Shown piece after piece: positions 1-64,000 of a stretch of DNA of 64,000 bases (positions are counted from its first letter, which is position 1; the number at the start of each line of letters is the position of its first letter). The notes under the pieces are model-generated. The model ran no database searches and was not told where the DNA came from. It saw only the letters and a program-made list of their open reading frames with translations. This DNA comes from a virus. Its lineage: Duplodnaviria; Heunggongvirae; Uroviricota; Caudoviricetes. Made by a program: the position numbers and the translations under genes. Where the stretch lies: IMG/VR virus record IMGVR_UViG_3300025015_000009, positions 192,001 through 256,000 of that record; one strand, 5' to 3'.

Positions 1-1
1 A

Positions 2-88
2 CCAGTTACAGTTACATGTGAACATGAAGATTGTGGTAAAGACTTTAAGATTAGATTAACGTTTGATTATTCAAATTTTTTCGATTGA
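2..88 (+). CDS. C-terminal end of T4 gp26-like baseplate hub assembly protein (partial, runs off window)
   Basis: Frame 2 reads PVTVTCEHEDCGKDFKIRLTFDYSNFFD*. A Cys pair and a terminal NFF are typical of gp26-like proteins. Confidence 0.6.
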   Translation, partial: PVTVTCEHEDCGKDFKIRLTFDYSNFFD

Positions 89-312
89 GGCTTTCCTCAT
101 TGGATCACGATGCTATTCATAAGTACATCGAAAGTCTAGAAAATGAAGCGAAAGCCTTAAAAACAGAACTGCTTAATATGTGTTGGTTTATGCGTGGAGG
201 AATAACGTATGACGAAGCAATGTTATTATCAAATGAAGACAGAAAAATCATAAACGATATAACAAAAGCAAATATAGAAACAGTTAAGAAAACAGGACTC
301 CCCTTGTTATAA
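85..312 (+). CDS. gp51-like baseplate hub assembly protein; probably translated as the -1 frameshift extension of the upstream ORF
   Basis: 75-aa ORF with CWFMRGGITYDEAMLLS..DR..I motif. It has only a TTG start with no Shine-Dalgarno and directly follows T-TTT-TTC at 76-82. Confidence 0.6.
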   Translation: MRLSSLDHDAIHKYIESLENEAKALKTELLNMCWFMRGGITYDEAMLLSNEDRKIINDITKANIETVKKTGLPLL

Positions 313-419
313 CAAAGGGATTTCTTTGTTACATAATCAAATCAAATCAAATCATACAGACGTGGGTATCTATTAAGACATACGATAAGTTATACTTAAC
401 TACAATACATATCGCATTA

Positions 420-960
420 GAAGATGTGTTTCACACATCTGTGTTTATCGCTTTCGCTCTAACACATTTTTCTTCTCTCTACTGTATATAATTGTTTGAT
501 CTACGATAATACACATTACGCTTTAAGAGATATATTTCCGAAAGATTCAGTCATACTTTGCCCAGACACAGGGCAAAGTCATGTGACAAAAAGGGGGTTT
601 TTCCGATGAGTTCCTTTGGGCCATAGTTGTAGCAAGAATATGCGTAATCACACACGGAGGCGGTTAACCTGTACCCCCTTTATCTCTCCTTTGTTCTAGT
701 TTGCTGGCGCGTAGCCGATTGGCATTTCGAATTTAACGGTACTAATTTGCAACCCCTACAACAAGGTTGGATTAGTCAGTGGTTGTATCTTTTTCAACAG
801 AGCCACAATCATTTAACACTCAATAGTGTCTATTTCTTTGGCACTCAAGATCTGTCGGCTACTTTTTCAAGCAAACTCAATGAGGATCGAGGAATCTCGA
901 TCAAACAGGGCCTTAATTAACGGGTCTGAGGGTGTATATTCTAGTTTAGCTCAGTGCATC
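420..960. ncRNA. candidate large structured non-coding RNA or structured replication origin (strand undetermined)
   Basis: No credible ORF. Complementary pairs at 422-429/433-440, 555-563/571-579, 590-598/673-681, 711-718/855-862, 741-746/771-776 with 750-754/766-770, and 885-891/896-902. Confidence 0.5.
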
Positions 961-982
961 GCACTGTCTATGTCAATGGGTG

Positions 983-1013
983 ATAAAGAAACCTACTGCC
1001 CGAAAGCAGTAGG
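983..1013 (-). terminator. intrinsic terminator after the Hc1-like gene
   Basis: Minus strand CCTACTGC-TTTCGG-GCAGTAGG followed by TTTCTTT, about 10 nt after the stop at 1024. Confidence 0.8.
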
Positions 1014-1023
1014 CGATGGCATA

Positions 1024-1221
1024 TTACTTAACAGACATTTGGTTCTTCTTCTCTTGGATCTCCGCGCGGCGAAGCTTGGATAGTTTACCCAAGTCTCCTA
1101 GTGCGGCGCGGGCGCGGGCCGAAGATGCTTTAATACCTTGTGTTTCGAATTTTTCGTGCTCAGCCATATAAACACGGATTGCTTCAAGAATTGCTTGATG
1201 AGTTGATGTTACGTCGTTCAT
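1024..1221 (-). CDS. histone H1-like (Hc1 family) small basic protein
   Basis: 65 aa with EKF..QGIKASSARARAALGDLGKLSKLRRAEIQ, matching the Hc1-type G.KAA..RAR.A...L.KL.K..R pattern. AGGAG Shine-Dalgarno present. Confidence 0.7.
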   Translation of the reverse strand: MNDVTSTHQAILEAIRVYMAEHEKFETQGIKASSARARAALGDLGKLSKLRRAEIQEKKNQMSVK

Positions 1222-1266
1222 GTGTTTCTCCTTAATTATAATAATAGTTATCGTTATATACTGCTA

Positions 1267-3039
1267 CTAATTTATTTCTACCCCAAATGCGAACGAGGAA
1301 AACCCGTTCTCTTTGACTACAGACAAAATGTTGTTAACTCTACTAACCAGTTCGTCTTTGTGGCTAACAAGCCAGATGCTTTTATGATTATCTCTTGCCA
1401 TTTTCTTGAGTATTGCTAATGCGCTTTCAACACCAGCAGAGTCTAACCCAGAATCGATTAGCTCGTCGACGAACAGTAAGTTAATTGGTTGCCACGACGC
1501 TTCCCATACATCACGAAAAGCCCAACTCAACGACAAAATTAGCCGGGTGCGTTCTCCTCTGGATAGATTGTCAAAATCTAAATCACGGCCAAGCTCTGAG
1601 ATGCTAACTGTTAGGTCGTTTTGAAAGATAACTTGATGCGGTAACCCGATACGGTCTAGATATTGGCTTAGTCTTGCGTTTAAGTAGCCGAGGTTTTGAT
1701 CAATAATCCGTTTGCGAACAAACGAGTCTTTGTTTGTTAACAATTTTAATAGGAATTCTTGGTGTTCTTTTAACGTAGTTAACTCGTTTATCTTTTTAAA
1801 GCAGATTTCTTCTAACGCAGTTTCGACCATCTCGTTGATCTGTTCTTCGTACAAATCATGAGCAGAGGTAACAGATGTTATTTGTTGAGAGATGTTTTCT
1901 ATAGTTCCTCGATGTAAAATCGCATCTTCTTCTTTAGAATAAAAAACAGTGGGGCATTGTTCGTCAGGCCCCAACTCCGCTAGGGCAAGTTCTAACGATG
2001 CAATGCTTTTGTTATGTTCGGCTATAGATGCGAGAGCAGTGGTTAATAGTTCTTGCTTACTTTGGAGCAAGTGGGTGTGCGTGTCATCATGAAGTTTTTG
2101 CCCACACGAGTGGCACTGGTGATTAAGCAAAAGAGCCAGTTCTTTATCGAGTCGGGTAACCGCAGTGGTTTCTTTGTCACGCTGCACTTTTTCACGTGAA
2201 ATAGCCATAGATAACTCAGTTGCATCTCGTTTGCGCTGTTGATACAAAACAACCTGTTTGTGGGCAGCAAGCTCAGCATCGATGTCAAGCGTCAGTAGCT
2301 CGTCAAGTGCCACTTGCAAAGATACTACATCGCTGTCTTGCTTTTCTTTCCAAGTAACTTGTTTTCTTTTTAAACTAGCGATCTGATCCTCGATCCTCTT
2401 GTTAGCATCGCCGACTGCCTTTATTCGGTATTCCTCTTGTTGAATAGCATCTTTAGTCTCTTTAACGATTTCTTTAAGAGCATCGGCTTTTTCGCTTAGT
2501 AGTGTTATACCAAGTAGCTGTTCTATTATAGTTCGCTGGTCGTTTGCTTTTAAACTCAAGAATGGCTCAGTGTAGGTATTAAGAGCAACCACGTGTTTAA
2601 ACATGTCGTGGCTCATACCGATCATATGTTCTATTGCACGTTGAGTTTCTCGACTGTCTCCCTGGGCGTCGTTATCCAACTCTTGTTCGCTGTCGCCGAC
2701 CCAGAATCGCATAACGTTCGGCTTTCGACCTCGTTCAATTCTATAAACTGTATTATCTTTCTCGAACTCAACGGTAACTAACATGTTCTTCCCGTTTGTC
2801 CTATTAACTAAGTTATCTTTCTTTATATTAGTTAACGCACTACCGTACAGTGCATAACTGAGTCCGTTTAATGCAGATGTCTTGCCAGTACCATTCCTCG
2901 AGCCCGACCCGTCTCCACCCAGGTCTAAATTTTCACCCAACACTAATGTGATGTCTGTTCGGTCAAAATCGATAGCTTGAGTAACAGCACCAATTGATAG
3001 GAAGTTCTTTAATGTTAGAGTTTTGATCTTAAATGTCAT
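1267..3039 (-). CDS. gp46: recombination endonuclease ATPase subunit (T4 gp46 / SbcC-Rad50 family)
   Basis: Walker A RNGTGKT, coiled coil with CHSC zinc hook, LSRGE signature, Walker B LFVDE, H-loop VSH. Confidence 0.93.
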   Translation of the reverse strand: MTFKIKTLTLKNFLSIGAVTQAIDFDRTDITLVLGENLDLGGDGSGSRNGTGKTSALNGLSYALYGSALTNIKKDNLVNRTNGKNMLVTVEFEKDNTVYRIERGRKPNVMRFWVGDSEQELDNDAQGDSRETQRAIEHMIGMSHDMFKHVVALNTYTEPFLSLKANDQRTIIEQLLGITLLSEKADALKEIVKETKDAIQQEEYRIKAVGDANKRIEDQIASLKRKQVTWKEKQDSDVVSLQVALDELLTLDIDAELAAHKQVVLYQQRKRDATELSMAISREKVQRDKETTAVTRLDKELALLLNHQCHSCGQKLHDDTHTHLLQSKQELLTTALASIAEHNKSIASLELALAELGPDEQCPTVFYSKEEDAILHRGTIENISQQITSVTSAHDLYEEQINEMVETALEEICFKKINELTTLKEHQEFLLKLLTNKDSFVRKRIIDQNLGYLNARLSQYLDRIGLPHQVIFQNDLTVSISELGRDLDFDNLSRGERTRLILSLSWAFRDVWEASWQPINLLFVDELIDSGLDSAGVESALAILKKMARDNHKSIWLVSHKDELVSRVNNILSVVKENGFSSFAFGVEIN

Positions 3040-3053
3040 AGGCAGTTAGCAAG

Positions 3054-4070
3054 TTATATACTACGGTAAATTTCCAACAACATCTTTGGATCATATGTGC
3101 TAGTGTCCAGCCCGTTTATACTAGCCGATACAATCTGATCAACAGACTCGAACTGGATCTGCCCTACGTTGTCATACTGGCTAACATCGCTTGTTTTTGC
3201 AGGAATTAGTGCGATTTCTCTGAGGTTATATGTGGTAACGAATGTTTCTTTAATGAAGTTTGCCTCTTCGTAGCTAATGTCTATATCTAGGTTTACACGA
3301 GTATGCATTCCGGGTAATAGTATTTTTTCGGGGTCGGTTAATACATCGCTTAACTTATGAACGCGGTATCGAGGTTGCTCTGCCCAGGTGTGGTATACTG
3401 GGGCAGATCCCCATTCAAGGGTTACACATCCTCGTGCATCATCACCTGCATCGGCATAGCTGTGAGGAAAACAATTTCCTATGTACGATATATTCTTGTT
3501 GGTTTGCCGCTTGTGAAAGTGGCCACTGAACACATGCCCGATGTGTTCAAGGTGTTCCCGTTGAATCTCGCCGTGATCGGGCATTTGAACCATTGCATTC
3601 ATATAAAAATGTGGCAATTCAAAGTGACCGAACATATAATCGGCTTTGATCTTACGCAAACGAGAGTGTTCATCTTTAACTAACCACGGAACTATACTTA
3701 CATTCTCATCTTGAAAGAAGTCGTTTACGATTATGATATTTGGTATGTGTTTTGCCCATTCGGCACTTTGCACGTCTCGTTTGTCTCTGTAGAAGAGATC
3801 GTGGTTCCCAGGAATAAAAAATACTCGTTCGAAGTTCTTACTAAGATGTTCTAAACACTTAATCGAGTAGTTTAAGGTTACTATGTTAATTGATGCTCGA
3901 TTATTATGAAAGTCACCTAAGAAGAAACACGTATCGCATCCTTCTTTTTTTGCTGTCTCAGTAAGCCATTGGATGTAATTCCAACAGTCATTGAGATGTA
4001 CGCTGCTGTTTGATTTTAATCCCAGGTGCAAGTCTCCGAACAAACAGGATTTTTTAAAAAGATTACTCAT
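3054..4070 (-). CDS. gp47: recombination endonuclease nuclease subunit (T4 gp47 / SbcD-Mre11 family)
   Basis: Metallophosphoesterase motifs GDLHLG, LGDFH, PGNHD, GHFE and SGHFH; adjacent to gp46. Confidence 0.93.
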   Translation of the reverse strand: MSNLFKKSCLFGDLHLGLKSNSSVHLNDCWNYIQWLTETAKKEGCDTCFFLGDFHNNRASINIVTLNYSIKCLEHLSKNFERVFFIPGNHDLFYRDKRDVQSAEWAKHIPNIIIVNDFFQDENVSIVPWLVKDEHSRLRKIKADYMFGHFELPHFYMNAMVQMPDHGEIQREHLEHIGHVFSGHFHKRQTNKNISYIGNCFPHSYADAGDDARGCVTLEWGSAPVYHTWAEQPRYRVHKLSDVLTDPEKILLPGMHTRVNLDIDISYEEANFIKETFVTTYNLREIALIPAKTSDVSQYDNVGQIQFESVDQIVSASINGLDTSTYDPKMLLEIYRSI

Positions 4071-4101
4071 TGGTTAGAATAGAAGTGAAGTACATCGTAT
4101 A

Positions 4102-4130
4102 AGTATATATCTTTTGTCTAGTGGTTGCAA
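4102..4130 (-). promoter_or_regulatory. sigma70-type promoter for gp47-gp46
   Basis: TTGCAA-17nt-TATACT on the minus strand, about 30 nt upstream of gp47. Confidence 0.55.
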
Positions 4131-4141
4131 GTAACATTTTA

Positions 4142-5752
4142 TCAAACAGCTACCCAGATAAAAACCTTATTACCGCAGTCCCATATTCTATCCCATTTGT
4201 TATTTTGCATATTCTGCCATTCAGACAAGTGCGCATCGAACGTACTAAGTTGTTTTTTTAATTTGTGTTTTTGGAATTTTTGTCTAGAATAAAACGTACA
4301 ATAGTCGTGAGTATAAAAGTAATTCGGATTACTCTGATGTGAAAACACGAACCCTAGTTTTTGGTACATATTTCCGCGAGTATTTGATATGTCACTATAC
4401 GACACAATAGAGGCTGGCGCGTATTCAACAACAAACATACTGAATAGTTTACTCGCGCCGCCGACAACTGTATGGTTGATTTTGTTTGCAAAACGAATCA
4501 ATTCCCATTCGGCAGTTTTTCCAAAGCGGCACTTTGCAAATGTCATAACCGCTAATAACTCATTATTTAAAAACAAACCATAACAAGCCGTTGCAGCCGA
4601 AGTACACCCGTGCAAGTGATTTTTATTTAAAAATATATCGGCTTCGCTTTTGGTTATGCGTTTTCCTGTGCATTTTCTAGCAAATATGCGAGTAGCACAG
4701 TTAAATACACTGGTGAGCATCGACTTAACAACATCGGTTCTGTTGGTCCAATGGTGTTCCCATATGTGTATTAGTTGAATATTTTGTTTAGCACATTCTG
4801 TGCTTTTTTGTGAATGATAAAATTTAGTTCGACCATTTAACTCAGAATGCCAGTATGATCCGTTACACTCGATTGCTAACTTAATGTCTGGGAAAAACAA
4901 ATCTAGTTGTTTTGTTTTTAAAATAGACCTGTCGTTAGTAATACACAGGCCGTTGTACAATGTTTGAATAAATTGATGTACGTCTATTTCTAAGTTACTC
5001 TGTGACTTCTTAGTCAGTAGTATGCCTGCATCTTTTATTGCACTATACACCGGGTTAGTAGATACGTTGTATTTTTTTGCAATTTCGAGCACAGTCATTG
5101 TTTTACACAGCTCGTCCAATTGAGTTGAATCAGCTAACACCTGTTTAAATTCAGTGGAGTAATGTGCTTGTTTTTGATTATCGACTCCGAATTGTTGTTG
5201 GTTGGTCGCTCGTATCTTAGATAAGATACCCTCCGATAAAAACGGGTTACTAACACCGTATTTGGTTATAAAATAAGCCGCAACTTTGTCTTTAACTTCT
5301 TTGCTCTGAGCAGCACTCTCAACCCCGTACTTCCTGATGCTTGTTTCTTTAACGCGAGCAGTGTGGTCGACGGTTTTGCTGTAATGGTCAACACCAAACC
5401 GCCGCAAACTTGTTTGTTTTACTTTTGCTGCCCAGTCGGTTGTCTGAGAATGCCATTCAACTCCAATTGTAGATAAATTGTGTTTCTTTTTTTCAACAAC
5501 TGTTGCCCTCGCTGTACACCGCTTAGAACAATATTTGCGATATTCCCTACGGTCAGAATGCCAAGCTAAGTTTTCCCCACATGTGCAAGTGGGTATGGCA
5601 GCGAGGGCTGTTGTATAATGGTATAATAGTTGCCGGGGGTTGTTAATTCCGAGCAAGACGTATGGCTGTATATCTAACCATAATACAGATTTTTGTAAAT
5701 CTACTATGGTTAGATATTTCTTTGCTACTAATTCACTACTCGCTGTCACCAT
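4142..5752 (-). CDS. free-standing homing-endonuclease-like protein (Zn finger, KYGV repeats, Vsr/PD-(D/E)xK-like nuclease, GNAT-like C-terminus)
   Basis: CTC..YCSKRC; repeats such as KETSIRKYGV; LDLFFPDIKLAIECNGSYWHS; WELIRFA..VGGASKLF..IVSYSD..RIWDCG. Start uncertain (5752 or 5797). Confidence 0.7.
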   Translation of the reverse strand: MVTASSELVAKKYLTIVDLQKSVLWLDIQPYVLLGINNPRQLLYHYTTALAAIPTCTCGENLAWHSDRREYRKYCSKRCTARATVVEKKKHNLSTIGVEWHSQTTDWAAKVKQTSLRRFGVDHYSKTVDHTARVKETSIRKYGVESAAQSKEVKDKVAAYFITKYGVSNPFLSEGILSKIRATNQQQFGVDNQKQAHYSTEFKQVLADSTQLDELCKTMTVLEIAKKYNVSTNPVYSAIKDAGILLTKKSQSNLEIDVHQFIQTLYNGLCITNDRSILKTKQLDLFFPDIKLAIECNGSYWHSELNGRTKFYHSQKSTECAKQNIQLIHIWEHHWTNRTDVVKSMLTSVFNCATRIFARKCTGKRITKSEADIFLNKNHLHGCTSAATACYGLFLNNELLAVMTFAKCRFGKTAEWELIRFANKINHTVVGGASKLFSMFVVEYAPASIVSYSDISNTRGNMYQKLGFVFSHQSNPNYFYTHDYCTFYSRQKFQKHKLKKQLSTFDAHLSEWQNMQNNKWDRIWDCGNKVFIWVAV

Positions 5753-7574
5753 CACTGTTGCTACAGCTATTTTGTCTTGTGTATGAGGGGTTAACATTGT
5801 TCATCTCCAATATGTCATCTCTTATATTTTGATTCTTCTTTTCTATATTTAGCACACGAGTAAAAGAATTTGTTATAACAGCCGTATAATATGCAAATGG
5901 GTTCTGAGACTTACTTTCGTCAAATTGCAATCCAATTTGAGCTAGTTGTAGTAACGCCTGGGATCTCATTTCGTCGTTGTAAGTGTTACCGGTAATGTAT
6001 ACCATCCCGTTTCTTTTAGCAACAAAGCAGCCGAATTCTGTTTCAGGACACCAAACCTGACCTTTGTATAGAATCGTCGGTTCGTTTAGACGGGTTGTTC
6101 CGTCTGCGCGCGTTTGATTAGTTCCTTTTCCACCGTAAAAGTTAATATCAGAGCAGCGAACGGTTGAATCGGCAGTCGGTGAAATAATAACAGTGTGATG
6201 TGAGCTGAGTTTGTCAAGTGGTGTGTGTTTGAACGATGCAACTGCTTTTGTTTTAACCCCAGTTACAGCACAGAGTGCTTGGAACATATTGATTACATCT
6301 ATGTTTTTGTGTGTAAGTTTTTGAGTACCGTTACACATAACATTAATGAGCAGCATTCGTTGAGAGGTAGTCAGCGTGGATATAAACTCCATTGTTAGAT
6401 TCTTCCCAGGGAACAGTTCGACTAGTTTGCTTGACGATGCCTCTGATAATAAAAAGTCAGTTAGTTTGCCTGATCCGGTAACAATTGACTCTGAGAATGA
6501 ATAGCTAAGTTCGGTTAAACATGCGCGGACCCTGTCTGTTAGATCAGGACGAATTCGAAGAGAAACAAGTTTGTTCGAACTAGCAGATATGGTACATTGC
6601 CCAAACATTACCATCCATCCTGCTAATGTGACAAAAGGTGCATTGTGTATCTCAGTGCTATTTCCTTTTTCTGCTATTCCCATTGTTACTATTCGATCAG
6701 AATCTGTTAAGTCGTCAACTTTAATTAATCCGGATTGTGTTACAAATTTGTGTTCTGGAGTAACTAATGCATCAATTCCACGCCCGCGTAAGTGAAACAT
6801 AGAACCGTCAAACTCGCCCCGGTAAATTGATTTAATACTGGACCAGGTCAGCATACCGTTTGTGTACGATAGTATAGTGTCTTGCTCGGTTATCTGATCA
6901 ACCGAAAGCCACCCTCGTTGAGTTAACGCAGTAGTTCTAGGATCAACACAGTACCCACGCCAGTTAGACCTAGTTGCATATCGTTCGCATAACTTCATAT
7001 ACATAGTTGCAAGGGTATTTGTTACTTGCCCGTGTTCTTTACTAAACTGTCCGTCAGCACTGTTGCCTGTCCAATGGCTCCGTCCGATACAAACAGGGTT
7101 GTTGTTTTCGTCTAGCTTGTAATGACAAAACGGCGGGAAGTTAACTTTTGTGTATTTTGCTGGTTTTGTGATCTCAATAATGTCGTCTATCGAATCGTAC
7201 TCGGTTACCGGCTCAAATAGTTCGTTGGAATTGAATTTCTTACCTTTACTAACACTCTCTGCTAGTGGAATATGTTCCCACGTCATCACTCTAAACACTA
7301 AATCTTCGGTTTTGATGTCATCTACAGACACTGCAACGTCGTCGGCTTTAACCTTAACCCCACCGGCAGCGTGTTGTTCAACCGCATCTTTTGTTAGCCT
7401 CTCGGCTTTGTTCTGTTTTGCTTGGTCGATATGAGACACCAAATCGATAGTGCTACTCAAGATTATGTCGTAGCTCGATGAGCTATTATCAAAGCTACAA
7501 TAAGATGATTTGCTCTTATGGATTTCCTTAAGTATGTCTTTGTTGTTTAAGTAGTTGACTGTTTTCCTTGCCAT
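5736..7574 (-). CDS. gp55: late-transcription sigma factor (T4 gp55-like), intein-containing precursor; spliced product about 290 aa
   Basis: NYLNNKDILKEI N-terminus; RSNWRGY/TYNDEM and FDESKSQNPFAYYT..ITNSFTRVLNIEKK are gp55-type motifs; located beside gp47/gp46 as in T4-like phages. Confidence 0.85.
   Translation of the reverse strand: MARKTVNYLNNKDILKEIHKSKSSYCSFDNSSSSYDIILSSTIDLVSHIDQAKQNKAERLTKDAVEQHAAGGVKVKADDVAVSVDDIKTEDLVFRVMTWEHIPLAESVSKGKKFNSNELFEPVTEYDSIDDIIEITKPAKYTKVNFPPFCHYKLDENNNPVCIGRSHWTGNSADGQFSKEHGQVTNTLATMYMKLCERYATRSNWRGYCVDPRTTALTQRGWLSVDQITEQDTILSYTNGMLTWSSIKSIYRGEFDGSMFHLRGRGIDALVTPEHKFVTQSGLIKVDDLTDSDRIVTMGIAEKGNSTEIHNAPFVTLAGWMVMFGQCTISASSNKLVSLRIRPDLTDRVRACLTELSYSFSESIVTGSGKLTDFLLSEASSSKLVELFPGKNLTMEFISTLTTSQRMLLINVMCNGTQKLTHKNIDVINMFQALCAVTGVKTKAVASFKHTPLDKLSSHHTVIISPTADSTVRCSDINFYGGKGTNQTRADGTTRLNEPTILYKGQVWCPETEFGCFVAKRNGMVYITGNTYNDEMRSQALLQLAQIGLQFDESKSQNPFAYYTAVITNSFTRVLNIEKKNQNIRDDILEMNNVNPSYTRQNSCSNSDGDSE
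5985..6950 (-). mobile_element. intein (322 aa) with degenerate LAGLIDADG-like region
   Basis: Block A CVDPRTTALTQRGW, block B LVTPEHKF, block F VWCPET, block G YITGN followed by Thr+1. Removal restores WRGY-TYNDEM. Confidence 0.92.
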
Positions 7575-7599
7575 GTGTTGCTCCTATTAAATATACTAC

Positions 7600-7628
7600 A
7601 TTTTACACAGATAAATATAAAAATACAA
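7600..7628 (-). promoter_or_regulatory. sigma70-type promoter of the late sigma gene
   Basis: TTGTAT-17nt-TAAAAT on the minus strand, upstream of AGGAG and the ATG at 7574. Confidence 0.5.
7612..7617 (+). promoter_or_regulatory. late promoter TAAATA (also at 12744, 16185, 29657, 30430, 32997, 42370, 52963 on plus and 49486 on minus)
   Basis: TAAATA recurs in intergenic DNA just before structural genes, like the T4 gp55-dependent TATAAATA late promoter. Confidence 0.7.
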
Positions 7629-7700
7629 GATATATTTATTTCTAGTTGCATTTTATTCTACGGAACAATATGATTTTCTTTACTTTACAGGCACAACAAA

Positions 7701-8642
7701 ATGGGACTATTTGACGGAACATTCACGAGTTTGTCTAATGCAGCGTCAGCGTTTCAAGACGTAGCACCGTTGCAAACAGTTGTATCGGGTATATCGTCTG
7801 TTAATCAACAGATTAATACTGCGGTAATGGGAGTAAACGGAATCCCAGGCCAAGTAGGCGCCTCTGTGTCAAATAGCACAAGCTTCTTAGGAAATGCGGC
7901 ATCAGCAGCATTGGGTGCAATTGCTGCGGCCGGGACGCAAAGTTTAGTCAACGAAGCCTGGCAAGTACTGTCGGATGCAATTGACCCGGCTTCCGCCAGA
8001 ATATCATCATCAGGTGCATCGGCTAGTGCAAATGCAGGAAAAGCAACAGTGTATAGGTTCACTAGTGCCGGTGCCGGCGGTGCAAACGGGTTAGGTGGCA
8101 TGGGTGGTGGTGCAACCCCATCCTGGGCAGTCACAATCACCGGACCGGCAGTAGGAGGAGTAGGAAAAGTAACATTCCCGTATTTGCCGTCAGTGACGTC
8201 ATCGTTCAAAGCAAATTATTCGGCACAGCGATTGACACATAACAACTACGGGTCGTATGCATATGAGAGCAGTGAAGTATCTGAAATTCAAATAACAGGT
8301 GACTTCAGTGTGCAAACTGATGCAGAAGCCGCTGCACTAATGGGAGCAGTTGCGTTCTTTAGAGCAGCGACCAAAATGTTCTATGGTGCAGACGGTAATG
8401 CGGGTTGTCCGCCTCCGTTAGTAAAACTAAATGGGTATAACGGATATTTCAACAACGTACTTTGTGCAGTAACTAACTTCTCACATTCGTTGCCTCCAGA
8501 AGTTGATTATGCAGGAAGTGCAGAAAAACTGCCTACGCTAAGTAGTCTTACAGTAACACTCCAACCTGTTTACAGTAGGCAATACGTTGCTAGTAGCTTC
8601 AGTCATGCTGCGGTAGCTGGTGGCAACTCGGATTTTATCTAA
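7701..8642 (+). CDS. baseplate/tail-tube junction protein (gp48/gp54-like)
   Basis: FPYLPSV..ANYS..THNNY..YESSEVSEIQITGDF and PPPLVKLNGY tube-fold pattern; first gene of the baseplate operon. Confidence 0.55.
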   Translation: MGLFDGTFTSLSNAASAFQDVAPLQTVVSGISSVNQQINTAVMGVNGIPGQVGASVSNSTSFLGNAASAALGAIAAAGTQSLVNEAWQVLSDAIDPASARISSSGASASANAGKATVYRFTSAGAGGANGLGGMGGGATPSWAVTITGPAVGGVGKVTFPYLPSVTSSFKANYSAQRLTHNNYGSYAYESSEVSEIQITGDFSVQTDAEAAALMGAVAFFRAATKMFYGADGNAGCPPPLVKLNGYNGYFNNVLCAVTNFSHSLPPEVDYAGSAEKLPTLSSLTVTLQPVYSRQYVASSFSHAAVAGGNSDFI

Positions 8643-8643
8643 T

Positions 8644-8952
8644 ATGGCAAATAATCCTTATTTTTCACCACAGAGCATGTACTACAATACCACAACATCT
8701 GGAGTTTTCTTAGACGTAGCGACATTGCGAGACATACCAAAAGACCAAACAGACAACGTGTTTACAATAGATGCAACATACAATTTACGTCCAGACCTGC
8801 TTTCGTTTGATTTATATGGCACGTCGGCACTGTGGTGGGTATTTGCAATGAGAAATCCAGACACCCTTAAAGATCCGTTGTTCGATTTCCGCACAGGGAC
8901 TGTGATTTATATCCCCAGTAAATATAACATCTCACAACGGTTAGGCATATAG
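8644..8952 (+). CDS. gp53: baseplate wedge protein, LysM-like (T4 gp53-like)
   Basis: RPDLLSFDLYGTSALWWVFAMRN motif; ATG at 8644 follows the upstream stop. Confidence 0.8.
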   Translation: MANNPYFSPQSMYYNTTTSGVFLDVATLRDIPKDQTDNVFTIDATYNLRPDLLSFDLYGTSALWWVFAMRNPDTLKDPLFDFRTGTVIYIPSKYNISQRLGI

Positions 8953-8953
8953 A

Positions 8954-10675
8954 ATGAGTGAGAATATACTCCACAATTACGCTACATACACATACAGTTT
9001 AGCACTAGCTATTATTTCTCCTGGCCAATTCAATGGGTTACCGTCTCCTTGCATGGAAGGAAACGTAATAGCAGCGAGTGCAGGCAGATACCCAAAAGGT
9101 AGAGATGGTGCATTTGCAGGAACTGATTTCTTTTTTGAAGACACAAAGATAGAAACAATCATTGCTTGTAATGCACAAACAAAGATGTCAAACGTAGTAA
9201 AGATGGAATTTAAGATCGTAGAACCAATGGGGATGACGTTTTTCAATCGACTTATAACTGCGGCAATGGCAAGAGGAACAACGTACTTAGAGTGCCCGTA
9301 TCTGATGGAGGTGTGCTTCTTTGGATACCCAGGTCAGAGCACCTCCCCAACCAAAATACCGTCAACGAAATACATTGCGGTTAAGATAGTAAAGTGTGAT
9401 CTCCAGGTGTCAGCGAAAGGCGCCGAGTACACAATAACTGCGGTACCATATAATTATAGTTCGATGACACAAACAATCGGCACTATCCCGTACAATTATA
9501 ATATTCAAGGCGAAACAGTAGACGATATATTTAAACCGGCGGATTCTCATTTGAGGAATAGCTTTACTAAAGCAATGAACGATTACTATTCATTGATGGT
9601 AGAAAAAGAACACGCAACCATGACAGAGTCGATTGAATTTGACATTCCAGGTGAAATAAAAAGTTCAAAAATAGTAGAGTCTGCTGAGATGCCGATTACT
9701 ATGATTTCTATAGACAAAGACTATACTGGGAATCAGCCGCCTGCACAGTCGATGGTTAAAACGTTTCCAGCAAACAAAGGAACATCGATTGTTAATTTTC
9801 TGAGTCTCGTAATTAGGAACTCTGATTATATTAAAAAACAAGCATTGGATTTTGATGAGAAGACAGGTCCGCATGGAAAGAGTGGCGGAGTTATAAAGTG
9901 GTTTAAAGTTGCACCAAACACGGTATTGACGGTAACAGATCCTGCTCAGGGTAGAATCTCTCGTAAAACAATATATAAAGTTATCTTGTATGATATGTAC
10001 AACACTGTTCATCCGACTATGCCAGTTGCAGCCGGAGCTCCTATTTCTAAGGAATACAATTACATCTTCACTGGGAAAAACAAAGATATCTTAGATTTTA
10101 ACATTCAACTAAACAGTTTGTTTTATCAGTCGTTGGCGGCATTTCCTAAGGGAGCAAGACCGACTACGCCATGGAACAAGCTAGTAGACACACACGAAAA
10201 AGATCATAATATGAACAGTCAACCGGCTATAATATCAATGATACAGGAAAATCTAGGCACAATCGGGTTGCCTAAAATGGTTGAACAGTTTACAACTCGA
10301 GTAACATCAAATATCAACAACAAACGAGAGCGGGTTATCGAGGACTTCACAAAAACAATCATGGAAGGACCTGGTGCCGACCTAGTTCAGCTAGATTTAA
10401 AAATTGTAGGTGATCCGGACTTTATTAAGCAAGACGATATATACCACAAAGCTGGCGACGGAGCTGGCGACAGTGTACCAATGAACACAAGTGAAGTGTT
10501 TGTTAAAGTGAGTTTTAAATCACCAGTCGACTATAATCAGGGATCTGGCATGGCAGACGCTGGGTCTGCCAGTGAGTTCAACGGAACGTATAGGGTAATA
10601 TCGGTTGAGAACATATTTTCAGGTGGAAAGTTTGAACAAGTACTAAAATTAGTCAGAGTATTCTTGCCTAAGTAA
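8954..10675 (+). CDS. baseplate hub protein (gp27-like)
   Basis: Lies between gp53 and the spike; C-terminal LKIVGDPDFI...GTYRVISVENIFSGGKFEQVLKLVR hub-type pattern. Confidence 0.6.
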   Translation: MSENILHNYATYTYSLALAIISPGQFNGLPSPCMEGNVIAASAGRYPKGRDGAFAGTDFFFEDTKIETIIACNAQTKMSNVVKMEFKIVEPMGMTFFNRLITAAMARGTTYLECPYLMEVCFFGYPGQSTSPTKIPSTKYIAVKIVKCDLQVSAKGAEYTITAVPYNYSSMTQTIGTIPYNYNIQGETVDDIFKPADSHLRNSFTKAMNDYYSLMVEKEHATMTESIEFDIPGEIKSSKIVESAEMPITMISIDKDYTGNQPPAQSMVKTFPANKGTSIVNFLSLVIRNSDYIKKQALDFDEKTGPHGKSGGVIKWFKVAPNTVLTVTDPAQGRISRKTIYKVILYDMYNTVHPTMPVAAGAPISKEYNYIFTGKNKDILDFNIQLNSLFYQSLAAFPKGARPTTPWNKLVDTHEKDHNMNSQPAIISMIQENLGTIGLPKMVEQFTTRVTSNINNKRERVIEDFTKTIMEGPGADLVQLDLKIVGDPDFIKQDDIYHKAGDGAGDSVPMNTSEVFVKVSFKSPVDYNQGSGMADAGSASEFNGTYRVISVENIFSGGKFEQVLKLVRVFLPK

Positions 10676-10688
10676 CAGGAGTAACAAC

Positions 10689-12356
10689 ATGCCATTGGAT
10701 AGACTGCACGGAAGTGCAACAGAAAAATACGATTACGACGAAGCAAGACGATCATTAACAGGGAACCCTCAACCTGTTCACGGGGTCTTTATTGGGATCG
10801 TTAAGAACAACATCGACTCTGCTAGACGGGGTCGTCTACAGGTGTACATCCCTGATCTCGGAGGCCCTCCTGATGAGTCGGTATCCTGGCGAACTGTTAA
10901 CCATGCTGGGCCGTTTGCTGGTTCTACGGGATTTGAAAAAGTACAACCAACAAATACTCATCCACAGGTACCTCATACATACGGTATGTGGTTTGCCGCG
11001 CCCGATATAGATAACCTTGTTTTAGTTACTTTTATTAATGGTGATGCTAACAGGGGGTACTGGTTTGCGTGTGTGCCGTCGACCTTAAGTCATTGGATGG
11101 TACCAGCTATGGGATCGACCTTAGATGCGTACAAAGAACCCGGAACAGAAGACGGTGTATCGGCAGTGCAGTACCCGGTGTGTGAGCATAATCCTGCACT
11201 ACCAGCGGTGAATGCTTATTCGACTTTTCCTAAGAACAAGAAGCCAGTACACAAAGTTCAGTGGAAGATTCTGTACTCGCAAGGATTAGAAACAGATTCT
11301 GTCAGAGGCACGATTTCCAGCTCAAGTCACAGAGAGTCTCCATCTAGAGTAACTGGGTTGAGTACCCCAGGGAGACCAGATCCAGACCGATCAGGGAAAA
11401 AACCGTACGACAAACAAATCAACACAAGAAAAGGTGGTCACACATTTGTTTTAGACGACGGAGATACTGCTGGGTTTGATCAGATGATCCGCCTCAGAAG
11501 TGCAGGCGGGCACCAGTTGATGTTAAATGACAAGCATGAGATTCTATATGTGGCTAACTCAGCGGGGACCGCCTGGTTAGAGTTTGATACTACTGGCAAG
11601 ATACATCTGTACGGTAAAGATTCTATTAGTCTGCGAACTGAAAAGGACTTTAATTTCCATGCCGATGCTGATATTAACATTCATAGTTACAAAACAATCA
11701 GTGTTTATGCTAAAGACGCAATTAAGATGGAATCAAAGTTGATACAGCTCCATGCAACAGAGAAGTTGCATGAATGGGGAAAGAAAGTAGAAATAGGATC
11801 TGGGACAATAATGGATATCCACGCTGTTGATCTATTAAACCAAAAATCTAAAGTAATTAAGATCAATGCGAGCGAACTGTTCCACCAATTTGGACAAAAA
11901 GTTGAACTTAAATCTGGAACCGACTTTGATATACAGGCAATAAATCAGTTGAATCAAAAAGCAGAAACGATTCAAATCGGGGCGTCAGTACAACTTACTA
12001 TGTCAGGACCGACTGTCGGAATGTCGGCATCCGGGAACATTAACGCACATGCAACAGGAACAGTAAACATACTAGGTGGCAGTGCATTAGTGCTTAAAGG
12101 AGCAATGACGTATATTAACTCTACTACTCCCCCGTCTGTTGCAGCCGCGACTCCTCCTCAGGTTACAACACCTACTCCTCCGGTTGTTGTGGTTCCAGTT
12201 ATTATTCCACAAATTCCTCAAGGGGAAACAGTAAAGACAGGCAAGATATGGAAGCACACTAGTAAGTTGAACTCTATAGTTAAAATAATGCCAACACACG
12301 AACCGAGTGATTCAGTGCATACAACCCGCGTGTCTGGTGCGCCAGGCCCATCGTAA
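10689..12356 (+). CDS. baseplate central spike (gp5/VgrG-like, no lysozyme domain)
   Basis: OB-fold GIVKNNIDSARRGRLQVYIP..PDIDNLVLVTFINGDANRGYW; GGHTFVLDD and beta-helix repeats. Confidence 0.8.
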   Translation: MPLDRLHGSATEKYDYDEARRSLTGNPQPVHGVFIGIVKNNIDSARRGRLQVYIPDLGGPPDESVSWRTVNHAGPFAGSTGFEKVQPTNTHPQVPHTYGMWFAAPDIDNLVLVTFINGDANRGYWFACVPSTLSHWMVPAMGSTLDAYKEPGTEDGVSAVQYPVCEHNPALPAVNAYSTFPKNKKPVHKVQWKILYSQGLETDSVRGTISSSSHRESPSRVTGLSTPGRPDPDRSGKKPYDKQINTRKGGHTFVLDDGDTAGFDQMIRLRSAGGHQLMLNDKHEILYVANSAGTAWLEFDTTGKIHLYGKDSISLRTEKDFNFHADADINIHSYKTISVYAKDAIKMESKLIQLHATEKLHEWGKKVEIGSGTIMDIHAVDLLNQKSKVIKINASELFHQFGQKVELKSGTDFDIQAINQLNQKAETIQIGASVQLTMSGPTVGMSASGNINAHATGTVNILGGSALVLKGAMTYINSTTPPSVAAATPPQVTTPTPPVVVVPVIIPQIPQGETVKTGKIWKHTSKLNSIVKIMPTHEPSDSVHTTRVSGAPGPS

Positions 12357-12371
12357 CTAAGGATATAATAC

Positions 12372-12740
12372 ATGGCAATATATAAAGGCTTCAGCTCAAT
12401 CAATAAACGTGGGAAATATCATCTTACTGACTTTGCGTTAGTTAGACAAGACTTGTACAATCATCTATACACTAAAAAAGGAGAACGAATAATGAATCCA
12501 AATTTTGGTTGTATTATATGGAATCTCTTGTACGAGCCGCTGACAGATCAAGTCAAGGATGCGATAGTTGAGAATCTTAAAGAGATTGTTGCTCTCGACC
12601 CGAGGATCTCAGCAGACAGTATTATAGTCAGTGAGTATGAGCACGGAATCATGGTTCAACTTGAGATTAGATACTTACAAACGAACGAAGTCGCAAGAAT
12701 GCAAGTTGAGTTCGACCAACAAAAAACCCCTACGTTTTAA
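12372..12740 (+). CDS. gp25: baseplate wedge subunit gp25-like
   Basis: TKKGERIMNPNFGCIIWNLLYEP...DPRI motif. Confidence 0.9.
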   Translation: MAIYKGFSSINKRGKYHLTDFALVRQDLYNHLYTKKGERIMNPNFGCIIWNLLYEPLTDQVKDAIVENLKEIVALDPRISADSIIVSEYEHGIMVQLEIRYLQTNEVARMQVEFDQQKTPTF

Positions 12741-12770
12741 CGATAAATACATTAACTATAAGAGACCATA

Positions 12771-15700
12771 ATGGCAAGAACTAATACACTAGTGGCAGAA
12801 GACTGGAAGAAAGTATACCAAACCTTTAAGGATGCTGACTTTCAGAGCTACGACTTCGAAACGTTGCGTAAGTCGATGATCGATTACTTGCGATTATACT
12901 ACCCGGAAGATTTCAATGACTTCATTGAATCCAGCGAGTATGTGGCTCTTGTTGATTTGATTGCGTACTTAGGACAGAGTCTAGCGTTTAGGACTGATTT
13001 AAACGCCAGAGAAAACTTCTTGGATACAGCCGAGAGACGCGACAGTATACTAAAATTAGCAAGACTAATTGATTACTCACCAAAACGAGCGGTTCCGGCC
13101 AGTGGATATTTGAAGATAGATACTGTGTCGACGACAGAGACAATTAAAGATTCGACTGGCATCAATATTACAAACATGTCGATCCAATGGAATGACCCAA
13201 CAAACGACAATTGGATGGAACAGCTAACTCTTGTGTTGAACTCTGCACTCATAAATTCGCAAATGATCGGCAAGTCAGGGAACTCGCAAGTGATTAACGG
13301 CATTAAAACAGACGAGTACACAATAAACCTAAATACAACTCAGTTGCCTGTGTTTAAGTTTGGGGCAACGGTGGGCGGGAACCAACTAACATTCGAAGCA
13401 GTGAGCGCAAGTAGTGCGGGTGCAGCAAACGTATATGAGATCCCACCTAGGCCCACTAACCTGTTTAACATGCTGTATCGAAACGACAACAACGGGAACA
13501 GTAGCATTAACACCGGGTTCTTTTTATACTTTAAGCAAGGAAACTTGCAAACCAGTGAGTTTACATTAAAAGATTCATTAGCAAATAGAGTCCTGCACGT
13601 AAACTCATCAGATATTAATAACGACGACGTGTGGATATATCGGCTATCGGGCGACAAACAAACACAAACCGCCTGGAAAAAAGTGCCTGCTATTGCTGGG
13701 GTGAACATTACATATAACAAAGAAACTGAACGAAACATATTTCAGGTGGTTACTAGAGCAGATGATCAAATTGACGTAGTATTCGGCGACGGCAGTTTCT
13801 CGAATATTCCTCAAGGGGATTTTGTTGCGTACTATAGAACCAGCGAGAATGTCGACTATAAGATTATATCGTCAGAGTTGCAAAACATTCACTTTAGAAT
13901 AAACTACACTAGTCGCTTAGGTAGAGATGAGATACTAACGCTGACTGCTAGTTTGCATTACACAGTTGCAAATGCCAGAGCAAAAGAAGATATAGAGAGC
14001 ATACGAACTCGAGCACCGCAGCGGTATTATACTCAGAATCGAATGATAACAGGAGAGGATTACAACTTATTCCCGTATTCGAACTTTGCCAGTATACTAA
14101 AGGTTAAAGCAACAAATAGAACTAGCAGCGGAATTAGCCGGTTCTTAGATGTAACTGATGTTACCGGAAAATACTCCAGCACCAGCATCTTTGCAGACGA
14201 CGGTATTTTATACAAAAATCAATTTGTTAAGCGTTTTGCCTTTACCTTTAATAGCTTTGTTGATGTGTATAAGACAATATATTCTAACTTGATAACTATT
14301 CTTCAATCCAGAGAGCTTAAACACTTCTATTACGATATATACAAAAACTATAAATCACCTGAGGACCCGTTGGTGCTGTACTATCAAATCACCGATTGCG
14401 CTTGGCACATAAGTAATTTACTGAACAACGGTGCAACAGGTTACTTTACTAACTCAACACAAGGAATATGGCAACTCGGATACGTAACATCAACTAAAGC
14501 GAAGTATCTGAAGGTTGGGTCGATTGTAAAGTTCAGAGCACCACCCGGATTCTTTTTTGATAACCATAATGACTTAGTGTCGGGAACCCCAGTGTACGAC
14601 AACGAACGATTATACTTGTATGCATCTATAGTTAGTGTTGTTGGTGACGGAACAAACGGTGGTGCCGGCAACTTCACTGACGGGTCAGGTCCAGTGACAA
14701 TCAATGTTAAGATCCCATCTGGCGCCATTGTTGACCAAATATATCCAGTCCTGAAGAACGATTTAACGTCTGACGAAATATTGCAGCTGATTACAAATTA
14801 CGTAACAGAGTACAAGAATTTCGGATTAGCGTATAACCCGAAGCTACAGCAATGGGAATCAATATCAGCAGAGAACTTAGATTTAGACTCTGATTTTAGT
14901 TTAACGAATTATGGAGATAAGTCTAGTTTGAATCTGGACTGTTCCTGGATTATTGCGTTTAAGTTTACCGGAGCAGAGTACGTTGTTTATTACAGGGGAA
15001 CAGATTTTATCTTTGAAAGCAAAGATCAGGTTAAGTTCTACTTCGACGAGAAGATTAAGGTGTTTGACTCGAAGTCTAGTAGAACAGTGTATGACCAGGT
15101 TGTGCTGCTAAAAAGCAACAGTAAACCAGATTCGACAGATGCAATGGACTCGAGCGTCGTTTGGTTTGTACATAAGAACATAGTAGAAGCCGACGGATAC
15201 GAGTTAACTAACAAGATTCTACTTACGTACCCAGACACAAACAGCGACAATATCCCAGATAATCCAGACATATTTGACATTGTCGTTAGCCCAGCTAACG
15301 TACCGACGAAGAAGCTAGTGTTTCAACAGCAAGTTATTCGGAGTGACTCGTTCATCGAGTACTCGCCGATTGACTATAATAGTGTTGTTGTTCGATTTAC
15401 ATCAAAAGCAGAGATAGAAGATGTGGTGCTCCTATATAATATAGGACAACTGTTTTATGTGCTGCCTGAAAATAAGTTTTATGTGTTAGATAACCCAGCA
15501 GGAAGTAGAATAGTAGTAGAAGCAACTGGGTACGTTGCTTTTGCAGGAAGAGACATGCTACTATTCCAGTATAAACATAATAGTCCGAACTACCGACGAA
15601 TTGATCCGTCACCAAATAATATTATTGACATATACATTTTAACAAAAACGTACAACGATTCGTACACCGCTTGGATTCAAGACACAACAAATACAGTGGC

Positions 15701-16172
15701 ATTACCAGCCGCACCTACTTCTGAGGATTTAGAGTTAGAATTTGCAGAGTTGCAGAAGTATAAAGCAGTGAGTGATGCAACTATTCTAAACAGCGTTAAA
15801 TTTAAACCGTTGTTTGGTGACAAAGCTCACCCGTCCTTACAGGCGTTCTTTAAAATTGTAAAGAATACGAACGTTATTATAAGTGACAACGAAGTTAAGT
15901 CAAGAGTAATCACAGCAATGAACACGTACTTCAGTGCTGAATTTCGAGACTTCGGTGAATCGTTCTTTTTCAGTGATCTAAGTGCATACTTGCATACAGC
16001 CGTTTCGCCGATATTATCGAGTATTATATTGGTCCCAAAAGCTGCTGAAGGGGTATTCGGTAGTTTGTATCAAATTAATACTGCTCCAGATGAAATCTTG
16101 GTTAACGCTGCGACGGTAGACGACATCGAAATAATTAGTTCTATTACATTGGCACAACTAACGCAAGGCTGA
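12771..16172 (+). CDS. gp6: baseplate wedge subunit gp6-like
   Basis: DFETLRKSM..ENFLDTAERRDSILKLARLIDY, FGDG, EDIESIRTRAP..QNRMITGEDY motifs. Confidence 0.85.
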   Translation: MARTNTLVAEDWKKVYQTFKDADFQSYDFETLRKSMIDYLRLYYPEDFNDFIESSEYVALVDLIAYLGQSLAFRTDLNARENFLDTAERRDSILKLARLIDYSPKRAVPASGYLKIDTVSTTETIKDSTGINITNMSIQWNDPTNDNWMEQLTLVLNSALINSQMIGKSGNSQVINGIKTDEYTINLNTTQLPVFKFGATVGGNQLTFEAVSASSAGAANVYEIPPRPTNLFNMLYRNDNNGNSSINTGFFLYFKQGNLQTSEFTLKDSLANRVLHVNSSDINNDDVWIYRLSGDKQTQTAWKKVPAIAGVNITYNKETERNIFQVVTRADDQIDVVFGDGSFSNIPQGDFVAYYRTSENVDYKIISSELQNIHFRINYTSRLGRDEILTLTASLHYTVANARAKEDIESIRTRAPQRYYTQNRMITGEDYNLFPYSNFASILKVKATNRTSSGISRFLDVTDVTGKYSSTSIFADDGILYKNQFVKRFAFTFNSFVDVYKTIYSNLITILQSRELKHFYYDIYKNYKSPEDPLVLYYQITDCAWHISNLLNNGATGYFTNSTQGIWQLGYVTSTKAKYLKVGSIVKFRAPPGFFFDNHNDLVSGTPVYDNERLYLYASIVSVVGDGTNGGAGNFTDGSGPVTINVKIPSGAIVDQIYPVLKNDLTSDEILQLITNYVTEYKNFGLAYNPKLQQWESISAENLDLDSDFSLTNYGDKSSLNLDCSWIIAFKFTGAEYVVYYRGTDFIFESKDQVKFYFDEKIKVFDSKSSRTVYDQVVLLKSNSKPDSTDAMDSSVVWFVHKNIVEADGYELTNKILLTYPDTNSDNIPDNPDIFDIVVSPANVPTKKLVFQQQVIRSDSFIEYSPIDYNSVVVRFTSKAEIEDVVLLYNIGQLFYVLPENKFYVLDNPAGSRIVVEATGYVAFAGRDMLLFQYKHNSPNYRRIDPSPNNIIDIYILTKTYNDSYTAWIQDTTNTVALPAAPTSEDLELEFAELQKYKAVSDATILNSVKFKPLFGDKAHPSLQAFFKIVKNTNVIISDNEVKSRVITAMNTYFSAEFRDFGESFFFSDLSAYLHTAVSPILSSIILVPKAAEGVFGSLYQINTAPDEILVNAATVDDIEIISSITLAQLTQG

Positions 16173-16215
16173 TTTTTAGCGTGGTAAATATAGTTATACT
16201 CAGGGTTTAAATCAG

Positions 16216-19200
16216 ATGGCATTTAAAACAATAGACTTCCTACCAGATATTTTCAAGAGCGAAGCCAATAAAAAGTTTCTAGGAGCAACGTTAGATCAGG
16301 TAGTTTCTCAGCCTGAGTTTACAAAAGTAAATGGCTACATAGGAAGAAAACTTGCTCCCACATACAAATCATCTGATAACTACTTACTCGAAGACACTAA
16401 AGATCGAGCAAACTATCAATTGGAGCCTGGTCTTGTAATCTCAGACAACAATAATAATATCTACTCGTTTACTAGCTACACCGACTTAATTGGGAAGATT
16501 TCTTTTTATGGAGGAATAGTAAATGACCATTCGAGGTTGTTCTCTAGTAATTACTATTCGTATGGTGATATCTTTGATCTTGACAAGCTGGTAAACTTTA
16601 GCCAGTACTACTGGATGCCAAACGGCCCGCCGATTATCGATATCTTCGCAAGCGGAACGACGTTGGTTGATACGTTCAATATTACTCATGCAAGTAATAA
16701 CTTGTACGTTAACAATAAGATAGGTTCACCGAACACCAATATTGTTGTTGCTCGTGGAGGGAATTACACTTTCACTGTGGATCCTGACGTAAACGGGAAA
16801 TTATGGATACAAACAAACTCATCACCAACCGGAATTATATATAATTACCCGAACCAGTCTTCTAGACAAGTATACGGTATTACAAATAACGGAGCCCCGT
16901 ATGGCGAGATTACGTTCAGCGTACCTAATGTAACAGATCAGCAGTTTTATGAGAATTTAGCAGATGCCGGAGTGGTTGACTATGCAACCAGTGTTCCCTT
17001 TGTTGACATTAACAATCATTTACTATCAACGTTCAATGAAAAGTGGATTGGGTTCGACGGAGTAACAACTGCGCTTCATGGTAAGCATTTAATATTTGTA
17101 AATCACAACGATTTATACGATAAGAACGATCTGTGGAAATCGTACTCTTTGTACGACAACGGGGTATACGAGGATCTAACTTTTGCAGATGAGCAAGAAT
17201 CGGTATTGTTTTCAAATAGAGGTAATATCTGGAGAATATCGTTGGTTCCTATTAACAACGGAGCTGACTATGTTATCCGATTAACACAACTTGATGTATT
17301 TGAACCAAGAACTAAACTGTCGGTTTTAAACGGTCAGCAGAATGCAGGTAAAGCGTTTTATAAAGACTCGAGCGGATACATAGCTGAAGTTCCATTGATA
17401 ACTGCACCGTTAAGTTCGTTGTATTATGTGTACAGCGACAACGATACTCTAATCTCTGGCAAAATCATAATTGTTGCTCCTGATTTAACAGAGATTGACG
17501 TCGAGCGAGACATACTGGGACAATCTAATTACACCAGTCCGAATGATGTTGCTTTCTCAAATGGAATGCGAATTCGATTTAGCTCTACCGTTATCCCTGC
17601 TAGTTACGAAAATGAAATATTTTACGTAGAACAAGTAGGCAAAGGTATTCGTTTAATAAATGAGAAGTCACTGTTTGTCACTGAATCGTTAACTGATAGA
17701 GATGTAGGAACAGTTCCGTTGGACATATTCAGCTTCGATGCTGACTTGTACGACGAGGCATACAACTCGGCGAAGATTCCAGATTTTATTACTATTAACA
17801 GGTCGTCTATCGACGGTAACTCGTGGTCAAGAAGTAACAGATGGATACACAAGAACGTAATCGAACAAGCTGCTAGGTTTAACAACGAATCGCCGATACT
17901 TGACCAAGACTTCAGAGCACTCCGCCCTATCATTGAGTTTGATCCTGATATCTTGTTGTTTAATCACGGGCGAGAAATAAAAGGCCAAGTTGACATATTA
18001 GACCTGACTACAGTAACTGACGCATTCAACAGTATGTCAGGAGCGATTACTTTTAATCATTTCGGCATTACGCTAAAAACAGGAACAAGAATAATCTTTG
18101 CAGCTGACGTTGATCCAGCAGTACGGAATAAGATATACACTGTGCATCTGGTTGTTGACGACAACTTGACAAAGATTCAATTGATTCCTGATGCTGACGT
18201 GTTGCTCCCGTATCACAGTATTGTGCCGATGCAAGGGGTAAACAAAGGAAAAACATACTGGTACAACGGAACCATCTGGATCGAAAGCCAAAGAAAAACT
18301 GCAACAAATCAAGCACCGAGATTTGACATCTTAGATAACCAAGGAATGTCGTTCGGTAACGACGCGGTTTACCCAGGAACGACGTTCAATGGGAACACGC
18401 TATTTGGTTACGCAAAAGCAACAACTACGCTCAGAGATCCGGTATTGGGGTTTGCAATAAAATACAAAAACATTAGTAACATTGGTGATTTAGAGTTTAC
18501 TAATTATTTCGATGTAGGCACATTTGACTACTTTACTACTCTTGTTCGGAGTGATAAAAGAACAGCCCGAACATCAACTGGAAATATAAACAAGATTACT
18601 AATCGAGCAACATTGCGGAATAGCTCGATGTGGGAAATCGTGGCAGAAAAATCAAAACAACATCAGATTTTTACGTATGCGTACACACAGTATAGCAAAT
18701 TTCAAGTTGATATTAGACCCAACAGTTTAGTTAGTCACGTTGATCTTCGAGTATATGTAAACTCGGTGTTGCTTCCGTCTGCGCTGTACGTGTTCAACGA
18801 CACAAACGAGAATATGATGTTCGTTGATGTTAATTACGACTTTATTGAAGGCGACAAAATCGACATCTTAATTCATAGTCGAGAAGTTTCGTCTACAGCG
18901 TACTACGAAGTTCCACGCAACTTAGACCTGAATTCTAAGAATTCAGCATTTGATAGTTTAACGCTGGGTCAGCTACGGAATCACTTAACAACGGTTGCAA
19001 CAGTAACAACAGGGTTCCTAGGAGACAAACTAGGAGCAAACAATCTTAGAGATCTCCACTACAGTATAAGCGGAGGTGATATATTGTTGCAGCAGTCACC
19101 TGTTATTTACAGTCAGCTTTTCTTATTAGATCCTGTGTTAAATTTTGTTGACAGTGTTGAACATGCACAGAAAGAATATGCAAAGTTCAAGTATAAGTTC

Positions 19201-22200
19201 TTAGATGCAGCATTGTCTCTTCAAATGGAGTCGATTCCGTCTCCAGTGCAAGCTGTTGATATGCTGTTAACTGAATTAAACATAATCAAGAATAATTCGT
19301 TTCCGTGGTATTATAGCGATATGCTACCGTACGAATCATCGTTCGCAACAACACTAAGTTATGTCATACTGAACTCTGAAATAACTGATTACGAAATGTC
19401 TGCTGAGTTCGATAAAAATAAACTCAGTAACAAATCAGTTCTTGTGTATTACAACGGAGTGCAACTAATTCATGAGCGTGATTATATTTTCAGAGAAGGG
19501 TTTCCAATACTTCGCTTGTTGGTTGAAACGCAAGTTGATGATACATTACAAATTGTAGAGTATAGCAACACCGACGGCTGTTATGTGCCTGAGACTCCGA
19601 CTAAGCTCGGGGTATTTCCCCGGTTTGTACCTGAAATCAGATTAGACGACACGTTCTCAGTACCGCAGCGGGTGATAATCGGCCACGACGGTAGTGTTAC
19701 TATCGCATTCAACGATTACAGAGACGATTTGTTATTAGAGTTAGAGAAGCGGATATATAATAACTTAAAAGTAACGTATAATACTGACTTCTTTAACATT
19801 GCATCGGTGGTCCCAGGCAAGTTCAGAACCACTGATTACAGTAAGACAGAATTCGACAAGATATTGAGTCGTTTATTTTTAAAATGGGTAGGTAACAATC
19901 GAATTGATTTTTCTACTAACTCGTACTTCACTGGGACCGATCCTTGGTCGTGGAATCACAGCGGGAACACCGACAAAATAACAGATGAGTTTCTGCCAGG
20001 GTTCTGGCGCGGAATTTACCATTACTTCTACGACACTGACACGCCGCATATAACCCCATGGGAGATGTTGGGATTGACAGTGAAACCAGACTGGTGGGAA
20101 ACACAGTACGGTCCTGCTCCGTATACTGGTGGAAACTTAGTAATGTGGCGTGATTTAGAGAAAGGGTTGATAGTCGATGGCCCTGCTGCAGGCATCGTTC
20201 CGGAGTTTGCGCGTCCTGGACTACTTCGTGTTATTCCTGTTGACGAAAATGGTCGATTAAAGCCGCCTAGTGAGTTTATAATGAAGTCGTATGACCCAAC
20301 TAACTTCTCTACAAATTTTGTATTTGGAGATCGTGGTCCAGTTGAAGCAGCTTGGCGCAGAAGTAGTGACTACCCGTTTGCACTTCAAATTGCCCTTGCA
20401 TTAGCAAAACCCGCTCAGTACATGGGCAACTGCCTGAATATTAGTAACTTTACTTACAATGCTCGGTTAGGGCAACTTCTAACAGCCCGTCGCGAGGTGC
20501 TATCCCCGTCGGTTATCGAAATTAACGGAGAGATAGTAAACGGAGTAGTAACACGTAATGCCGGATATTTAAATTGGATTGTTGATTGGACCAAATTGTT
20601 AGGTATTGATGGCCCGTTGAAAGTCCGTACAGTGTTAGACAAGGTAGATGTAAGACTAGGATATAAATTAGCTGGGTTTACAGACCATCGATACCTGGAG
20701 GTCTATGCAGAGCAAAGTAGCCCAACTAGTCTCAGAGAGTCGATTGTTGTACCGAACGAAAGTTACAAAATTTACCTGCACAAATCGCCACCAGTTATTA
20801 AAGCGACGTACAGTGCTGTTATTGTAGAAAAGTCTTCAAACGGGTACAGTGTCAAGGGATACGATGTGATGCATCCGTACTTTACTATACTGCCCAGCAT
20901 AATTAACTCGCGCAACAACAAGATTAGTGTAATCAACGAAGTCGGAACAATTTATTCTGAGTTTGAAGATCGAGAGGTTGACTTTCCGTATGGTACCGAA
21001 TTCACAACAAAACAGCAAGTAGTTGACTTCCTAACTAGTTACCAACGCTATTTACAAAAGAACGGGTTTGTATTTGAAACATGGAACCCTGATCTAGAGT
21101 GCCTTAAAGATTGGACCTTATCGGTTAAAGAGTTCTTAACGTGGTCTCAACAAGGATGGAACACAAACGACTTGATCGTGTTAAGCCCGTTTGCTGAGCA
21201 ATTAACATTTAAGTCGGGGAACTACTTTGTTGACGAAGTTAAGAATCAAAATAACCGGTCTAAAGTATTAGATCAGAATTTCATGCCAATTAAGGCAGCA
21301 AACTTCTCTATAGTTAGAGATGACGACGTGTTTACGTTAACTGCTCCGAACCAAACTATCGCATATGCAGAATTGCATCTTGTGCAGTTCGAACACGCGA
21401 TAGTTTTCGACAACGAAACATTGTTCAAAGACGTTATATACAAACCAGAATCTGGGAATAGACAGTTTAGACTTAAACTTGTTGGATCAAAAACCAGTAA
21501 CTGGACTGGTCGCTTATCTCCTGGCGGATTTATATATAACGATGCATATGTTCCTTCCTGGCAGCCAAGCACCGATTACAAAAAAGGAGAGCTGGTCGAA
21601 CATAAGTCTGTGTACTACGTTTCCCCGGTGAATATTATTGCACAAGACCAATTCGATTTTACTCAATGGCAGTACGTAGATAAGAAAACATTAAAATCTG
21701 GGTTACTTCAAAATTTCTCGTTACATGCTCAGAAGTTTGAAGAGTTCTATGACATAGATACTATCGGATTAAGTGAGAGTGTTAACGTGTTTGCAAAAGG
21801 AGTCATTGGATTTAGACCACGCCAGTACCTGTCTGATCTCGGACTCGATAGTACAACGCAGCTAAAGTTTTATCAAGGATTTATCAGAGATAAAGGAACA
21901 GTTAGTTCGTTGGAGGCGATGAAATCAGCAACATTCAACAACCTTGCCAATGAAGTTACAGTGTATGAAGAGTGGGCGCTTCGTATGGGGGATTATGGCG
22001 GAGTAGACCACAATCAATTTTTTGAAATCGCACTTGATAAAGGAAAATACTCTACAGACCCAGTTACACTAGAGTTGTTAAACGACACAGACACAGAACA
22101 AAGTTTAGTCATCGGAGTCAAGAAGAAACACCTGTACAAACAGCCAACAGTATTTAATAAAAACTTTGTTCAGACTAGATCTCGAGAGTCTGTTCTCGAG

Positions 22201-25200
22201 AACGACTTGCTGACTGCTGGATACGTTAACATCGATGACATTGACATAACTATTTTTGATCTAACTAACTATATTGAGTTAAACAGCAAATTAGCTACGC
22301 TGGGCAGTGGGACTAAGATTTGGATTGCCAAGGACTTTACAAGAAACTGGAATGTATTTAGAGTTAACGAGACTGAGAACCAAGCAATATCAATTAAGTA
22401 CATTGATGACCTAACAGCAACGGTAACCACAGAGTATCCGCATGGGTTAGTGGTAGGTGAGGTTTTTGCGTTTAAAGGGTTAGCAGCTACCGTTGATAGT
22501 TTCTATCGAGTAGAAAAGATTAACTCTATATACGATGTAACTGTGCTATTCTTGATGGACATAGCAGAGCTAAAGAATGCTGGGGTCACCGGAGAAACTG
22601 GTGTTCCGACAGGTGAGGTTGTTGGCCGAGCAATACTATATAGACTATCTAGCTTACGGTACGCATATCTGAGTGATATAACAGATACTACCTTGCTGCA
22701 CAACTGGAAAACAATCGATAAGGTTTGGGTAGATAACGCAGATTCGTCGGGCAACTGGGGAGTGTTAAAGAAGAACGAGCCGTTTGTAACTGTTGACTCA
22801 TTATTGCCAACGAATCATAGCGGGGAAGATAACTTCGGTTCGTGTGTTTGTGCAGATAAAGATGCTAAAGAGTACTACGCAGTTGGGCAACCTGTTACGA
22901 ACAACTTTGCTGGAATTGTGAGCATATACGGAAAAGATATTTTCGGACAAACAGTATTGATGCAGCAACTGTCACCAATTAACCCGGATACACTCGGGTT
23001 TGGATACAGTATTGATATCAGTAAACAGTATGTTGTTATTGGGGCACCAGCAAGCAGCAATAACATTGGCCACGTTTACGTGTTCAGAAAAGACGTGGGG
23101 GCATCTCTGGTGTTCACTCAGCTGCTGACTATATCTGATGCTGATGCAAGATTCGGCACGTCGGTTACTATAAGTAATGATAATCAATGGATATATGTAG
23201 GCGCGCCAGGTATCAACAAGGTATTTTGTTATTCAAGCAGATATATAAAATCTGATGCACATTATATCCAAACAGTCGATTCAGTTGTTAATTATACGCT
23301 TGACGAGGTGTACCACCCAGAGAGTGTAACCTTATACAACTCTGTAAACAACTTAGTTCTTCCTTCTGAATATTCTATAGTAGGAGATCAACTTGTTTTT
23401 CTTAACAACCCGTCTACATCGCAGTTTAGACTAGACTCGGGACCGTATTACGAGTTAAACAGCACATTAACAGAGTCTGTTTCTCCAGGGTCGCAATTTG
23501 GAACCGCAGTAAAGACGACAGATGATGGGTCACAGTTAGTAGTAGGAGCCCCATACTCAACAGAGGTTATAGATGGCACTCAATACACAACTGCTGGGTC
23601 CGCGTATTTGTATTCTAGAACGGTGTCTGAGTTTGTTGCGAATGGAGTAGATAATGCATTTACAGTTCTCACTGGTAACGTAGATAGTGTGCTAGTAGAT
23701 AACGAGCGGTATAATGTAAATTCGCAGTATACTGTTACCGGAAATGTTGTGTCGTTAAATTCAGCCGCAACAGTGAACAGCATAGTTCGTGTTGACCTCA
23801 GGGACATAACTCTTATCAAGAAGTTGTTGCCTTCAGTTACCGCAGTTAACGCAACATTCGGGATGAGCGTTGACATGTCAAACAATGGGTCTGTTATTGT
23901 TGTTGGTGCTCCATACTATACAGAATCTACGTATCATAGCGGAATGGTTACCCGATTTGTTAATATTGGCCTAGAGTATGGAATTGTTACTGCTACTGCT
24001 ACACCTAGTATATCCATTGGGCAGAGCTTGTTTATTAATAATAATGAAGTAATATCAACTGGGATTACTCTTGCGACTTTTGTGACCGATATAAATGACG
24101 CAGCTATCCCTGGGGTAACAGCGTCAACAGCCGATGGGCATTTATCGATAACGGTAACAGGAGTTAGAACAACAGCATCTATCATGCCTGGATACGGTTC
24201 GTTGTTTTCTGACTTTGCATTCGACCTCGTTAAAGAAACTCAACGACTATTACATCCAGGTCGAGATCATGGTAATACACAACAATTTGGAATGTTGGTC
24301 AAATACGACAACACTTCTAGGTCGTTGGCGATCTCCAGCCAGTTTGCGAGCTTAACAACAAAAGCTACAATCGACAGTGGGACAACGTTGTTTGATAACA
24401 GAATGACTGAGTTCTACGATTCTGTGACCCACTCTGGTGTTGTATATACATACGAGTTACTAGTAGACTCTCGGAGAACTAGTACGCATCCTGACAGGTA
24501 TTGTTTTATTCAAGAACTAGTTGATCCTGGGATCAAGCCATACGACAGGTTTGGACATGGTCTATCGTTTGTGAATAACACAGTAATTGTAGGATCGCCA
24601 GGCAGTGACGACCCTGCACCGTTTGACGCCGAGAACGACAATCACTCTATCAGAACCGACATAGGAAAGGTGTACTTCTTTAAGAACGAAAATAACACAC
24701 CTGGGTGGGAGAAGTTTAGATCACAGGCGGTTAAGGTAGACATAAGTTGTATCAACAGAGCGTTTATTTACAGCAAAAAAACAAACGAAATTATTGCTAA
24801 CTTAGATTTCATTGACCCGGTTAAAGGTAAGCTGCTGGGAGTAGTAAACGAGGACATTGACTTTAGAACAACAACCGATCCAGCAAGATACAACGTAGGT
24901 ACTGATGTATCGTTGGCGATTAACTCGTCGTATCGCTGGGGAGCAGAACAAGTAGGCAAAGTTTGGTGGGATTTAAGTAGTGTCCGGTTTGTTGAGTACG
25001 AACAAGGTAGCTTGCTTTATAGGACTGTTAATTGGGGAAGAATGTTCCCAGGTTCAGTTGTTTCAGTGTACGAATGGATAGAATCTGATGTTACTCCAGA
25101 AGAGCACGTTGCCCAGTTACGTCATGGTACGCCAAAGTATCCGAGCAACGAAGGATACGCAGTCAGTCACTATGTTGATAAAACAACAGATTTAATTAAG

Positions 25201-28200
25201 AACAAGTATTACTTCTGGGTAAAGAACAAGGAGACAGTGTCGCCGAGCAAAGCAAAGTCGATAGTTAATGTAACACAGTACTTAACAAATCCGAGAGGTG
25301 CCGGGATTCCGTATGCAGCGTTTGTTGCAAGCAATTCTGTAGCACTATACGGAGTGACTAACTTGTTGGCCGACTCAGATATTATCTTGCACATAGAGTA
25401 CTCGAAGTTTGTGAATTCTGAAAAAATCCCAGTACACTCTGAGTACGAATTTATTCAAGAAGGGAATCCGGATTTTGTATTTCCTGAGAAGTTTGTTAAT
25501 AAAGTGTTTGATAGTCTAATAGGATTTGATCGCCTTGGCCGTCTTGTTCCTGACCCCACTATACTCGAAACTCAGCGATACGGCTTGGGCATTCGACCGA
25601 CACAAACAATTTTTAAAGATCGATTTGCAGCCAGCAAAGTAGTTGTTTCGTTTGTTAATGCCACGTGCTTGTTGTATCCGATCGCAATCCAAACTGATAT
25701 AAGTGCGCTGTACCAAGCAAGCCCGTTGCCAGCAGAAACCGAGTACGACCTGAAGGTAATGAACAACGAAGAACTATCGTACGTTGATCTATTAAAGCAT
25801 CCTGATGGAACACGGATATTAATTGTTGTTGATTCTAACCACGGGAACCAATGGGCAATATCAACGTTAACCGATCATTCTACGCTGTCGTTGCTACGGA
25901 AACAGATATACAATACAACTGATTACTGGTCATTAGTTGACTGGTATGCACCTGGATATGACCCAACAACAAAGTTTACATATACTGTTGAGTCTGAGAA
26001 GAACGTAGATATGTTACAGTTGGTACCCGAGGATGTAATCTTCGTTAAGAACAGTAACAAAGGCGGGTTCTTAATATACAAGATAGATAGCAACTTAACT
26101 AAAACGTTAGTTGGTATCCAAAACGGAACAATTCAACTGTCTAGTGCGTTATACACTGTTGGCGTAACTGGTGTTGGGTTTGATACTAGCTTATGGAGTC
26201 AAGAGAACTACGACCCGAATAATGCGTCTCAGTATAGAATTATACTGGAAACACTTAGAGACAGTATCTTTACTAAGAGCTTACAGAAACACCAGCATGA
26301 AATGTTATTCGAGTTAGTGTACTATGTTATGTATGAACAAAAAGACATAGACTGGTTGTTTAAGTCGAGTTTCGTGTCGGTTGTGCATAAACTTAGAAAA
26401 CTAGACCAGTACCCTAGTTTTACACACGATAACCAAGACTATTATTTGCAGTATATAAACGAAGTTAAACCGTATAGAACTAAAGTCAGAGAGTACCTAG
26501 TTAACTATTCGGGGTTAGATTACTTCCGCAGCGGATTAACTGACTTTGATTTGCCTCCGTACTACGATACAGACGTTGATGTCTTCAGAAGCCCGTCGGG
26601 AGAATTAGTTAAAGATGCTACGTTGCTAACAACTCGACCAGACTTTGCGGCCTGGAATGCAAATCATGCATACAAGGTAGACAGCATTGCTATTGTATCT
26701 ACTGTTCCTGGATTTGAAGTGCCGCCTACAGTGGTAGTGTCTGGTGGCGGCGGATCAGGTTGTACGTGTACTGCCGTTATTAACTTCTACACCGGAGACC
26801 TCATCGAGGTTATAGTTGATAATCCAGGGTCGGGATACACCTCAACTCCGACTGTTACGGTAAACGGTGCAGGTGGATCAGCGGTGTTGTATGCAATTCT
26901 ATCCAATCGGATGGTACGAACAATAAACGAGACCGTTTCGTTTGATAGGTGTTCATACGAATCTACACTGATCGAGTGGAAACCATATAGACCAGCAGCT
27001 GGTGCCGTTCCGGCTGAAGAGCACACATATTATGTAGGTGACAAGGTTTACTATAACAATGTTGTGTATGAGGCACTAGAAACAGTAGTTAATGCTACAA
27101 CCTTTAGTATAAGCAAGTACAAACAAGTTGATGCTGCAACACTAAACATAAATGACAAAATCGTTGCATACTATGAACCAGTTGCTCCGTCGAATCCAAA
27201 ACAACTAGATAAACTGTTAACTGGTATTTCGTACACAGGAGTTGAGGTTACCGGATTGCCGTTCTCTGAGGGCGCCGACACCGGAGTTGATTCGCCGCTA
27301 ACAGATTACAAGGTTACGTATGTTGGTATTGCCCGTGAAGGCGACACCAGAATGATGACAGAGTCAGGCAACATTGTTATGGTTACACCTGCTAGTGTGC
27401 TGTTCGGAAGAAACAGACTAATTGCAGCAACAGGTGAGTTCGTAGTTACTTTTTCTCGTGCTAAGTTGAAAGAAGAGCTGATAGCGGTGCCAAGTTCGTT
27501 TATTGCAACAGGGAACAAAGCAACGTTTGTAATTGGGCGCGAGATTCTAATAGCAAATGGAACTGTTATGTCGCAAGAATCAGACATAATCGGTGTAGCA
27601 GGCGCGACAGCCTCGGTGATTACACACAATGCAAGAGAGCGATATTTAGTTGTTCGGTTACTGACAGGACTCTTACATTCGGGTATTAGCCAACCATTGG
27701 TCGATACGAACAATGTTATTACTGTTGGTACATTGGCCACCACAGTGGAAAGAGTAACAACAAAGGTTGATTCGGTTATATCAAGCAAGTTCACTGATCT
27801 AGTGGATATAGACTTGACATACGAAGGCTCGAACGCTGGCCCTAATTACGTCGTAGGAAGCGAAGTAGTTCAATTAGGCAGCAATGCAGTTGGTGTTGTG
27901 TTCTCGCATAACTCCGTTGACTCTGTGGTTGGGCTGCGAATAAGAACAGGGACATTTGTGTCTGGAGTAGGAAACTACATAACTGACGGAGTCACTACTG
28001 TAGGCACAACCTCTATCACAGTAACTAACAGTGACTATTCTAACTTAGAGTTGGTGCTTGACGACGACATTGTTGTTGACGGTGGGGGATTTATTGACGT
28101 ACATCACAGTCATGCTCCTGAAGAATTACTTCCAGGGCAAACGTTTGATTCATTGGCTATCTCGGTATTCACACGGATACCGGCCGGAACGTTTATGGGG

Positions 28201-29625
28201 TATAGATTGTTTAAAGACCTTAACGGAAACATGTCATTTAAGAGAATATCGGCGTCTAACACAACGTCACTGAGTGCCGATTTACTGGTAACAGATAAGG
28301 TTATACACGTGACTGATGCTTCAAGGTTACCCGAGCCTGACGCGGCTAAAGGTATACCTGGAGAGTTGTACATAGATGGTGAGTTAATTGTGTATTACGA
28401 AAGAGATGTTGTTAATAATACTTTAAGTAGAATTAGACGCCATGTGGGTGGAACAGGGTCACCGTTGATACACGCGGCAAGCACGAAAGTGACTGATTCG
28501 AGTGTACATCAATCTATTCCTGGGGCAATAGGATTAGACGGAACACACAGAATCTGGTTGGAACTGTCCCACGTTGGGACAGACTTAGTAACTGGTGCTG
28601 GACTTGCCGCAGCAAGCACATATTCAGCACAGTTTATTCGTAACGAGTTAGCATATGATCCAGGTGGTTACGTAGTAACTAATACTGCATTTGACCTGAC
28701 AGGAACAGTTGCTGTTCCAGCAAGAGGATACAGGGCAATTTCGACATCCGCATCGTTTGTACTTGACGGCACCTGGAATAACCTACGTAATTTACTAGTA
28801 GCAACAGAGTCGGCCGCATTTGACTTAACTGGAACAGCATTGGCTATTACTGAATTTAGCGATGTTATTGCAACCCCAGGAGACTTTGCTGTTGCCGCAT
28901 CTAATATCGAGTTCAGGTACTTTAACCTGGTATCAGATTCGATGCCAGTTAGTGTTGTTGGAACAAATGTTGGTATAACAACTGTTCGACTTAACACAAC
29001 AGACAGCGGCGTGTACACGTTAATCGGAACTGCTATAGGTGCCACAGAGCAGAGCGATATCATTGCAATATCGAGCGAATTCGCCGTAATTGGCGCCGAC
29101 GTTGTACTACGTCAGTTTAAAGAAGTAACAGTTGGCGGAACATATACCTTGGTTGGAGCAAATGTTGGTACTGTCTTGTATAGAGAAACAACCGAGTCTG
29201 GTAGCATTGCAATTACAGGAACGCAGATTGTTATAGCAGTTGGGCATGTAGAAACTGCCGAAAATGCTGACATGTATGTAATCGGAACAGACGTCGGTTA
29301 CAGCAGACTATACTCAAATACTGCAATTAGTGCTGAGATGATAACAACAGGAACAGATGTTCCTCTACGATACTTTAGTCTAAGAGGTGATCCAGAGGTT
29401 CACAACCTAATAGGAGCAGAAATTGAGTACAGGTACTTTAATACCAACGCACTGACTTCGCCGTTTGTGGTAACCGGGAACAATGCACCGATTAACATAT
29501 TACAAGTAGCAGACTCGGCAAACTATGCAATAAGCGGAAATCTAGTACCGATTAGTAGAACGATGGTAACTGCACCGCTTGAGATTGCAGTTATATTCTC
29601 TTCAGTGTTTTTTATAAATGGGTAA
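16216..29625 (+). CDS. giant virion structural protein (4469 aa; baseplate wedge/receptor-binding) with FG-GAP-like repeats and a C-terminal repeat region
   Basis: Follows gp6 with a late promoter. FG.S......VGAP repeats at about 22800-24700, INEVKPYRTK motif, NPGSGYTSTPTV motif, about 20-aa AFDLTG-like repeats near the C-terminus. Confidence 0.75.
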   Translation: MAFKTIDFLPDIFKSEANKKFLGATLDQVVSQPEFTKVNGYIGRKLAPTYKSSDNYLLEDTKDRANYQLEPGLVISDNNNNIYSFTSYTDLIGKISFYGGIVNDHSRLFSSNYYSYGDIFDLDKLVNFSQYYWMPNGPPIIDIFASGTTLVDTFNITHASNNLYVNNKIGSPNTNIVVARGGNYTFTVDPDVNGKLWIQTNSSPTGIIYNYPNQSSRQVYGITNNGAPYGEITFSVPNVTDQQFYENLADAGVVDYATSVPFVDINNHLLSTFNEKWIGFDGVTTALHGKHLIFVNHNDLYDKNDLWKSYSLYDNGVYEDLTFADEQESVLFSNRGNIWRISLVPINNGADYVIRLTQLDVFEPRTKLSVLNGQQNAGKAFYKDSSGYIAEVPLITAPLSSLYYVYSDNDTLISGKIIIVAPDLTEIDVERDILGQSNYTSPNDVAFSNGMRIRFSSTVIPASYENEIFYVEQVGKGIRLINEKSLFVTESLTDRDVGTVPLDIFSFDADLYDEAYNSAKIPDFITINRSSIDGNSWSRSNRWIHKNVIEQAARFNNESPILDQDFRALRPIIEFDPDILLFNHGREIKGQVDILDLTTVTDAFNSMSGAITFNHFGITLKTGTRIIFAADVDPAVRNKIYTVHLVVDDNLTKIQLIPDADVLLPYHSIVPMQGVNKGKTYWYNGTIWIESQRKTATNQAPRFDILDNQGMSFGNDAVYPGTTFNGNTLFGYAKATTTLRDPVLGFAIKYKNISNIGDLEFTNYFDVGTFDYFTTLVRSDKRTARTSTGNINKITNRATLRNSSMWEIVAEKSKQHQIFTYAYTQYSKFQVDIRPNSLVSHVDLRVYVNSVLLPSALYVFNDTNENMMFVDVNYDFIEGDKIDILIHSREVSSTAYYEVPRNLDLNSKNSAFDSLTLGQLRNHLTTVATVTTGFLGDKLGANNLRDLHYSISGGDILLQQSPVIYSQLFLLDPVLNFVDSVEHAQKEYAKFKYKFLDAALSLQMESIPSPVQAVDMLLTELNIIKNNSFPWYYSDMLPYESSFATTLSYVILNSEITDYEMSAEFDKNKLSNKSVLVYYNGVQLIHERDYIFREGFPILRLLVETQVDDTLQIVEYSNTDGCYVPETPTKLGVFPRFVPEIRLDDTFSVPQRVIIGHDGSVTIAFNDYRDDLLLELEKRIYNNLKVTYNTDFFNIASVVPGKFRTTDYSKTEFDKILSRLFLKWVGNNRIDFSTNSYFTGTDPWSWNHSGNTDKITDEFLPGFWRGIYHYFYDTDTPHITPWEMLGLTVKPDWWETQYGPAPYTGGNLVMWRDLEKGLIVDGPAAGIVPEFARPGLLRVIPVDENGRLKPPSEFIMKSYDPTNFSTNFVFGDRGPVEAAWRRSSDYPFALQIALALAKPAQYMGNCLNISNFTYNARLGQLLTARREVLSPSVIEINGEIVNGVVTRNAGYLNWIVDWTKLLGIDGPLKVRTVLDKVDVRLGYKLAGFTDHRYLEVYAEQSSPTSLRESIVVPNESYKIYLHKSPPVIKATYSAVIVEKSSNGYSVKGYDVMHPYFTILPSIINSRNNKISVINEVGTIYSEFEDREVDFPYGTEFTTKQQVVDFLTSYQRYLQKNGFVFETWNPDLECLKDWTLSVKEFLTWSQQGWNTNDLIVLSPFAEQLTFKSGNYFVDEVKNQNNRSKVLDQNFMPIKAANFSIVRDDDVFTLTAPNQTIAYAELHLVQFEHAIVFDNETLFKDVIYKPESGNRQFRLKLVGSKTSNWTGRLSPGGFIYNDAYVPSWQPSTDYKKGELVEHKSVYYVSPVNIIAQDQFDFTQWQYVDKKTLKSGLLQNFSLHAQKFEEFYDIDTIGLSESVNVFAKGVIGFRPRQYLSDLGLDSTTQLKFYQGFIRDKGTVSSLEAMKSATFNNLANEVTVYEEWALRMGDYGGVDHNQFFEIALDKGKYSTDPVTLELLNDTDTEQSLVIGVKKKHLYKQPTVFNKNFVQTRSRESVLENDLLTAGYVNIDDIDITIFDLTNYIELNSKLATLGSGTKIWIAKDFTRNWNVFRVNETENQAISIKYIDDLTATVTTEYPHGLVVGEVFAFKGLAATVDSFYRVEKINSIYDVTVLFLMDIAELKNAGVTGETGVPTGEVVGRAILYRLSSLRYAYLSDITDTTLLHNWKTIDKVWVDNADSSGNWGVLKKNEPFVTVDSLLPTNHSGEDNFGSCVCADKDAKEYYAVGQPVTNNFAGIVSIYGKDIFGQTVLMQQLSPINPDTLGFGYSIDISKQYVVIGAPASSNNIGHVYVFRKDVGASLVFTQLLTISDADARFGTSVTISNDNQWIYVGAPGINKVFCYSSRYIKSDAHYIQTVDSVVNYTLDEVYHPESVTLYNSVNNLVLPSEYSIVGDQLVFLNNPSTSQFRLDSGPYYELNSTLTESVSPGSQFGTAVKTTDDGSQLVVGAPYSTEVIDGTQYTTAGSAYLYSRTVSEFVANGVDNAFTVLTGNVDSVLVDNERYNVNSQYTVTGNVVSLNSAATVNSIVRVDLRDITLIKKLLPSVTAVNATFGMSVDMSNNGSVIVVGAPYYTESTYHSGMVTRFVNIGLEYGIVTATATPSISIGQSLFINNNEVISTGITLATFVTDINDAAIPGVTASTADGHLSITVTGVRTTASIMPGYGSLFSDFAFDLVKETQRLLHPGRDHGNTQQFGMLVKYDNTSRSLAISSQFASLTTKATIDSGTTLFDNRMTEFYDSVTHSGVVYTYELLVDSRRTSTHPDRYCFIQELVDPGIKPYDRFGHGLSFVNNTVIVGSPGSDDPAPFDAENDNHSIRTDIGKVYFFKNENNTPGWEKFRSQAVKVDISCINRAFIYSKKTNEIIANLDFIDPVKGKLLGVVNEDIDFRTTTDPARYNVGTDVSLAINSSYRWGAEQVGKVWWDLSSVRFVEYEQGSLLYRTVNWGRMFPGSVVSVYEWIESDVTPEEHVAQLRHGTPKYPSNEGYAVSHYVDKTTDLIKNKYYFWVKNKETVSPSKAKSIVNVTQYLTNPRGAGIPYAAFVASNSVALYGVTNLLADSDIILHIEYSKFVNSEKIPVHSEYEFIQEGNPDFVFPEKFVNKVFDSLIGFDRLGRLVPDPTILETQRYGLGIRPTQTIFKDRFAASKVVVSFVNATCLLYPIAIQTDISALYQASPLPAETEYDLKVMNNEELSYVDLLKHPDGTRILIVVDSNHGNQWAISTLTDHSTLSLLRKQIYNTTDYWSLVDWYAPGYDPTTKFTYTVESEKNVDMLQLVPEDVIFVKNSNKGGFLIYKIDSNLTKTLVGIQNGTIQLSSALYTVGVTGVGFDTSLWSQENYDPNNASQYRIILETLRDSIFTKSLQKHQHEMLFELVYYVMYEQKDIDWLFKSSFVSVVHKLRKLDQYPSFTHDNQDYYLQYINEVKPYRTKVREYLVNYSGLDYFRSGLTDFDLPPYYDTDVDVFRSPSGELVKDATLLTTRPDFAAWNANHAYKVDSIAIVSTVPGFEVPPTVVVSGGGGSGCTCTAVINFYTGDLIEVIVDNPGSGYTSTPTVTVNGAGGSAVLYAILSNRMVRTINETVSFDRCSYESTLIEWKPYRPAAGAVPAEEHTYYVGDKVYYNNVVYEALETVVNATTFSISKYKQVDAATLNINDKIVAYYEPVAPSNPKQLDKLLTGISYTGVEVTGLPFSEGADTGVDSPLTDYKVTYVGIAREGDTRMMTESGNIVMVTPASVLFGRNRLIAATGEFVVTFSRAKLKEELIAVPSSFIATGNKATFVIGREILIANGTVMSQESDIIGVAGATASVITHNARERYLVVRLLTGLLHSGISQPLVDTNNVITVGTLATTVERVTTKVDSVISSKFTDLVDIDLTYEGSNAGPNYVVGSEVVQLGSNAVGVVFSHNSVDSVVGLRIRTGTFVSGVGNYITDGVTTVGTTSITVTNSDYSNLELVLDDDIVVDGGGFIDVHHSHAPEELLPGQTFDSLAISVFTRIPAGTFMGYRLFKDLNGNMSFKRISASNTTSLSADLLVTDKVIHVTDASRLPEPDAAKGIPGELYIDGELIVYYERDVVNNTLSRIRRHVGGTGSPLIHAASTKVTDSSVHQSIPGAIGLDGTHRIWLELSHVGTDLVTGAGLAAASTYSAQFIRNELAYDPGGYVVTNTAFDLTGTVAVPARGYRAISTSASFVLDGTWNNLRNLLVATESAAFDLTGTALAITEFSDVIATPGDFAVAASNIEFRYFNLVSDSMPVSVVGTNVGITTVRLNTTDSGVYTLIGTAIGATEQSDIIAISSEFAVIGADVVLRQFKEVTVGGTYTLVGANVGTVLYRETTESGSIAITGTQIVIAVGHVETAENADMYVIGTDVGYSRLYSNTAISAEMITTGTDVPLRYFSLRGDPEVHNLIGAEIEYRYFNTNALTSPFVVTGNNAPINILQVADSANYAISGNLVPISRTMVTAPLEIAVIFSSVFFING

Positions 29626-29667
29626 CAGCGTAAAAATATGAACAATACTGAAGTGATAAATAATACT

Positions 29668-29802
29668 ATGAACAAAGAGTTACCACAACCGGCGGAACAG
29701 CCGCCCAAGAAACCGAATGAAGATTCGGGGTTCTATATTCATGCAATGGTTAAAATATCTGATCCCGAATCAGGTGAAGTGTTTATCGAGAAGAGGGCGT
29801 AA
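29668..29802 (+). CDS. 44-aa small protein (not in ORF track)
   Basis: MNKELPQPAEQPPKKPNEDSGFYIHAMVKISDPESGEVFIEKRA*, directly after the late promoter at 29657; fills the gap before the next gene. Confidence 0.7.
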   Translation: MNKELPQPAEQPPKKPNEDSGFYIHAMVKISDPESGEVFIEKRA

Positions 29803-29805
29803 TTA

Positions 29806-30417
29806 ATGCAAGCAACTGCTAATTTGAACATCGAAGGTTTCTTAAAGATATTTGATCCAGTTACAAAAGAGATATTAGTAGACAAAAGAAATGCGATTCA
29901 CTACGAAAATATAAGTGAAGCAATGGCGTATTCTCTGGGACACAAAGATACCCAGTACATAACAGAGTTACACCTGGGCAACGGTGGTACAAGCGTCGAC
30001 CCAACAGGAGTGATTACATACTTGCCTACAAACACAAACAGTCAAAACTCTGACCTGTATAACCCAACGTATTACAAAATTGTTGACAATACGAATGTTG
30101 CTAACACTGATGCATTGCGTAATAAAGTTGAAGTTCGCCATATTCCAGGTGAACTGTTCACGGATATCTTAATTACGTGTTTGCTTGATTACGGTGAACC
30201 CCGAGATCAAGCAGCATTTGACAATAGCCAGAATTTAGATAGTTCGTATGTGTTTGACGAGCTAGGAATCAAAGGATGGTCTCCGTTAGGAGAAGGCAAA
30301 GGAAAGCTATTAACTCATGTAGTATTCCACCCGTTCCAGAAGGCGTTAAATCGTCTAATAGAAATTGAGTACACAATTCGAATACAGTCTGTAACGAATC
30401 TGACCAGTCGACTTTAA
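29806..30417 (+). CDS. virion structural protein (baseplate/tail-fibre attachment)
   Basis: Structural operon context; FDELGI..LLTHVVFHPFQKALNRLIEIEYTIRIQ C-terminus. Confidence 0.6.
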   Translation: MQATANLNIEGFLKIFDPVTKEILVDKRNAIHYENISEAMAYSLGHKDTQYITELHLGNGGTSVDPTGVITYLPTNTNSQNSDLYNPTYYKIVDNTNVANTDALRNKVEVRHIPGELFTDILITCLLDYGEPRDQAAFDNSQNLDSSYVFDELGIKGWSPLGEGKGKLLTHVVFHPFQKALNRLIEIEYTIRIQSVTNLTSRL

Positions 30418-30457
30418 TAAGCGATTGGATAAATAATATAAATTGGAGTTATAAACG

Positions 30458-31948
30458 ATGGCATACAACATTAATCTGACAAACGGAGCAACACTTGTTA
30501 CGTTAGCAGACGGGACAACAGACACGACTTACTCGAGCTTAACACTCATCGGTAAGAACTTCGCTGGTTACGGTGAGTTCTTAAACGAAAACTTCGTTAA
30601 GCTTCTTGAAAATTTCGCTCATAGCACAGCACCGTCGAATCCGATGGCAGGCCAACTGTGGTGGGATAGTTCAACTGGCGTAAAAACAATGAAGGTTTAC
30701 ACCGGATCTGTGTGGAAGTCAGTTGGCGGGTCAACTGCTTCGTCAGCAGCTCCAACAACACCGTTGCTAGGTGATACCTGGTGGGACACTGTATCCGGGC
30801 AACTTAAGGTATGGGATGGTTCAGCCTGGGTTATTGTTGGCCCAGCATTTACTGCGGCCCAAGGACAATCTGGTGCAATTGCAGAGGCAATTGTTGACAA
30901 TAATAACAACAGCCATGTTATCGTTAAGTTCTATGTATCAAACGTTGTAGTAGCGGTACTAAGTAAAGATGCTGCATTTACGTTAGGCGGCTCGACTTTA
31001 TCTGGCTTTACTACTATTAACCCTGGCTTCACTTTATCAGCAAATAGCAATTACTTATACAATGGAGATTCATACAACTCACTACGATTAGGTGGTGTGC
31101 TTGCATCAGAGTACATGCGACTTACTGTTGCGAGTACGTTAACCCAAAAGTTAACAGTTAATACAGACGACGGAATTTCAATTGGTAATCCGAGTAACGT
31201 CGATATTAATATTGTTGCTGGTGATTTGATCATCAAGAATAGAGCAGCAAACAAGAACATTGTACTCAGTGTAATGAGCCAAGGTGTTCAAACTGAAGTC
31301 TTTAAGATAGACGGGACAACAGGAAAGGCACTTGTGTATTCTGACCCATCTACAAACTTTGGAATTGCAACTAAGCAGTATGTAGATAATTCGATCAGTG
31401 GCCCAAGCGCACTTGCATTAGCACGTGGCGGGTCAAATACAATAACAGGTGTTATTTTACCAGACGGAAATAATACCCGGAACTTTGGATCATCAGCAGC
31501 GAGGTATGCAACAGTTTACGCAACGACATTCAACGGAGTGTCGACCTCAGCACAATACGCGGACTTGGCTGAACGTTTTGCCGCTGACAAAGAATATTCT
31601 CCAGGTACAGTTGTTGAACTAGGTGGAGCAGAAGAAATCACCGCCGTCAATGATGCACTCAGTGAAAGAGTGTTTGGTGTTATTAGTACAAAAGCTGCAT
31701 ATCTAATGAATGCAGGTGCTGGTTCTGATCGTACTCATCCAGCGGTTGCAGTACAAGGTCGTGTGCCAGTAAATGTAGTTGGTAAAGTAACAAAAGGTGA
31801 CAGACTGGTAAGTGCCGGGAATGGATTAGCGAAGGCCGCGTGTTCAGCTGCTGACATCACACCGTTTAACGTAATTGGGCGAGCACTAGAAGATAAAACA
31901 ACCAATGGTGAAGGCACAGTAGAAGCAGTTGTACGGTTAAATTCATAA
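30458..31948 (+). CDS. tail fibre protein with C-terminal intramolecular chaperone
   Basis: LLENFA..AP.NP..GQLWWD and P..GDTWWD repeats, IATKQYVD, and a YADLAERF..GVIST..QGRVPVNV autocleavage-chaperone pattern. Confidence 0.75.
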   Translation: MAYNINLTNGATLVTLADGTTDTTYSSLTLIGKNFAGYGEFLNENFVKLLENFAHSTAPSNPMAGQLWWDSSTGVKTMKVYTGSVWKSVGGSTASSAAPTTPLLGDTWWDTVSGQLKVWDGSAWVIVGPAFTAAQGQSGAIAEAIVDNNNNSHVIVKFYVSNVVVAVLSKDAAFTLGGSTLSGFTTINPGFTLSANSNYLYNGDSYNSLRLGGVLASEYMRLTVASTLTQKLTVNTDDGISIGNPSNVDINIVAGDLIIKNRAANKNIVLSVMSQGVQTEVFKIDGTTGKALVYSDPSTNFGIATKQYVDNSISGPSALALARGGSNTITGVILPDGNNTRNFGSSAARYATVYATTFNGVSTSAQYADLAERFAADKEYSPGTVVELGGAEEITAVNDALSERVFGVISTKAAYLMNAGAGSDRTHPAVAVQGRVPVNVVGKVTKGDRLVSAGNGLAKAACSAADITPFNVIGRALEDKTTNGEGTVEAVVRLNS

Positions 31949-31958
31949 GGTTTAAGTA

Positions 31959-32930
31959 ATGACATACTCAGCTGGAAGCACGATTGTTGCAACAGATTAT
32001 AATACATTGGCCTGGGGAGGGACTGCTAATGCATACACTACAACCCCAGCAAACGCAGCAGTGTCTTACGGAGTGGGCACTTCTCGGTATGGCCTTGGCG
32101 CCAGCGTTACTGGGATACCTGGGGTTATTGCTACTAATACTGTTACAGCAGCCCAATGGGCCGGTCTTATTGCGACCGTAAATAACACAAGATCGTACCA
32201 GACTAATGGGTATACTCCTATATCAACAGTGGTTGCTGGGAATACAATATCAATACTATCTAACCTGTCAACCGAATTAACAAACGCAATGACAAACGCC
32301 GGAACGTGTGCGTTAGCATTAACAGACAGCGCCCCGACTAACTTGGTATTTTCGACTGCTTGGGGCGGAGCTGGGAACCGTCGGTTAACATTCACACAAA
32401 GCGTTTCCTTTGCCAGTGCAGATGCCGCTAGGTACTTTTTTAATGCAGGCGGAAAGATTAAGATTTCTTTTTCACGGGCAGGCGGATCTGCAACAACACG
32501 TAACACAAATTGGACAGCACTTGCTACTGCCGCTGGGACAATAGAAATAGGATACCTAAACACAACAAAGGCAGGCGGGTCAGGAACACCAACTGCACTC
32601 CGCAATGCAAGCAACGGAGGGTACTGGAATATGACATTATCAGATGTGACCCATTTCCAACAATATGCTGCAACAGCACCATACACAATCGACTATATCG
32701 TAGTTAATGCAAAATGGAGTGGAACAACAGCAAATAGTGGGTATCCGACGTTAACTTTTACTGTGTATTGGGAAAACGATTACGTTAACGCCTTTCAAGA
32801 AACAGTCGACGGCACAGCAACGACCTCATTTGTTATTAGCTCGCCACCAACTGCTCACGCAAACACATATTTAGGATCCGCCACCTGGGGCGCGGTTTCG
32901 TTACCAACCGGTACAGTTACAAATAACTAA
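31959..32930 (+). CDS. virion structural/tail fibre-associated protein
   Basis: Thr/Ala/Gly-rich, with FASADAARYFFNAGGKI motif; follows the tail fibre gene. Confidence 0.6.
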   Translation: MTYSAGSTIVATDYNTLAWGGTANAYTTTPANAAVSYGVGTSRYGLGASVTGIPGVIATNTVTAAQWAGLIATVNNTRSYQTNGYTPISTVVAGNTISILSNLSTELTNAMTNAGTCALALTDSAPTNLVFSTAWGGAGNRRLTFTQSVSFASADAARYFFNAGGKIKISFSRAGGSATTRNTNWTALATAAGTIEIGYLNTTKAGGSGTPTALRNASNGGYWNMTLSDVTHFQQYAATAPYTIDYIVVNAKWSGTTANSGYPTLTFTVYWENDYVNAFQETVDGTATTSFVISSPPTAHANTYLGSATWGAVSLPTGTVTNN

Positions 32931-32950
32931 TACTCAGTAAAATAAGAACT

Positions 32951-32978
32951 AAAAGGGTACTAGGTGCCCTTTTATTTT
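32951..32978 (+). terminator. intrinsic terminator of the tail operon
   Basis: AAAAGGGTAC-TAG-GTGCCCTTTT followed by ATTTT. Confidence 0.75.
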
Positions 32979-33024
32979 GACCTGAATAATAGTAGTTAAA
33001 TATGTAATAGTCAAGGAGCGTCGC

Positions 33025-33354
33025 ATGAACACATTAGACTTGCAAGAAGTAGCAAAGCAACGATTTGATTTTAACTCGTTTAAACAAACGGTAAAAGAAA
33101 AAATTCAGACTCAACTCACAGTTGTTCACAATAACGGGCTCTTCAAAGCAACGCCAGAGTTAATTTCATTGGTTACCGTGTTACAGCAAAGACCGCACGG
33201 TGAGTTTATATACTTAGAAGATGCATACGGAAACCCAGTTGAAGCAAATGCTGATGAGCTACTTACACGACTAGTTGATGCTCATCAGTTTGCACACAAC
33301 AACTGGTTTATTGAGTTTGAGCATAATAAGAAAATAAGAAAGATAGATGTCTAA
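33025..33354 (+). CDS. hypothetical protein, first gene of the glycosylation-type operon
   Basis: AGGAG Shine-Dalgarno, late promoter at 32997, overlaps the next start. Confidence 0.7.
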   Translation: MNTLDLQEVAKQRFDFNSFKQTVKEKIQTQLTVVHNNGLFKATPELISLVTVLQQRPHGEFIYLEDAYGNPVEANADELLTRLVDAHQFAHNNWFIEFEHNKKIRKIDV

Positions 33355-34159
33355 AGGAATTGTTATTTTTGCGTTCGACTCGTCGATGCAACCGTACACT
33401 AAGATTGCTGCCGTTGCTGCACAGTTAGCAAAGATAGCGTTGGGGTTACCGGTTACGTTGATTACAAACATAGAAAATGTTGCAAACTCAGCGGTATTTG
33501 ATTGTGTTCTTGTCCTAGATGATGTCAAAGGGCAATCTCGGCTAATAACCCAGGATAACTCCTTTTCTAAGTTAGAGTGGAAAAATCAGAACCGAGTCGA
33601 CGCATACTCGTTGTCGCCGTACGAGCAAACATTGTTAATAGATGCTGATTATTTTATCTTTAGCCAACACTTATTAACAATGTTCGACAGCAACTTAGAT
33701 TTTGCAGTATACACTGATGCCGTTGATATTACCGGAATGAGTCAGATAACTAGTATACGGTTAAACAATATATCGATTCCGATGTCCTGGGCAACAGTTG
33801 TGTATTTTAGAAAATCTAAGGTAGCTAGTGCAGTGTTTGATATGATGGAAACGGTCCGCGACCAGTACCACTACTATGCTGCAATGTACGGGTTTAACGA
33901 ATCGCAATACCGCAACGATTATGCGTTGAGTATTGCCCTCCATGCGTTACACGGGTATAGTCCGAAGATAAACAGTATTCCTGGGAAATTACAAACAGTA
34001 ACACATAGCAATATTTGGGTAATCGAGGATAGTGTTATGTTCCTAACGTCAGGTGGGGTATCTAGAACATCGAATGTAGATTTGCACATAATGAATAAGT
34101 TTTTGTTTCACGACAACAAATTTTTAGATGAGGTTATAACTCTTGCAAAAAGAAAATAA
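33347..34159 (+). CDS. GT-A fold glycosyltransferase-like protein
   Basis: KGIVIFAF N-terminus, SPYEQTLLIDADY (DxD), WATVVYF, RNDYALSIA. Confidence 0.65.
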   Translation: MSKGIVIFAFDSSMQPYTKIAAVAAQLAKIALGLPVTLITNIENVANSAVFDCVLVLDDVKGQSRLITQDNSFSKLEWKNQNRVDAYSLSPYEQTLLIDADYFIFSQHLLTMFDSNLDFAVYTDAVDITGMSQITSIRLNNISIPMSWATVVYFRKSKVASAVFDMMETVRDQYHYYAAMYGFNESQYRNDYALSIALHALHGYSPKINSIPGKLQTVTHSNIWVIEDSVMFLTSGGVSRTSNVDLHIMNKFLFHDNKFLDEVITLAKRK

Positions 34160-34994
34160 AGGGTACTTGACTATTGCACAGAATACGAAAGACGTTGATT
34201 ACCTGCGACTTGCGTACTTGCAAGCAATGAGTATTAAAGCAACACAGAAGATAAACACGTTCGGCGTTATTGTCGACGCTGAAACAAAAAAAGAGCTTAC
34301 TGCTAATAATCAGAAAGTGTTTGATTACGTGATCGATCTTGAGATCGACGATTCGAAAGACGATGATTGGAAATTCCGTAACGAGTGGAAGGTGTGGTGG
34401 CTAACCCCGTTCAAGGAAACAATTAAAGTTGAGTCTGACATACTGTTTAATCGAAATATTGACCATTGGTGGTCGGGGCTACAACAAAAAGATGTTTGTG
34501 TGACGTCACGCATAGTAGACTATGAGGGAGTGGAGTCGAAATGCACTGCCTATCGAAAACTGTTCGTCGACAATAACCTACCGATGCTGTACAGTGGATT
34601 TACGTACTTCCGATATTCGACTGTCAGCCAACGTTTCTTTGTTTATGTTCGCTTATTAACAGAGAATTGGGAATATGTTAAGAATAACATTCTTGTTAGA
34701 TGCGTTGATACATATCCAACTACAGACGTATTATATGCGTTAGCCGCAGTGTTTATTGGAGTAGAAAAGTGTACCAACCCAGCATTGGAGTTTCCGACCT
34801 TTGTGCATCTTAAAGGCGCAGTTAATCGGTTAAGTGCTGACTCAGACTGGACTGAATATTATTACAGTCAGATTAACAACAGCTTAGATGTTACAGTTGG
34901 GTTTACTCGGCAGATGTACCCACTGCATTACTATGTTAAAACATTTGCAACCGAAGGAGTTATACAAAAATATGAACGACACCTTACTAAGTAG
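34143..34994 (+). CDS. GT-A fold glycosyltransferase-like protein (paralog of previous)
   Basis: KGYLTIAQN..YLRLAY..AMSIK, TPFKETIKVESDI, TDVLYALA, FVHLK. Confidence 0.65.
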   Translation: MQKENKGYLTIAQNTKDVDYLRLAYLQAMSIKATQKINTFGVIVDAETKKELTANNQKVFDYVIDLEIDDSKDDDWKFRNEWKVWWLTPFKETIKVESDILFNRNIDHWWSGLQQKDVCVTSRIVDYEGVESKCTAYRKLFVDNNLPMLYSGFTYFRYSTVSQRFFVYVRLLTENWEYVKNNILVRCVDTYPTTDVLYALAAVFIGVEKCTNPALEFPTFVHLKGAVNRLSADSDWTEYYYSQINNSLDVTVGFTRQMYPLHYYVKTFATEGVIQKYERHLTK

Positions 34995-35337
34995 TCTGAC
35001 TTTGTTGCCTGAGCCAGTTGTGAACTACTACGAATATAGAGTAATATACGATCCATCGACAGCAGAGTGTATCAGAAAAGATGTTGTGTTACCAACTGAC
35101 GTGACCGACGATCGATATGTTGTTGTAACAGAAGATGTGTATCGCTCAATCGAGTTTTGCACCAAGTTCGTTGTTAAAGACAATCAACTTCAACGGAAAA
35201 GAGTTGACTTTGCAAACACAAAGAAGTTAATATTAACGAATACACAGACTAACTTGTGTTCAATAAAAGATGACAACGTGTTTGTTAGTACAGAAGACAC
35301 GAGTAACGTTGATTATTGGACCCCGCGAAGTAGCTAA
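34972..35337 (+). CDS. hypothetical protein
   Basis: Open frame; ATG at 34972 with GAAGGAG upstream. Confidence 0.6.
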   Translation: MNDTLLSSLTLLPEPVVNYYEYRVIYDPSTAECIRKDVVLPTDVTDDRYVVVTEDVYRSIEFCTKFVVKDNQLQRKRVDFANTKKLILTNTQTNLCSIKDDNVFVSTEDTSNVDYWTPRSS

Positions 35338-35345
35338 GGATAATT

Positions 35346-36272
35346 ATGAAACAAATTACGGATCTAGCCGACCTATCTGCAATATTTTTAACGTATGATG
35401 AACCAAAGAAAGAAGAATTTTGGATTGAGATTCAAAACATCGTTCCCTGGGCAGTTCGGGTAGACGGAGTCAAAGGATCCGACAATGCCCACAAGGCGGC
35501 AGCCGCAGCAAGCGAAACTGAGTTCTTTGTGTTAGTCGACGGAGATAACTTGCCAGATCCAGAGTTCTTTAACTTGCAGCTCACATTAACTGATGAACAC
35601 AAAGGATGTGCATTCAGATGGAAGGCTAGGAATCATGTAAACGGGTTAATGTACGGCAATGGTGGGCTCAGTGTGTGGTCAAGAGAATTTGTCAACAACA
35701 TGCGAACTCATGAGAACTCAAATGGATCAACCGAAACGTGTGTCGAGTTTTGTTTTGATCCAAAATACATTCCGATGCACAACTGCTATTCAACAACATA
35801 CCCGAATGCTTCCCCATTCCAAGCGTGGCGCGCTGGCTTCCGCGAAGGTGTCAAGATGTGCTTAGATCGTGGTGCGAGACCCACGTTAACACAGTTTGAA
35901 GACAAGGTGCATAGTAGGAACTATGATCATTTGTGCATTTGGCAGAGTGTGGGCGCAGACGTAGAAAACGGTATTTGGGCAATTCTTGGGGCAAGGACCG
36001 GGACGCACATGACCATGTTAACTGATTGGGATTACCGAGAAGTGCAGGACTTTGACTGTTTGGCTAGAATCTGGGATACTGTGAAAGATGTAGACGCAGT
36101 AGAGTCTAGTTTGTTGTATGGTAATAAACTGCGTCAACGGTTGCGTATGCCTATAGTTGAATTAGATGCGACGCAGTCAGCGTTCTTCAAACATCATTAT
36201 GCTGCCGGCCACAAGAATTTAGAATTGATGACCACTGAGATGTCGGTTATTAGAAAAATAGAAGGTTGGTGA
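35346..36272 (+). CDS. glycosyltransferase-like protein
   Basis: FLTYDEP, VDGVKGSDNAHKAAA, LVDGDN (DxD), NGLMYGNGG, AWRAGFREGVKM; homologous to the C-terminal domain of 42380..45268. Confidence 0.65.
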   Translation: MKQITDLADLSAIFLTYDEPKKEEFWIEIQNIVPWAVRVDGVKGSDNAHKAAAAASETEFFVLVDGDNLPDPEFFNLQLTLTDEHKGCAFRWKARNHVNGLMYGNGGLSVWSREFVNNMRTHENSNGSTETCVEFCFDPKYIPMHNCYSTTYPNASPFQAWRAGFREGVKMCLDRGARPTLTQFEDKVHSRNYDHLCIWQSVGADVENGIWAILGARTGTHMTMLTDWDYREVQDFDCLARIWDTVKDVDAVESSLLYGNKLRQRLRMPIVELDATQSAFFKHHYAAGHKNLELMTTEMSVIRKIEGW

Positions 36273-36273
36273 G

Positions 36274-37671
36274 ATGAGTAATCAAGATAATATCGACGCC
36301 GCCAAACAAAAGATGGTAGAGCTAAATGCGGTATCTCCTACGATGTGCCTTGCAAAGTGGTTGCAGTCAACAACAACACTATACAATGGGATGACGCATT
36401 CTTGTCATCATCCCTCTCAGCACAAGATTAATATAGACAACCTTACACGTAATCCGGCAGGGCTACATAATACTCCTGAGAAGTTAATAGCAAGAGATGA
36501 CATGCTGAACGGGATACAGACTCAAGAATGCGATTATTGCTGGCGCATAGAAAATTTAACATATCAAGACACAATGAGTGACCGAACATACAAAAGTTCC
36601 TCACCCTGGGCGTGGCCACATCTCCAGGATGTATTGGATAGTGGTGTTGGTGCAGAGATAAATCCGACTTATTTTGAGGTTGCATTTGAGCATACATGTA
36701 ACTTTAAGTGTGTTTATTGTATACCCGAGGTGTCGTCCAGATGGTTAGAAGAAGTGAAGACGCACGGTGCATATCAATTGTCTAACAAAAAAGTTCATGA
36801 TCCTGAGTATATTCTGAATTCCAATAGGTTACCGATTCATTACAAAGAATACAATCCGTATATAGACGCATTCTGGGAATGGTGGCCGACTTTATACCCT
36901 AGCTTAGATACGTTTCGTATAACAGGTGGTGAACCATTGCTAAGTGACCATACGTGGAATGTACTGGATTATATTTTATTGCATCCAAGGAAAGAGTTGA
37001 CTCTTGCGATCAATACAAACATGGGAGTTCCACAGCATTTAGTGGCGAAGTTAATTGATTATTGCAACCGGTTATCACCGCACATCAAAGAAATACAAAT
37101 ATTCACAAGCGCAGAGGCAACAGGACCGCAGTGTGAGTATATTAGATACGGAATGGTATGGGATGAGTTTAAACAGAACTGCGATGATTTCTTAACTCGA
37201 ACAGATTCTAGGGTTAAACTAAGTTTTATGGTAACTGCGAATCTACTGGGTGCAACCACATTTACTAGTTTCTTAGAGTGGATACTGTTGTTGAGAGTTA
37301 AACATAACTTAACAAGTGCATTTAATCGTGTGCCAATAATGGTGGCTTACTTGCGTTGGCCAAACCATTTGGCGGTAACAAATTTACCAAACAACTTAAA
37401 AGAAATGTACTCAGTAGAATGGAAAGAGTACGTAGACCGGTACAACGTTGTTGGGAGCCCAGGCAGATTTTATTTAGAAGAAGTTGATCAGGTGACTCGC
37501 CTTATAAACTTTATGAACTCAACTGCTGGCACTGAAGAGCAAGCTGCGGATTTTTATAAGTTCCAATCCGAGTACGATAGACGAAGAGAAACAAACGTGT
37601 TAATTGAGTTTCCAGAATTAGGCGAGTATTACAATTACGGAAAATATCTTTCAGAAAGAACAGATGTCTAA
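36274..37671 (+). CDS. radical SAM protein with N-terminal twitch/SPASM-like Cys cluster
   Basis: CNFKCVYC, ITGGEPLL, N-terminal CLAKW..SCHH..CDYCW. Confidence 0.9.
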   Translation: MSNQDNIDAAKQKMVELNAVSPTMCLAKWLQSTTTLYNGMTHSCHHPSQHKINIDNLTRNPAGLHNTPEKLIARDDMLNGIQTQECDYCWRIENLTYQDTMSDRTYKSSSPWAWPHLQDVLDSGVGAEINPTYFEVAFEHTCNFKCVYCIPEVSSRWLEEVKTHGAYQLSNKKVHDPEYILNSNRLPIHYKEYNPYIDAFWEWWPTLYPSLDTFRITGGEPLLSDHTWNVLDYILLHPRKELTLAINTNMGVPQHLVAKLIDYCNRLSPHIKEIQIFTSAEATGPQCEYIRYGMVWDEFKQNCDDFLTRTDSRVKLSFMVTANLLGATTFTSFLEWILLLRVKHNLTSAFNRVPIMVAYLRWPNHLAVTNLPNNLKEMYSVEWKEYVDRYNVVGSPGRFYLEEVDQVTRLINFMNSTAGTEEQAADFYKFQSEYDRRRETNVLIEFPELGEYYNYGKYLSERTDV

Positions 37672-38905
37672 ATTATCGTTAAACGAGTTGAACAAATCAA
37701 CATTGTGTGCTCAAATGTGGTTTGGTTGTGTTGTTAAAAGCAACGGTGGTGCTGGGATCTGTTGTGAAATTGGAGAAATGTTACCAGAAGAGTATAATGT
37801 GTTAACTAAAGAAGTTTGTGAGTTTGTTGAGAGTCCGGTGTTTATTACCGCTCGACAAGAGATGATATCGGGGAAAGAACCGCCGCAGTGCTGGCGGTGT
37901 TTTGATCGAGAGAAACACGGGACAAGCAGTCTACGACAAACACTAAACACGTTCTATATTTTAAACAATGGCTACTTCGACACGAACAAAATCGAAATAC
38001 AAAATGTAGAAATAGTGTTTGGAGATTTATGCCAACTGTCGTGTGTTATGTGCCATCCGCTCCGTTCGAGAAAAGTAATCGATTCTTTTAACCACATCGT
38101 AAAAACTGATTTCAGAGATACCTATAAACTCGATAATCACATGTTAGCAAACAACGTGCTGTGCGATACAAGCTGGACTGAAAACAAGGAAGTGTGGGAT
38201 AACATCCTCCCTCAATTACTAACCACTAAACGACTATTCTTAAACGGAGGCGAGCCACTCCTAGCAACCTATCACAACTACTTACTCGAATACTTAATTA
38301 ACAACAACGTAGCAAAAAACATCGAACTAATATATTCGACAAATTTGCTATTACTCAACGACACACATCTAAAACTGTGGAGTAATTTCAAAACAGTTAA
38401 CGTAGCAATATCTGTTGATGATTTGCATGAACGAAATAATTTTATTCGTTATCCAACTACTTGGGAGAAGTTGGAGGAGAAAATCAATCAAATCTATCAA
38501 TTGAAATTTGTGGAGAACACGCTACCAAATGTTAATTTTTCAATTTGGTGTGCAGTTAACATGTTGAGCTTTTTCTACCTGACAGAATTCCTCACCTATT
38601 TTCACAAAACATTTCCATTATTACCTATACAAGGACTTAGGGGAATTCAAACTCCTGTGTTCTTAAATCCAAATGTAATGCCGCTGTCGATTAGAACACC
38701 AGTTATCGATGAACTGTTGTTTTTTATCGAAACAAACAAATACAACATGCATCTTAAAAATGATCTCAACTTTTTTACAGGGGCTGATGAAAATATTTTG
38801 TATATGAAAGATGGCATACGATTCTTAGAAATGACAGCTGAGTATCGCAATATAAATATTCATACACGATTCGAGAAATCGTTTAACAGGATTTCAATGA
38901 TATGA
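37664..38905 (+). CDS. radical SAM protein (twitch-domain type)
   Basis: CQLSCVMC, NGGEPLL, N-terminal CAQMW..ICC..CWRC. Confidence 0.9.
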   Translation: MSKLSLNELNKSTLCAQMWFGCVVKSNGGAGICCEIGEMLPEEYNVLTKEVCEFVESPVFITARQEMISGKEPPQCWRCFDREKHGTSSLRQTLNTFYILNNGYFDTNKIEIQNVEIVFGDLCQLSCVMCHPLRSRKVIDSFNHIVKTDFRDTYKLDNHMLANNVLCDTSWTENKEVWDNILPQLLTTKRLFLNGGEPLLATYHNYLLEYLINNNVAKNIELIYSTNLLLLNDTHLKLWSNFKTVNVAISVDDLHERNNFIRYPTTWEKLEEKINQIYQLKFVENTLPNVNFSIWCAVNMLSFFYLTEFLTYFHKTFPLLPIQGLRGIQTPVFLNPNVMPLSIRTPVIDELLFFIETNKYNMHLKNDLNFFTGADENILYMKDGIRFLEMTAEYRNINIHTRFEKSFNRISMI

Positions 38906-39589
38906 AAATAGCTGTACTGATTAGTGGTGAATATAGGACGTTTCCAGTTTGTAGGAAGACTATGACCTTCTTAGATGACCCAAATGTTGACGTGTATGTC
39001 AGCACTTGGGACAAGTCGATTATTCGCAACACACGTCTAAAAATACACAAAGAAGATGATATTACTGCTGACCAGATACGCAACGATTTGGGTCGTTCTG
39101 CGACTATCTTAGTTGAAAAGTCTGACTGTTGTGTAATACGCAATGACCAAAACCGACCTCTCTTACACTGTCGTGAAAAACGACACTTGTGTAGTTGGTG
39201 ACAAATATAATTCTAAGATGATACATCGATGGGTTAAAGGTCTGGAACTGATACAACAAAGCGGCGTAGAGTACGATTATGTTTTTGTAGTTAGACCAGA
39301 CTTATTTTTTGACCCAGGCCACCCAATCCCACCATTGGCTGAATTACTGAGCAACATTGATACGAACTGTTTGTATGCTGGTTGGAGTGATAACTGCAAT
39401 GAGACGAAGAGACTCAATGACGTGCATTTTATTGCTACGTTTGATAGTTTGAAGAAGATTATCAACGACGAAACAAGTACACTGTGGAATAACTCAGCAG
39501 AAGATGATTGGCATATTTGGTGGTACTCACATGTAACGAGCATCGGACTAAAAGTGTTACCTGTTAGCATAGGCTTGGGTCGTTTGTGA
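38902..39589 (+). pseudogene. glycosyltransferase-like gene split into two frames (38902..39201 and 39143..39589) by a 58-nt insert
   Basis: ORF1 MKIAVLISGEYRTF..DVYVSTWD and ORF2 YDYVFVVRPDL..LNDVHF are halves of one family. Removing 39136-39193 restores the frame. Confidence 0.65.
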
Positions 39590-39598
39590 ACAAGCCTA
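39570..39598. terminator. hairpin between convergent genes
   Basis: TAGGCTTG (39570-39577) pairs with CAAGCCTA (39591-39598). Confidence 0.4.
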
Positions 39599-39609
39599 AA
39601 GTTACTAAC

Positions 39610-40857
39610 TTAGTGAGAGCTGCCAGAATAATGTTTCCACAGTTCTGGCAGAGAGTCAGCTATACGTTCATTCCGAATACTGTCTAGATCTAATGTAACT
39701 TTTTTAAACGTTCTTATTTTGTTATAATCTATCTCTTGGTCGAGGATAGGAAATAGCTTTGTGAAAAACGGAACGGTGTATTTCTGTATTTCTAACAACT
39801 CGTCTGCTTTAATAAACATGTCACGAATTTCATTTTTAGCAGATTGTGGTAAGTTGCCTATGAAATAATAATCTGGGGAATGTACAACGTTAAACAAAAA
39901 CTTGTATGAGTCTTGTGAGTTTCCGATTGCTCCAACTTTTACTAAGTAACTAAATAGATTCACAATATACATTACATTTAATACTGATATCGACACATTA
40001 AATAGTAAGGTAATGTTGCCTTTATTTGATGCGCCCACTAACCGAGAAAGATTGCGTTCAACTGTTTCCCATTTTGTGCCAGATCGTATATATTCGGCCT
40101 GCTCCCCGATAGCATCTAAACTAACAGAAATTTCGACTCTTCCGAAGTTTGCCCAATGGTCATCGAGCAAATCGGTCTGTTTGTGGGTTAGCGTACTAAG
40201 ATTGGTGTTATAACGAATCTTAACATCGGTGCGGTTATGTTGCTTCAACAACTCGAGTACTTGGTAATGTTCTTCTGTTACCAAAGGTTCTCCTCCTGCA
40301 AAGTATATTTCTTTTACAGAATGGATATGAGCCGCACAATGCGACAGACGATCTACGTTGTCTTTCCCCCACGTTATTACATTGGGTGCAGATGATATGT
40401 TATTCAGCTTCGACCAATCAGAGTTCCATGCCGACGACGAATGGACACCGCAAGTTCGACACTTGTAATTACATACATTTGAGAATCTAAAATCCCAATA
40501 CTCTAAATTTACGTTAGGACATTCTCCGTCAATCTTAGTGCAAGCAATAGTAGTTCGGAGTTCGGTTAGCTGTTTGCTGTTACCCTTTAGAAAGTTAATT
40601 CTAAACGAGTCTAGTCCAGCTGCTTCGGTTGCATAACAACCGTTGCATAATACGTCCCCAGCACCCGATAGGTGATTAACTCGCAGCCTTTTCATAGTAG
40701 GAGAATTCCACAAGTCTTCTATAGAAGACTTGTTTATATTCCCTATTATTGACTCTGGGGTGTACATCAAACAGCACGGTCGAGCGCCCCCATCGGCATT
40801 AATGTGCAAGTGACACCAAAGTAGGGCACAGAATTTATTATTCAATGATGGTTCCAT
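39610..40857 (-). CDS. radical SAM protein (twitch/SPASM type)
   Basis: CNYKCRTC, FAGGEPL, N-terminal CALLW..PCC..CNGC; likely start MEPSL at 40857. Confidence 0.9.
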   Translation of the reverse strand: MEPSLNNKFCALLWCHLHINADGGARPCCLMYTPESIIGNINKSSIEDLWNSPTMKRLRVNHLSGAGDVLCNGCYATEAAGLDSFRINFLKGNSKQLTELRTTIACTKIDGECPNVNLEYWDFRFSNVCNYKCRTCGVHSSSAWNSDWSKLNNISSAPNVITWGKDNVDRLSHCAAHIHSVKEIYFAGGEPLVTEEHYQVLELLKQHNRTDVKIRYNTNLSTLTHKQTDLLDDHWANFGRVEISVSLDAIGEQAEYIRSGTKWETVERNLSRLVGASNKGNITLLFNVSISVLNVMYIVNLFSYLVKVGAIGNSQDSYKFLFNVVHSPDYYFIGNLPQSAKNEIRDMFIKADELLEIQKYTVPFFTKLFPILDQEIDYNKIRTFKKVTLDLDSIRNERIADSLPELWKHYSGSSH

Positions 40858-40873
40858 TGTTGTATTTACTGTG

Positions 40874-42166
40874 TTACTTAGTAACCTCAAAATTATTGAT
40901 AATCATCGTTCCGTTTCCGTCGGTTACTTCAAGACCGAGCTCAATCGAAATTAATGCGTAATTTTGAGAAAGAATTCCTTTTGATACCAAGTAGTCAAAG
41001 ACTTGACGCAACGGTATCGATGCCTTTGTGGGGGCGACCACACTTTCGAACCAAACGCATTTCCATGTGTATGTGCCATCAGAACACGAGTTAACAGTAA
41101 CGTCATATGCATTGCCATTAATTGTTACCGTGTCAACTACCGTTGCTGACAACGGTTTGAATCTTTTTAGCACAATTCCTACTTCAGCTACATGCGGCCA
41201 AACATGCCTACCACACGATGCTGCCGTGTTGCATGGCCCGTTATCAATCCACATATCAATCAGAATGTCTGCACTGCCATACAATAACCCAGTGGTTTCT
41301 ACAGTAACATCGGTAGTAACAGTTAAACTCCCAACATCTGAGAACGCAATTGGTGTCATGTCTTTACCGCCTGGCGTGTAAAGAACTTCGGGATAAGACT
41401 TAATGCTTCCCCAATGCGGCCCATAGTTATAAGTAGGCCAATCCCACTCAACGTAAGCACTTATACCAGTCTGCACACCATTGGTCATAATCGCGCTGCC
41501 ACTGATGCACTGGTGAAATGCAGTGTCAGGTATATCACCTTTCCCCCAAGTATTATTCGATATCGAATAGTCACCAACAGGAAAATACGGCGAAGCATAA
41601 GCAATGGTGTTGCATGTAGTCACAGGTTCAGGTGTTGCTGCAGAACACATCACCACACCTTCATTAATCCAACCCCTCGCTACAACCTCCTGTATTGCAG
41701 CAAGACTGCTTGTTATGCGATGGTTACTATCAACGCCACGTGCAAATCCATTGTTGTATGCACGATAGATTGGGGTTGCCCCACTTGAACAACTACCATT
41801 AACAGATGGTGTTGAGTTAAACGAAATCCCTTCGTAGTTCCACCGTTTTTCTATGTGTGGAGTAGTAAGCAGTCTGAGGTAGTTGCATTCGCCTGCGTCA
41901 ACCGTATAAAAATGCGAATTGGGGCCTGGAGAGCGACTGCCATAGAAACGGCAAACTGGGGTAGTGCCGCCAGTTTCAAAGTTGTAGCCAGTGCGAACCC
42001 AGCCAGGCCCTGCGCCACCGTTGTCAATAGCGGCAGCTTCTGTAGTGTCTGCGGTGATGAAATAGTGGTCGAGTGTAGTGTGATAAAACTCAACTACAGT
42101 AGCCGCCTTAACTGAAGCTGAGAGTGCCAGCAATGCTATACAAAGATACGTGCGGATTTGGTTCAC
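40874..42166 (-). CDS. secreted glycoside hydrolase family 12-like protein with N-terminal accessory repeat domain
   Basis: GTG start after GAGGG; signal peptide ending SVKA; VVEFYHTTLDHYFIT domain; GH12 motifs NNTWG, KSYPEV, DMW, AEVGI and ELGLEV. Confidence 0.7.
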   Translation of the reverse strand: MNQIRTYLCIALLALSASVKAATVVEFYHTTLDHYFITADTTEAAAIDNGGAGPGWVRTGYNFETGGTTPVCRFYGSRSPGPNSHFYTVDAGECNYLRLLTTPHIEKRWNYEGISFNSTPSVNGSCSSGATPIYRAYNNGFARGVDSNHRITSSLAAIQEVVARGWINEGVVMCSAATPEPVTTCNTIAYASPYFPVGDYSISNNTWGKGDIPDTAFHQCISGSAIMTNGVQTGISAYVEWDWPTYNYGPHWGSIKSYPEVLYTPGGKDMTPIAFSDVGSLTVTTDVTVETTGLLYGSADILIDMWIDNGPCNTAASCGRHVWPHVAEVGIVLKRFKPLSATVVDTVTINGNAYDVTVNSCSDGTYTWKCVWFESVVAPTKASIPLRQVFDYLVSKGILSQNYALISIELGLEVTDGNGTMIINNFEVTK

Positions 42167-42196
42167 TTTTCCCTCATTTAGTAACATAATAAATAC

Positions 42197-42224
42197 ATTA
42201 TACACTCTTTAACCAAAAAGTCAA
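42197..42224 (-). promoter_or_regulatory. early sigma70 promoter cassette
   Basis: TTGACTTTTTGGTTAAAGAGTGTATAAT, identical to the copies at 57036, 57925 and 61757. Confidence 0.85.
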
Positions 42225-42232
42225 CCAAAATA

Positions 42233-42343
42233 ATGAAACTAATTGCACATCGTGGTAATACAAACGGACGATCTGAGTATGAAAACTCGGCAACATTAAT
42301 ACTTAATGCACACGACCTGATCGCATACTTAGCAAACTTGTAA
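42233..42343 (+). pseudogene. N-terminal remnant of a GDPD-like phosphodiesterase gene
   Basis: MKLIAHRGNTNGRSEYEN..., the IAHRG...EN start of GDPD-like proteins, stops after 36 codons. Confidence 0.6.
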
Positions 42344-42379
42344 ATATTTAACGGTGGCACTTAGAGCAGTAAATAGTGT

Positions 42380-45268
42380 ATGTTTGATATCTTCTACACT
42401 AACACAAAACCGAACTTATTCCCACACGAACAATATACGTTAACTGCGGATACTGCTAAAGAGCAGGCTAGAACTAAGTTCTTCTGGCTAGTAGACGGCC
42501 GATATGATATGCAGAGTTTTGATTTCACCTGGCAGCCAGTGCCCTGGGAGAATCATCAGACTCACATATTTAGATGTAATTCTCAATTTGAAGAGTTCGA
42601 AGTACTGTTGATTCCGACTCACGAAGAGACTATAGTTAACCATTACTACGATACTACTTATTTGCCCCGTAAAGCAGACCCAGCTAATTGGAAAATATTA
42701 AAAACAGACGTAGCCTGGGATATTGACCCCACCTGGGTTCCAAATCCATATGAGCCCCCATATATCTATGTGTTTGGCAACCAGTGGTACTCATCCACTG
42801 AAATGCCAACAGCTGAATATCATGTGCCAAATGCAACTGACTACAAATATGTAGATGATCTGGTTTGCACTGTAAAAGCAGACCCAAGCAACTGGAAAAT
42901 ACTAAAAACAGACGTAGCATGGGATATCGACCCCACCTGGGCTCCAAATCCATATGAGCCCCCATATATCTACGTGTTTGGCAACCAGTGGTACTCATCC
43001 ACTGAAATGCCAACAGCTGAATATCATGTTGCTGGTGCAACTGACTACAAATATGTAGATGATCTGGTTTGCACTGTAAAAGCTAACCCAGCTAATTGGA
43101 GAATATTAAAAACAGACGTAGCATGGGATATCGACCCCACCTGGGCTCCAAATCCATATGAGCCCCCATATATCTACGTGTTTGGCAACCAGTGGTACTC
43201 ATCCACTGAAATGCCAACAGCTGAATATCATGTTGCTGGTGCAACTGACTACAAATATGTAGATGATCTGGTATTAACAATTAGTAATAATAAAGAACGA
43301 TGGTACGTTCCAGAAGAAGTCGATGCGTCAATGATAGATTTTGATTGGGCACCAAACCCAGATGAGCCTCCTTACGTTTATCACTTTAGCTCTGAATTCC
43401 AAATGTCAACTGGCTTAACGTATACTGTTCCGGGAGCCACTGACATAAAGTTTGAGACTGTTGTTCCGTTGCTAGTAAATGCCCGCAAGAAAACAGTAAT
43501 AAGATTGAACCAGAAAACTGAACATAAGAGTGGTTCAATAGTCAGAGTAGTTAGCATGTTTTTCATTGATATGAATAATCGCTCATCATCTCAACGGTTT
43601 GCTAATCTAAAAGTTCGATATCCTAATATACAAAAAGTGCGATACATCAACAGTTGGTTAGACACAATTAAACGATGTCTAACCAGGTCAGAGACTTTGA
43701 GATTCTGGGTTATCAGTTCTGAGAATATATACAATAACTTTAATTTCGAGTGGCACGCCCAACCCTGGCAAAGTCACATGACTCATGTATTCGGGTCACA
43801 GTGGCAAAAGTGGAGCGACACGTATTTGATTAACAAGAACGAGTTTCAACGTCATATTACTTGGGCAAAGACATTAGAAGAGTTCCCTAATCTAAACTTT
43901 GTGTCAGACCAACCAGTTTACCGTCCGGACGATCTGTACGATATCTACTTCGTTAACCATGCAAACCCAGGAACCGAGGCGAACTTTGCTCGTATTAAGA
44001 AACGGTACCCGTTAGTAAAGACTGCGCGGTATGTGGATAACTACCTTGACACGTTTAAGCGAATAGTAACGTCTGCTGAGACAGAATATATTTGGGTAAC
44101 AAATTCCATCTCAGATTATAATCGATTTGACTTCACTTGGCAACCCGACCAATGGCAAGCAAAGATGCTACATGTATTTCCATCAGGACAGCAAAAGTTC
44201 GGAGACACGTTCTATATCCATGTTCCTACGTTTAAGCAGCAGATGGATAATATCACACAACTAGAACAATACGATACAATTAATTACTGTGACGACCAAG
44301 CCGTGCTTAGGTTACCAGTTGATGTTGTTGAGTATGACACTGACACGGTTGTAAATCCAATTAAATCGCACAAGTTCACTGGCCCGTATGCAATATTTAA
44401 ACCCAAAGGAGTAACAGCAAATATAGACTATGCTCCGTCACTGTGGAGCAGTAAAGACCGAGTTGTGCATACGTTTACGCGAAGTGGTAGTGTCGTGATA
44501 GCACCGCGAGAAATCAGAGGCGCATTAGATACGCAAGTGTACGATTATCCTCATATTTTGCCACATAATGACCTGTTTTTACAAGATAAACCGTTGGATA
44601 TTGTCTATATTTCCAATGGGGAACCCGACGCTGACCGCTGGTATAATCACTTACTAAGAATAGCTCCAGGTAGAACGATACATCATGTGCAAAATGTGAC
44701 TGGTCGAGCAGCAGCATACAAAACAGCAGCGACCGTAAGCACAACGCCGTGGTTCTTTACTGTGTTTGCAAAACTAGAAGTATTACCTGAGTTTGATTTT
44801 AATTGGCAACCTGATAGGTTACAGCAGCAGAAGCACTATATTTTCTACGCAACAAATCCAGTCAACGGTTTACAATACGGTCACCAGGCTGTAATTTGTT
44901 ATAATAAAGAGTTAGTATTGCAAACAACAGATAGCGGGCTCGACTTTACGTTAAGCAAGGAGCACGAAGTTGTTCCGACACTCAGTGCAATAGCACACTT
45001 CAACGTGACAAAGGAAATCACTTGGCGTACCGCATTTAGAGAGTGCATAAAGCTAAAGGACTCGATAGAGAAAAATCCAACTGATTACAACTCTACGTAT
45101 CGATTAGAAACGTGGTTGACTGTTGCAGACGGGCAGCACGCCGCCTGGTCGATCAATGGAGCAAAAGATGCAGTTGATTACTATAATTCTGTAGCAGGTG
45201 ACATAGACAAACTGATGTTGAGCTACGAGTGGAAGTGGTTAGATGAGTATTTTGCATCTAAGTACTAG
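42380..45268 (+). CDS. large multi-domain glycosyltransferase-like protein with internal repeats
   Basis: Repeated F.W.P..W...HVF modules; C-terminal YISNGEP..NPVNGLQYGHQ..TWRTAFRECIKL domain paralogous to 35346..36272. Confidence 0.65.
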   Translation: MFDIFYTNTKPNLFPHEQYTLTADTAKEQARTKFFWLVDGRYDMQSFDFTWQPVPWENHQTHIFRCNSQFEEFEVLLIPTHEETIVNHYYDTTYLPRKADPANWKILKTDVAWDIDPTWVPNPYEPPYIYVFGNQWYSSTEMPTAEYHVPNATDYKYVDDLVCTVKADPSNWKILKTDVAWDIDPTWAPNPYEPPYIYVFGNQWYSSTEMPTAEYHVAGATDYKYVDDLVCTVKANPANWRILKTDVAWDIDPTWAPNPYEPPYIYVFGNQWYSSTEMPTAEYHVAGATDYKYVDDLVLTISNNKERWYVPEEVDASMIDFDWAPNPDEPPYVYHFSSEFQMSTGLTYTVPGATDIKFETVVPLLVNARKKTVIRLNQKTEHKSGSIVRVVSMFFIDMNNRSSSQRFANLKVRYPNIQKVRYINSWLDTIKRCLTRSETLRFWVISSENIYNNFNFEWHAQPWQSHMTHVFGSQWQKWSDTYLINKNEFQRHITWAKTLEEFPNLNFVSDQPVYRPDDLYDIYFVNHANPGTEANFARIKKRYPLVKTARYVDNYLDTFKRIVTSAETEYIWVTNSISDYNRFDFTWQPDQWQAKMLHVFPSGQQKFGDTFYIHVPTFKQQMDNITQLEQYDTINYCDDQAVLRLPVDVVEYDTDTVVNPIKSHKFTGPYAIFKPKGVTANIDYAPSLWSSKDRVVHTFTRSGSVVIAPREIRGALDTQVYDYPHILPHNDLFLQDKPLDIVYISNGEPDADRWYNHLLRIAPGRTIHHVQNVTGRAAAYKTAATVSTTPWFFTVFAKLEVLPEFDFNWQPDRLQQQKHYIFYATNPVNGLQYGHQAVICYNKELVLQTTDSGLDFTLSKEHEVVPTLSAIAHFNVTKEITWRTAFRECIKLKDSIEKNPTDYNSTYRLETWLTVADGQHAAWSINGAKDAVDYYNSVAGDIDKLMLSYEWKWLDEYFASKY
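42671..43273 (+). repeat. three near-identical 204-bp (68-aa) in-frame tandem repeats
   Basis: Unit starts at 42671, 42875 and 43079 (NW.ILKTDVAWDIDPTW.PNPYEPPYIYVFGNQWYSSTEMPTAEYHV..ATDYKYVDDLV). Confidence 0.95.
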
Positions 45269-45269
45269 T

Positions 45270-46346
45270 TCAGTACCGACTAACTATCTTAGCAATTGTT
45301 GCAGCAACACGTTCGACCTCAACGTCAGTTAACTCGGGGTATATTGGGAGACTTAACACAGAGGTGCGACTCTCGGGAACAGTGACCGCCCCTAAGGTGT
45401 ACCTGTAGTGTATCTTCGTTTCTATGTTATAGTCACTCAACTTTTTCTGTAACTCGTAGTTAGTCGCCGGCGTGCAGCGGATAACGTACTTATGCCAAGC
45501 ATGAATTACGTCTGGTGAATGAGTAGGAAGTCTAATTTTAGTGCCATCGAGTCTGTCGGTATAGTAAGCAGCAATATCCGTTCTTCTTTTTTGCCAACTG
45601 TCGAAGTATTGTAACTTTACTAGTAGTTGTGCAGCCGATGATTCGCTCATCTGGCTGTTGGTCCCCACTGATTCTATCGAGTCCTCACTTACCTTTGCTC
45701 GACGACGGATAACAGTCGCAAGCTCATCATCGTCGGTTAGTACCATACCCCCACTACTATACGATGGTAGGTTCTTTGTTGGGTCAAAACTTAAACAACT
45801 TATTAGTCCTAGTTTTCCACTGGGGATTCCTTTATACGATCCACCGAAACTTTGAGCAGCATCTTCTATAATACTGACGTTCTTATTGGAGAATAACGTA
45901 ATCACAGTTTGCAGTTTATCGTAGTCTATCATATTGCCGTATAAGTTTACATACATTAATGTGATGTTGTTTGATTGGATACCTGGCAAATCTAACCCGG
46001 CTATGTCAAGTATACCGTTAGAGTCTACGTCTATAAACACCGGCGTTTTGTTTTCTAGTAGAACAACGTTTCGTGTAGCTACAAAACTGAAAGTTGGGAG
46101 TATCACAACTGAGTTATTGAGACTCCATAAAGAGAATTGCAGTGCTTGAGTGCAACTATTGACGGCTATTGCATGTTTTCGGTTAGTACGAACAGCAATG
46201 TCTTTTTCTAATGCAGTAGTGAATGGGCCACTGAGAACCTGACCACTGGTGTACACTCGGTCGACTGCGGCGAGTATTTCAGGTTTTAGATTCTGGTACT
46301 GTCTCTTAAGACCAGAGAATAGGATTTTTTCTGAGCCACTCTGCAT
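45270..46346 (-). CDS. DegT/DnrJ/EryC1/StrS family PLP-dependent sugar aminotransferase
   Basis: VNSCTQAL, EDAAQSFG, SFDPTKNL (PLP lysine), LSLPIYPEL. Start uncertain. Confidence 0.9.
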   Translation of the reverse strand: MQSGSEKILFSGLKRQYQNLKPEILAAVDRVYTSGQVLSGPFTTALEKDIAVRTNRKHAIAVNSCTQALQFSLWSLNNSVVILPTFSFVATRNVVLLENKTPVFIDVDSNGILDIAGLDLPGIQSNNITLMYVNLYGNMIDYDKLQTVITLFSNKNVSIIEDAAQSFGGSYKGIPSGKLGLISCLSFDPTKNLPSYSSGGMVLTDDDELATVIRRRAKVSEDSIESVGTNSQMSESSAAQLLVKLQYFDSWQKRRTDIAAYYTDRLDGTKIRLPTHSPDVIHAWHKYVIRCTPATNYELQKKLSDYNIETKIHYRYTLGAVTVPESRTSVLSLPIYPELTDVEVERVAATIAKIVSRY

Positions 46347-47271
46347 AACGTGTAAATCCTTCGAGTATGTTTGTTGTAGGATTGTATCCAAGATCAATCT
46401 TAGCTTTACTGATACTTAATTTGTTTCTACTTGGAAAGTTGCTGTCTTTCGGACACACTGATATTTTGCCTGACCCAACAATATCGGTTATTAATGTCGC
46501 AGCATCGAGCAAGGTAGCGGTGTGGGTGTCGCAGCGAGTCATGTTATACGTTTTCCCGTTTGCGACCTTACTTGTTGCAGCTAACACAATACCGTTAGCA
46601 ATGTCATCTACGTAGGTAAAATCTAAAACCTCGTCTGCACCTTTAACAACTAACGTTGCACCTACTAATGCTTGCTGGATGAATTTTGCAATAACTCTAT
46701 CATTTACATCGAGTTCCCCGTATACCGCGCTTGGGCGAATAATAGTGTGCTCGATGTTGTACTGCCTAGAGTAGTCTCGCACCAGCTGCTCACCAGTGTA
46801 CTTCATTATTGCATACGACCCAATGGGTGAACAGGGGTACTCTTCTGGTACAATGCAGCTAAAGTTGCCATACACCATACTGGAACTGATATACACGAAC
46901 TTCTCAACAGATGCTGCCACTGATGCTTCTAGCAAGTTGAGAAGCGCAGTTACCATAACTTCGGACCCGGGTTCCGGGTCCGAAAGAACAACCTTCTGCC
47001 TGGGAAAACTAGCAAGATGTATCACAGTATCCGGTTTAAAACTATTGATCGTGTTCTGCAACCGTCGTTTGTTTCTTATGTCAAACGTCTGAATAGGCGA
47101 CGACACTTTTTTCTTGCGCTGAGACACAAGAAATCTAATCTCTTTGTCTGGGATTATACCGTAGTTAGTACAGCTATCAACAATAAGGCACGTATGCCCG
47201 AGGCGCTCTAACTGTTGAACAACGTTGTGTCCAATAAACCCGAGCCCGCCTGTGATTAGGTATTTTGCCAT
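46306..47271 (-). CDS. NAD-dependent nucleotide-sugar epimerase/dehydratase
   Basis: GGLGFIG Rossmann motif, SSSMVYG, YAIMK (YxxxK), RPSAVYG, DFTYVDD. Confidence 0.92.
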   Translation of the reverse strand: MAKYLITGGLGFIGHNVVQQLERLGHTCLIVDSCTNYGIIPDKEIRFLVSQRKKKVSSPIQTFDIRNKRRLQNTINSFKPDTVIHLASFPRQKVVLSDPEPGSEVMVTALLNLLEASVAASVEKFVYISSSMVYGNFSCIVPEEYPCSPIGSYAIMKYTGEQLVRDYSRQYNIEHTIIRPSAVYGELDVNDRVIAKFIQQALVGATLVVKGADEVLDFTYVDDIANGIVLAATSKVANGKTYNMTRCDTHTATLLDAATLITDIVGSGKISVCPKDSNFPSRNKLSISKAKIDLGYNPTTNILEGFTRYAEWLRKNPILWS

Positions 47272-47933
47272 TCGATCGTAGGAAGAAAGACGGCTGGGTG
47301 ACTGTGTGTTGTGTCACCCACATCAGAAAACAACGGGTTCCATTTGTCTCTAAATGCTGCTAACGTAGGACACATAATCTGTCGAATCTGTGGGTGCGCC
47401 GCGGCGGACGTTCTTAGTTCCAGAATATGTCTCCACTCTCGGGGATTAGCAGTAACAACGATTTCAGTCTTTAACGAGTTAGGTAGAACTGACCTCGCTT
47501 CTTGAGGTTTGGACCCAGCGGCCAACAGTTTCATGTATGCGGTCTCGGCTGACTCACATGATTCTTTCCAGACGTAGTATTCTGTATTACGATTACGGCC
47601 ATCGTAGAAGAACGGATCGATTACTGTTATTTCTCCTCCGAACTTGTCGTTGCTGTAGTTGCAGTACCTGGTACTCGCCTGAGAGAAAGATGCAATACGA
47701 TGTCTTACTAGTTCGTGTGTTACTCCTCTATCACAACTGAATAGAACAGAGATACTACCGTGCTCTAACACCGACGAGTGATTAACTCCTTTGAGCATCT
47801 CGATAAACTTAACGTCGCTACCTTCTTCAATTCTATCTTCGCTCTTCCAACAGATTCGACCTGCCCGTTCTATGTTCTTAGTAAGATTCGGTGTGTATGC
47901 GATTATTTGGAAACTTGGTTGCTCTATTTTCAT
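47256..47933 (-). CDS. thyX: flavin-dependent thymidylate synthase
   Basis: HSSVLEH, RHRIASFSQASTRY ThyX motif, EARSVLP, NPREWRHILELR..AHPQIR. Confidence 0.93.
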   Translation of the reverse strand: MKIEQPSFQIIAYTPNLTKNIERAGRICWKSEDRIEEGSDVKFIEMLKGVNHSSVLEHGSISVLFSCDRGVTHELVRHRIASFSQASTRYCNYSNDKFGGEITVIDPFFYDGRNRNTEYYVWKESCESAETAYMKLLAAGSKPQEARSVLPNSLKTEIVVTANPREWRHILELRTSAAAHPQIRQIMCPTLAAFRDKWNPLFSDVGDTTHSHPAVFLPTIEWQNT

Positions 47934-47955
47934 TTTATTCTTTCTTGTTAGTTAG

Positions 47956-48189
47956 TTAAACAGTAACGCAGTGTTCGTTCTCGCAGCGAGTAGTAACACC
48001 ACTTAGTGGGATCAGCCAGCTCGAATGAGCAAACCAAGTAACATCGGGTGGGACAGGGCACGGGTATAATTCAAAGTGAACTTCGTAATCCCCATCTTCA
48101 TCAATGGGAGATACTATGCAGCCAACAGCTCCCATTGGAGGCATGTACCCGTCTGTTCCTATTAACATTACTACTTGACCTATATTCAT
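47956..48189 (-). CDS. hypothetical protein
   Basis: GAGGG Shine-Dalgarno and promoter at 48212-48240. Confidence 0.65.
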   Translation of the reverse strand: MNIGQVVMLIGTDGYMPPMGAVGCIVSPIDEDGDYEVHFELYPCPVPPDVTWFAHSSWLIPLSGVTTRCENEHCVTV

Positions 48190-48211
48190 ATGATACCCTC
48201 AAATATGAATT

Positions 48212-48240
48212 ATTATAGTGTATGTTACAGAGAGAGTCAA
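48212..48240 (-). promoter_or_regulatory. sigma70-type promoter
   Basis: TTGACT-17nt-TATAAT. Confidence 0.75.
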
Positions 48241-48256
48241 CTTAATTGATATAATA

Positions 48257-48277
48257 CTGAGCGACAATGTCGCTCAG
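48257..48277 (-). terminator. hairpin/terminator after 48281 ORF
   Basis: CTGAGCGAC-AAT-GTCGCTCAG perfect 9-bp stem. Confidence 0.6.
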
Positions 48278-48280
48278 ATA

Positions 48281-48622
48281 TTACTTTTTGATTTTCTTCA
48301 GAAGGTGGTCGGTTATCGGTTGGACGGTGTTAGCAAGTAACTCGATATCAACGAAGAAGTCAACGTCGACTATATACATCGACAGCTCATCTAATTGGCG
48401 ATTTAACTTACGTTGAATGCTGTCAGGCAGTTCGCCGTTTTTTGTTAGTTCGTCAATTCGAATTTCGACGATAGTTCCGTCTTTTAAGTTTACTTTTATA
48501 CACTGTAGAACTTGAATAGGTATTTCGTTTTTATCAACATCTTTAAGAATCTGTTCCCAATTATCTCGGGAACTGATTTTTATCTTTTTTGCTCTAGGCT
48601 GTGGTCGGTTCTTGGCTGCCAT
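48281..48622 (-). CDS. hypothetical protein
   Basis: 113-aa ORF in a contiguous operon. Confidence 0.7.
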   Translation of the reverse strand: MAAKNRPQPRAKKIKISSRDNWEQILKDVDKNEIPIQVLQCIKVNLKDGTIVEIRIDELTKNGELPDSIQRKLNRQLDELSMYIVDVDFFVDIELLANTVQPITDHLLKKIKK

Positions 48623-49223
48623 TTGTTATCGTTGGGTCAAGGGTCTTTGCCTCGGCTTCTAGTCGTGTTGCTTCGGCCAGTAGTCCGGTTGCTTCTCGTT
48701 TCAGTCGTTCGGCCTGTACGATTTGTTGTTTAGCAATATCAGCATCTGTTAGTGCAGTAGTCAACGCTGGTTCTCCAGTTACACTACCAGATGTGGTTTT
48801 ACTTTCGTTTGCCCTTGTTGTTTTTGACAGGCCTAGATTAGAATCAAGTTCTGCCATCTTTTTAACAGCCGCATCGCCCTGTGCCATCTGATCCAGCATC
48901 GAGTTCAGTTCGTCTAGGCGAATGGTTGCAGTTGTAGTCGGAGTCACCAGCACCTGAGATGTTTGGATTTTCTTAATACACCCGTTGCGGTGACATGATT
49001 CCAGCACGTTTGACCCGTCGGACGACTTGACTCTAAATAGAGCGTCTGCAAACTCAACTGCTTCCTGTCCGGCTGAGCTTTCGACTGCCGACATAATTGC
49101 TTCGTGCAGTCCTGTAGTTAGAGAATCAGAGTATACAACCAAACACATATGGTCTTCCCCTGGGACTTTCCGGTAAAGAATTACAACTTTTTTCCCGTTA
49201 TGTTTTCCGATATGCTTAATCAT
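48594..49223 (-). CDS. conserved phage hypothetical protein with C-terminal coiled coil
   Basis: MIKHIGKHNGKKVVILYRKVPGEDHMCLVV start; ATGA overlap with the upstream gene. Confidence 0.75.
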   Translation of the reverse strand: MIKHIGKHNGKKVVILYRKVPGEDHMCLVVYSDSLTTGLHEAIMSAVESSAGQEAVEFADALFRVKSSDGSNVLESCHRNGCIKKIQTSQVLVTPTTTATIRLDELNSMLDQMAQGDAAVKKMAELDSNLGLSKTTRANESKTTSGSVTGEPALTTALTDADIAKQQIVQAERLKREATGLLAEATRLEAEAKTLDPTITNGSQEPTTA

Positions 49224-49456
49224 TTTGTTTCCACCGGTTGTGCAGCAGGATTCTCACTGGGCTTGCCACCTGGCAGTGTTGCTCCGTTTTCTATTAGAAA
49301 CTGTTTCAGCTTATCGTGCAATGCACCAGTTATAGACATCTCCTCGGCTTTGATTGCTCCTCGTTGGGCAGTCGCCTGGATGATGCTATACATTACAAGT
49401 AGATCGTTGAGTGTGAGGTTTGTGGGTTGCGGTGCTTCTTGTACTGGTTCAGTCAT
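49220..49456 (-). CDS. small hypothetical protein
   Basis: AGGAG Shine-Dalgarno, TAAATA at 49486, II.A..QRGAIKAEEM..G.L pattern. Confidence 0.75.
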   Translation of the reverse strand: MTEPVQEAPQPTNLTLNDLLVMYSIIQATAQRGAIKAEEMSITGALHDKLKQFLIENGATLPGGKPSENPAAQPVETK

Positions 49457-49528
49457 TGTTGTCTCCTAATAAGTCAATGTACTATTATTTAACGCTAGAA
49501 CAGCCTGACAGAAAATTTTGTGCGTAGG

Positions 49529-49777
49529 CTAGCGATTTATCTGGTCGACCATCAACGCAAACATCATAGCCTCAGAGTGATCTTCAAACCCAACACAAAC
49601 CAGTGCTTTTTTCATTGGTTCGATACAAAATCTTCCCTGAAACTGTTCGTATATCCAACGGCGAAGTGTGGTTTTGTCGATGAGAAGAGTGAATGTTATT
49701 AACTTGAAATGAAGGGGTACGTAGGGTACTTCTCTTAAATCAAATACGTTTAATGGGTTTACTTCCCCATTACGCAT
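49529..49777 (-). CDS. hypothetical protein
   Basis: NPLNVFDLRE...GFEDHSEAMMFAL pattern. Confidence 0.65.
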   Translation of the reverse strand: MRNGEVNPLNVFDLREVPYVPLHFKLITFTLLIDKTTLRRWIYEQFQGRFCIEPMKKALVCVGFEDHSEAMMFALMVDQINR

Positions 49778-50036
49778 CTGGTTCTTTCTTGTGCTGTGCT
49801 TTAGTGAATTGCAATAGCTTGTAGAATGCGTGATTGATTATCTGTTGCTGTTGCCGGTCAGAGTTCTCTCCGTTCCCGCAGCGGTGAGCATACGACCATC
49901 GGCACACGTTGCGAAGTAATTCAGACACTATCTCTGGATTGCAAGCGACATCGATGTGCAGTTGGAGAAGGTGCAGCAACGATTCATACTGCTCTACCTT
50001 CTCCCGCAACGTAGGTGTTTTATACCTTTGTTTCAT
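49770..50036 (-). CDS. hypothetical protein
   Basis: Likely start MKQRYK at 50036; WSYAHRCGNGE motif. Confidence 0.6.
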   Translation of the reverse strand: MKQRYKTPTLREKVEQYESLLHLLQLHIDVACNPEIVSELLRNVCRWSYAHRCGNGENSDRQQQQIINHAFYKLLQFTKAQHKKEPDA

Positions 50037-51420
50037 TGTAATGAGCCCATACACCGAACGGAGGCTGTGCCTGATTGTTTCCGTTAATAATCCACACTGT
50101 GTCACAGTAATCTTCTTCGCCCCAGGATCCATATGGGAATCCGTCGGTGAACACAACTAACTTTTTCGGGGAAACATCGTGCTCTCGCATGTAAACCCAA
50201 TTTGCCATGAAGTCTGTGCCGCCACCTCCTTGAATGTCGTAAGCAAGAAGGTCGTCGCTGTTGTCTTGGGTGAAGACTTGTGGGTTATATACTGCGGTGT
50301 CAAAAGTCCAAACAGTGATCTTATAGTCGTCGTACGAATCCATAATACCTTTTACCTCACTCAAGAATTCTTGAAGCATTCGAGTGGAGATACTGCCTGA
50401 GGTGTCAATTGCCACGGCGATGTCGATTGTCTCACCTGGTTTCATTCCAGGCAAAATTGCATCACAGTGCCACGCGCGGCGCGATGGACGGAGCCAAGTA
50501 AAGTCCGATTTGATCACACTTTCAATCTGTTGCTGAAGCAGCTCGCGCCAGTTCATCTTTGGCTCAAGCAACTCTTTCAACATGCGTTTTACACCGAGTG
50601 GCGTATTGCCGGCACCACATGCTTGCGCAGCGGAAATCATTGCTTCTTTAACTTCGTCACGAATTTGTTTCTTCTCTTCTTCTGTAAGCGTAGGGCGTTT
50701 ACCTTTACCATTTTTCCCCTTGTCGCCGCCTTCGTCACCGTCCTTCCCTTCGTCACCCTCATCACCGTCCAGGTGCTCATCCAGCAGTTTTTTCAGCAGC
50801 TCGTCGAGCGAGAGTTTCGATGACTTATTACTCTTTGAGTTCTTTTTCTTAGGGCCTTCCTTCCCGCCTGACCCTGGGGTACCGCCGTCCTGGTCACTGC
50901 CGTTGCTGTCAGCATCGCCGTCATCATCTCCATCGTCGGTGTCAACTGAGTCGAGCAACAGATCATACACTTCTTCTGACGACAGTCCTTTATAGTCTGG
51001 GTTAAACAGCATTGGGACCGACGTGATCTTGTCACCAATTTTTTGGTCGATCAAGTCTGCATTAACAACATAGTCGCAGGCGACGTTATAAAGGTCTTTC
51101 ATCCTGTGCCCGCATCGATCGACGTGAGAATAGCAATTATGCAAAATCTCATGACCCAGAAGAAACTCGATCTCTTTTATAGATAGGCGTTCGATGAATC
51201 TGGAATTGAAATACAGTTTCCGTCCGTCTGTTGCCGCAGTGCCGCACCAGTCGTCTGCGTTTTCCAGCGTTAGTCGTGTTGCCATGTTACCAAAGAATGG
51301 AGCGCGAAGTAATAGCCCGATTCTAGCAGTAATGAGCTTCTCAATTGAAGCAGCATTAACCTTTGGGTCTGTTTCGCATGGTCCAAAACTCTGGTCTTTA
51401 GTTGCAGCGGAAGTTGCCAT
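50020..51420 (-). CDS. metallopeptidase-like plus VWA domain protein (MoxR partner)
   Basis: TAATDG, HEILH (HExxH), acidic linker, MIDAS DTSGS, GGGGTDF, FTDG. Confidence 0.88.
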   Translation of the reverse strand: MATSAATKDQSFGPCETDPKVNAASIEKLITARIGLLLRAPFFGNMATRLTLENADDWCGTAATDGRKLYFNSRFIERLSIKEIEFLLGHEILHNCYSHVDRCGHRMKDLYNVACDYVVNADLIDQKIGDKITSVPMLFNPDYKGLSSEEVYDLLLDSVDTDDGDDDGDADSNGSDQDGGTPGSGGKEGPKKKNSKSNKSSKLSLDELLKKLLDEHLDGDEGDEGKDGDEGGDKGKNGKGKRPTLTEEEKKQIRDEVKEAMISAAQACGAGNTPLGVKRMLKELLEPKMNWRELLQQQIESVIKSDFTWLRPSRRAWHCDAILPGMKPGETIDIAVAIDTSGSISTRMLQEFLSEVKGIMDSYDDYKITVWTFDTAVYNPQVFTQDNSDDLLAYDIQGGGGTDFMANWVYMREHDVSPKKLVVFTDGFPYGSWGEEDYCDTVWIINGNNQAQPPFGVWAHYNETKV

Positions 51421-51456
51421 GTAATTATTCCTCTTACTATTTAATTTAATATAGCT

Positions 51457-51485
51457 ATTATAGACGAACTTGCTCTGATTGTCAA
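51457..51485 (-). promoter_or_regulatory. sigma70-type promoter
   Basis: TTGACA-17nt-TATAAT, perfect consensus. Confidence 0.85.
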
Positions 51486-51502
51486 CCAAAATTTAGCCAG
51501 TT

Positions 51503-51526
51503 AAAAAGCCCACATTACGTGGGCTT
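51503..51526 (-). terminator. intrinsic terminator after the AAA ATPase
   Basis: Minus strand AAGCCCAC-GTAAT-GTGGGCTT followed by TTT. Confidence 0.75.
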
Positions 51527-51543
51527 CTTACATTACTGCCAGA

Positions 51544-52644
51544 TCAGTTGCGATCCGCGAGCACGTATTTCCCGTATTTCGCTTGGAAATCGTTGAAACT
51601 TGGCATCTTCCCTGGAACAAACGGCAGGTTATACACTGTGAGCGCAACTCTGACCGCCATAACTACGAGTTCGGTAGTGAAGTTATTCATCGAGAACTGG
51701 AGGAAGTTATTTGCCATCGTGTGCCACTTTGCTGTGTCTTTCGTCTTGCTCATCTTGTCGTGAGCATCTTTCAACTCGTAACACATTGACGTGACCAACG
51801 AGTACATTGCTGAGATTTCCTTGGTCTTGAGTTCAGTGACCTTTCCCATCAAGATGTCGGTTGGGTTTGGCATTTTCGCAGCCACTTTACGGTGCGCCAT
51901 GAACTTAACAGCGAGACCTTCACCTACTGCACCCGATACCAAATCAACTACTTCGCTGTCTGGAGCATCGTCGTCCAACAGTTGGCTTACAAATTCCCAA
52001 CTGCGCGGTGTAGCAAACGAACGGCTGGGACTGCGCGGATCAAAGTCAAACAGATCGTTTTTTGCGAAGTTCAAATAACCAACTACGTCCTTATGAATCA
52101 TTTGATTCACAGCCCACTCGTTCCAGCTGTCAAAGTCCACACGAAGCTCCAAGTGAACAAAGCGATTCGCCAATGGACTTGGCATACGATATGTCACGCC
52201 CTTGTCGCCGTCGCGATTACCGGCCGCTACAATTACTACATTGTCAGGCAAAACATACTTGCCGATTTGGCGGTTCAAAATAAGTTGATATGCTGCCGCT
52301 TGTACCGCTGGCGCCGCCCCGTTAACTTCATCGAGAAACAGAACAACGATCGGATACTTCTCACACGTATCTGGATCTGGCAAGTCAATCGGCGGAGCCC
52401 AATCCATGATATTTCGCTCCTTGTTGTAATATGGCATGCCGCGTAAGTCAGTTGGCTCCAGGAGAGGAAGTCGCAAGTCGTACAGTTTACCGCCGAGTTC
52501 CTCAGCAATTTGAGCAACGACAGATGATTTACCAGCGCCTGGAGGACCCCATAGCATCAGAGGGCGTTTAATCTTCATACAACGGATAATACCGCGACGT
52601 GCTTCTTTTGTGCTAACTGTGCGATTTGTGGAAATTTCAGCCAT
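51544..52644 (-). CDS. MoxR-like AAA+ ATPase
   Basis: GPPGAGKS Walker A, LFLDE Walker B, AAGNR, PLANRF, TPRSW. Confidence 0.9.
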   Translation of the reverse strand: MAEISTNRTVSTKEARRGIIRCMKIKRPLMLWGPPGAGKSSVVAQIAEELGGKLYDLRLPLLEPTDLRGMPYYNKERNIMDWAPPIDLPDPDTCEKYPIVVLFLDEVNGAAPAVQAAAYQLILNRQIGKYVLPDNVVIVAAGNRDGDKGVTYRMPSPLANRFVHLELRVDFDSWNEWAVNQMIHKDVVGYLNFAKNDLFDFDPRSPSRSFATPRSWEFVSQLLDDDAPDSEVVDLVSGAVGEGLAVKFMAHRKVAAKMPNPTDILMGKVTELKTKEISAMYSLVTSMCYELKDAHDKMSKTKDTAKWHTMANNFLQFSMNNFTTELVVMAVRVALTVYNLPFVPGKMPSFNDFQAKYGKYVLADRN

Positions 52645-52695
52645 TTGCAACTCCTTTTTGTTAATTAAGAAATGTTACTGCATTTGTTAAACAAC

Positions 52696-52724
52696 ATTAT
52701 ATAGTCATTTACCTACTAAGTCAA
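52696..52724 (-). promoter_or_regulatory. sigma70-type promoter
   Basis: TTGACT-17nt-TATAAT. Confidence 0.8.
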
Positions 52725-52731
52725 CCGAAAC

Positions 52732-52848
52732 TTACAAAAATGACAACAACGCAACTAATCCCAATGAAAACAACCCGGTACAGAGAAGTACAATACATGC
52801 CAACAGCGTGTAAGTTTGCAAGTTTTCCTGGTTAATAGTGCGTCGCAT
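52732..52848 (-). CDS. 38-aa single-TM peptide (not in ORF track)
   Basis: MRRTINQENLQTYTLLACIVLLCTGLFSLGLVALLSFL*, with AAGGA Shine-Dalgarno and its own promoter. Confidence 0.55.
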   Translation of the reverse strand: MRRTINQENLQTYTLLACIVLLCTGLFSLGLVALLSFL

Positions 52849-52874
52849 CAGTGCGTTTCCTTATTTAAAAAAGC

Positions 52875-52903
52875 ATTATACAGTCATTTATCTACTATGT
52901 CAA
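52875..52903 (-). promoter_or_regulatory. sigma70-type promoter
   Basis: TTGACA-17nt-TATAAT; spacer similar to the 52696 copy. Confidence 0.85.
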
Positions 52904-52973
52904 CCGAATATATTTAGGCATATTGGAACGCATTGATTTATGTGGATATCAGAATCAGGTGATAAATAATAAT

Positions 52974-54572
52974 ATGATACCTAAGTGTGAAAACCCAACA
53001 TGTAACAACGCAGCCGCCCCCAATTCAACGAACACTGGTTATGTTCGACATTGTTCCAGAGTATGTCGATCGTTTTGTAACTCGTCAAACGGAAAGGAGA
53101 AAAGGAAGTTAACATGTTTAGCAAGATATGGAGCAACGACCAATTTAGTAACCGCTGGCACCAAACATAAGATCAAAGAAACGTGCTTACAGAAATATGG
53201 ATGCGACCATGCAATGAAAGGTGCGACATCTAAGGAGAAGATTAAGAGAAGCAAACTAGAAAAATATGGAGATGAAACATATAACAACCGAGATAAGTTC
53301 AAGTCTACCATTTCTGCATTTAGTCCTGATACAAAAGCCAATATACTCGCTCGACGGAAGAATACTGTAAGTGAGAAGTTTGGTGTAGATCATATTACAC
53401 AATCGTCTGTATTTAAAGAGAAGGCCACAGTTACTAACTTGCAAAAATACGGAGTAAGTAACCCGGCGAAAGCGGCATCAACGAAAAAGAAAATATCAAC
53501 AACTATGCTGACGAAGTTCGGAGCACATTATTCTCAGCAACACATATCACTCGATTCGTTGACTAACCTGTCGTCGGTTCTATATTTAGAGGCACAAAAA
53601 CATAGATCGTTGTTAGATATCAGCAAAGAGTTATCCGTTTCTTACCATACTGTTGGTGCAGCGTACAAGAAATATAATATAGAACGTACATTTGATGGAT
53701 ATAATCAGTCCCAGGCTGAAATCGAGATAGCAGACTACATTCGTTCGCTCGGTTTTACAGTTAAGGCGAACGTCAGAGGTATCATTGGTAATAAGGAAAT
53801 CGACATACTGGTTCAGGAAAAGAATATTGGAATCGAGTACCACGGCTTGTTTTGGCATTGCGAGGCGAGCTCAGGGAAAGATAAACGGTACCATCTTGAC
53901 AAGATGATAGCATGTAAAGAGAAAGGTATTGCGTTAATCCAGATAATAGATTACGAGTGGTTAACTAAACAAGACATCGTTAAATCTCGCATTGCAAATA
54001 AACTTGGGGTAAGCAGTCGAGTTGTATATGGTCGGAGTTGTCAGGTAAGGAATGTTAACTCGGCAGATGCCGCTGCATTTTTAGACGAAACCCATATCCA
54101 AGGGGCATGTACTGCTAGTAGAAGACTGGGGTTGTATGTTGATGACGAATTAGTAGCACTGATGACATTCGGACGTTCTAGATTCGACAAAAAAGTACAA
54201 TGGGAGTTGCTACGGTACTCGGTGTTGTTACATACCAAAGTAATAGGCGGAGCAAGTAAGCTATTTCAGTATTTTGTTAGAACACAAAGCCCAACGTCGA
54301 TTGTTAGTTACTGCGACCTTAGATGGAACACCGGAGTAGTGTATCAGAAGTGTGGATTTACACACATCAAAGATACTGATCCGAATTACTGGTACACCAA
54401 ACAACACATTACGTTTGAGTCAAGGATGGCTTACCAGAAACACAAACTATGCGATAAGTTATTAACGTTCAATCCGGGATTAACCGAGTGGGATAATATG
54501 GTTGCAAATGGGTATGATCGGTTCTGGGATTGTGGTAATTCAGTCTGGCACTATTATTCAGATAAACAGTAA
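52974..54572 (+). CDS. free-standing homing-endonuclease-like protein, paralog of 4142..5752
   Basis: CENPTC..HCSRVC, KETCLQKYG repeats, EIDILVQEKNIGIEYHGLFWH, WELLRY..IGGASKLF..RFWDCG; opposite strand to its neighbours. Confidence 0.7.
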   Translation: MIPKCENPTCNNAAAPNSTNTGYVRHCSRVCRSFCNSSNGKEKRKLTCLARYGATTNLVTAGTKHKIKETCLQKYGCDHAMKGATSKEKIKRSKLEKYGDETYNNRDKFKSTISAFSPDTKANILARRKNTVSEKFGVDHITQSSVFKEKATVTNLQKYGVSNPAKAASTKKKISTTMLTKFGAHYSQQHISLDSLTNLSSVLYLEAQKHRSLLDISKELSVSYHTVGAAYKKYNIERTFDGYNQSQAEIEIADYIRSLGFTVKANVRGIIGNKEIDILVQEKNIGIEYHGLFWHCEASSGKDKRYHLDKMIACKEKGIALIQIIDYEWLTKQDIVKSRIANKLGVSSRVVYGRSCQVRNVNSADAAAFLDETHIQGACTASRRLGLYVDDELVALMTFGRSRFDKKVQWELLRYSVLLHTKVIGGASKLFQYFVRTQSPTSIVSYCDLRWNTGVVYQKCGFTHIKDTDPNYWYTKQHITFESRMAYQKHKLCDKLLTFNPGLTEWDNMVANGYDRFWDCGNSVWHYYSDKQ

Positions 54573-54606
54573 TTATGTTTAGTATCTAGCTAACACGATT
54601 GTCGCA

Positions 54607-55101
54607 TCACTTACTAGGGTCGTTTGATTTTTCTTTTGTAAGTTCAACAACCAACAAGAACTGTTCGTACGCGGCGCGAACAGTATCGTTTTTTAGGGTT
54701 TCAACAGCAGCATCTTGAATTACCTGGAGAACATTCTTGCTTACGTCGTGTATACTGTCTCGCTGTAACGTGTCAAACCTCCGATTGAATAATACTTCGA
54801 CTTGGTCCAATGCCGCTTTCTGTTCAGGCGTAGAGACCAATGGTGTTGGAATACGAAACTTCTCTGCTTCTTGCATAATGTCGATTAGTTTTGGTTGAAG
54901 AATCATAGCAGCAGCAACAAACGGAACCAATGCAGGGTCTACCTTAAATCGACGGGTCCATCCGTTTTCTGTTACATTCTGTAAATGAACGCCCAACGAT
55001 AATCTTTCGCCAGAATCGGGTATATACTTTGCAACCGGAACATATACGTTGCGGCTACCTTTTTTCACTCGCTTATACAGCGTTGTTTCGTCTGTGGTCA
55101 T
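54607..55101 (-). CDS. hypothetical protein
   Basis: 164-aa ORF in the early region. Confidence 0.7.
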   Translation of the reverse strand: MTTDETTLYKRVKKGSRNVYVPVAKYIPDSGERLSLGVHLQNVTENGWTRRFKVDPALVPFVAAAMILQPKLIDIMQEAEKFRIPTPLVSTPEQKAALDQVEVLFNRRFDTLQRDSIHDVSKNVLQVIQDAAVETLKNDTVRAAYEQFLLVVELTKEKSNDPSK

Positions 55102-55107
55102 ATCAAC

Positions 55108-55305
55108 TTACCGTTGTTTGAGTTTTGCTACAGCGGCCATATAAATGGCGCGGCCTTGTTCTTCAGTCTCGGTTTCGATGCATTCTTGACAAGTGTGCCC
55201 GTTTGGGTAAATCGCCACATAAAAAAGATTGTCGTCCTTATATAAGGCAACATACCAGGGCATTGAGAAATCATCTCCGTTAAACCCGGCTTCTGAACAG
55301 ATCAT
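55108..55305 (-). CDS. hypothetical protein
   Basis: AAGGAG Shine-Dalgarno, 65 aa. Confidence 0.65.
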   Translation of the reverse strand: MICSEAGFNGDDFSMPWYVALYKDDNLFYVAIYPNGHTCQECIETETEEQGRAIYMAAVAKLKQR

Positions 55306-55365
55306 TTGGTTACTCCTTGTTAGATTAAACTGTTACTTGCGGGTACAATGCCGTTGCCCGTTACT

Positions 55366-55850
55366 CTACCACTCTTTGGTTCCATCTGCGTATTCAACAG
55401 CGGGACCATCTTCTCTGTGCAATTTGCCGGTGGTATACCACCGTTTGGTTCCATCTGCGTATATAACTGCTGGACCATCTTCTCTGTAACAGTCGCCGTT
55501 GATATACCACTCTTTGGTTCCATCTGCGTATATAACTGCTGGACCATCTTCTCTGTAACAGTCGCCGTTGATATACCACTCTTTGGTTCCATCTGCGTAT
55601 ATAATAGCGGGACCATCTTCTCTGTGCAACTTGCCGATGAGATACCACTCTTTGGTTCCATTTGCGTGGACCACTGCAGGGCCATCTTCTCTGTGCCGTA
55701 GGCCGTTGATATACCACTCTTTGGTTCCATCTGCGTATTCAACAGCGGGACCATCTTCTCTGTGACATTCGCCGTTGATATACCACTCTTTGGTTCCATC
55801 TGCGTGGACCACTGCAGGACCATCTTCTCTGTGACAGTCGCCGTTGACAT
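55366..55850 (-). repeat. 69-bp coding tandem repeat, 7 units
   Basis: CCATCTTCTCTGT recurs every 69 nt from about 55406 to about 55820. Confidence 0.95.
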
Positions 55851-55923
55851 AATAGTATTCGGTGCCGTGCTCGTCAACGACAAATTTTGTTTTAAGTAAA
55901 GAAAGCAGGGATTCGGGGGACAT
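55366..55923 (-). CDS. HREDGPA-repeat (MORN-variant-like) protein, 7 repeats
   Basis: 23-aa units G.(L/C)HREDGPAV.YADGTKEWYIN. Confidence 0.85.
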   Translation of the reverse strand: MSPESLLSLLKTKFVVDEHGTEYYYVNGDCHREDGPAVVHADGTKEWYINGECHREDGPAVEYADGTKEWYINGLRHREDGPAVVHANGTKEWYLIGKLHREDGPAIIYADGTKEWYINGDCYREDGPAVIYADGTKEWYINGDCYREDGPAVIYADGTKRWYTTGKLHREDGPAVEYADGTKEW

Positions 55924-55935
55924 TGTCGTTTTCTG

Positions 55936-56226
55936 CTAATACTTAAACTTAAGAGTAATATGATCCAGGCGGTGTAAAGCGGTGCCAGATTCACTGACCC
56001 GATGCCCGTTGATCCACCACTCTTTGTGCCCGTTATTGTATATAATAGCGGGGCCATCTTCTCTGTGCAATTTGCCGTTGGTGTACCATTGCTTCCCGCC
56101 ATTTGCGTATATAATAGCGGGACCATCTTCTCTGTGCAATTTGCCGTTGATGTAATAGTACTCGGTGCCGTGCTCGTCAATGACAATTTCGGTTTTAAGT
56201 AAAGAAAGTAGGGATTCGGGGGACAT
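55936..56226 (-). CDS. HREDGPA-repeat protein, 2 repeats (paralog of 55366..55923)
   Basis: Same MSPESLLSLLKT...DEHGTEYYY N-terminus with near-identical DNA. Confidence 0.85.
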   Translation of the reverse strand: MSPESLLSLLKTEIVIDEHGTEYYYINGKLHREDGPAIIYANGGKQWYTNGKLHREDGPAIIYNNGHKEWWINGHRVSESGTALHRLDHITLKFKY

Positions 56227-56228
56227 TG

Positions 56229-56384
56229 TCACAGTCCGTTGATAATTATGTACGCCGCAGCAAATACGGTCAGGCCCAAGACAAACTTAATCGTAATGTT
56301 AATCCAGTTTTTGTTTGACCAGATAATGAACATGAATAGAGAGAGTAAACCAGTTGCTGCAACATACCACATAATCAGATCCAT
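56229..56384 (-). CDS. 51-aa two-TM membrane protein (not in ORF track)
   Basis: MDLIMWYVAATGLLSLFMFIIWSNKNWINITIKFVLGLTVFAAAYIIINGL*, AGGAG Shine-Dalgarno. Confidence 0.65.
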   Translation of the reverse strand: MDLIMWYVAATGLLSLFMFIIWSNKNWINITIKFVLGLTVFAAAYIIINGL

Positions 56385-56396
56385 ACTGTTCTCCTG

Positions 56397-56605
56397 TTAA
56401 TTTGACATAGTAACCTGAAAAGTGGCAGAGTTGTGGCAGACAACTGTGAACCTTTGTTTAACTATATAACTAGCTTCGACTAGATATACTCCGTTGTTAT
56501 TTAAGCACAGTTCGGTGGCCCGCTTCCAATGTAGATCGCTCACTGGTACTGGCATACATCCAGTGAGACTAACAAGCAAAAGGTTGCAACAATAGATGTT
56601 TTCAT
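56397..56605 (-). pseudogene. lipoprotein gene with 1-nt frameshift in its signal peptide
   Basis: ATG 56605 (AGGA Shine-Dalgarno) gives MKTSIVATF; the lipobox frame LLVSLTGC is reached only with one more T in the T4 run. Confidence 0.55.
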
Positions 56606-56614
56606 TATAGTTTC

Positions 56615-57001
56615 CTAGTGGTTCATCGTTTCAATGTAGTTCTTACGAATCGCATCGGCTTCGTTAAAATCGAAGTTCCTCCAGGAAAAAGTATACAAGT
56701 CCAGTTTATGCGTTCTGGCCATGCTCGATCCTGGGTATGAACATATTGTAACACACTTGTCGGTAATCTTGGTAATCTTCCCGCAGTAAGACAAGTTATA
56801 CGAATCATATTCAGCTGTGTCACCGATGTTAAATGACGAACCAGCAGTGGTTACTCCCTGTTTTTCGCGGAACACTTGAATACCGGCATATCCGTTAATG
56901 GATACTCCAGTTAGTGCAACTGAATATTCTGTTTGTACGCTTGGTTGTACTACACCACGAATCTTACGGGCTTTGGACATCACACGAGTTAAGTTTGCCA
57001 T
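56615..57001 (-). CDS. early hypothetical protein
   Basis: Start MANLT after GGAG; the ORF-track extension runs through the promoter. Confidence 0.75.
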   Translation of the reverse strand: MANLTRVMSKARKIRGVVQPSVQTEYSVALTGVSINGYAGIQVFREKQGVTTAGSSFNIGDTAEYDSYNLSYCGKITKITDKCVTICSYPGSSMARTHKLDLYTFSWRNFDFNEADAIRKNYIETMNH

Positions 57002-57035
57002 TTTCTCTGTCTCCGTTTTGTTATTCAATGTAGAC

Positions 57036-57063
57036 ATTATACACTCTTTAACCAAAAAGTCAA
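57036..57063 (-). promoter_or_regulatory. early sigma70 promoter cassette
   Basis: TTGACTTTTTGGTTAAAGAGTGTATAAT; leader shared with the 57925 copy. Confidence 0.85.
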
Positions 57064-57163
57064 CCGAAATAAGTCACATGTAAGTCGTTGTTTACTTACA
57101 CATAATATCAGAGAATATCGGTGTTTATTCGATATAAACCGTTGACAGCGTGTGGTATTGTTG

Positions 57164-57367
57164 TTATTTCCATTTAAGTGCAAACATTGTTGCATCTGTT
57201 TCGTTGACAAACCAAAAGTTGTAGGACCATCGATAGTCATCTACCTCCCACTTATCACCAGGATAGCCAACGACCTCATTTAGGTACTCTTCATACATTG
57301 CTATTTTATTAGTTCCGAACTCCGATGAGATGCTGACCGAATACCGGAAATCAAAGCATGTTGACAT
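57164..57367 (-). CDS. small hypothetical protein
   Basis: C-terminal FWFVNETDATMFALKW pattern common in phage early proteins. Confidence 0.65.
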   Translation of the reverse strand: MSTCFDFRYSVSISSEFGTNKIAMYEEYLNEVVGYPGDKWEVDDYRWSYNFWFVNETDATMFALKWK

Positions 57368-57376
57368 GTTTGCTGC

Positions 57377-57607
57377 TCAGTCTGTTAATCTACTGATAAA
57401 GTCGACGCAATTCTTGTCACGGCGCACGGAGTTCTTAAACACAGAAAAAACCGCTCGACCAACTGCGATTTTCATATTGACTTTATTTACTTTAAGGACG
57501 GTGCCAAATACTTTATGTCCGTATTTAGAATGATAGAACACTGACTCGCCAACTTTAATCGGACCAGGCTTCTCGGGTATAACGGTTTCTACGTAGATCG
57601 GTTTCAT
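57377..57607 (-). CDS. small hypothetical protein (SH3/KOW-like)
   Basis: IKVGESVFYH..YG..VFGTVLKVNKVNMKI; AGGA Shine-Dalgarno. Confidence 0.6.
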   Translation of the reverse strand: MKPIYVETVIPEKPGPIKVGESVFYHSKYGHKVFGTVLKVNKVNMKIAVGRAVFSVFKNSVRRDKNCVDFISRLTD

Positions 57608-57611
57608 GTTT

Positions 57612-57893
57612 TTATCCTAGCACTTGTTGACGCCTAATTTGCGTTTGACCGACTTTCGTGTTTGCGTAATCATGCCCAACTGATACGTATACCTGATGGT
57701 CACTAAAAATGTCTGCTTCTCCGGTTTCAACATAATGCATTGCGGCAATACGATGCTTGTCTGGATTGCGTATTTTTCCGAGTCTAATCCCGTCGCCATA
57801 TGGATCATCGAGCCACAAACCAACCTTGGCTGCATCGACGTCAGACAACTGGTTTTTGCGAGCTTTAGTATAAACTGGTGTTGAGTTCGGCAT
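57612..57893 (-). CDS. early hypothetical protein
   Basis: Start MPNST after GGAG, downstream of the promoter at 57925. Confidence 0.7.
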   Translation of the reverse strand: MPNSTPVYTKARKNQLSDVDAAKVGLWLDDPYGDGIRLGKIRNPDKHRIAAMHYVETGEADIFSDHQVYVSVGHDYANTKVGQTQIRRQQVLG

Positions 57894-57924
57894 TTCTGTC
57901 TCCGTTTCGTTACTCAATGTAGAC

Positions 57925-57952
57925 ATTATACACTCTTTAACCAAAAAGTCAA
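57925..57952 (-). promoter_or_regulatory. early sigma70 promoter cassette
   Basis: Identical core to the copies at 42197, 57036 and 61757. Confidence 0.85.
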
Positions 57953-58218
57953 CCGTTTTGTTCCTCTACTGCGGCAAAGGTTACACCACCGTACCCGTTG
58001 GCTGCAGAATTATTTACTGCATTATTCAGGTTGCTGATCAACGACGTAATGGTGGTTGGTTTGCGATTAATCTTAACATTCCCCTTTTCACGAGAATAGC
58101 TCGCGCCGCATTCTAGGGTGTACGCAAACGACTCAACCAGTTCTGAGACTGTGCCATTGAACTCGATAGTGCTGTTATTGCGATGGGTAGTTTTTGTGAT
58201 GCAGAATGTCTTTGCCAT
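57949..58218 (-). CDS. early hypothetical protein
   Basis: AAGGA Shine-Dalgarno, promoter at 58247. Confidence 0.75.
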   Translation of the reverse strand: MAKTFCITKTTHRNNSTIEFNGTVSELVESFAYTLECGASYSREKGNVKINRKPTTITSLISNLNNAVNNSAANGYGGVTFAAVEEQNG

Positions 58219-58246
58219 TTATCGTCTTTCCTTATTTAATAAAAGC

Positions 58247-58275
58247 ATTATAGACTCGTTTAACCAAAAAGTCAA
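58247..58275 (-). promoter_or_regulatory. early sigma70 promoter cassette (variant)
   Basis: TTGACTTTTTGGTTAAACGAGTCTATAAT, 17-nt spacer. Confidence 0.85.
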
Positions 58276-58302
58276 CCGAATATGCCGCTTATAACTCGTT
58301 GA

Positions 58303-58409
58303 TTATGTTACGGTATTCTGCAGAAATGGCATCAAATCATCGGGAATTTCGACTGTGGTACTGAGTTTTGCGGCAACGTAACAGCGCCACTATCTGCTAT
58401 TGTTTTCAT
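58303..58409 (-). pseudogene. internally deleted NinX-like gene remnant
   Basis: ATG 58409 gives MKTIADSG; another frame reads RCYVAAKLSTTVEIPDDL, resembling the NinX-family C-terminus RCYVASKLG..VEIP.EL. Confidence 0.5.
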
Positions 58410-58683
58410 TGTGCGTCAATCCCACACGACCCGTTTTTATTAACCGGCACTGGATTAAATAACGAGAATCCGATAAAGTAAATAGGAGCAATAATAGTTT
58501 GAACCAATAGAACTGACCAAACTACGTTGCCGATCGACACTTCGTAGCAGATCTTGTCACTCTTACTTGTTTGTGAGTTAAAAACTCCGTAGGTCGGGTA
58601 TTCTTTTCCGTTGAATGTTCTCGGTTCCCCACAGCCAGTAACTAGTATTGCTGCTATTAGTATTGCTGATATTGTTTTTTCAT
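58406..58683 (-). pseudogene. lipoprotein/membrane protein gene with 1-nt frameshift after the start codon
   Basis: ATG 58683 overlaps the upstream TGA. ATG plus A6 is out of frame with TISAILIAAILVTGC; A7 would give MKKTISAIL. Confidence 0.55.
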
Positions 58684-59144
58684 TCTTTGCCCTTTCGTTT
58701 AGATGTGCGTATGTCAATATGCTTGATATGTAACCGAAGAAAAGCAACATCTCTAGTGCCGTCTTGTGCTCGCATAACGTAATGTATTTCTTTTCCTGAC
58801 CGGTACCATTTACAGAATTCTGCCCAGGGTTGTTCTTCATCCCTGGCGTCGCCGACCCAATTGTCGACCCACCAGCTGTTTGTATATCCGTCGGTGAACG
58901 TAATAGTAAGGGTATTCTTGACCCCAACTGAAGCAGTAGGCTCGATCGTTGATTCAGTTGCTTTATTTGAGCCAACTAACTCGATGATTTTTTTCATTGC
59001 TACTGTGAATATATTGTCGGTTACTGGAACGAACCCAGGTGGCGTGCTGCTATACTCTGGGTTAACAACTTCGGTTAACACTGGTAAGTCTTGTTCAGAA
59101 ACAAACGGATTCTTGTTAAAGACTGATAAGTTTTGAGTGAACAT
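58680..59144 (-). CDS. early hypothetical protein
   Basis: 154-aa ORF downstream of the promoter at 59173. Confidence 0.65.
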   Translation of the reverse strand: MFTQNLSVFNKNPFVSEQDLPVLTEVVNPEYSSTPPGFVPVTDNIFTVAMKKIIELVGSNKATESTIEPTASVGVKNTLTITFTDGYTNSWWVDNWVGDARDEEQPWAEFCKWYRSGKEIHYVMRAQDGTRDVAFLRLHIKHIDIRTSKRKGKE

Positions 59145-59172
59145 GCTGTTTATCTTTTTACGTAACAGTTAC

Positions 59173-59200
59173 ATTATACACTCTTTTTATTAAATGTCAA
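59173..59200 (-). promoter_or_regulatory. early sigma70 promoter
   Basis: TTGACA-16nt-TATAAT with the same AAAGAGTG spacer end as the cassette. Confidence 0.75.
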
Positions 59201-59460
59201 CCGGTTAAAATCTTAGACACATAGACGAGATTGTTATTGATCCGAGTAGCATGTGGTTCTATTGCCAATGGTGCAGCAAGAGTTTTGCATAACAACCAAT
59301 TGGTATATTCTTGGGCACTGGGGAAATCACCTGTGCTTGTGTCGAAATAGTCTATATAGTAATTCTCCGATCGTATTAGCTCTGCGTACTGTATTGCAGC
59401 AGATTCGTCTAAGAAAAAGGCGTTGTGACCTGGTTGACACTTGTTATATACTATCCACAT
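59197..59460 (-). CDS. MW.VY/WLL.KTL.AP family paralog 7
   Basis: MWIVYNK...EYTNWLLCKTLAAP. Confidence 0.8.
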   Translation of the reverse strand: MWIVYNKCQPGHNAFFLDESAAIQYAELIRSENYYIDYFDTSTGDFPSAQEYTNWLLCKTLAAPLAIEPHATRINNNLVYVSKILTG

Positions 59461-59485
59461 ATTGTTGTTTTATTGATATTCCATC

Positions 59486-59668
59486 TCACCATAACGGCGC
59501 AGCAAGAGTTTTGCATAACAACCATGCATCATACTCTTCTTCGTTTACTTCCTCTACTAAATGGTTACAGGGGTCTAGTAGGTAATTATATCGAAACTCC
59601 TCCGCGTGTAGCTCGTGTTGGAACATGTTGTTCAGATACGGATGAAATTTGTTGTAAACCACCCACAT
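59486..59668 (-). CDS. MW.VY/WLL.KTL.AP family paralog 6
   Basis: MWVVYNK...EEYDAWLLCKTLAAP; GGAG Shine-Dalgarno before ATG 59668. Confidence 0.8.
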   Translation of the reverse strand: MWVVYNKFHPYLNNMFQHELHAEEFRYNYLLDPCNHLVEEVNEEEYDAWLLCKTLAAPLW

Positions 59669-59672
59669 GAAA

Positions 59673-59930
59673 TTACTCCGAGTTCGTGCTGAGTTGCATA
59701 CTGTCGACGTATTGTTTTGTTGCATATGATGGCATAAGTCGCGGTTCAGCGTATGCAGGCGCCGAAAGCGTTTTAAGTAGTAACCACGCAGCGTACTCTT
59801 CTTCGGTTACCTCCTCTACTAAGTACTCATCGTCAAAAGATCGATAATACCTACATTGATGTCTGGCAGTGTCTTTATCAAGATATTGAATCGCGTCCGT
59901 CGGTCGGTATTTGTTATAGACCATCCACAT
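59673..59930 (-). CDS. MW.VY/WLL.KTL.AP family paralog 5
   Basis: MWMVYNK...EEYAAWLLLKTLSAP; GAGGAG Shine-Dalgarno. Confidence 0.8.
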   Translation of the reverse strand: MWMVYNKYRPTDAIQYLDKDTARHQCRYYRSFDDEYLVEEVTEEEYAAWLLLKTLSAPAYAEPRLMPSYATKQYVDSMQLSTNSE

Positions 59931-59987
59931 CCTGGGTACTCCTCACAGTAAACTGGTTAATACGCTCCTTCCTATAGTTCCCAGGTG

Positions 59988-60212
59988 TCAGTATTGTTTT
60001 CGACAAAATTCGTCGAAGGTCATTCTTCTTGGCTCCTGCGGCGCAGCCAGAGTTTTACATAGCAGCCACGTGTCGTGTGTGTCGGGCGGCACAAACTCTA
60101 TGCATTGGGTCTGATCGTCAAGGCACTTCGCGTGGCGATGTTCTTTTGCAGAGTCTTCATCAGGGAAAGACCTATTTTTGCTTGGGTTAAATTTATCGTA
60201 TAAGATCCACAT
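59988..60212 (-). CDS. MW.VY/WLL.KTL.AP family paralog 4
   Basis: MWILYDK...HDTWLLCKTLAAP; GAGGA Shine-Dalgarno. Confidence 0.8.
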   Translation of the reverse strand: MWILYDKFNPSKNRSFPDEDSAKEHRHAKCLDDQTQCIEFVPPDTHDTWLLCKTLAAPQEPRRMTFDEFCRKQY

Positions 60213-60423
60213 ATCTATCCTCAGAGAAGTCTGTACGTCGATCAGGAGCAGACAGAGTTTTTAGTAGTAACCAAGTATCATACTCGTTTACCGGAACACT
60301 CTCCACACAGTACAAATTGTTGCTGTTTTCATGCTGAATACGTATTCCTAATGCAACTGCTTCTTCTTTGTCTCGACACGTCACATTGTGGTTCGGATCA
60401 AATTTGTTGTATACTATCCACAT
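60193..60423 (-). CDS. MW.VY/WLL.KTL.AP family paralog 3
   Basis: MWIVYNK...EYDTWLLLKTLSAP; true start at 60423. Confidence 0.8.
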   Translation of the reverse strand: MWIVYNKFDPNHNVTCRDKEEAVALGIRIQHENSNNLYCVESVPVNEYDTWLLLKTLSAPDRRTDFSEDRYVDLIR

Positions 60424-60427
60424 TATG

Positions 60428-60610
60428 TTAACGTCGCGGAATTGGCGCAGCAAGAGTTTTGCACAGCAACCAATCATTATATTCATAATATGAGATCTTA
60501 TCCATTCCGCGCATTCGATAATCAACCATTTTAACGTAATCTTTTGCTGCTTGCTTAGAATAAAATCGTATGTTGATTTTAGGTGCGTCGATTTGATACA
60601 CAATCCACAT
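60428..60610 (-). CDS. MW.VY/WLL.KTL.AP family paralog 2
   Basis: MWIVYQI...EYNDWLLCKTLAAP; AAGGA Shine-Dalgarno. Confidence 0.8.
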   Translation of the reverse strand: MWIVYQIDAPKINIRFYSKQAAKDYVKMVDYRMRGMDKISYYEYNDWLLCKTLAAPIPRR

Positions 60611-60619
60611 TGCGCGTCC

Positions 60620-60868
60620 TTAAGTTGGTGTTAACAGGATAGAGAGTATCTTATGTAGTAGCCAAGAGGCGTGCTCACTGGCCAGACAGTTGTGAATGGC
60701 GAAATGGCCAGCTCGATAATTTACCATTTTCAGATATGTTGTTGCTGTTTTTTTAGAGTAAAACTGAACACTGTTTGCGGGGTTCACTTTCGGATATACA
60801 ATCCAAATTGATGCATCGTTGCCCTTTGTTGCACTGTTGTCTTTTAACAGGTTATTATCCGTTAACAT
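60620..60868 (-). CDS. MW.VY/WLL.KTL.AP family paralog 1 (N-terminally extended)
   Basis: IWIVYPK...EHASWLLHKILS. Confidence 0.7.
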   Translation of the reverse strand: MLTDNNLLKDNSATKGNDASIWIVYPKVNPANSVQFYSKKTATTYLKMVNYRAGHFAIHNCLASEHASWLLHKILSILLTPT

Positions 60869-61163
60869 GTTTGCATGTACCTCTAAACTGAAAACCAGGA
60901 CACGAGCAGGTTGTTGTTCCTGCTACAGTCTTAATCGTATATATGTTTCCGTTTGATCCCTGCGCTGTTCTAGTCTCAGATTTTGTTTCAGTAAAAATAA
61001 AGGGGTCGTTGTTAACTTTAACTACGTTCTTCATCATGATAACACGAAATGGGAAGTCTCGAATATCAGTTGACATTCGAAGAGAGTTCGGGGGATCGTA
61101 CTTTGCACTAGATACGATATCCCCGTTGTATACCTGTCCGGTGTTACATGTAATCGTGTCCAT
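60855..61163 (-). CDS. SWIM-type zinc finger protein
   Basis: GSNGNIYTI...CSCPGFQFRGTCKH. Confidence 0.8.
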   Translation of the reverse strand: MDTITCNTGQVYNGDIVSSAKYDPPNSLRMSTDIRDFPFRVIMMKNVVKVNNDPFIFTETKSETRTAQGSNGNIYTIKTVAGTTTCSCPGFQFRGTCKHVNG

Positions 61164-61165
61164 TG

Positions 61166-61729
61166 TTACACCATATACTGTTGTTCGAAGGTAGCCATTA
61201 TTGTGTCTGACTCGGCTTGACCTTGCTCGCAGATTCGACCGTAGTTGTCAGCCATCATGAATGCCTTGAAGCAAGGAAACCCGATCCCGATGCCTGGGTT
61301 CTTAAAATCATTAACAATTGCGATTTTCTTGGTGTTACCAACTACAGTCCAAAATGATTGATGATGCTCGATGAACCAACAGATTCGAATAACCTCAAAT
61401 GTAGTAAAGTTGTACCGGGACATAATCTCAGCAGCAATCTTAGCTGACGCAGCGTCGTGACCAGCAAAACTAAAATACTTGCCGCGTTGAGCGGATTCTT
61501 TAGCAACACGACATTGTGGTTTTCCAGTGTCGTGGAACAGGCAAGCAAACAGGCCAATGAAGAAGTCGTCGTTATCTTGTGAATAGTTGCTAGTGAATTC
61601 GTTGCACACCATCATAGTATGAACGTACACGGATTCTTCACGGTGATAGATCGAGTCTTCTTTGGTGTTTTTCATAACAGCGAAGATTGGTTCGTTGTTA
61701 AGTATTGTATTAAAAGTGTCGAAGTTCAT
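61166..61729 (-). CDS. HD-domain phosphohydrolase
   Basis: HREESVYVHT, LFHDTGKP, FAGHDAASA, EHH and ADNYGR motifs. Confidence 0.8.
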   Translation of the reverse strand: MNFDTFNTILNNEPIFAVMKNTKEDSIYHREESVYVHTMMVCNEFTSNYSQDNDDFFIGLFACLFHDTGKPQCRVAKESAQRGKYFSFAGHDAASAKIAAEIMSRYNFTTFEVIRICWFIEHHQSFWTVVGNTKKIAIVNDFKNPGIGIGFPCFKAFMMADNYGRICEQGQAESDTIMATFEQQYMV

Positions 61730-61756
61730 TGGTTGATTTGTGTACTCAATGTAAAC

Positions 61757-61784
61757 ATTATACACTCTTTAACCAAAAAGTCAA
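61757..61784 (-). promoter_or_regulatory. early sigma70 promoter cassette
   Basis: Identical core to 42197, 57036 and 57925; nearest promoter upstream of the HD-SWIM-paralog array. Confidence 0.85.
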
Positions 61785-61813
61785 CCAAAAAGATTGATTA
61801 TAACTCGTTGTTT

Positions 61814-62185
61814 CTATGTGATCTTACGAATCGAATCGAATCGCGATGCGTCGCTGTATAACTTTGTGCCACGCTCTCGTATTAGGTCAGCAGCATTTTG
61901 CGGGTCATCATCAAACAATTGCTCGATGTCTTCTTTATATATCTCAGGGGACCCATGGATTGAATATATCTCATATCGACGCTGCGAGTTTGCTCTTGCC
62001 CGCATAATCATATGAGACACCCTACTGTTAAGTTGTTGCATTACATCTGTTTGCACACCGGTTTTAATAACACCAAACAGTTCGTTGTCTTTTAGCTCTT
62101 TAACTGAGAAGACATAATCTAATCCAGTCATGTCCCAGGACACGATAAAGATATTAGTGTCGTCTAATTCAACGCTGGTAGTCAT
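61814..62185 (-). CDS. conserved phage hypothetical protein
   Basis: FIVSWDMTGL...MIMRARANSQRRYEIY...PQNAADLIRERG pattern; AGGAG Shine-Dalgarno. Confidence 0.75.
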   Translation of the reverse strand: MTTSVELDDTNIFIVSWDMTGLDYVFSVKELKDNELFGVIKTGVQTDVMQQLNSRVSHMIMRARANSQRRYEIYSIHGSPEIYKEDIEQLFDDDPQNAADLIRERGTKLYSDASRFDSIRKIT

Positions 62186-62192
62186 ATGGCTC

Positions 62193-62384
62193 CTAATGAA
62201 TTCTAGATTCGATTATGTTAGTACATGCAACGAGGGTAGGGTCGATTAGTACAACAGACTCAACACAACATTTCGCTCCGCGTTCGACTCTTGTTGCGAA
62301 CTCAGTGATTGCATCTTCTAGCGTAGTGGAATTGTCGTCGTAGTCTATACAAACTGACATAGTAATATCAATACCAACTCTCAT
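62193..62384 (-). CDS. hypothetical protein
   Basis: GAGGT Shine-Dalgarno, 63 aa. Confidence 0.6.
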   Translation of the reverse strand: MRVGIDITMSVCIDYDDNSTTLEDAITEFATRVERGAKCCVESVVLIDPTLVACTNIIESRIH

Positions 62385-62447
62385 GGTGTTACCTCTGTGG
62401 TGTTATTGTGCATCAACGATGCGTTTGCGATGTGACGTCTCATGTTA

Positions 62448-63395
62448 CTATAGAACTGGTAAGAATTTTCGGTATTCGTCTGACACAGAAGAAAGACACA
62501 CAACACTAGCTACTACCCCGTACAAGGGGACGATCTTGCCACACATGGCTTCTACCTGTGCGCGGTGCTCTTTGAAGTCTTTGTATATGTTGGGGATAGC
62601 CCAATATCGGGTCATCACAACATGTTTGGAGTGTGCCGCAACGTTTGCCTCGTCTTCTGTCAAATATACGCTAACAGGAGTATCGTTCATGTAACTCTTT
62701 AGCCAGGCGTCATCTTTAGTGTGCCTGACAATCCACACAGGGAATGCAGCGGCATACGCCATCTTCCGACGGCGAATGGTATCAAGTTGTCCGTGAATAA
62801 GCCCTAACTCTGTAGTATGTGCGCTCAAACCACCAGACACGTTGCGTAGATTGTCTATAAGGCGCGCCTCTTCTTGTTCTAGGGTTTCATCTGATCGATG
62901 ATCCCGGTGCGAGATCGGAATATCCCACACCATGCGTTGGGTTCTGCGATACCAAACCGTGAAGTCCAATGGCATATCCCCGTCACAGTCGCTACCCCAT
63001 TTCAGTTCTAGCATAGCGTTAACCAGCCCGTAAACCTGATCCAGTTGTTCTGGGGAAATATCAGGCCAATCCGCCCTATCATTGTCGGGGGACATCAGGA
63101 AGGTTTTCAACCCCTTCAGATAGGTATCCACTTGGTTTTCGTGGTTAACCAAGTTAAGGTAAGTCGCCCCTTCTGTGGAGAGCTTCCAGTCTTCCAGTAC
63201 CCCAAAAGCGGCATCGGCTTTTCCCTGCACCTCGCGATCAACTGTTTCGGAATACCCCAACTCCCCCGGTTCCGGGTAGTTGTTGACGGTATCTAAAGCC
63301 TTGGTGTACGCTGCAACCAGCGCCGCATGTTTTTCCTGTGAGGGGTTGCGCGCCAGTCCGTGTGTCGGGGTGTTGTTTGTAGTGGTATCTGTCAT
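62448..63395 (-). CDS. hypothetical protein
   Basis: 315-aa ORF, AAGGA Shine-Dalgarno. Confidence 0.75.
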   Translation of the reverse strand: MTDTTTNNTPTHGLARNPSQEKHAALVAAYTKALDTVNNYPEPGELGYSETVDREVQGKADAAFGVLEDWKLSTEGATYLNLVNHENQVDTYLKGLKTFLMSPDNDRADWPDISPEQLDQVYGLVNAMLELKWGSDCDGDMPLDFTVWYRRTQRMVWDIPISHRDHRSDETLEQEEARLIDNLRNVSGGLSAHTTELGLIHGQLDTIRRRKMAYAAAFPVWIVRHTKDDAWLKSYMNDTPVSVYLTEDEANVAAHSKHVVMTRYWAIPNIYKDFKEHRAQVEAMCGKIVPLYGVVASVVCLSSVSDEYRKFLPVL

Positions 63396-63497
63396 GTTTA
63401 TATCCTTAGTTGCGGTGTGGGTTATACTTCGGTGATTAGCTTGACTTCCGGCTTACGGTCAGTGCGTGTTTTGCACAGGTAGTGGTAGCTTACATAA

Positions 63498-63647
63498 TCA
63501 AAAGTCAGTTTGTCGGGAAAAATACATAATAGCCCCGTCGATAACCAAGCCTGTTACGCCGTGTGGTACGCTCAATTCCTGCACTTTCAAGCAATCCTCC
63601 TCGGATTTCCACACTAAGCATTTTTGGTACATTATAGAGGTAGTCAT
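63498..63647 (-). CDS. 49-aa early protein (not in ORF track)
   Basis: AAGGAG plus MTTSIMYQKCLVW...SRQTDF*, just downstream of the promoter at 63672. Confidence 0.55.
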   Translation of the reverse strand: MTTSIMYQKCLVWKSEEDCLKVQELSVPHGVTGLVIDGAIMYFSRQTDF

Positions 63648-63671
63648 GTTTGCTCCTTATTTGAAGAAGTC

Positions 63672-63699
63672 ATTATACACGTTCCCGTGTATTTGTCAA
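63672..63699 (-). promoter_or_regulatory. sigma70-type promoter
   Basis: TTGACA-16nt-TATAAT. Confidence 0.75.
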
Positions 63700-63753
63700 G
63701 TAATTGCAACGGCTACTGCGAGATATTTAAGTTGTTTTTTTCATGAGTAACCC

Positions 63754-63966
63754 TTAGTGATTACACTTGTCCATGCCGTAGCTGGTAAGAATGTCGGAAA
63801 CGACTTTTCCAGAACACATCCGCACGGTCAAACCAGCCGCTTTCCATGCAGCCACAGTAGGAGCAGAGTAATCTAGCGAATCTGGGTCAGCAGGAACAAT
63901 TCCGCAAATCTTGTCGCTCAGACCTTTAACAGCACAGTAATACTGACAGTTATCTGGGAACATCAT
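63754..63966 (-). CDS. hypothetical protein
   Basis: GGAG Shine-Dalgarno, 70 aa. Confidence 0.6.
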   Translation of the reverse strand: MMFPDNCQYYCAVKGLSDKICGIVPADPDSLDYSAPTVAAWKAAGLTVRMCSGKVVSDILTSYGMDKCNH

Positions 63967-64000
63967 GACTTTACTCCAGTATATAAATTGATTGTCTGTT

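Follow-up and report, generated by a model that had tools for sequence, protein, structure and literature searches.

A gap in the analysed DNA holds an element that, as judged by sequence comparison, belongs to a large family of RNAs that Rfam does not list. Our tentative best reading is that it is the putative primer RNA of a ColE1/T4-like R-loop replication origin in T4-like jumbo phages. The original prediction had offered a large RNA or, alternatively, a structured origin. A structured RNA of no known family was borne out, the strand and the named helices were not, and the two ideas may combine as one putative RNA-primed origin, which makes the alternative the interpretation we favour, at somewhat less than an even chance.

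The window, meaning the whole 64,000-nucleotide stretch that was analysed, spans positions 192001-256000 of a 318,013-base virus record that is 91% complete and whose nearest cultured relative by SbcC is PA5oct (48.5%). The gap covers 313-1023, between a small plus-strand gene, which we take to be gp51-like, and the minus-strand Hc1 gene (Table 1). The flanking genes are convergent and a terminator-like site is present on the minus strand at 1014-991, both as predicted; this hairpin would set a boundary between the element and the operon upstream. The gap is indeed the longest in the window, and is not the sole one as had been thought: a second gap of 428 nt (56187-56614) is also without an ORF of at least 70 aa. 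A palindrome at 299-320 spans the stop of the plus-strand gene, is terminator-like on the minus strand and is followed by the four AATCA repeats that had been noted at 335-354. Palindrome and repeats (299-354) are present and lie outside the conserved element.

Table 1. Features of the element and its surroundings, in window coordinates.
Feature	Position	Strand	Remarks
Small baseplate-module gene	85..312	+	Convergent flank; no Pfam/PHROG match; synteny in relatives
Terminal hairpin, GAA triloop	422..440	-	T-A closed in window; terminator-like on plus strand too
Hairpin with tandem G.A mismatches and GCGAAAGC mini-hairpin at 457-450	441..466	-	Candidate single-stranded DNA signal
A/T-rich tract, 72% A+T	467..530	-	Candidate unwinding element, downstream of repeat 2
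Conserved structured RNA core	530..917	-	Profile and covariance-model matches; covariation
Direct repeat 2, 7 nt	535..541	-	Identical to repeat 1; 65 nt downstream of it
Last conserved RNA hairpin	555..579	-	Between the two repeats; 97% paired, 4/8 compensatory
Direct repeat 1, 7 nt	600..606	-	In loop of local hairpin 618-588
Pseudoknot	663..737	-	737-733 with 667-663, loop of helix 678-673/661-656
Lineage-specific insertion	698..730	-	Can form two stacked 8-bp helices, with 855-862 and with 870-877
Variable hairpin (named in original prediction)	741..776	-	
Helix with A-rich loop	779..806	-	100% paired, 4/6 pairs compensatory
5' domain	840..912	-	Helix 912-910/842-840, hairpin 903-886, helix 884-881/847-844
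Sigma70-like promoter candidate	943..970	-	-35 at 970-965, -10 at 948-943; 9/12 matches
Intrinsic-terminator-like hairpin	991..1014	-	3' of Hc1 gene
Hc1 histone-H1-like gene	1024..1221	-	Flank; last gene of minus-strand block
SbcC gene	1267-3039	-	Minus-strand block before Hc1
SbcD gene	3054-4070	-	Minus-strand block before Hc1
Homing-endonuclease gene	4142-5797	-	Minus-strand block before Hc1
Late sigma factor gene	5736-7574	-	Minus-strand block before Hc1

By comparison of related sequences, the transcript strand was shown to fold into a conserved multi-helix core, the 5' end of which we infer to lie near 917 or slightly upstream and the 3' end just beyond repeat 2. A 32-pair structure, evaluated on a core alignment of 33 sequences, is paired in 97.0% of cells, with compensatory changes in 19 of its pairs. 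None of 500 shuffles reached this, and slid controls pair in 42-51% of cells; both controls flatter the structure, because it was derived from the same 33 sequences. The 5-bp pseudoknot is paired in 94% of cells (3 of 5 pairs compensatory) and the helix whose loop it engages in 100%; pseudoknot and closing helix with compensatory changes are found in the window. An RNAalifold pairing of columns 89-92 with 281-284 was superseded by the pseudoknot. Pairing in the 5' helices is seen in 30-32 of 32 and 32-34 of 34 rows and involves 2-5 types of pair; the registers of hairpin 903-886 and of P1c were excluded from the covariation evidence. The loop of helix 779-806 is presumably T-loop-like.

The pairings named at the outset fared unequally. 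Their sequences are all present: the long-range pairings 590-598/673-681 and 711-718/855-862, the hairpins 422-440, 555-579 and 741-776, a fourth hairpin at 886-903 (given as 885-902), and a 9-mer direct repeat at 694 and 939. Perfect long-range pairs alone are at chance level, both at 8 bp (4 seen against 2.4 expected, P = 0.23) and at 9 bp (2 against 0.64, P = 0.14). The pairing 590-598/673-681 lacks conservation, with 57.7% of 52 cells paired, no compensatory change and 227 of 500 shuffles doing equally well; its G-run instead forms pairs with 656-661 in all 33 sequences. Of 34 rows, the window's is the only one in which the pairing 711-718/855-862 is complete. It is nevertheless probably a real lineage-specific helix, because a second perfect 8-bp helix, 698-705/870-877, absent from the original prediction, stacks on it, and such a stacked pair arose in just 7 of 2000 shuffles. 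The insertion that these helices use, about 40 nt, is missing from most relatives; no close relative of the window was found among the contigs of four sequencing runs. The proposal of a large multi-domain RNA thus stands on conservation and covariation, with conserved helices that differ from the two named and with the minus strand as the probable transcript.

Several pointers favour that strand: G.U pairs, GNRA loops, -10 boxes in cultured phages and the PA5oct transcript described below. The G.U versus A.C test is weak when made unbiased (1.65 vs 1.07; 2.92 vs 1.91), and single-sequence folding favours the plus strand, opposite to the inferred RNA strand, with folding-energy z-scores against shuffles of -5.15 on the plus and -3.03 on the minus strand (20 shuffles each).

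The collection of homologues and the covariation test that had been proposed both gave positive results. Among 80 loci fetched by the Hc1 protein, the best 80 of 416 matches, 44 match the gap by nhmmer, 43 of them at E <0.005. With a 20-nt core pattern, 120 loci were obtained, and the viral collection was estimated to contain about 770 viral-contig stretches of this kind; chance motif matches L108 and L130 were left out of the counts. The 91 full-length representatives (<93% identity to each other) have lengths of 389-551 nt and share 49-62% identity with the window. One copy is present in this 91%-complete genome (G000) and one in the complete genome G001. G002 carries a second, divergent copy on the same strand (165,925; L304) with its own matched repeat pair; the gene that follows this copy is not part of the usual synteny. 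A conserved hydrophobic protein of 77-82 aa, without a Pfam/PHROG match, is often encoded on the opposite strand, directly downstream of the element (e.g. L006:4838-5086).

No family could be assigned, as the original prediction had found. Rfam covariance models gave no match in the window, with chance matches alone at E <=10 in 200-1300, and nothing above threshold on the element in 13 related loci; by Rfam it is not GOLLD or ROOL. Resemblances to CsrA sites, group I introns, RNase P and tmRNA were dropped, and a tmRNA lies elsewhere in the record. GOLLD, ROOL and OLE are large, multi-helix, pseudoknotted RNAs common in phages and lake metagenomes, and GOLLD is located near tRNA genes and is highly abundant during lysis. 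The element is likewise large, multi-helix and pseudoknotted. It is set apart by its covarying direct repeats and DNA-type hairpins and, compared with GOLLD, by not lying beside a tRNA cluster (118-134 kb in the record, against 192.5 kb for the element; 31 tRNA calls and one tmRNA, all outside the window) and by the rarity of its probable transcribed relative, ncRNA004, at 0.02-0.08% of phage reads.

The most distinctive feature of the family is a pair of direct repeats, 7-9 nt long, that flank the last conserved hairpin. When all column pairs of a 99-sequence alignment were scanned, the three pairs with the strongest identity covariation lay in the repeats at offset 54; they are identical in 98% of 97, 97% of 99 and 97% of 99 rows, against 48-51% expected. 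On the tree, each repeat position changes 19-31 times and the joint state changes 21-32 times. The repeat-pair script, run on 91 rows, gave an off-register pair in about 13 and none in 2. Among 27 cultured and island copies the expected pair was found in 22, and one RaK2 copy has repeats that share 19 identical letters. The repeat sequence is mostly constant across the copies of one genome (121Q, GAP32). Munch has both variants: two of its copies have one variant in both repeats, and a third has the other in both. Each variant is matched inside its own copy, and therefore the matching is within-copy. The repeats have no constant complementary partner upstream within the element, where scattered 5-8 nt sites occur, and their openness in single-sequence folds is modestly above average (0.50 and 0.55 vs 0.40). 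Since identity and not complementarity is conserved, both repeats would answer to one partner, which would be either the template DNA strand or a protein.

Downstream of the repeats, the A/T-rich tract averages 71% A+T, against 55% in the core (91 elements). Among the 91 representatives, the terminal hairpin has 59 GNA triloops (58 of them C-G closed), 7 GNYA and 6 GNRA loops; the penultimate hairpin, scored in 73, has 32 GNRA, 16 GNYA and 12 GNA loops; and the inner RNA hairpin has 32 GNRA, no GNYA and one GNA loop. According to the available text of PMC13037366, GCGNAGC/GCGNNAGC mini-hairpins are extra-stable as DNA and much weaker as RNA, and are found at the G4 and RSF1010 priming sites. 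The C(GNA)G triloops of the 3' hairpins, together with the covarying repeats, point to a cis role on DNA.

The promoter evidence differs among genomes. Around the window element, sigma70-like sites are at chance level (2 found, 3.4 expected). A strong sigma70 match lies upstream in 7 of 69 environmental loci, compared with 0 of 69 controls, and strong sigma70-type extended -10 boxes precede many cultured copies.

Cultured phages have syntenic gaps after gp46 in PA5oct, XaC1, 121Q, GAP32 and Munch. The 121Q gap matches 73 phage records, mostly in 4-5 places apiece. We count 4 copies in 121Q, 5 in XaC1, 5 each in GAP32, BF and Munch, and 3 in PA5oct. All copies within a genome are on one strand, 34-170 kb apart with smallest gaps of 34-55 kb; the probability of such even spacing by chance is 0.003-0.19 per genome, the genomes not being independent. 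Our covariance model, built solely from environmental sequences and with rough genome-wide E-values, matches 2 of 4 copies in 121Q (E = 8e-5, 3e-4) and 2 of 5 in XaC1 (E = 0.002, 0.004). A descriptor of the pseudoknot and a helix matches 16 of 17 RaK2-type loci. The RaK2/121Q-type copies thus share the core with the window by both methods and differ in the 5' half; their genomes are multi-copy, compared with one copy here. No copy was found in Atu_ph07. Nhmmer profiles gave no link among environmental, RaK2-type and PA5oct copies, which were linked by the covariance model and descriptor alone, and a blastn search of 50,697 phage records, with the gap and one relative as queries, gave no useful match.

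The PA5oct copies likely belong to the same family. The descriptor with an added upstream loop motif finds exactly 3 places in PA5oct, at 13.3, 76.7 and 246.6 kb, one each in G000, G001 and G002, and none in 8 shuffles of PA5oct. The link is likely and not proven, because the descriptor was composed post hoc, with the PA5oct copies already known, and because covariance-model and profile scores for these copies are not significant. One of them is ncRNA004, a rare transcript that is highest early; the available text of PMC7318152 places it at 246116-246734 on the plus strand and gives 0.08, 0.03 and 0.02% of phage reads in RNA-seq. The stated end of ncRNA004 is about 12 nt past a 5-nt match that we read as repeat 2, has no U-run and precedes the A/T tract and hairpins. 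The abundant ncRNA001 and ncRNA002 of PA5oct (L231 21951-22401; L230 8263-8498) have no similarity to the element and are separate RNAs. PA5oct ORFs 0144 and 0145 overlap the 76-kb copy (L202:9453-9870) and may be mis-annotated RNA sequence.

These features suggest the following putative sequence of events, for which the loop and spacing counts come from related genomes. RNA polymerase would transcribe the element early. Repeat 1, which the folded RNA presents in a loop, would re-pair with the template DNA of repeat 2 behind the polymerase, and this pairing would seed a persistent RNA-DNA hybrid; the repeats would always change together because repeat 1 has to re-pair with the template strand of repeat 2. 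The hybrid would open the A/T-rich tract, and the displaced strand would fold into DNA mini-hairpins that mark the site for helicase or primase loading. The RNA would be trimmed to a 3'-OH, which the phage polymerase would extend in the direction in which most genes run. In large genomes, 3-5 copies with the same orientation would be distributed at distances of 50-110 kb. The genome encodes DNA polymerase, SSB, UvsX and an exonuclease, which we take to be the T4-type RNase H, and the coding DNA on the element's strand is 77% here, 73% in G001 and 79% in G002.

If the element works like an R-loop primer origin, for which the case is again nearly balanced, it would do so without being a ColE1 or T4 origin. 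In ColE1, an upstream RNA tract pairs with a downstream template tract. The element resembles ColE1 RNA II as a non-coding RNA of about 400-600 nt with a candidate promoter far upstream of the inferred DNA start. The predicted persistent hybrid and the displaced strand for helicase loading are a further likeness, and the ColE1 primer RNA is 550 nt, both as far as the available text of PMC5043065 goes. The element differs in having no sequence or Rfam similarity to RNA II or RNA I and no antisense RNA I that we could find, in its pseudoknot, in variable 7-nt repeats in place of a G-tract, and in being accompanied by a phage-encoded replisome and several copies per genome. In the sections of PMC3016281 available, T4 origins consist of a promoter and an A/T-rich unwinding element, form persistent R-loops and number at least five per genome. 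The likeness to T4 oriF and oriG lies in the T4-like phage, a candidate promoter followed by an A/T-rich tract, several copies per genome and predicted one-directional priming. According to the same sections, T4 R-loops require no specific sequence or folded RNA, and the origins are about 100 bp with little shared sequence, whereas the element shows conservation between families together with heavy covariation, and has downstream hairpins. With G4 and RSF1010 ssiA it would share the GCGAAAGC and C(GNA)G mini-hairpins (available text of PMC13037366); its candidate hairpins differ in following a large RNA element in a double-stranded genome.

Several results were counted against the R-loop origin. 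The element is single-copy here and in G001, and Atu_ph07 yielded none. The promoter in the window is at chance level, the window's terminal loop is closed by T-A, and a nuclease gene abuts the 5' end in many relatives. In G004, a half-genome fragment, the coding DNA on the element's strand is just 23%. The sign of the GC skew is inconsistent across five contigs: the element is near the cumulative minimum in G000 and G002, at the maximum in G001 and at neither extreme in G004 and G005; the change-point test is probably confounded by a gene-module boundary.

The covarying structure with its pseudoknot would also suit a trans-acting large RNA like GOLLD or ROOL, in which a phage protein specific to the lineage binds at each of the two repeats, with the 3' hairpins belonging to the transcript or its terminator. 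The constancy of the repeats within 121Q and GAP32 and the GNRA loops in 32 of the 73 scored penultimate hairpins fit it too. We nonetheless consider it unlikely, given a family member that is rare in RNA-seq, copies that are dispersed and co-oriented instead of clustered, the within-copy matching in Munch and terminal hairpins that are mostly GNA triloops.

Less probable still is another RNA-DNA device in cis, the R-loop of which would serve recombination-dependent replication, fork pausing, or genome organisation or packaging, and not primary initiation. The neighbourhood argues for it: the syntenic copy follows SbcC/SbcD, endonuclease VII adjoins it in 121Q, XaC1 and GAP32, and a SegE GIY-YIG or PD-(D/E)xK resolvase-like gene precedes the element on the same strand in 63 of 69 loci. 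Non-syntenic copies, however, sit among unrelated genes, and the -10 boxes before many cultured copies fit early action.

The nuclease genes also raise the idea of a selfish mobile or catalytic RNA, either a ribozyme or the guide RNA of the adjacent GIY-YIG nuclease, with the repeats as recombination or target sites. Multiple copies are consistent with this, as are a copy that 2 of 5426 E. coli genomes carry on an integrase island located at ffs, and a nuclease gene that ends <=120 nt from the element's 5' end in 49 of 69 environmental loci (29 of 42 among motif-found loci alone). We regard it as quite improbable: the copies are old (69-80% identity), in fixed places and in one orientation; the adjacent nuclease alternates between two unrelated folds; neither the window copy, with its SegE-like gene at 34.5 kb, about 158 kb away, nor the non-syntenic copies have a nuclease beside them; and no Rfam ribozyme or intron matches. 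Least credible is a mere structured 3' UTR with a bidirectional terminator between convergent operons, which the convergent genes (gp51/gp26-like genes are convergent downstream in 41 of 65 loci) and the terminator-like plus strand of hairpin 422-440 would allow, but which conflicts with an upstream gene already ended by a terminator, an element with its own promoter also among co-directional genes, and tandem G.A pairs that become T.C mismatches on the plus strand.

If the R-loop origin is correct, it would name the origins of RaK2/PA5oct-like and environmental T4-like jumbo phages, provide a conserved folded primer RNA outside plasmids, put phage-dependent replicons on offer, and answer for one system what governs the formation of R-loops, a question still open in T4. 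Should the element not be an origin, there remains a large family of RNAs that Rfam lacks, one with cultured hosts and with a pair of repeats that mutate in step. We found no account in the literature of how replication starts in these two phage groups, nor a description of the element beyond ncRNA004. Fragments may be among the alignments of PMC10690425, which in its available text covers short candidates alone (29-151 nt); the available text of bioRxiv 10.64898/2026.09.15.751765 has no match to terms for the element.

A more far-reaching version, which we consider rather doubtful, is that these form a widespread class, self-targeting primer RNAs, in which a short variable guide loop invades the RNA's own gene at the identical downstream repeat, giving an R-loop and then DNA mini-hairpins; they would be the several-per-genome origins of T4-like jumbo phages, and the E. 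coli islands would carry a stolen copy replicated by the infecting phage. The E. coli island (L313:4958-15302) carries the element and a DUF4326/DUF488/dual-OB gene trio, has no recognisable replication protein and is a possible satellite.

Some features of the record lie apart from the element. The late sigma factor (612 aa; window 5736-7574, minus strand) matches its family in two stretches around an insert that is likely an intein, and a homing-endonuclease gene is located between the late sigma factor and SbcD genes. The DNA polymerase is encoded by two ORFs, of 731 and 339 aa, which a 295-aa ORF separates (279,684-283,790 of this record; L354), and the structural block includes an ORF of 4469 aa (window 16216-29625, plus strand).
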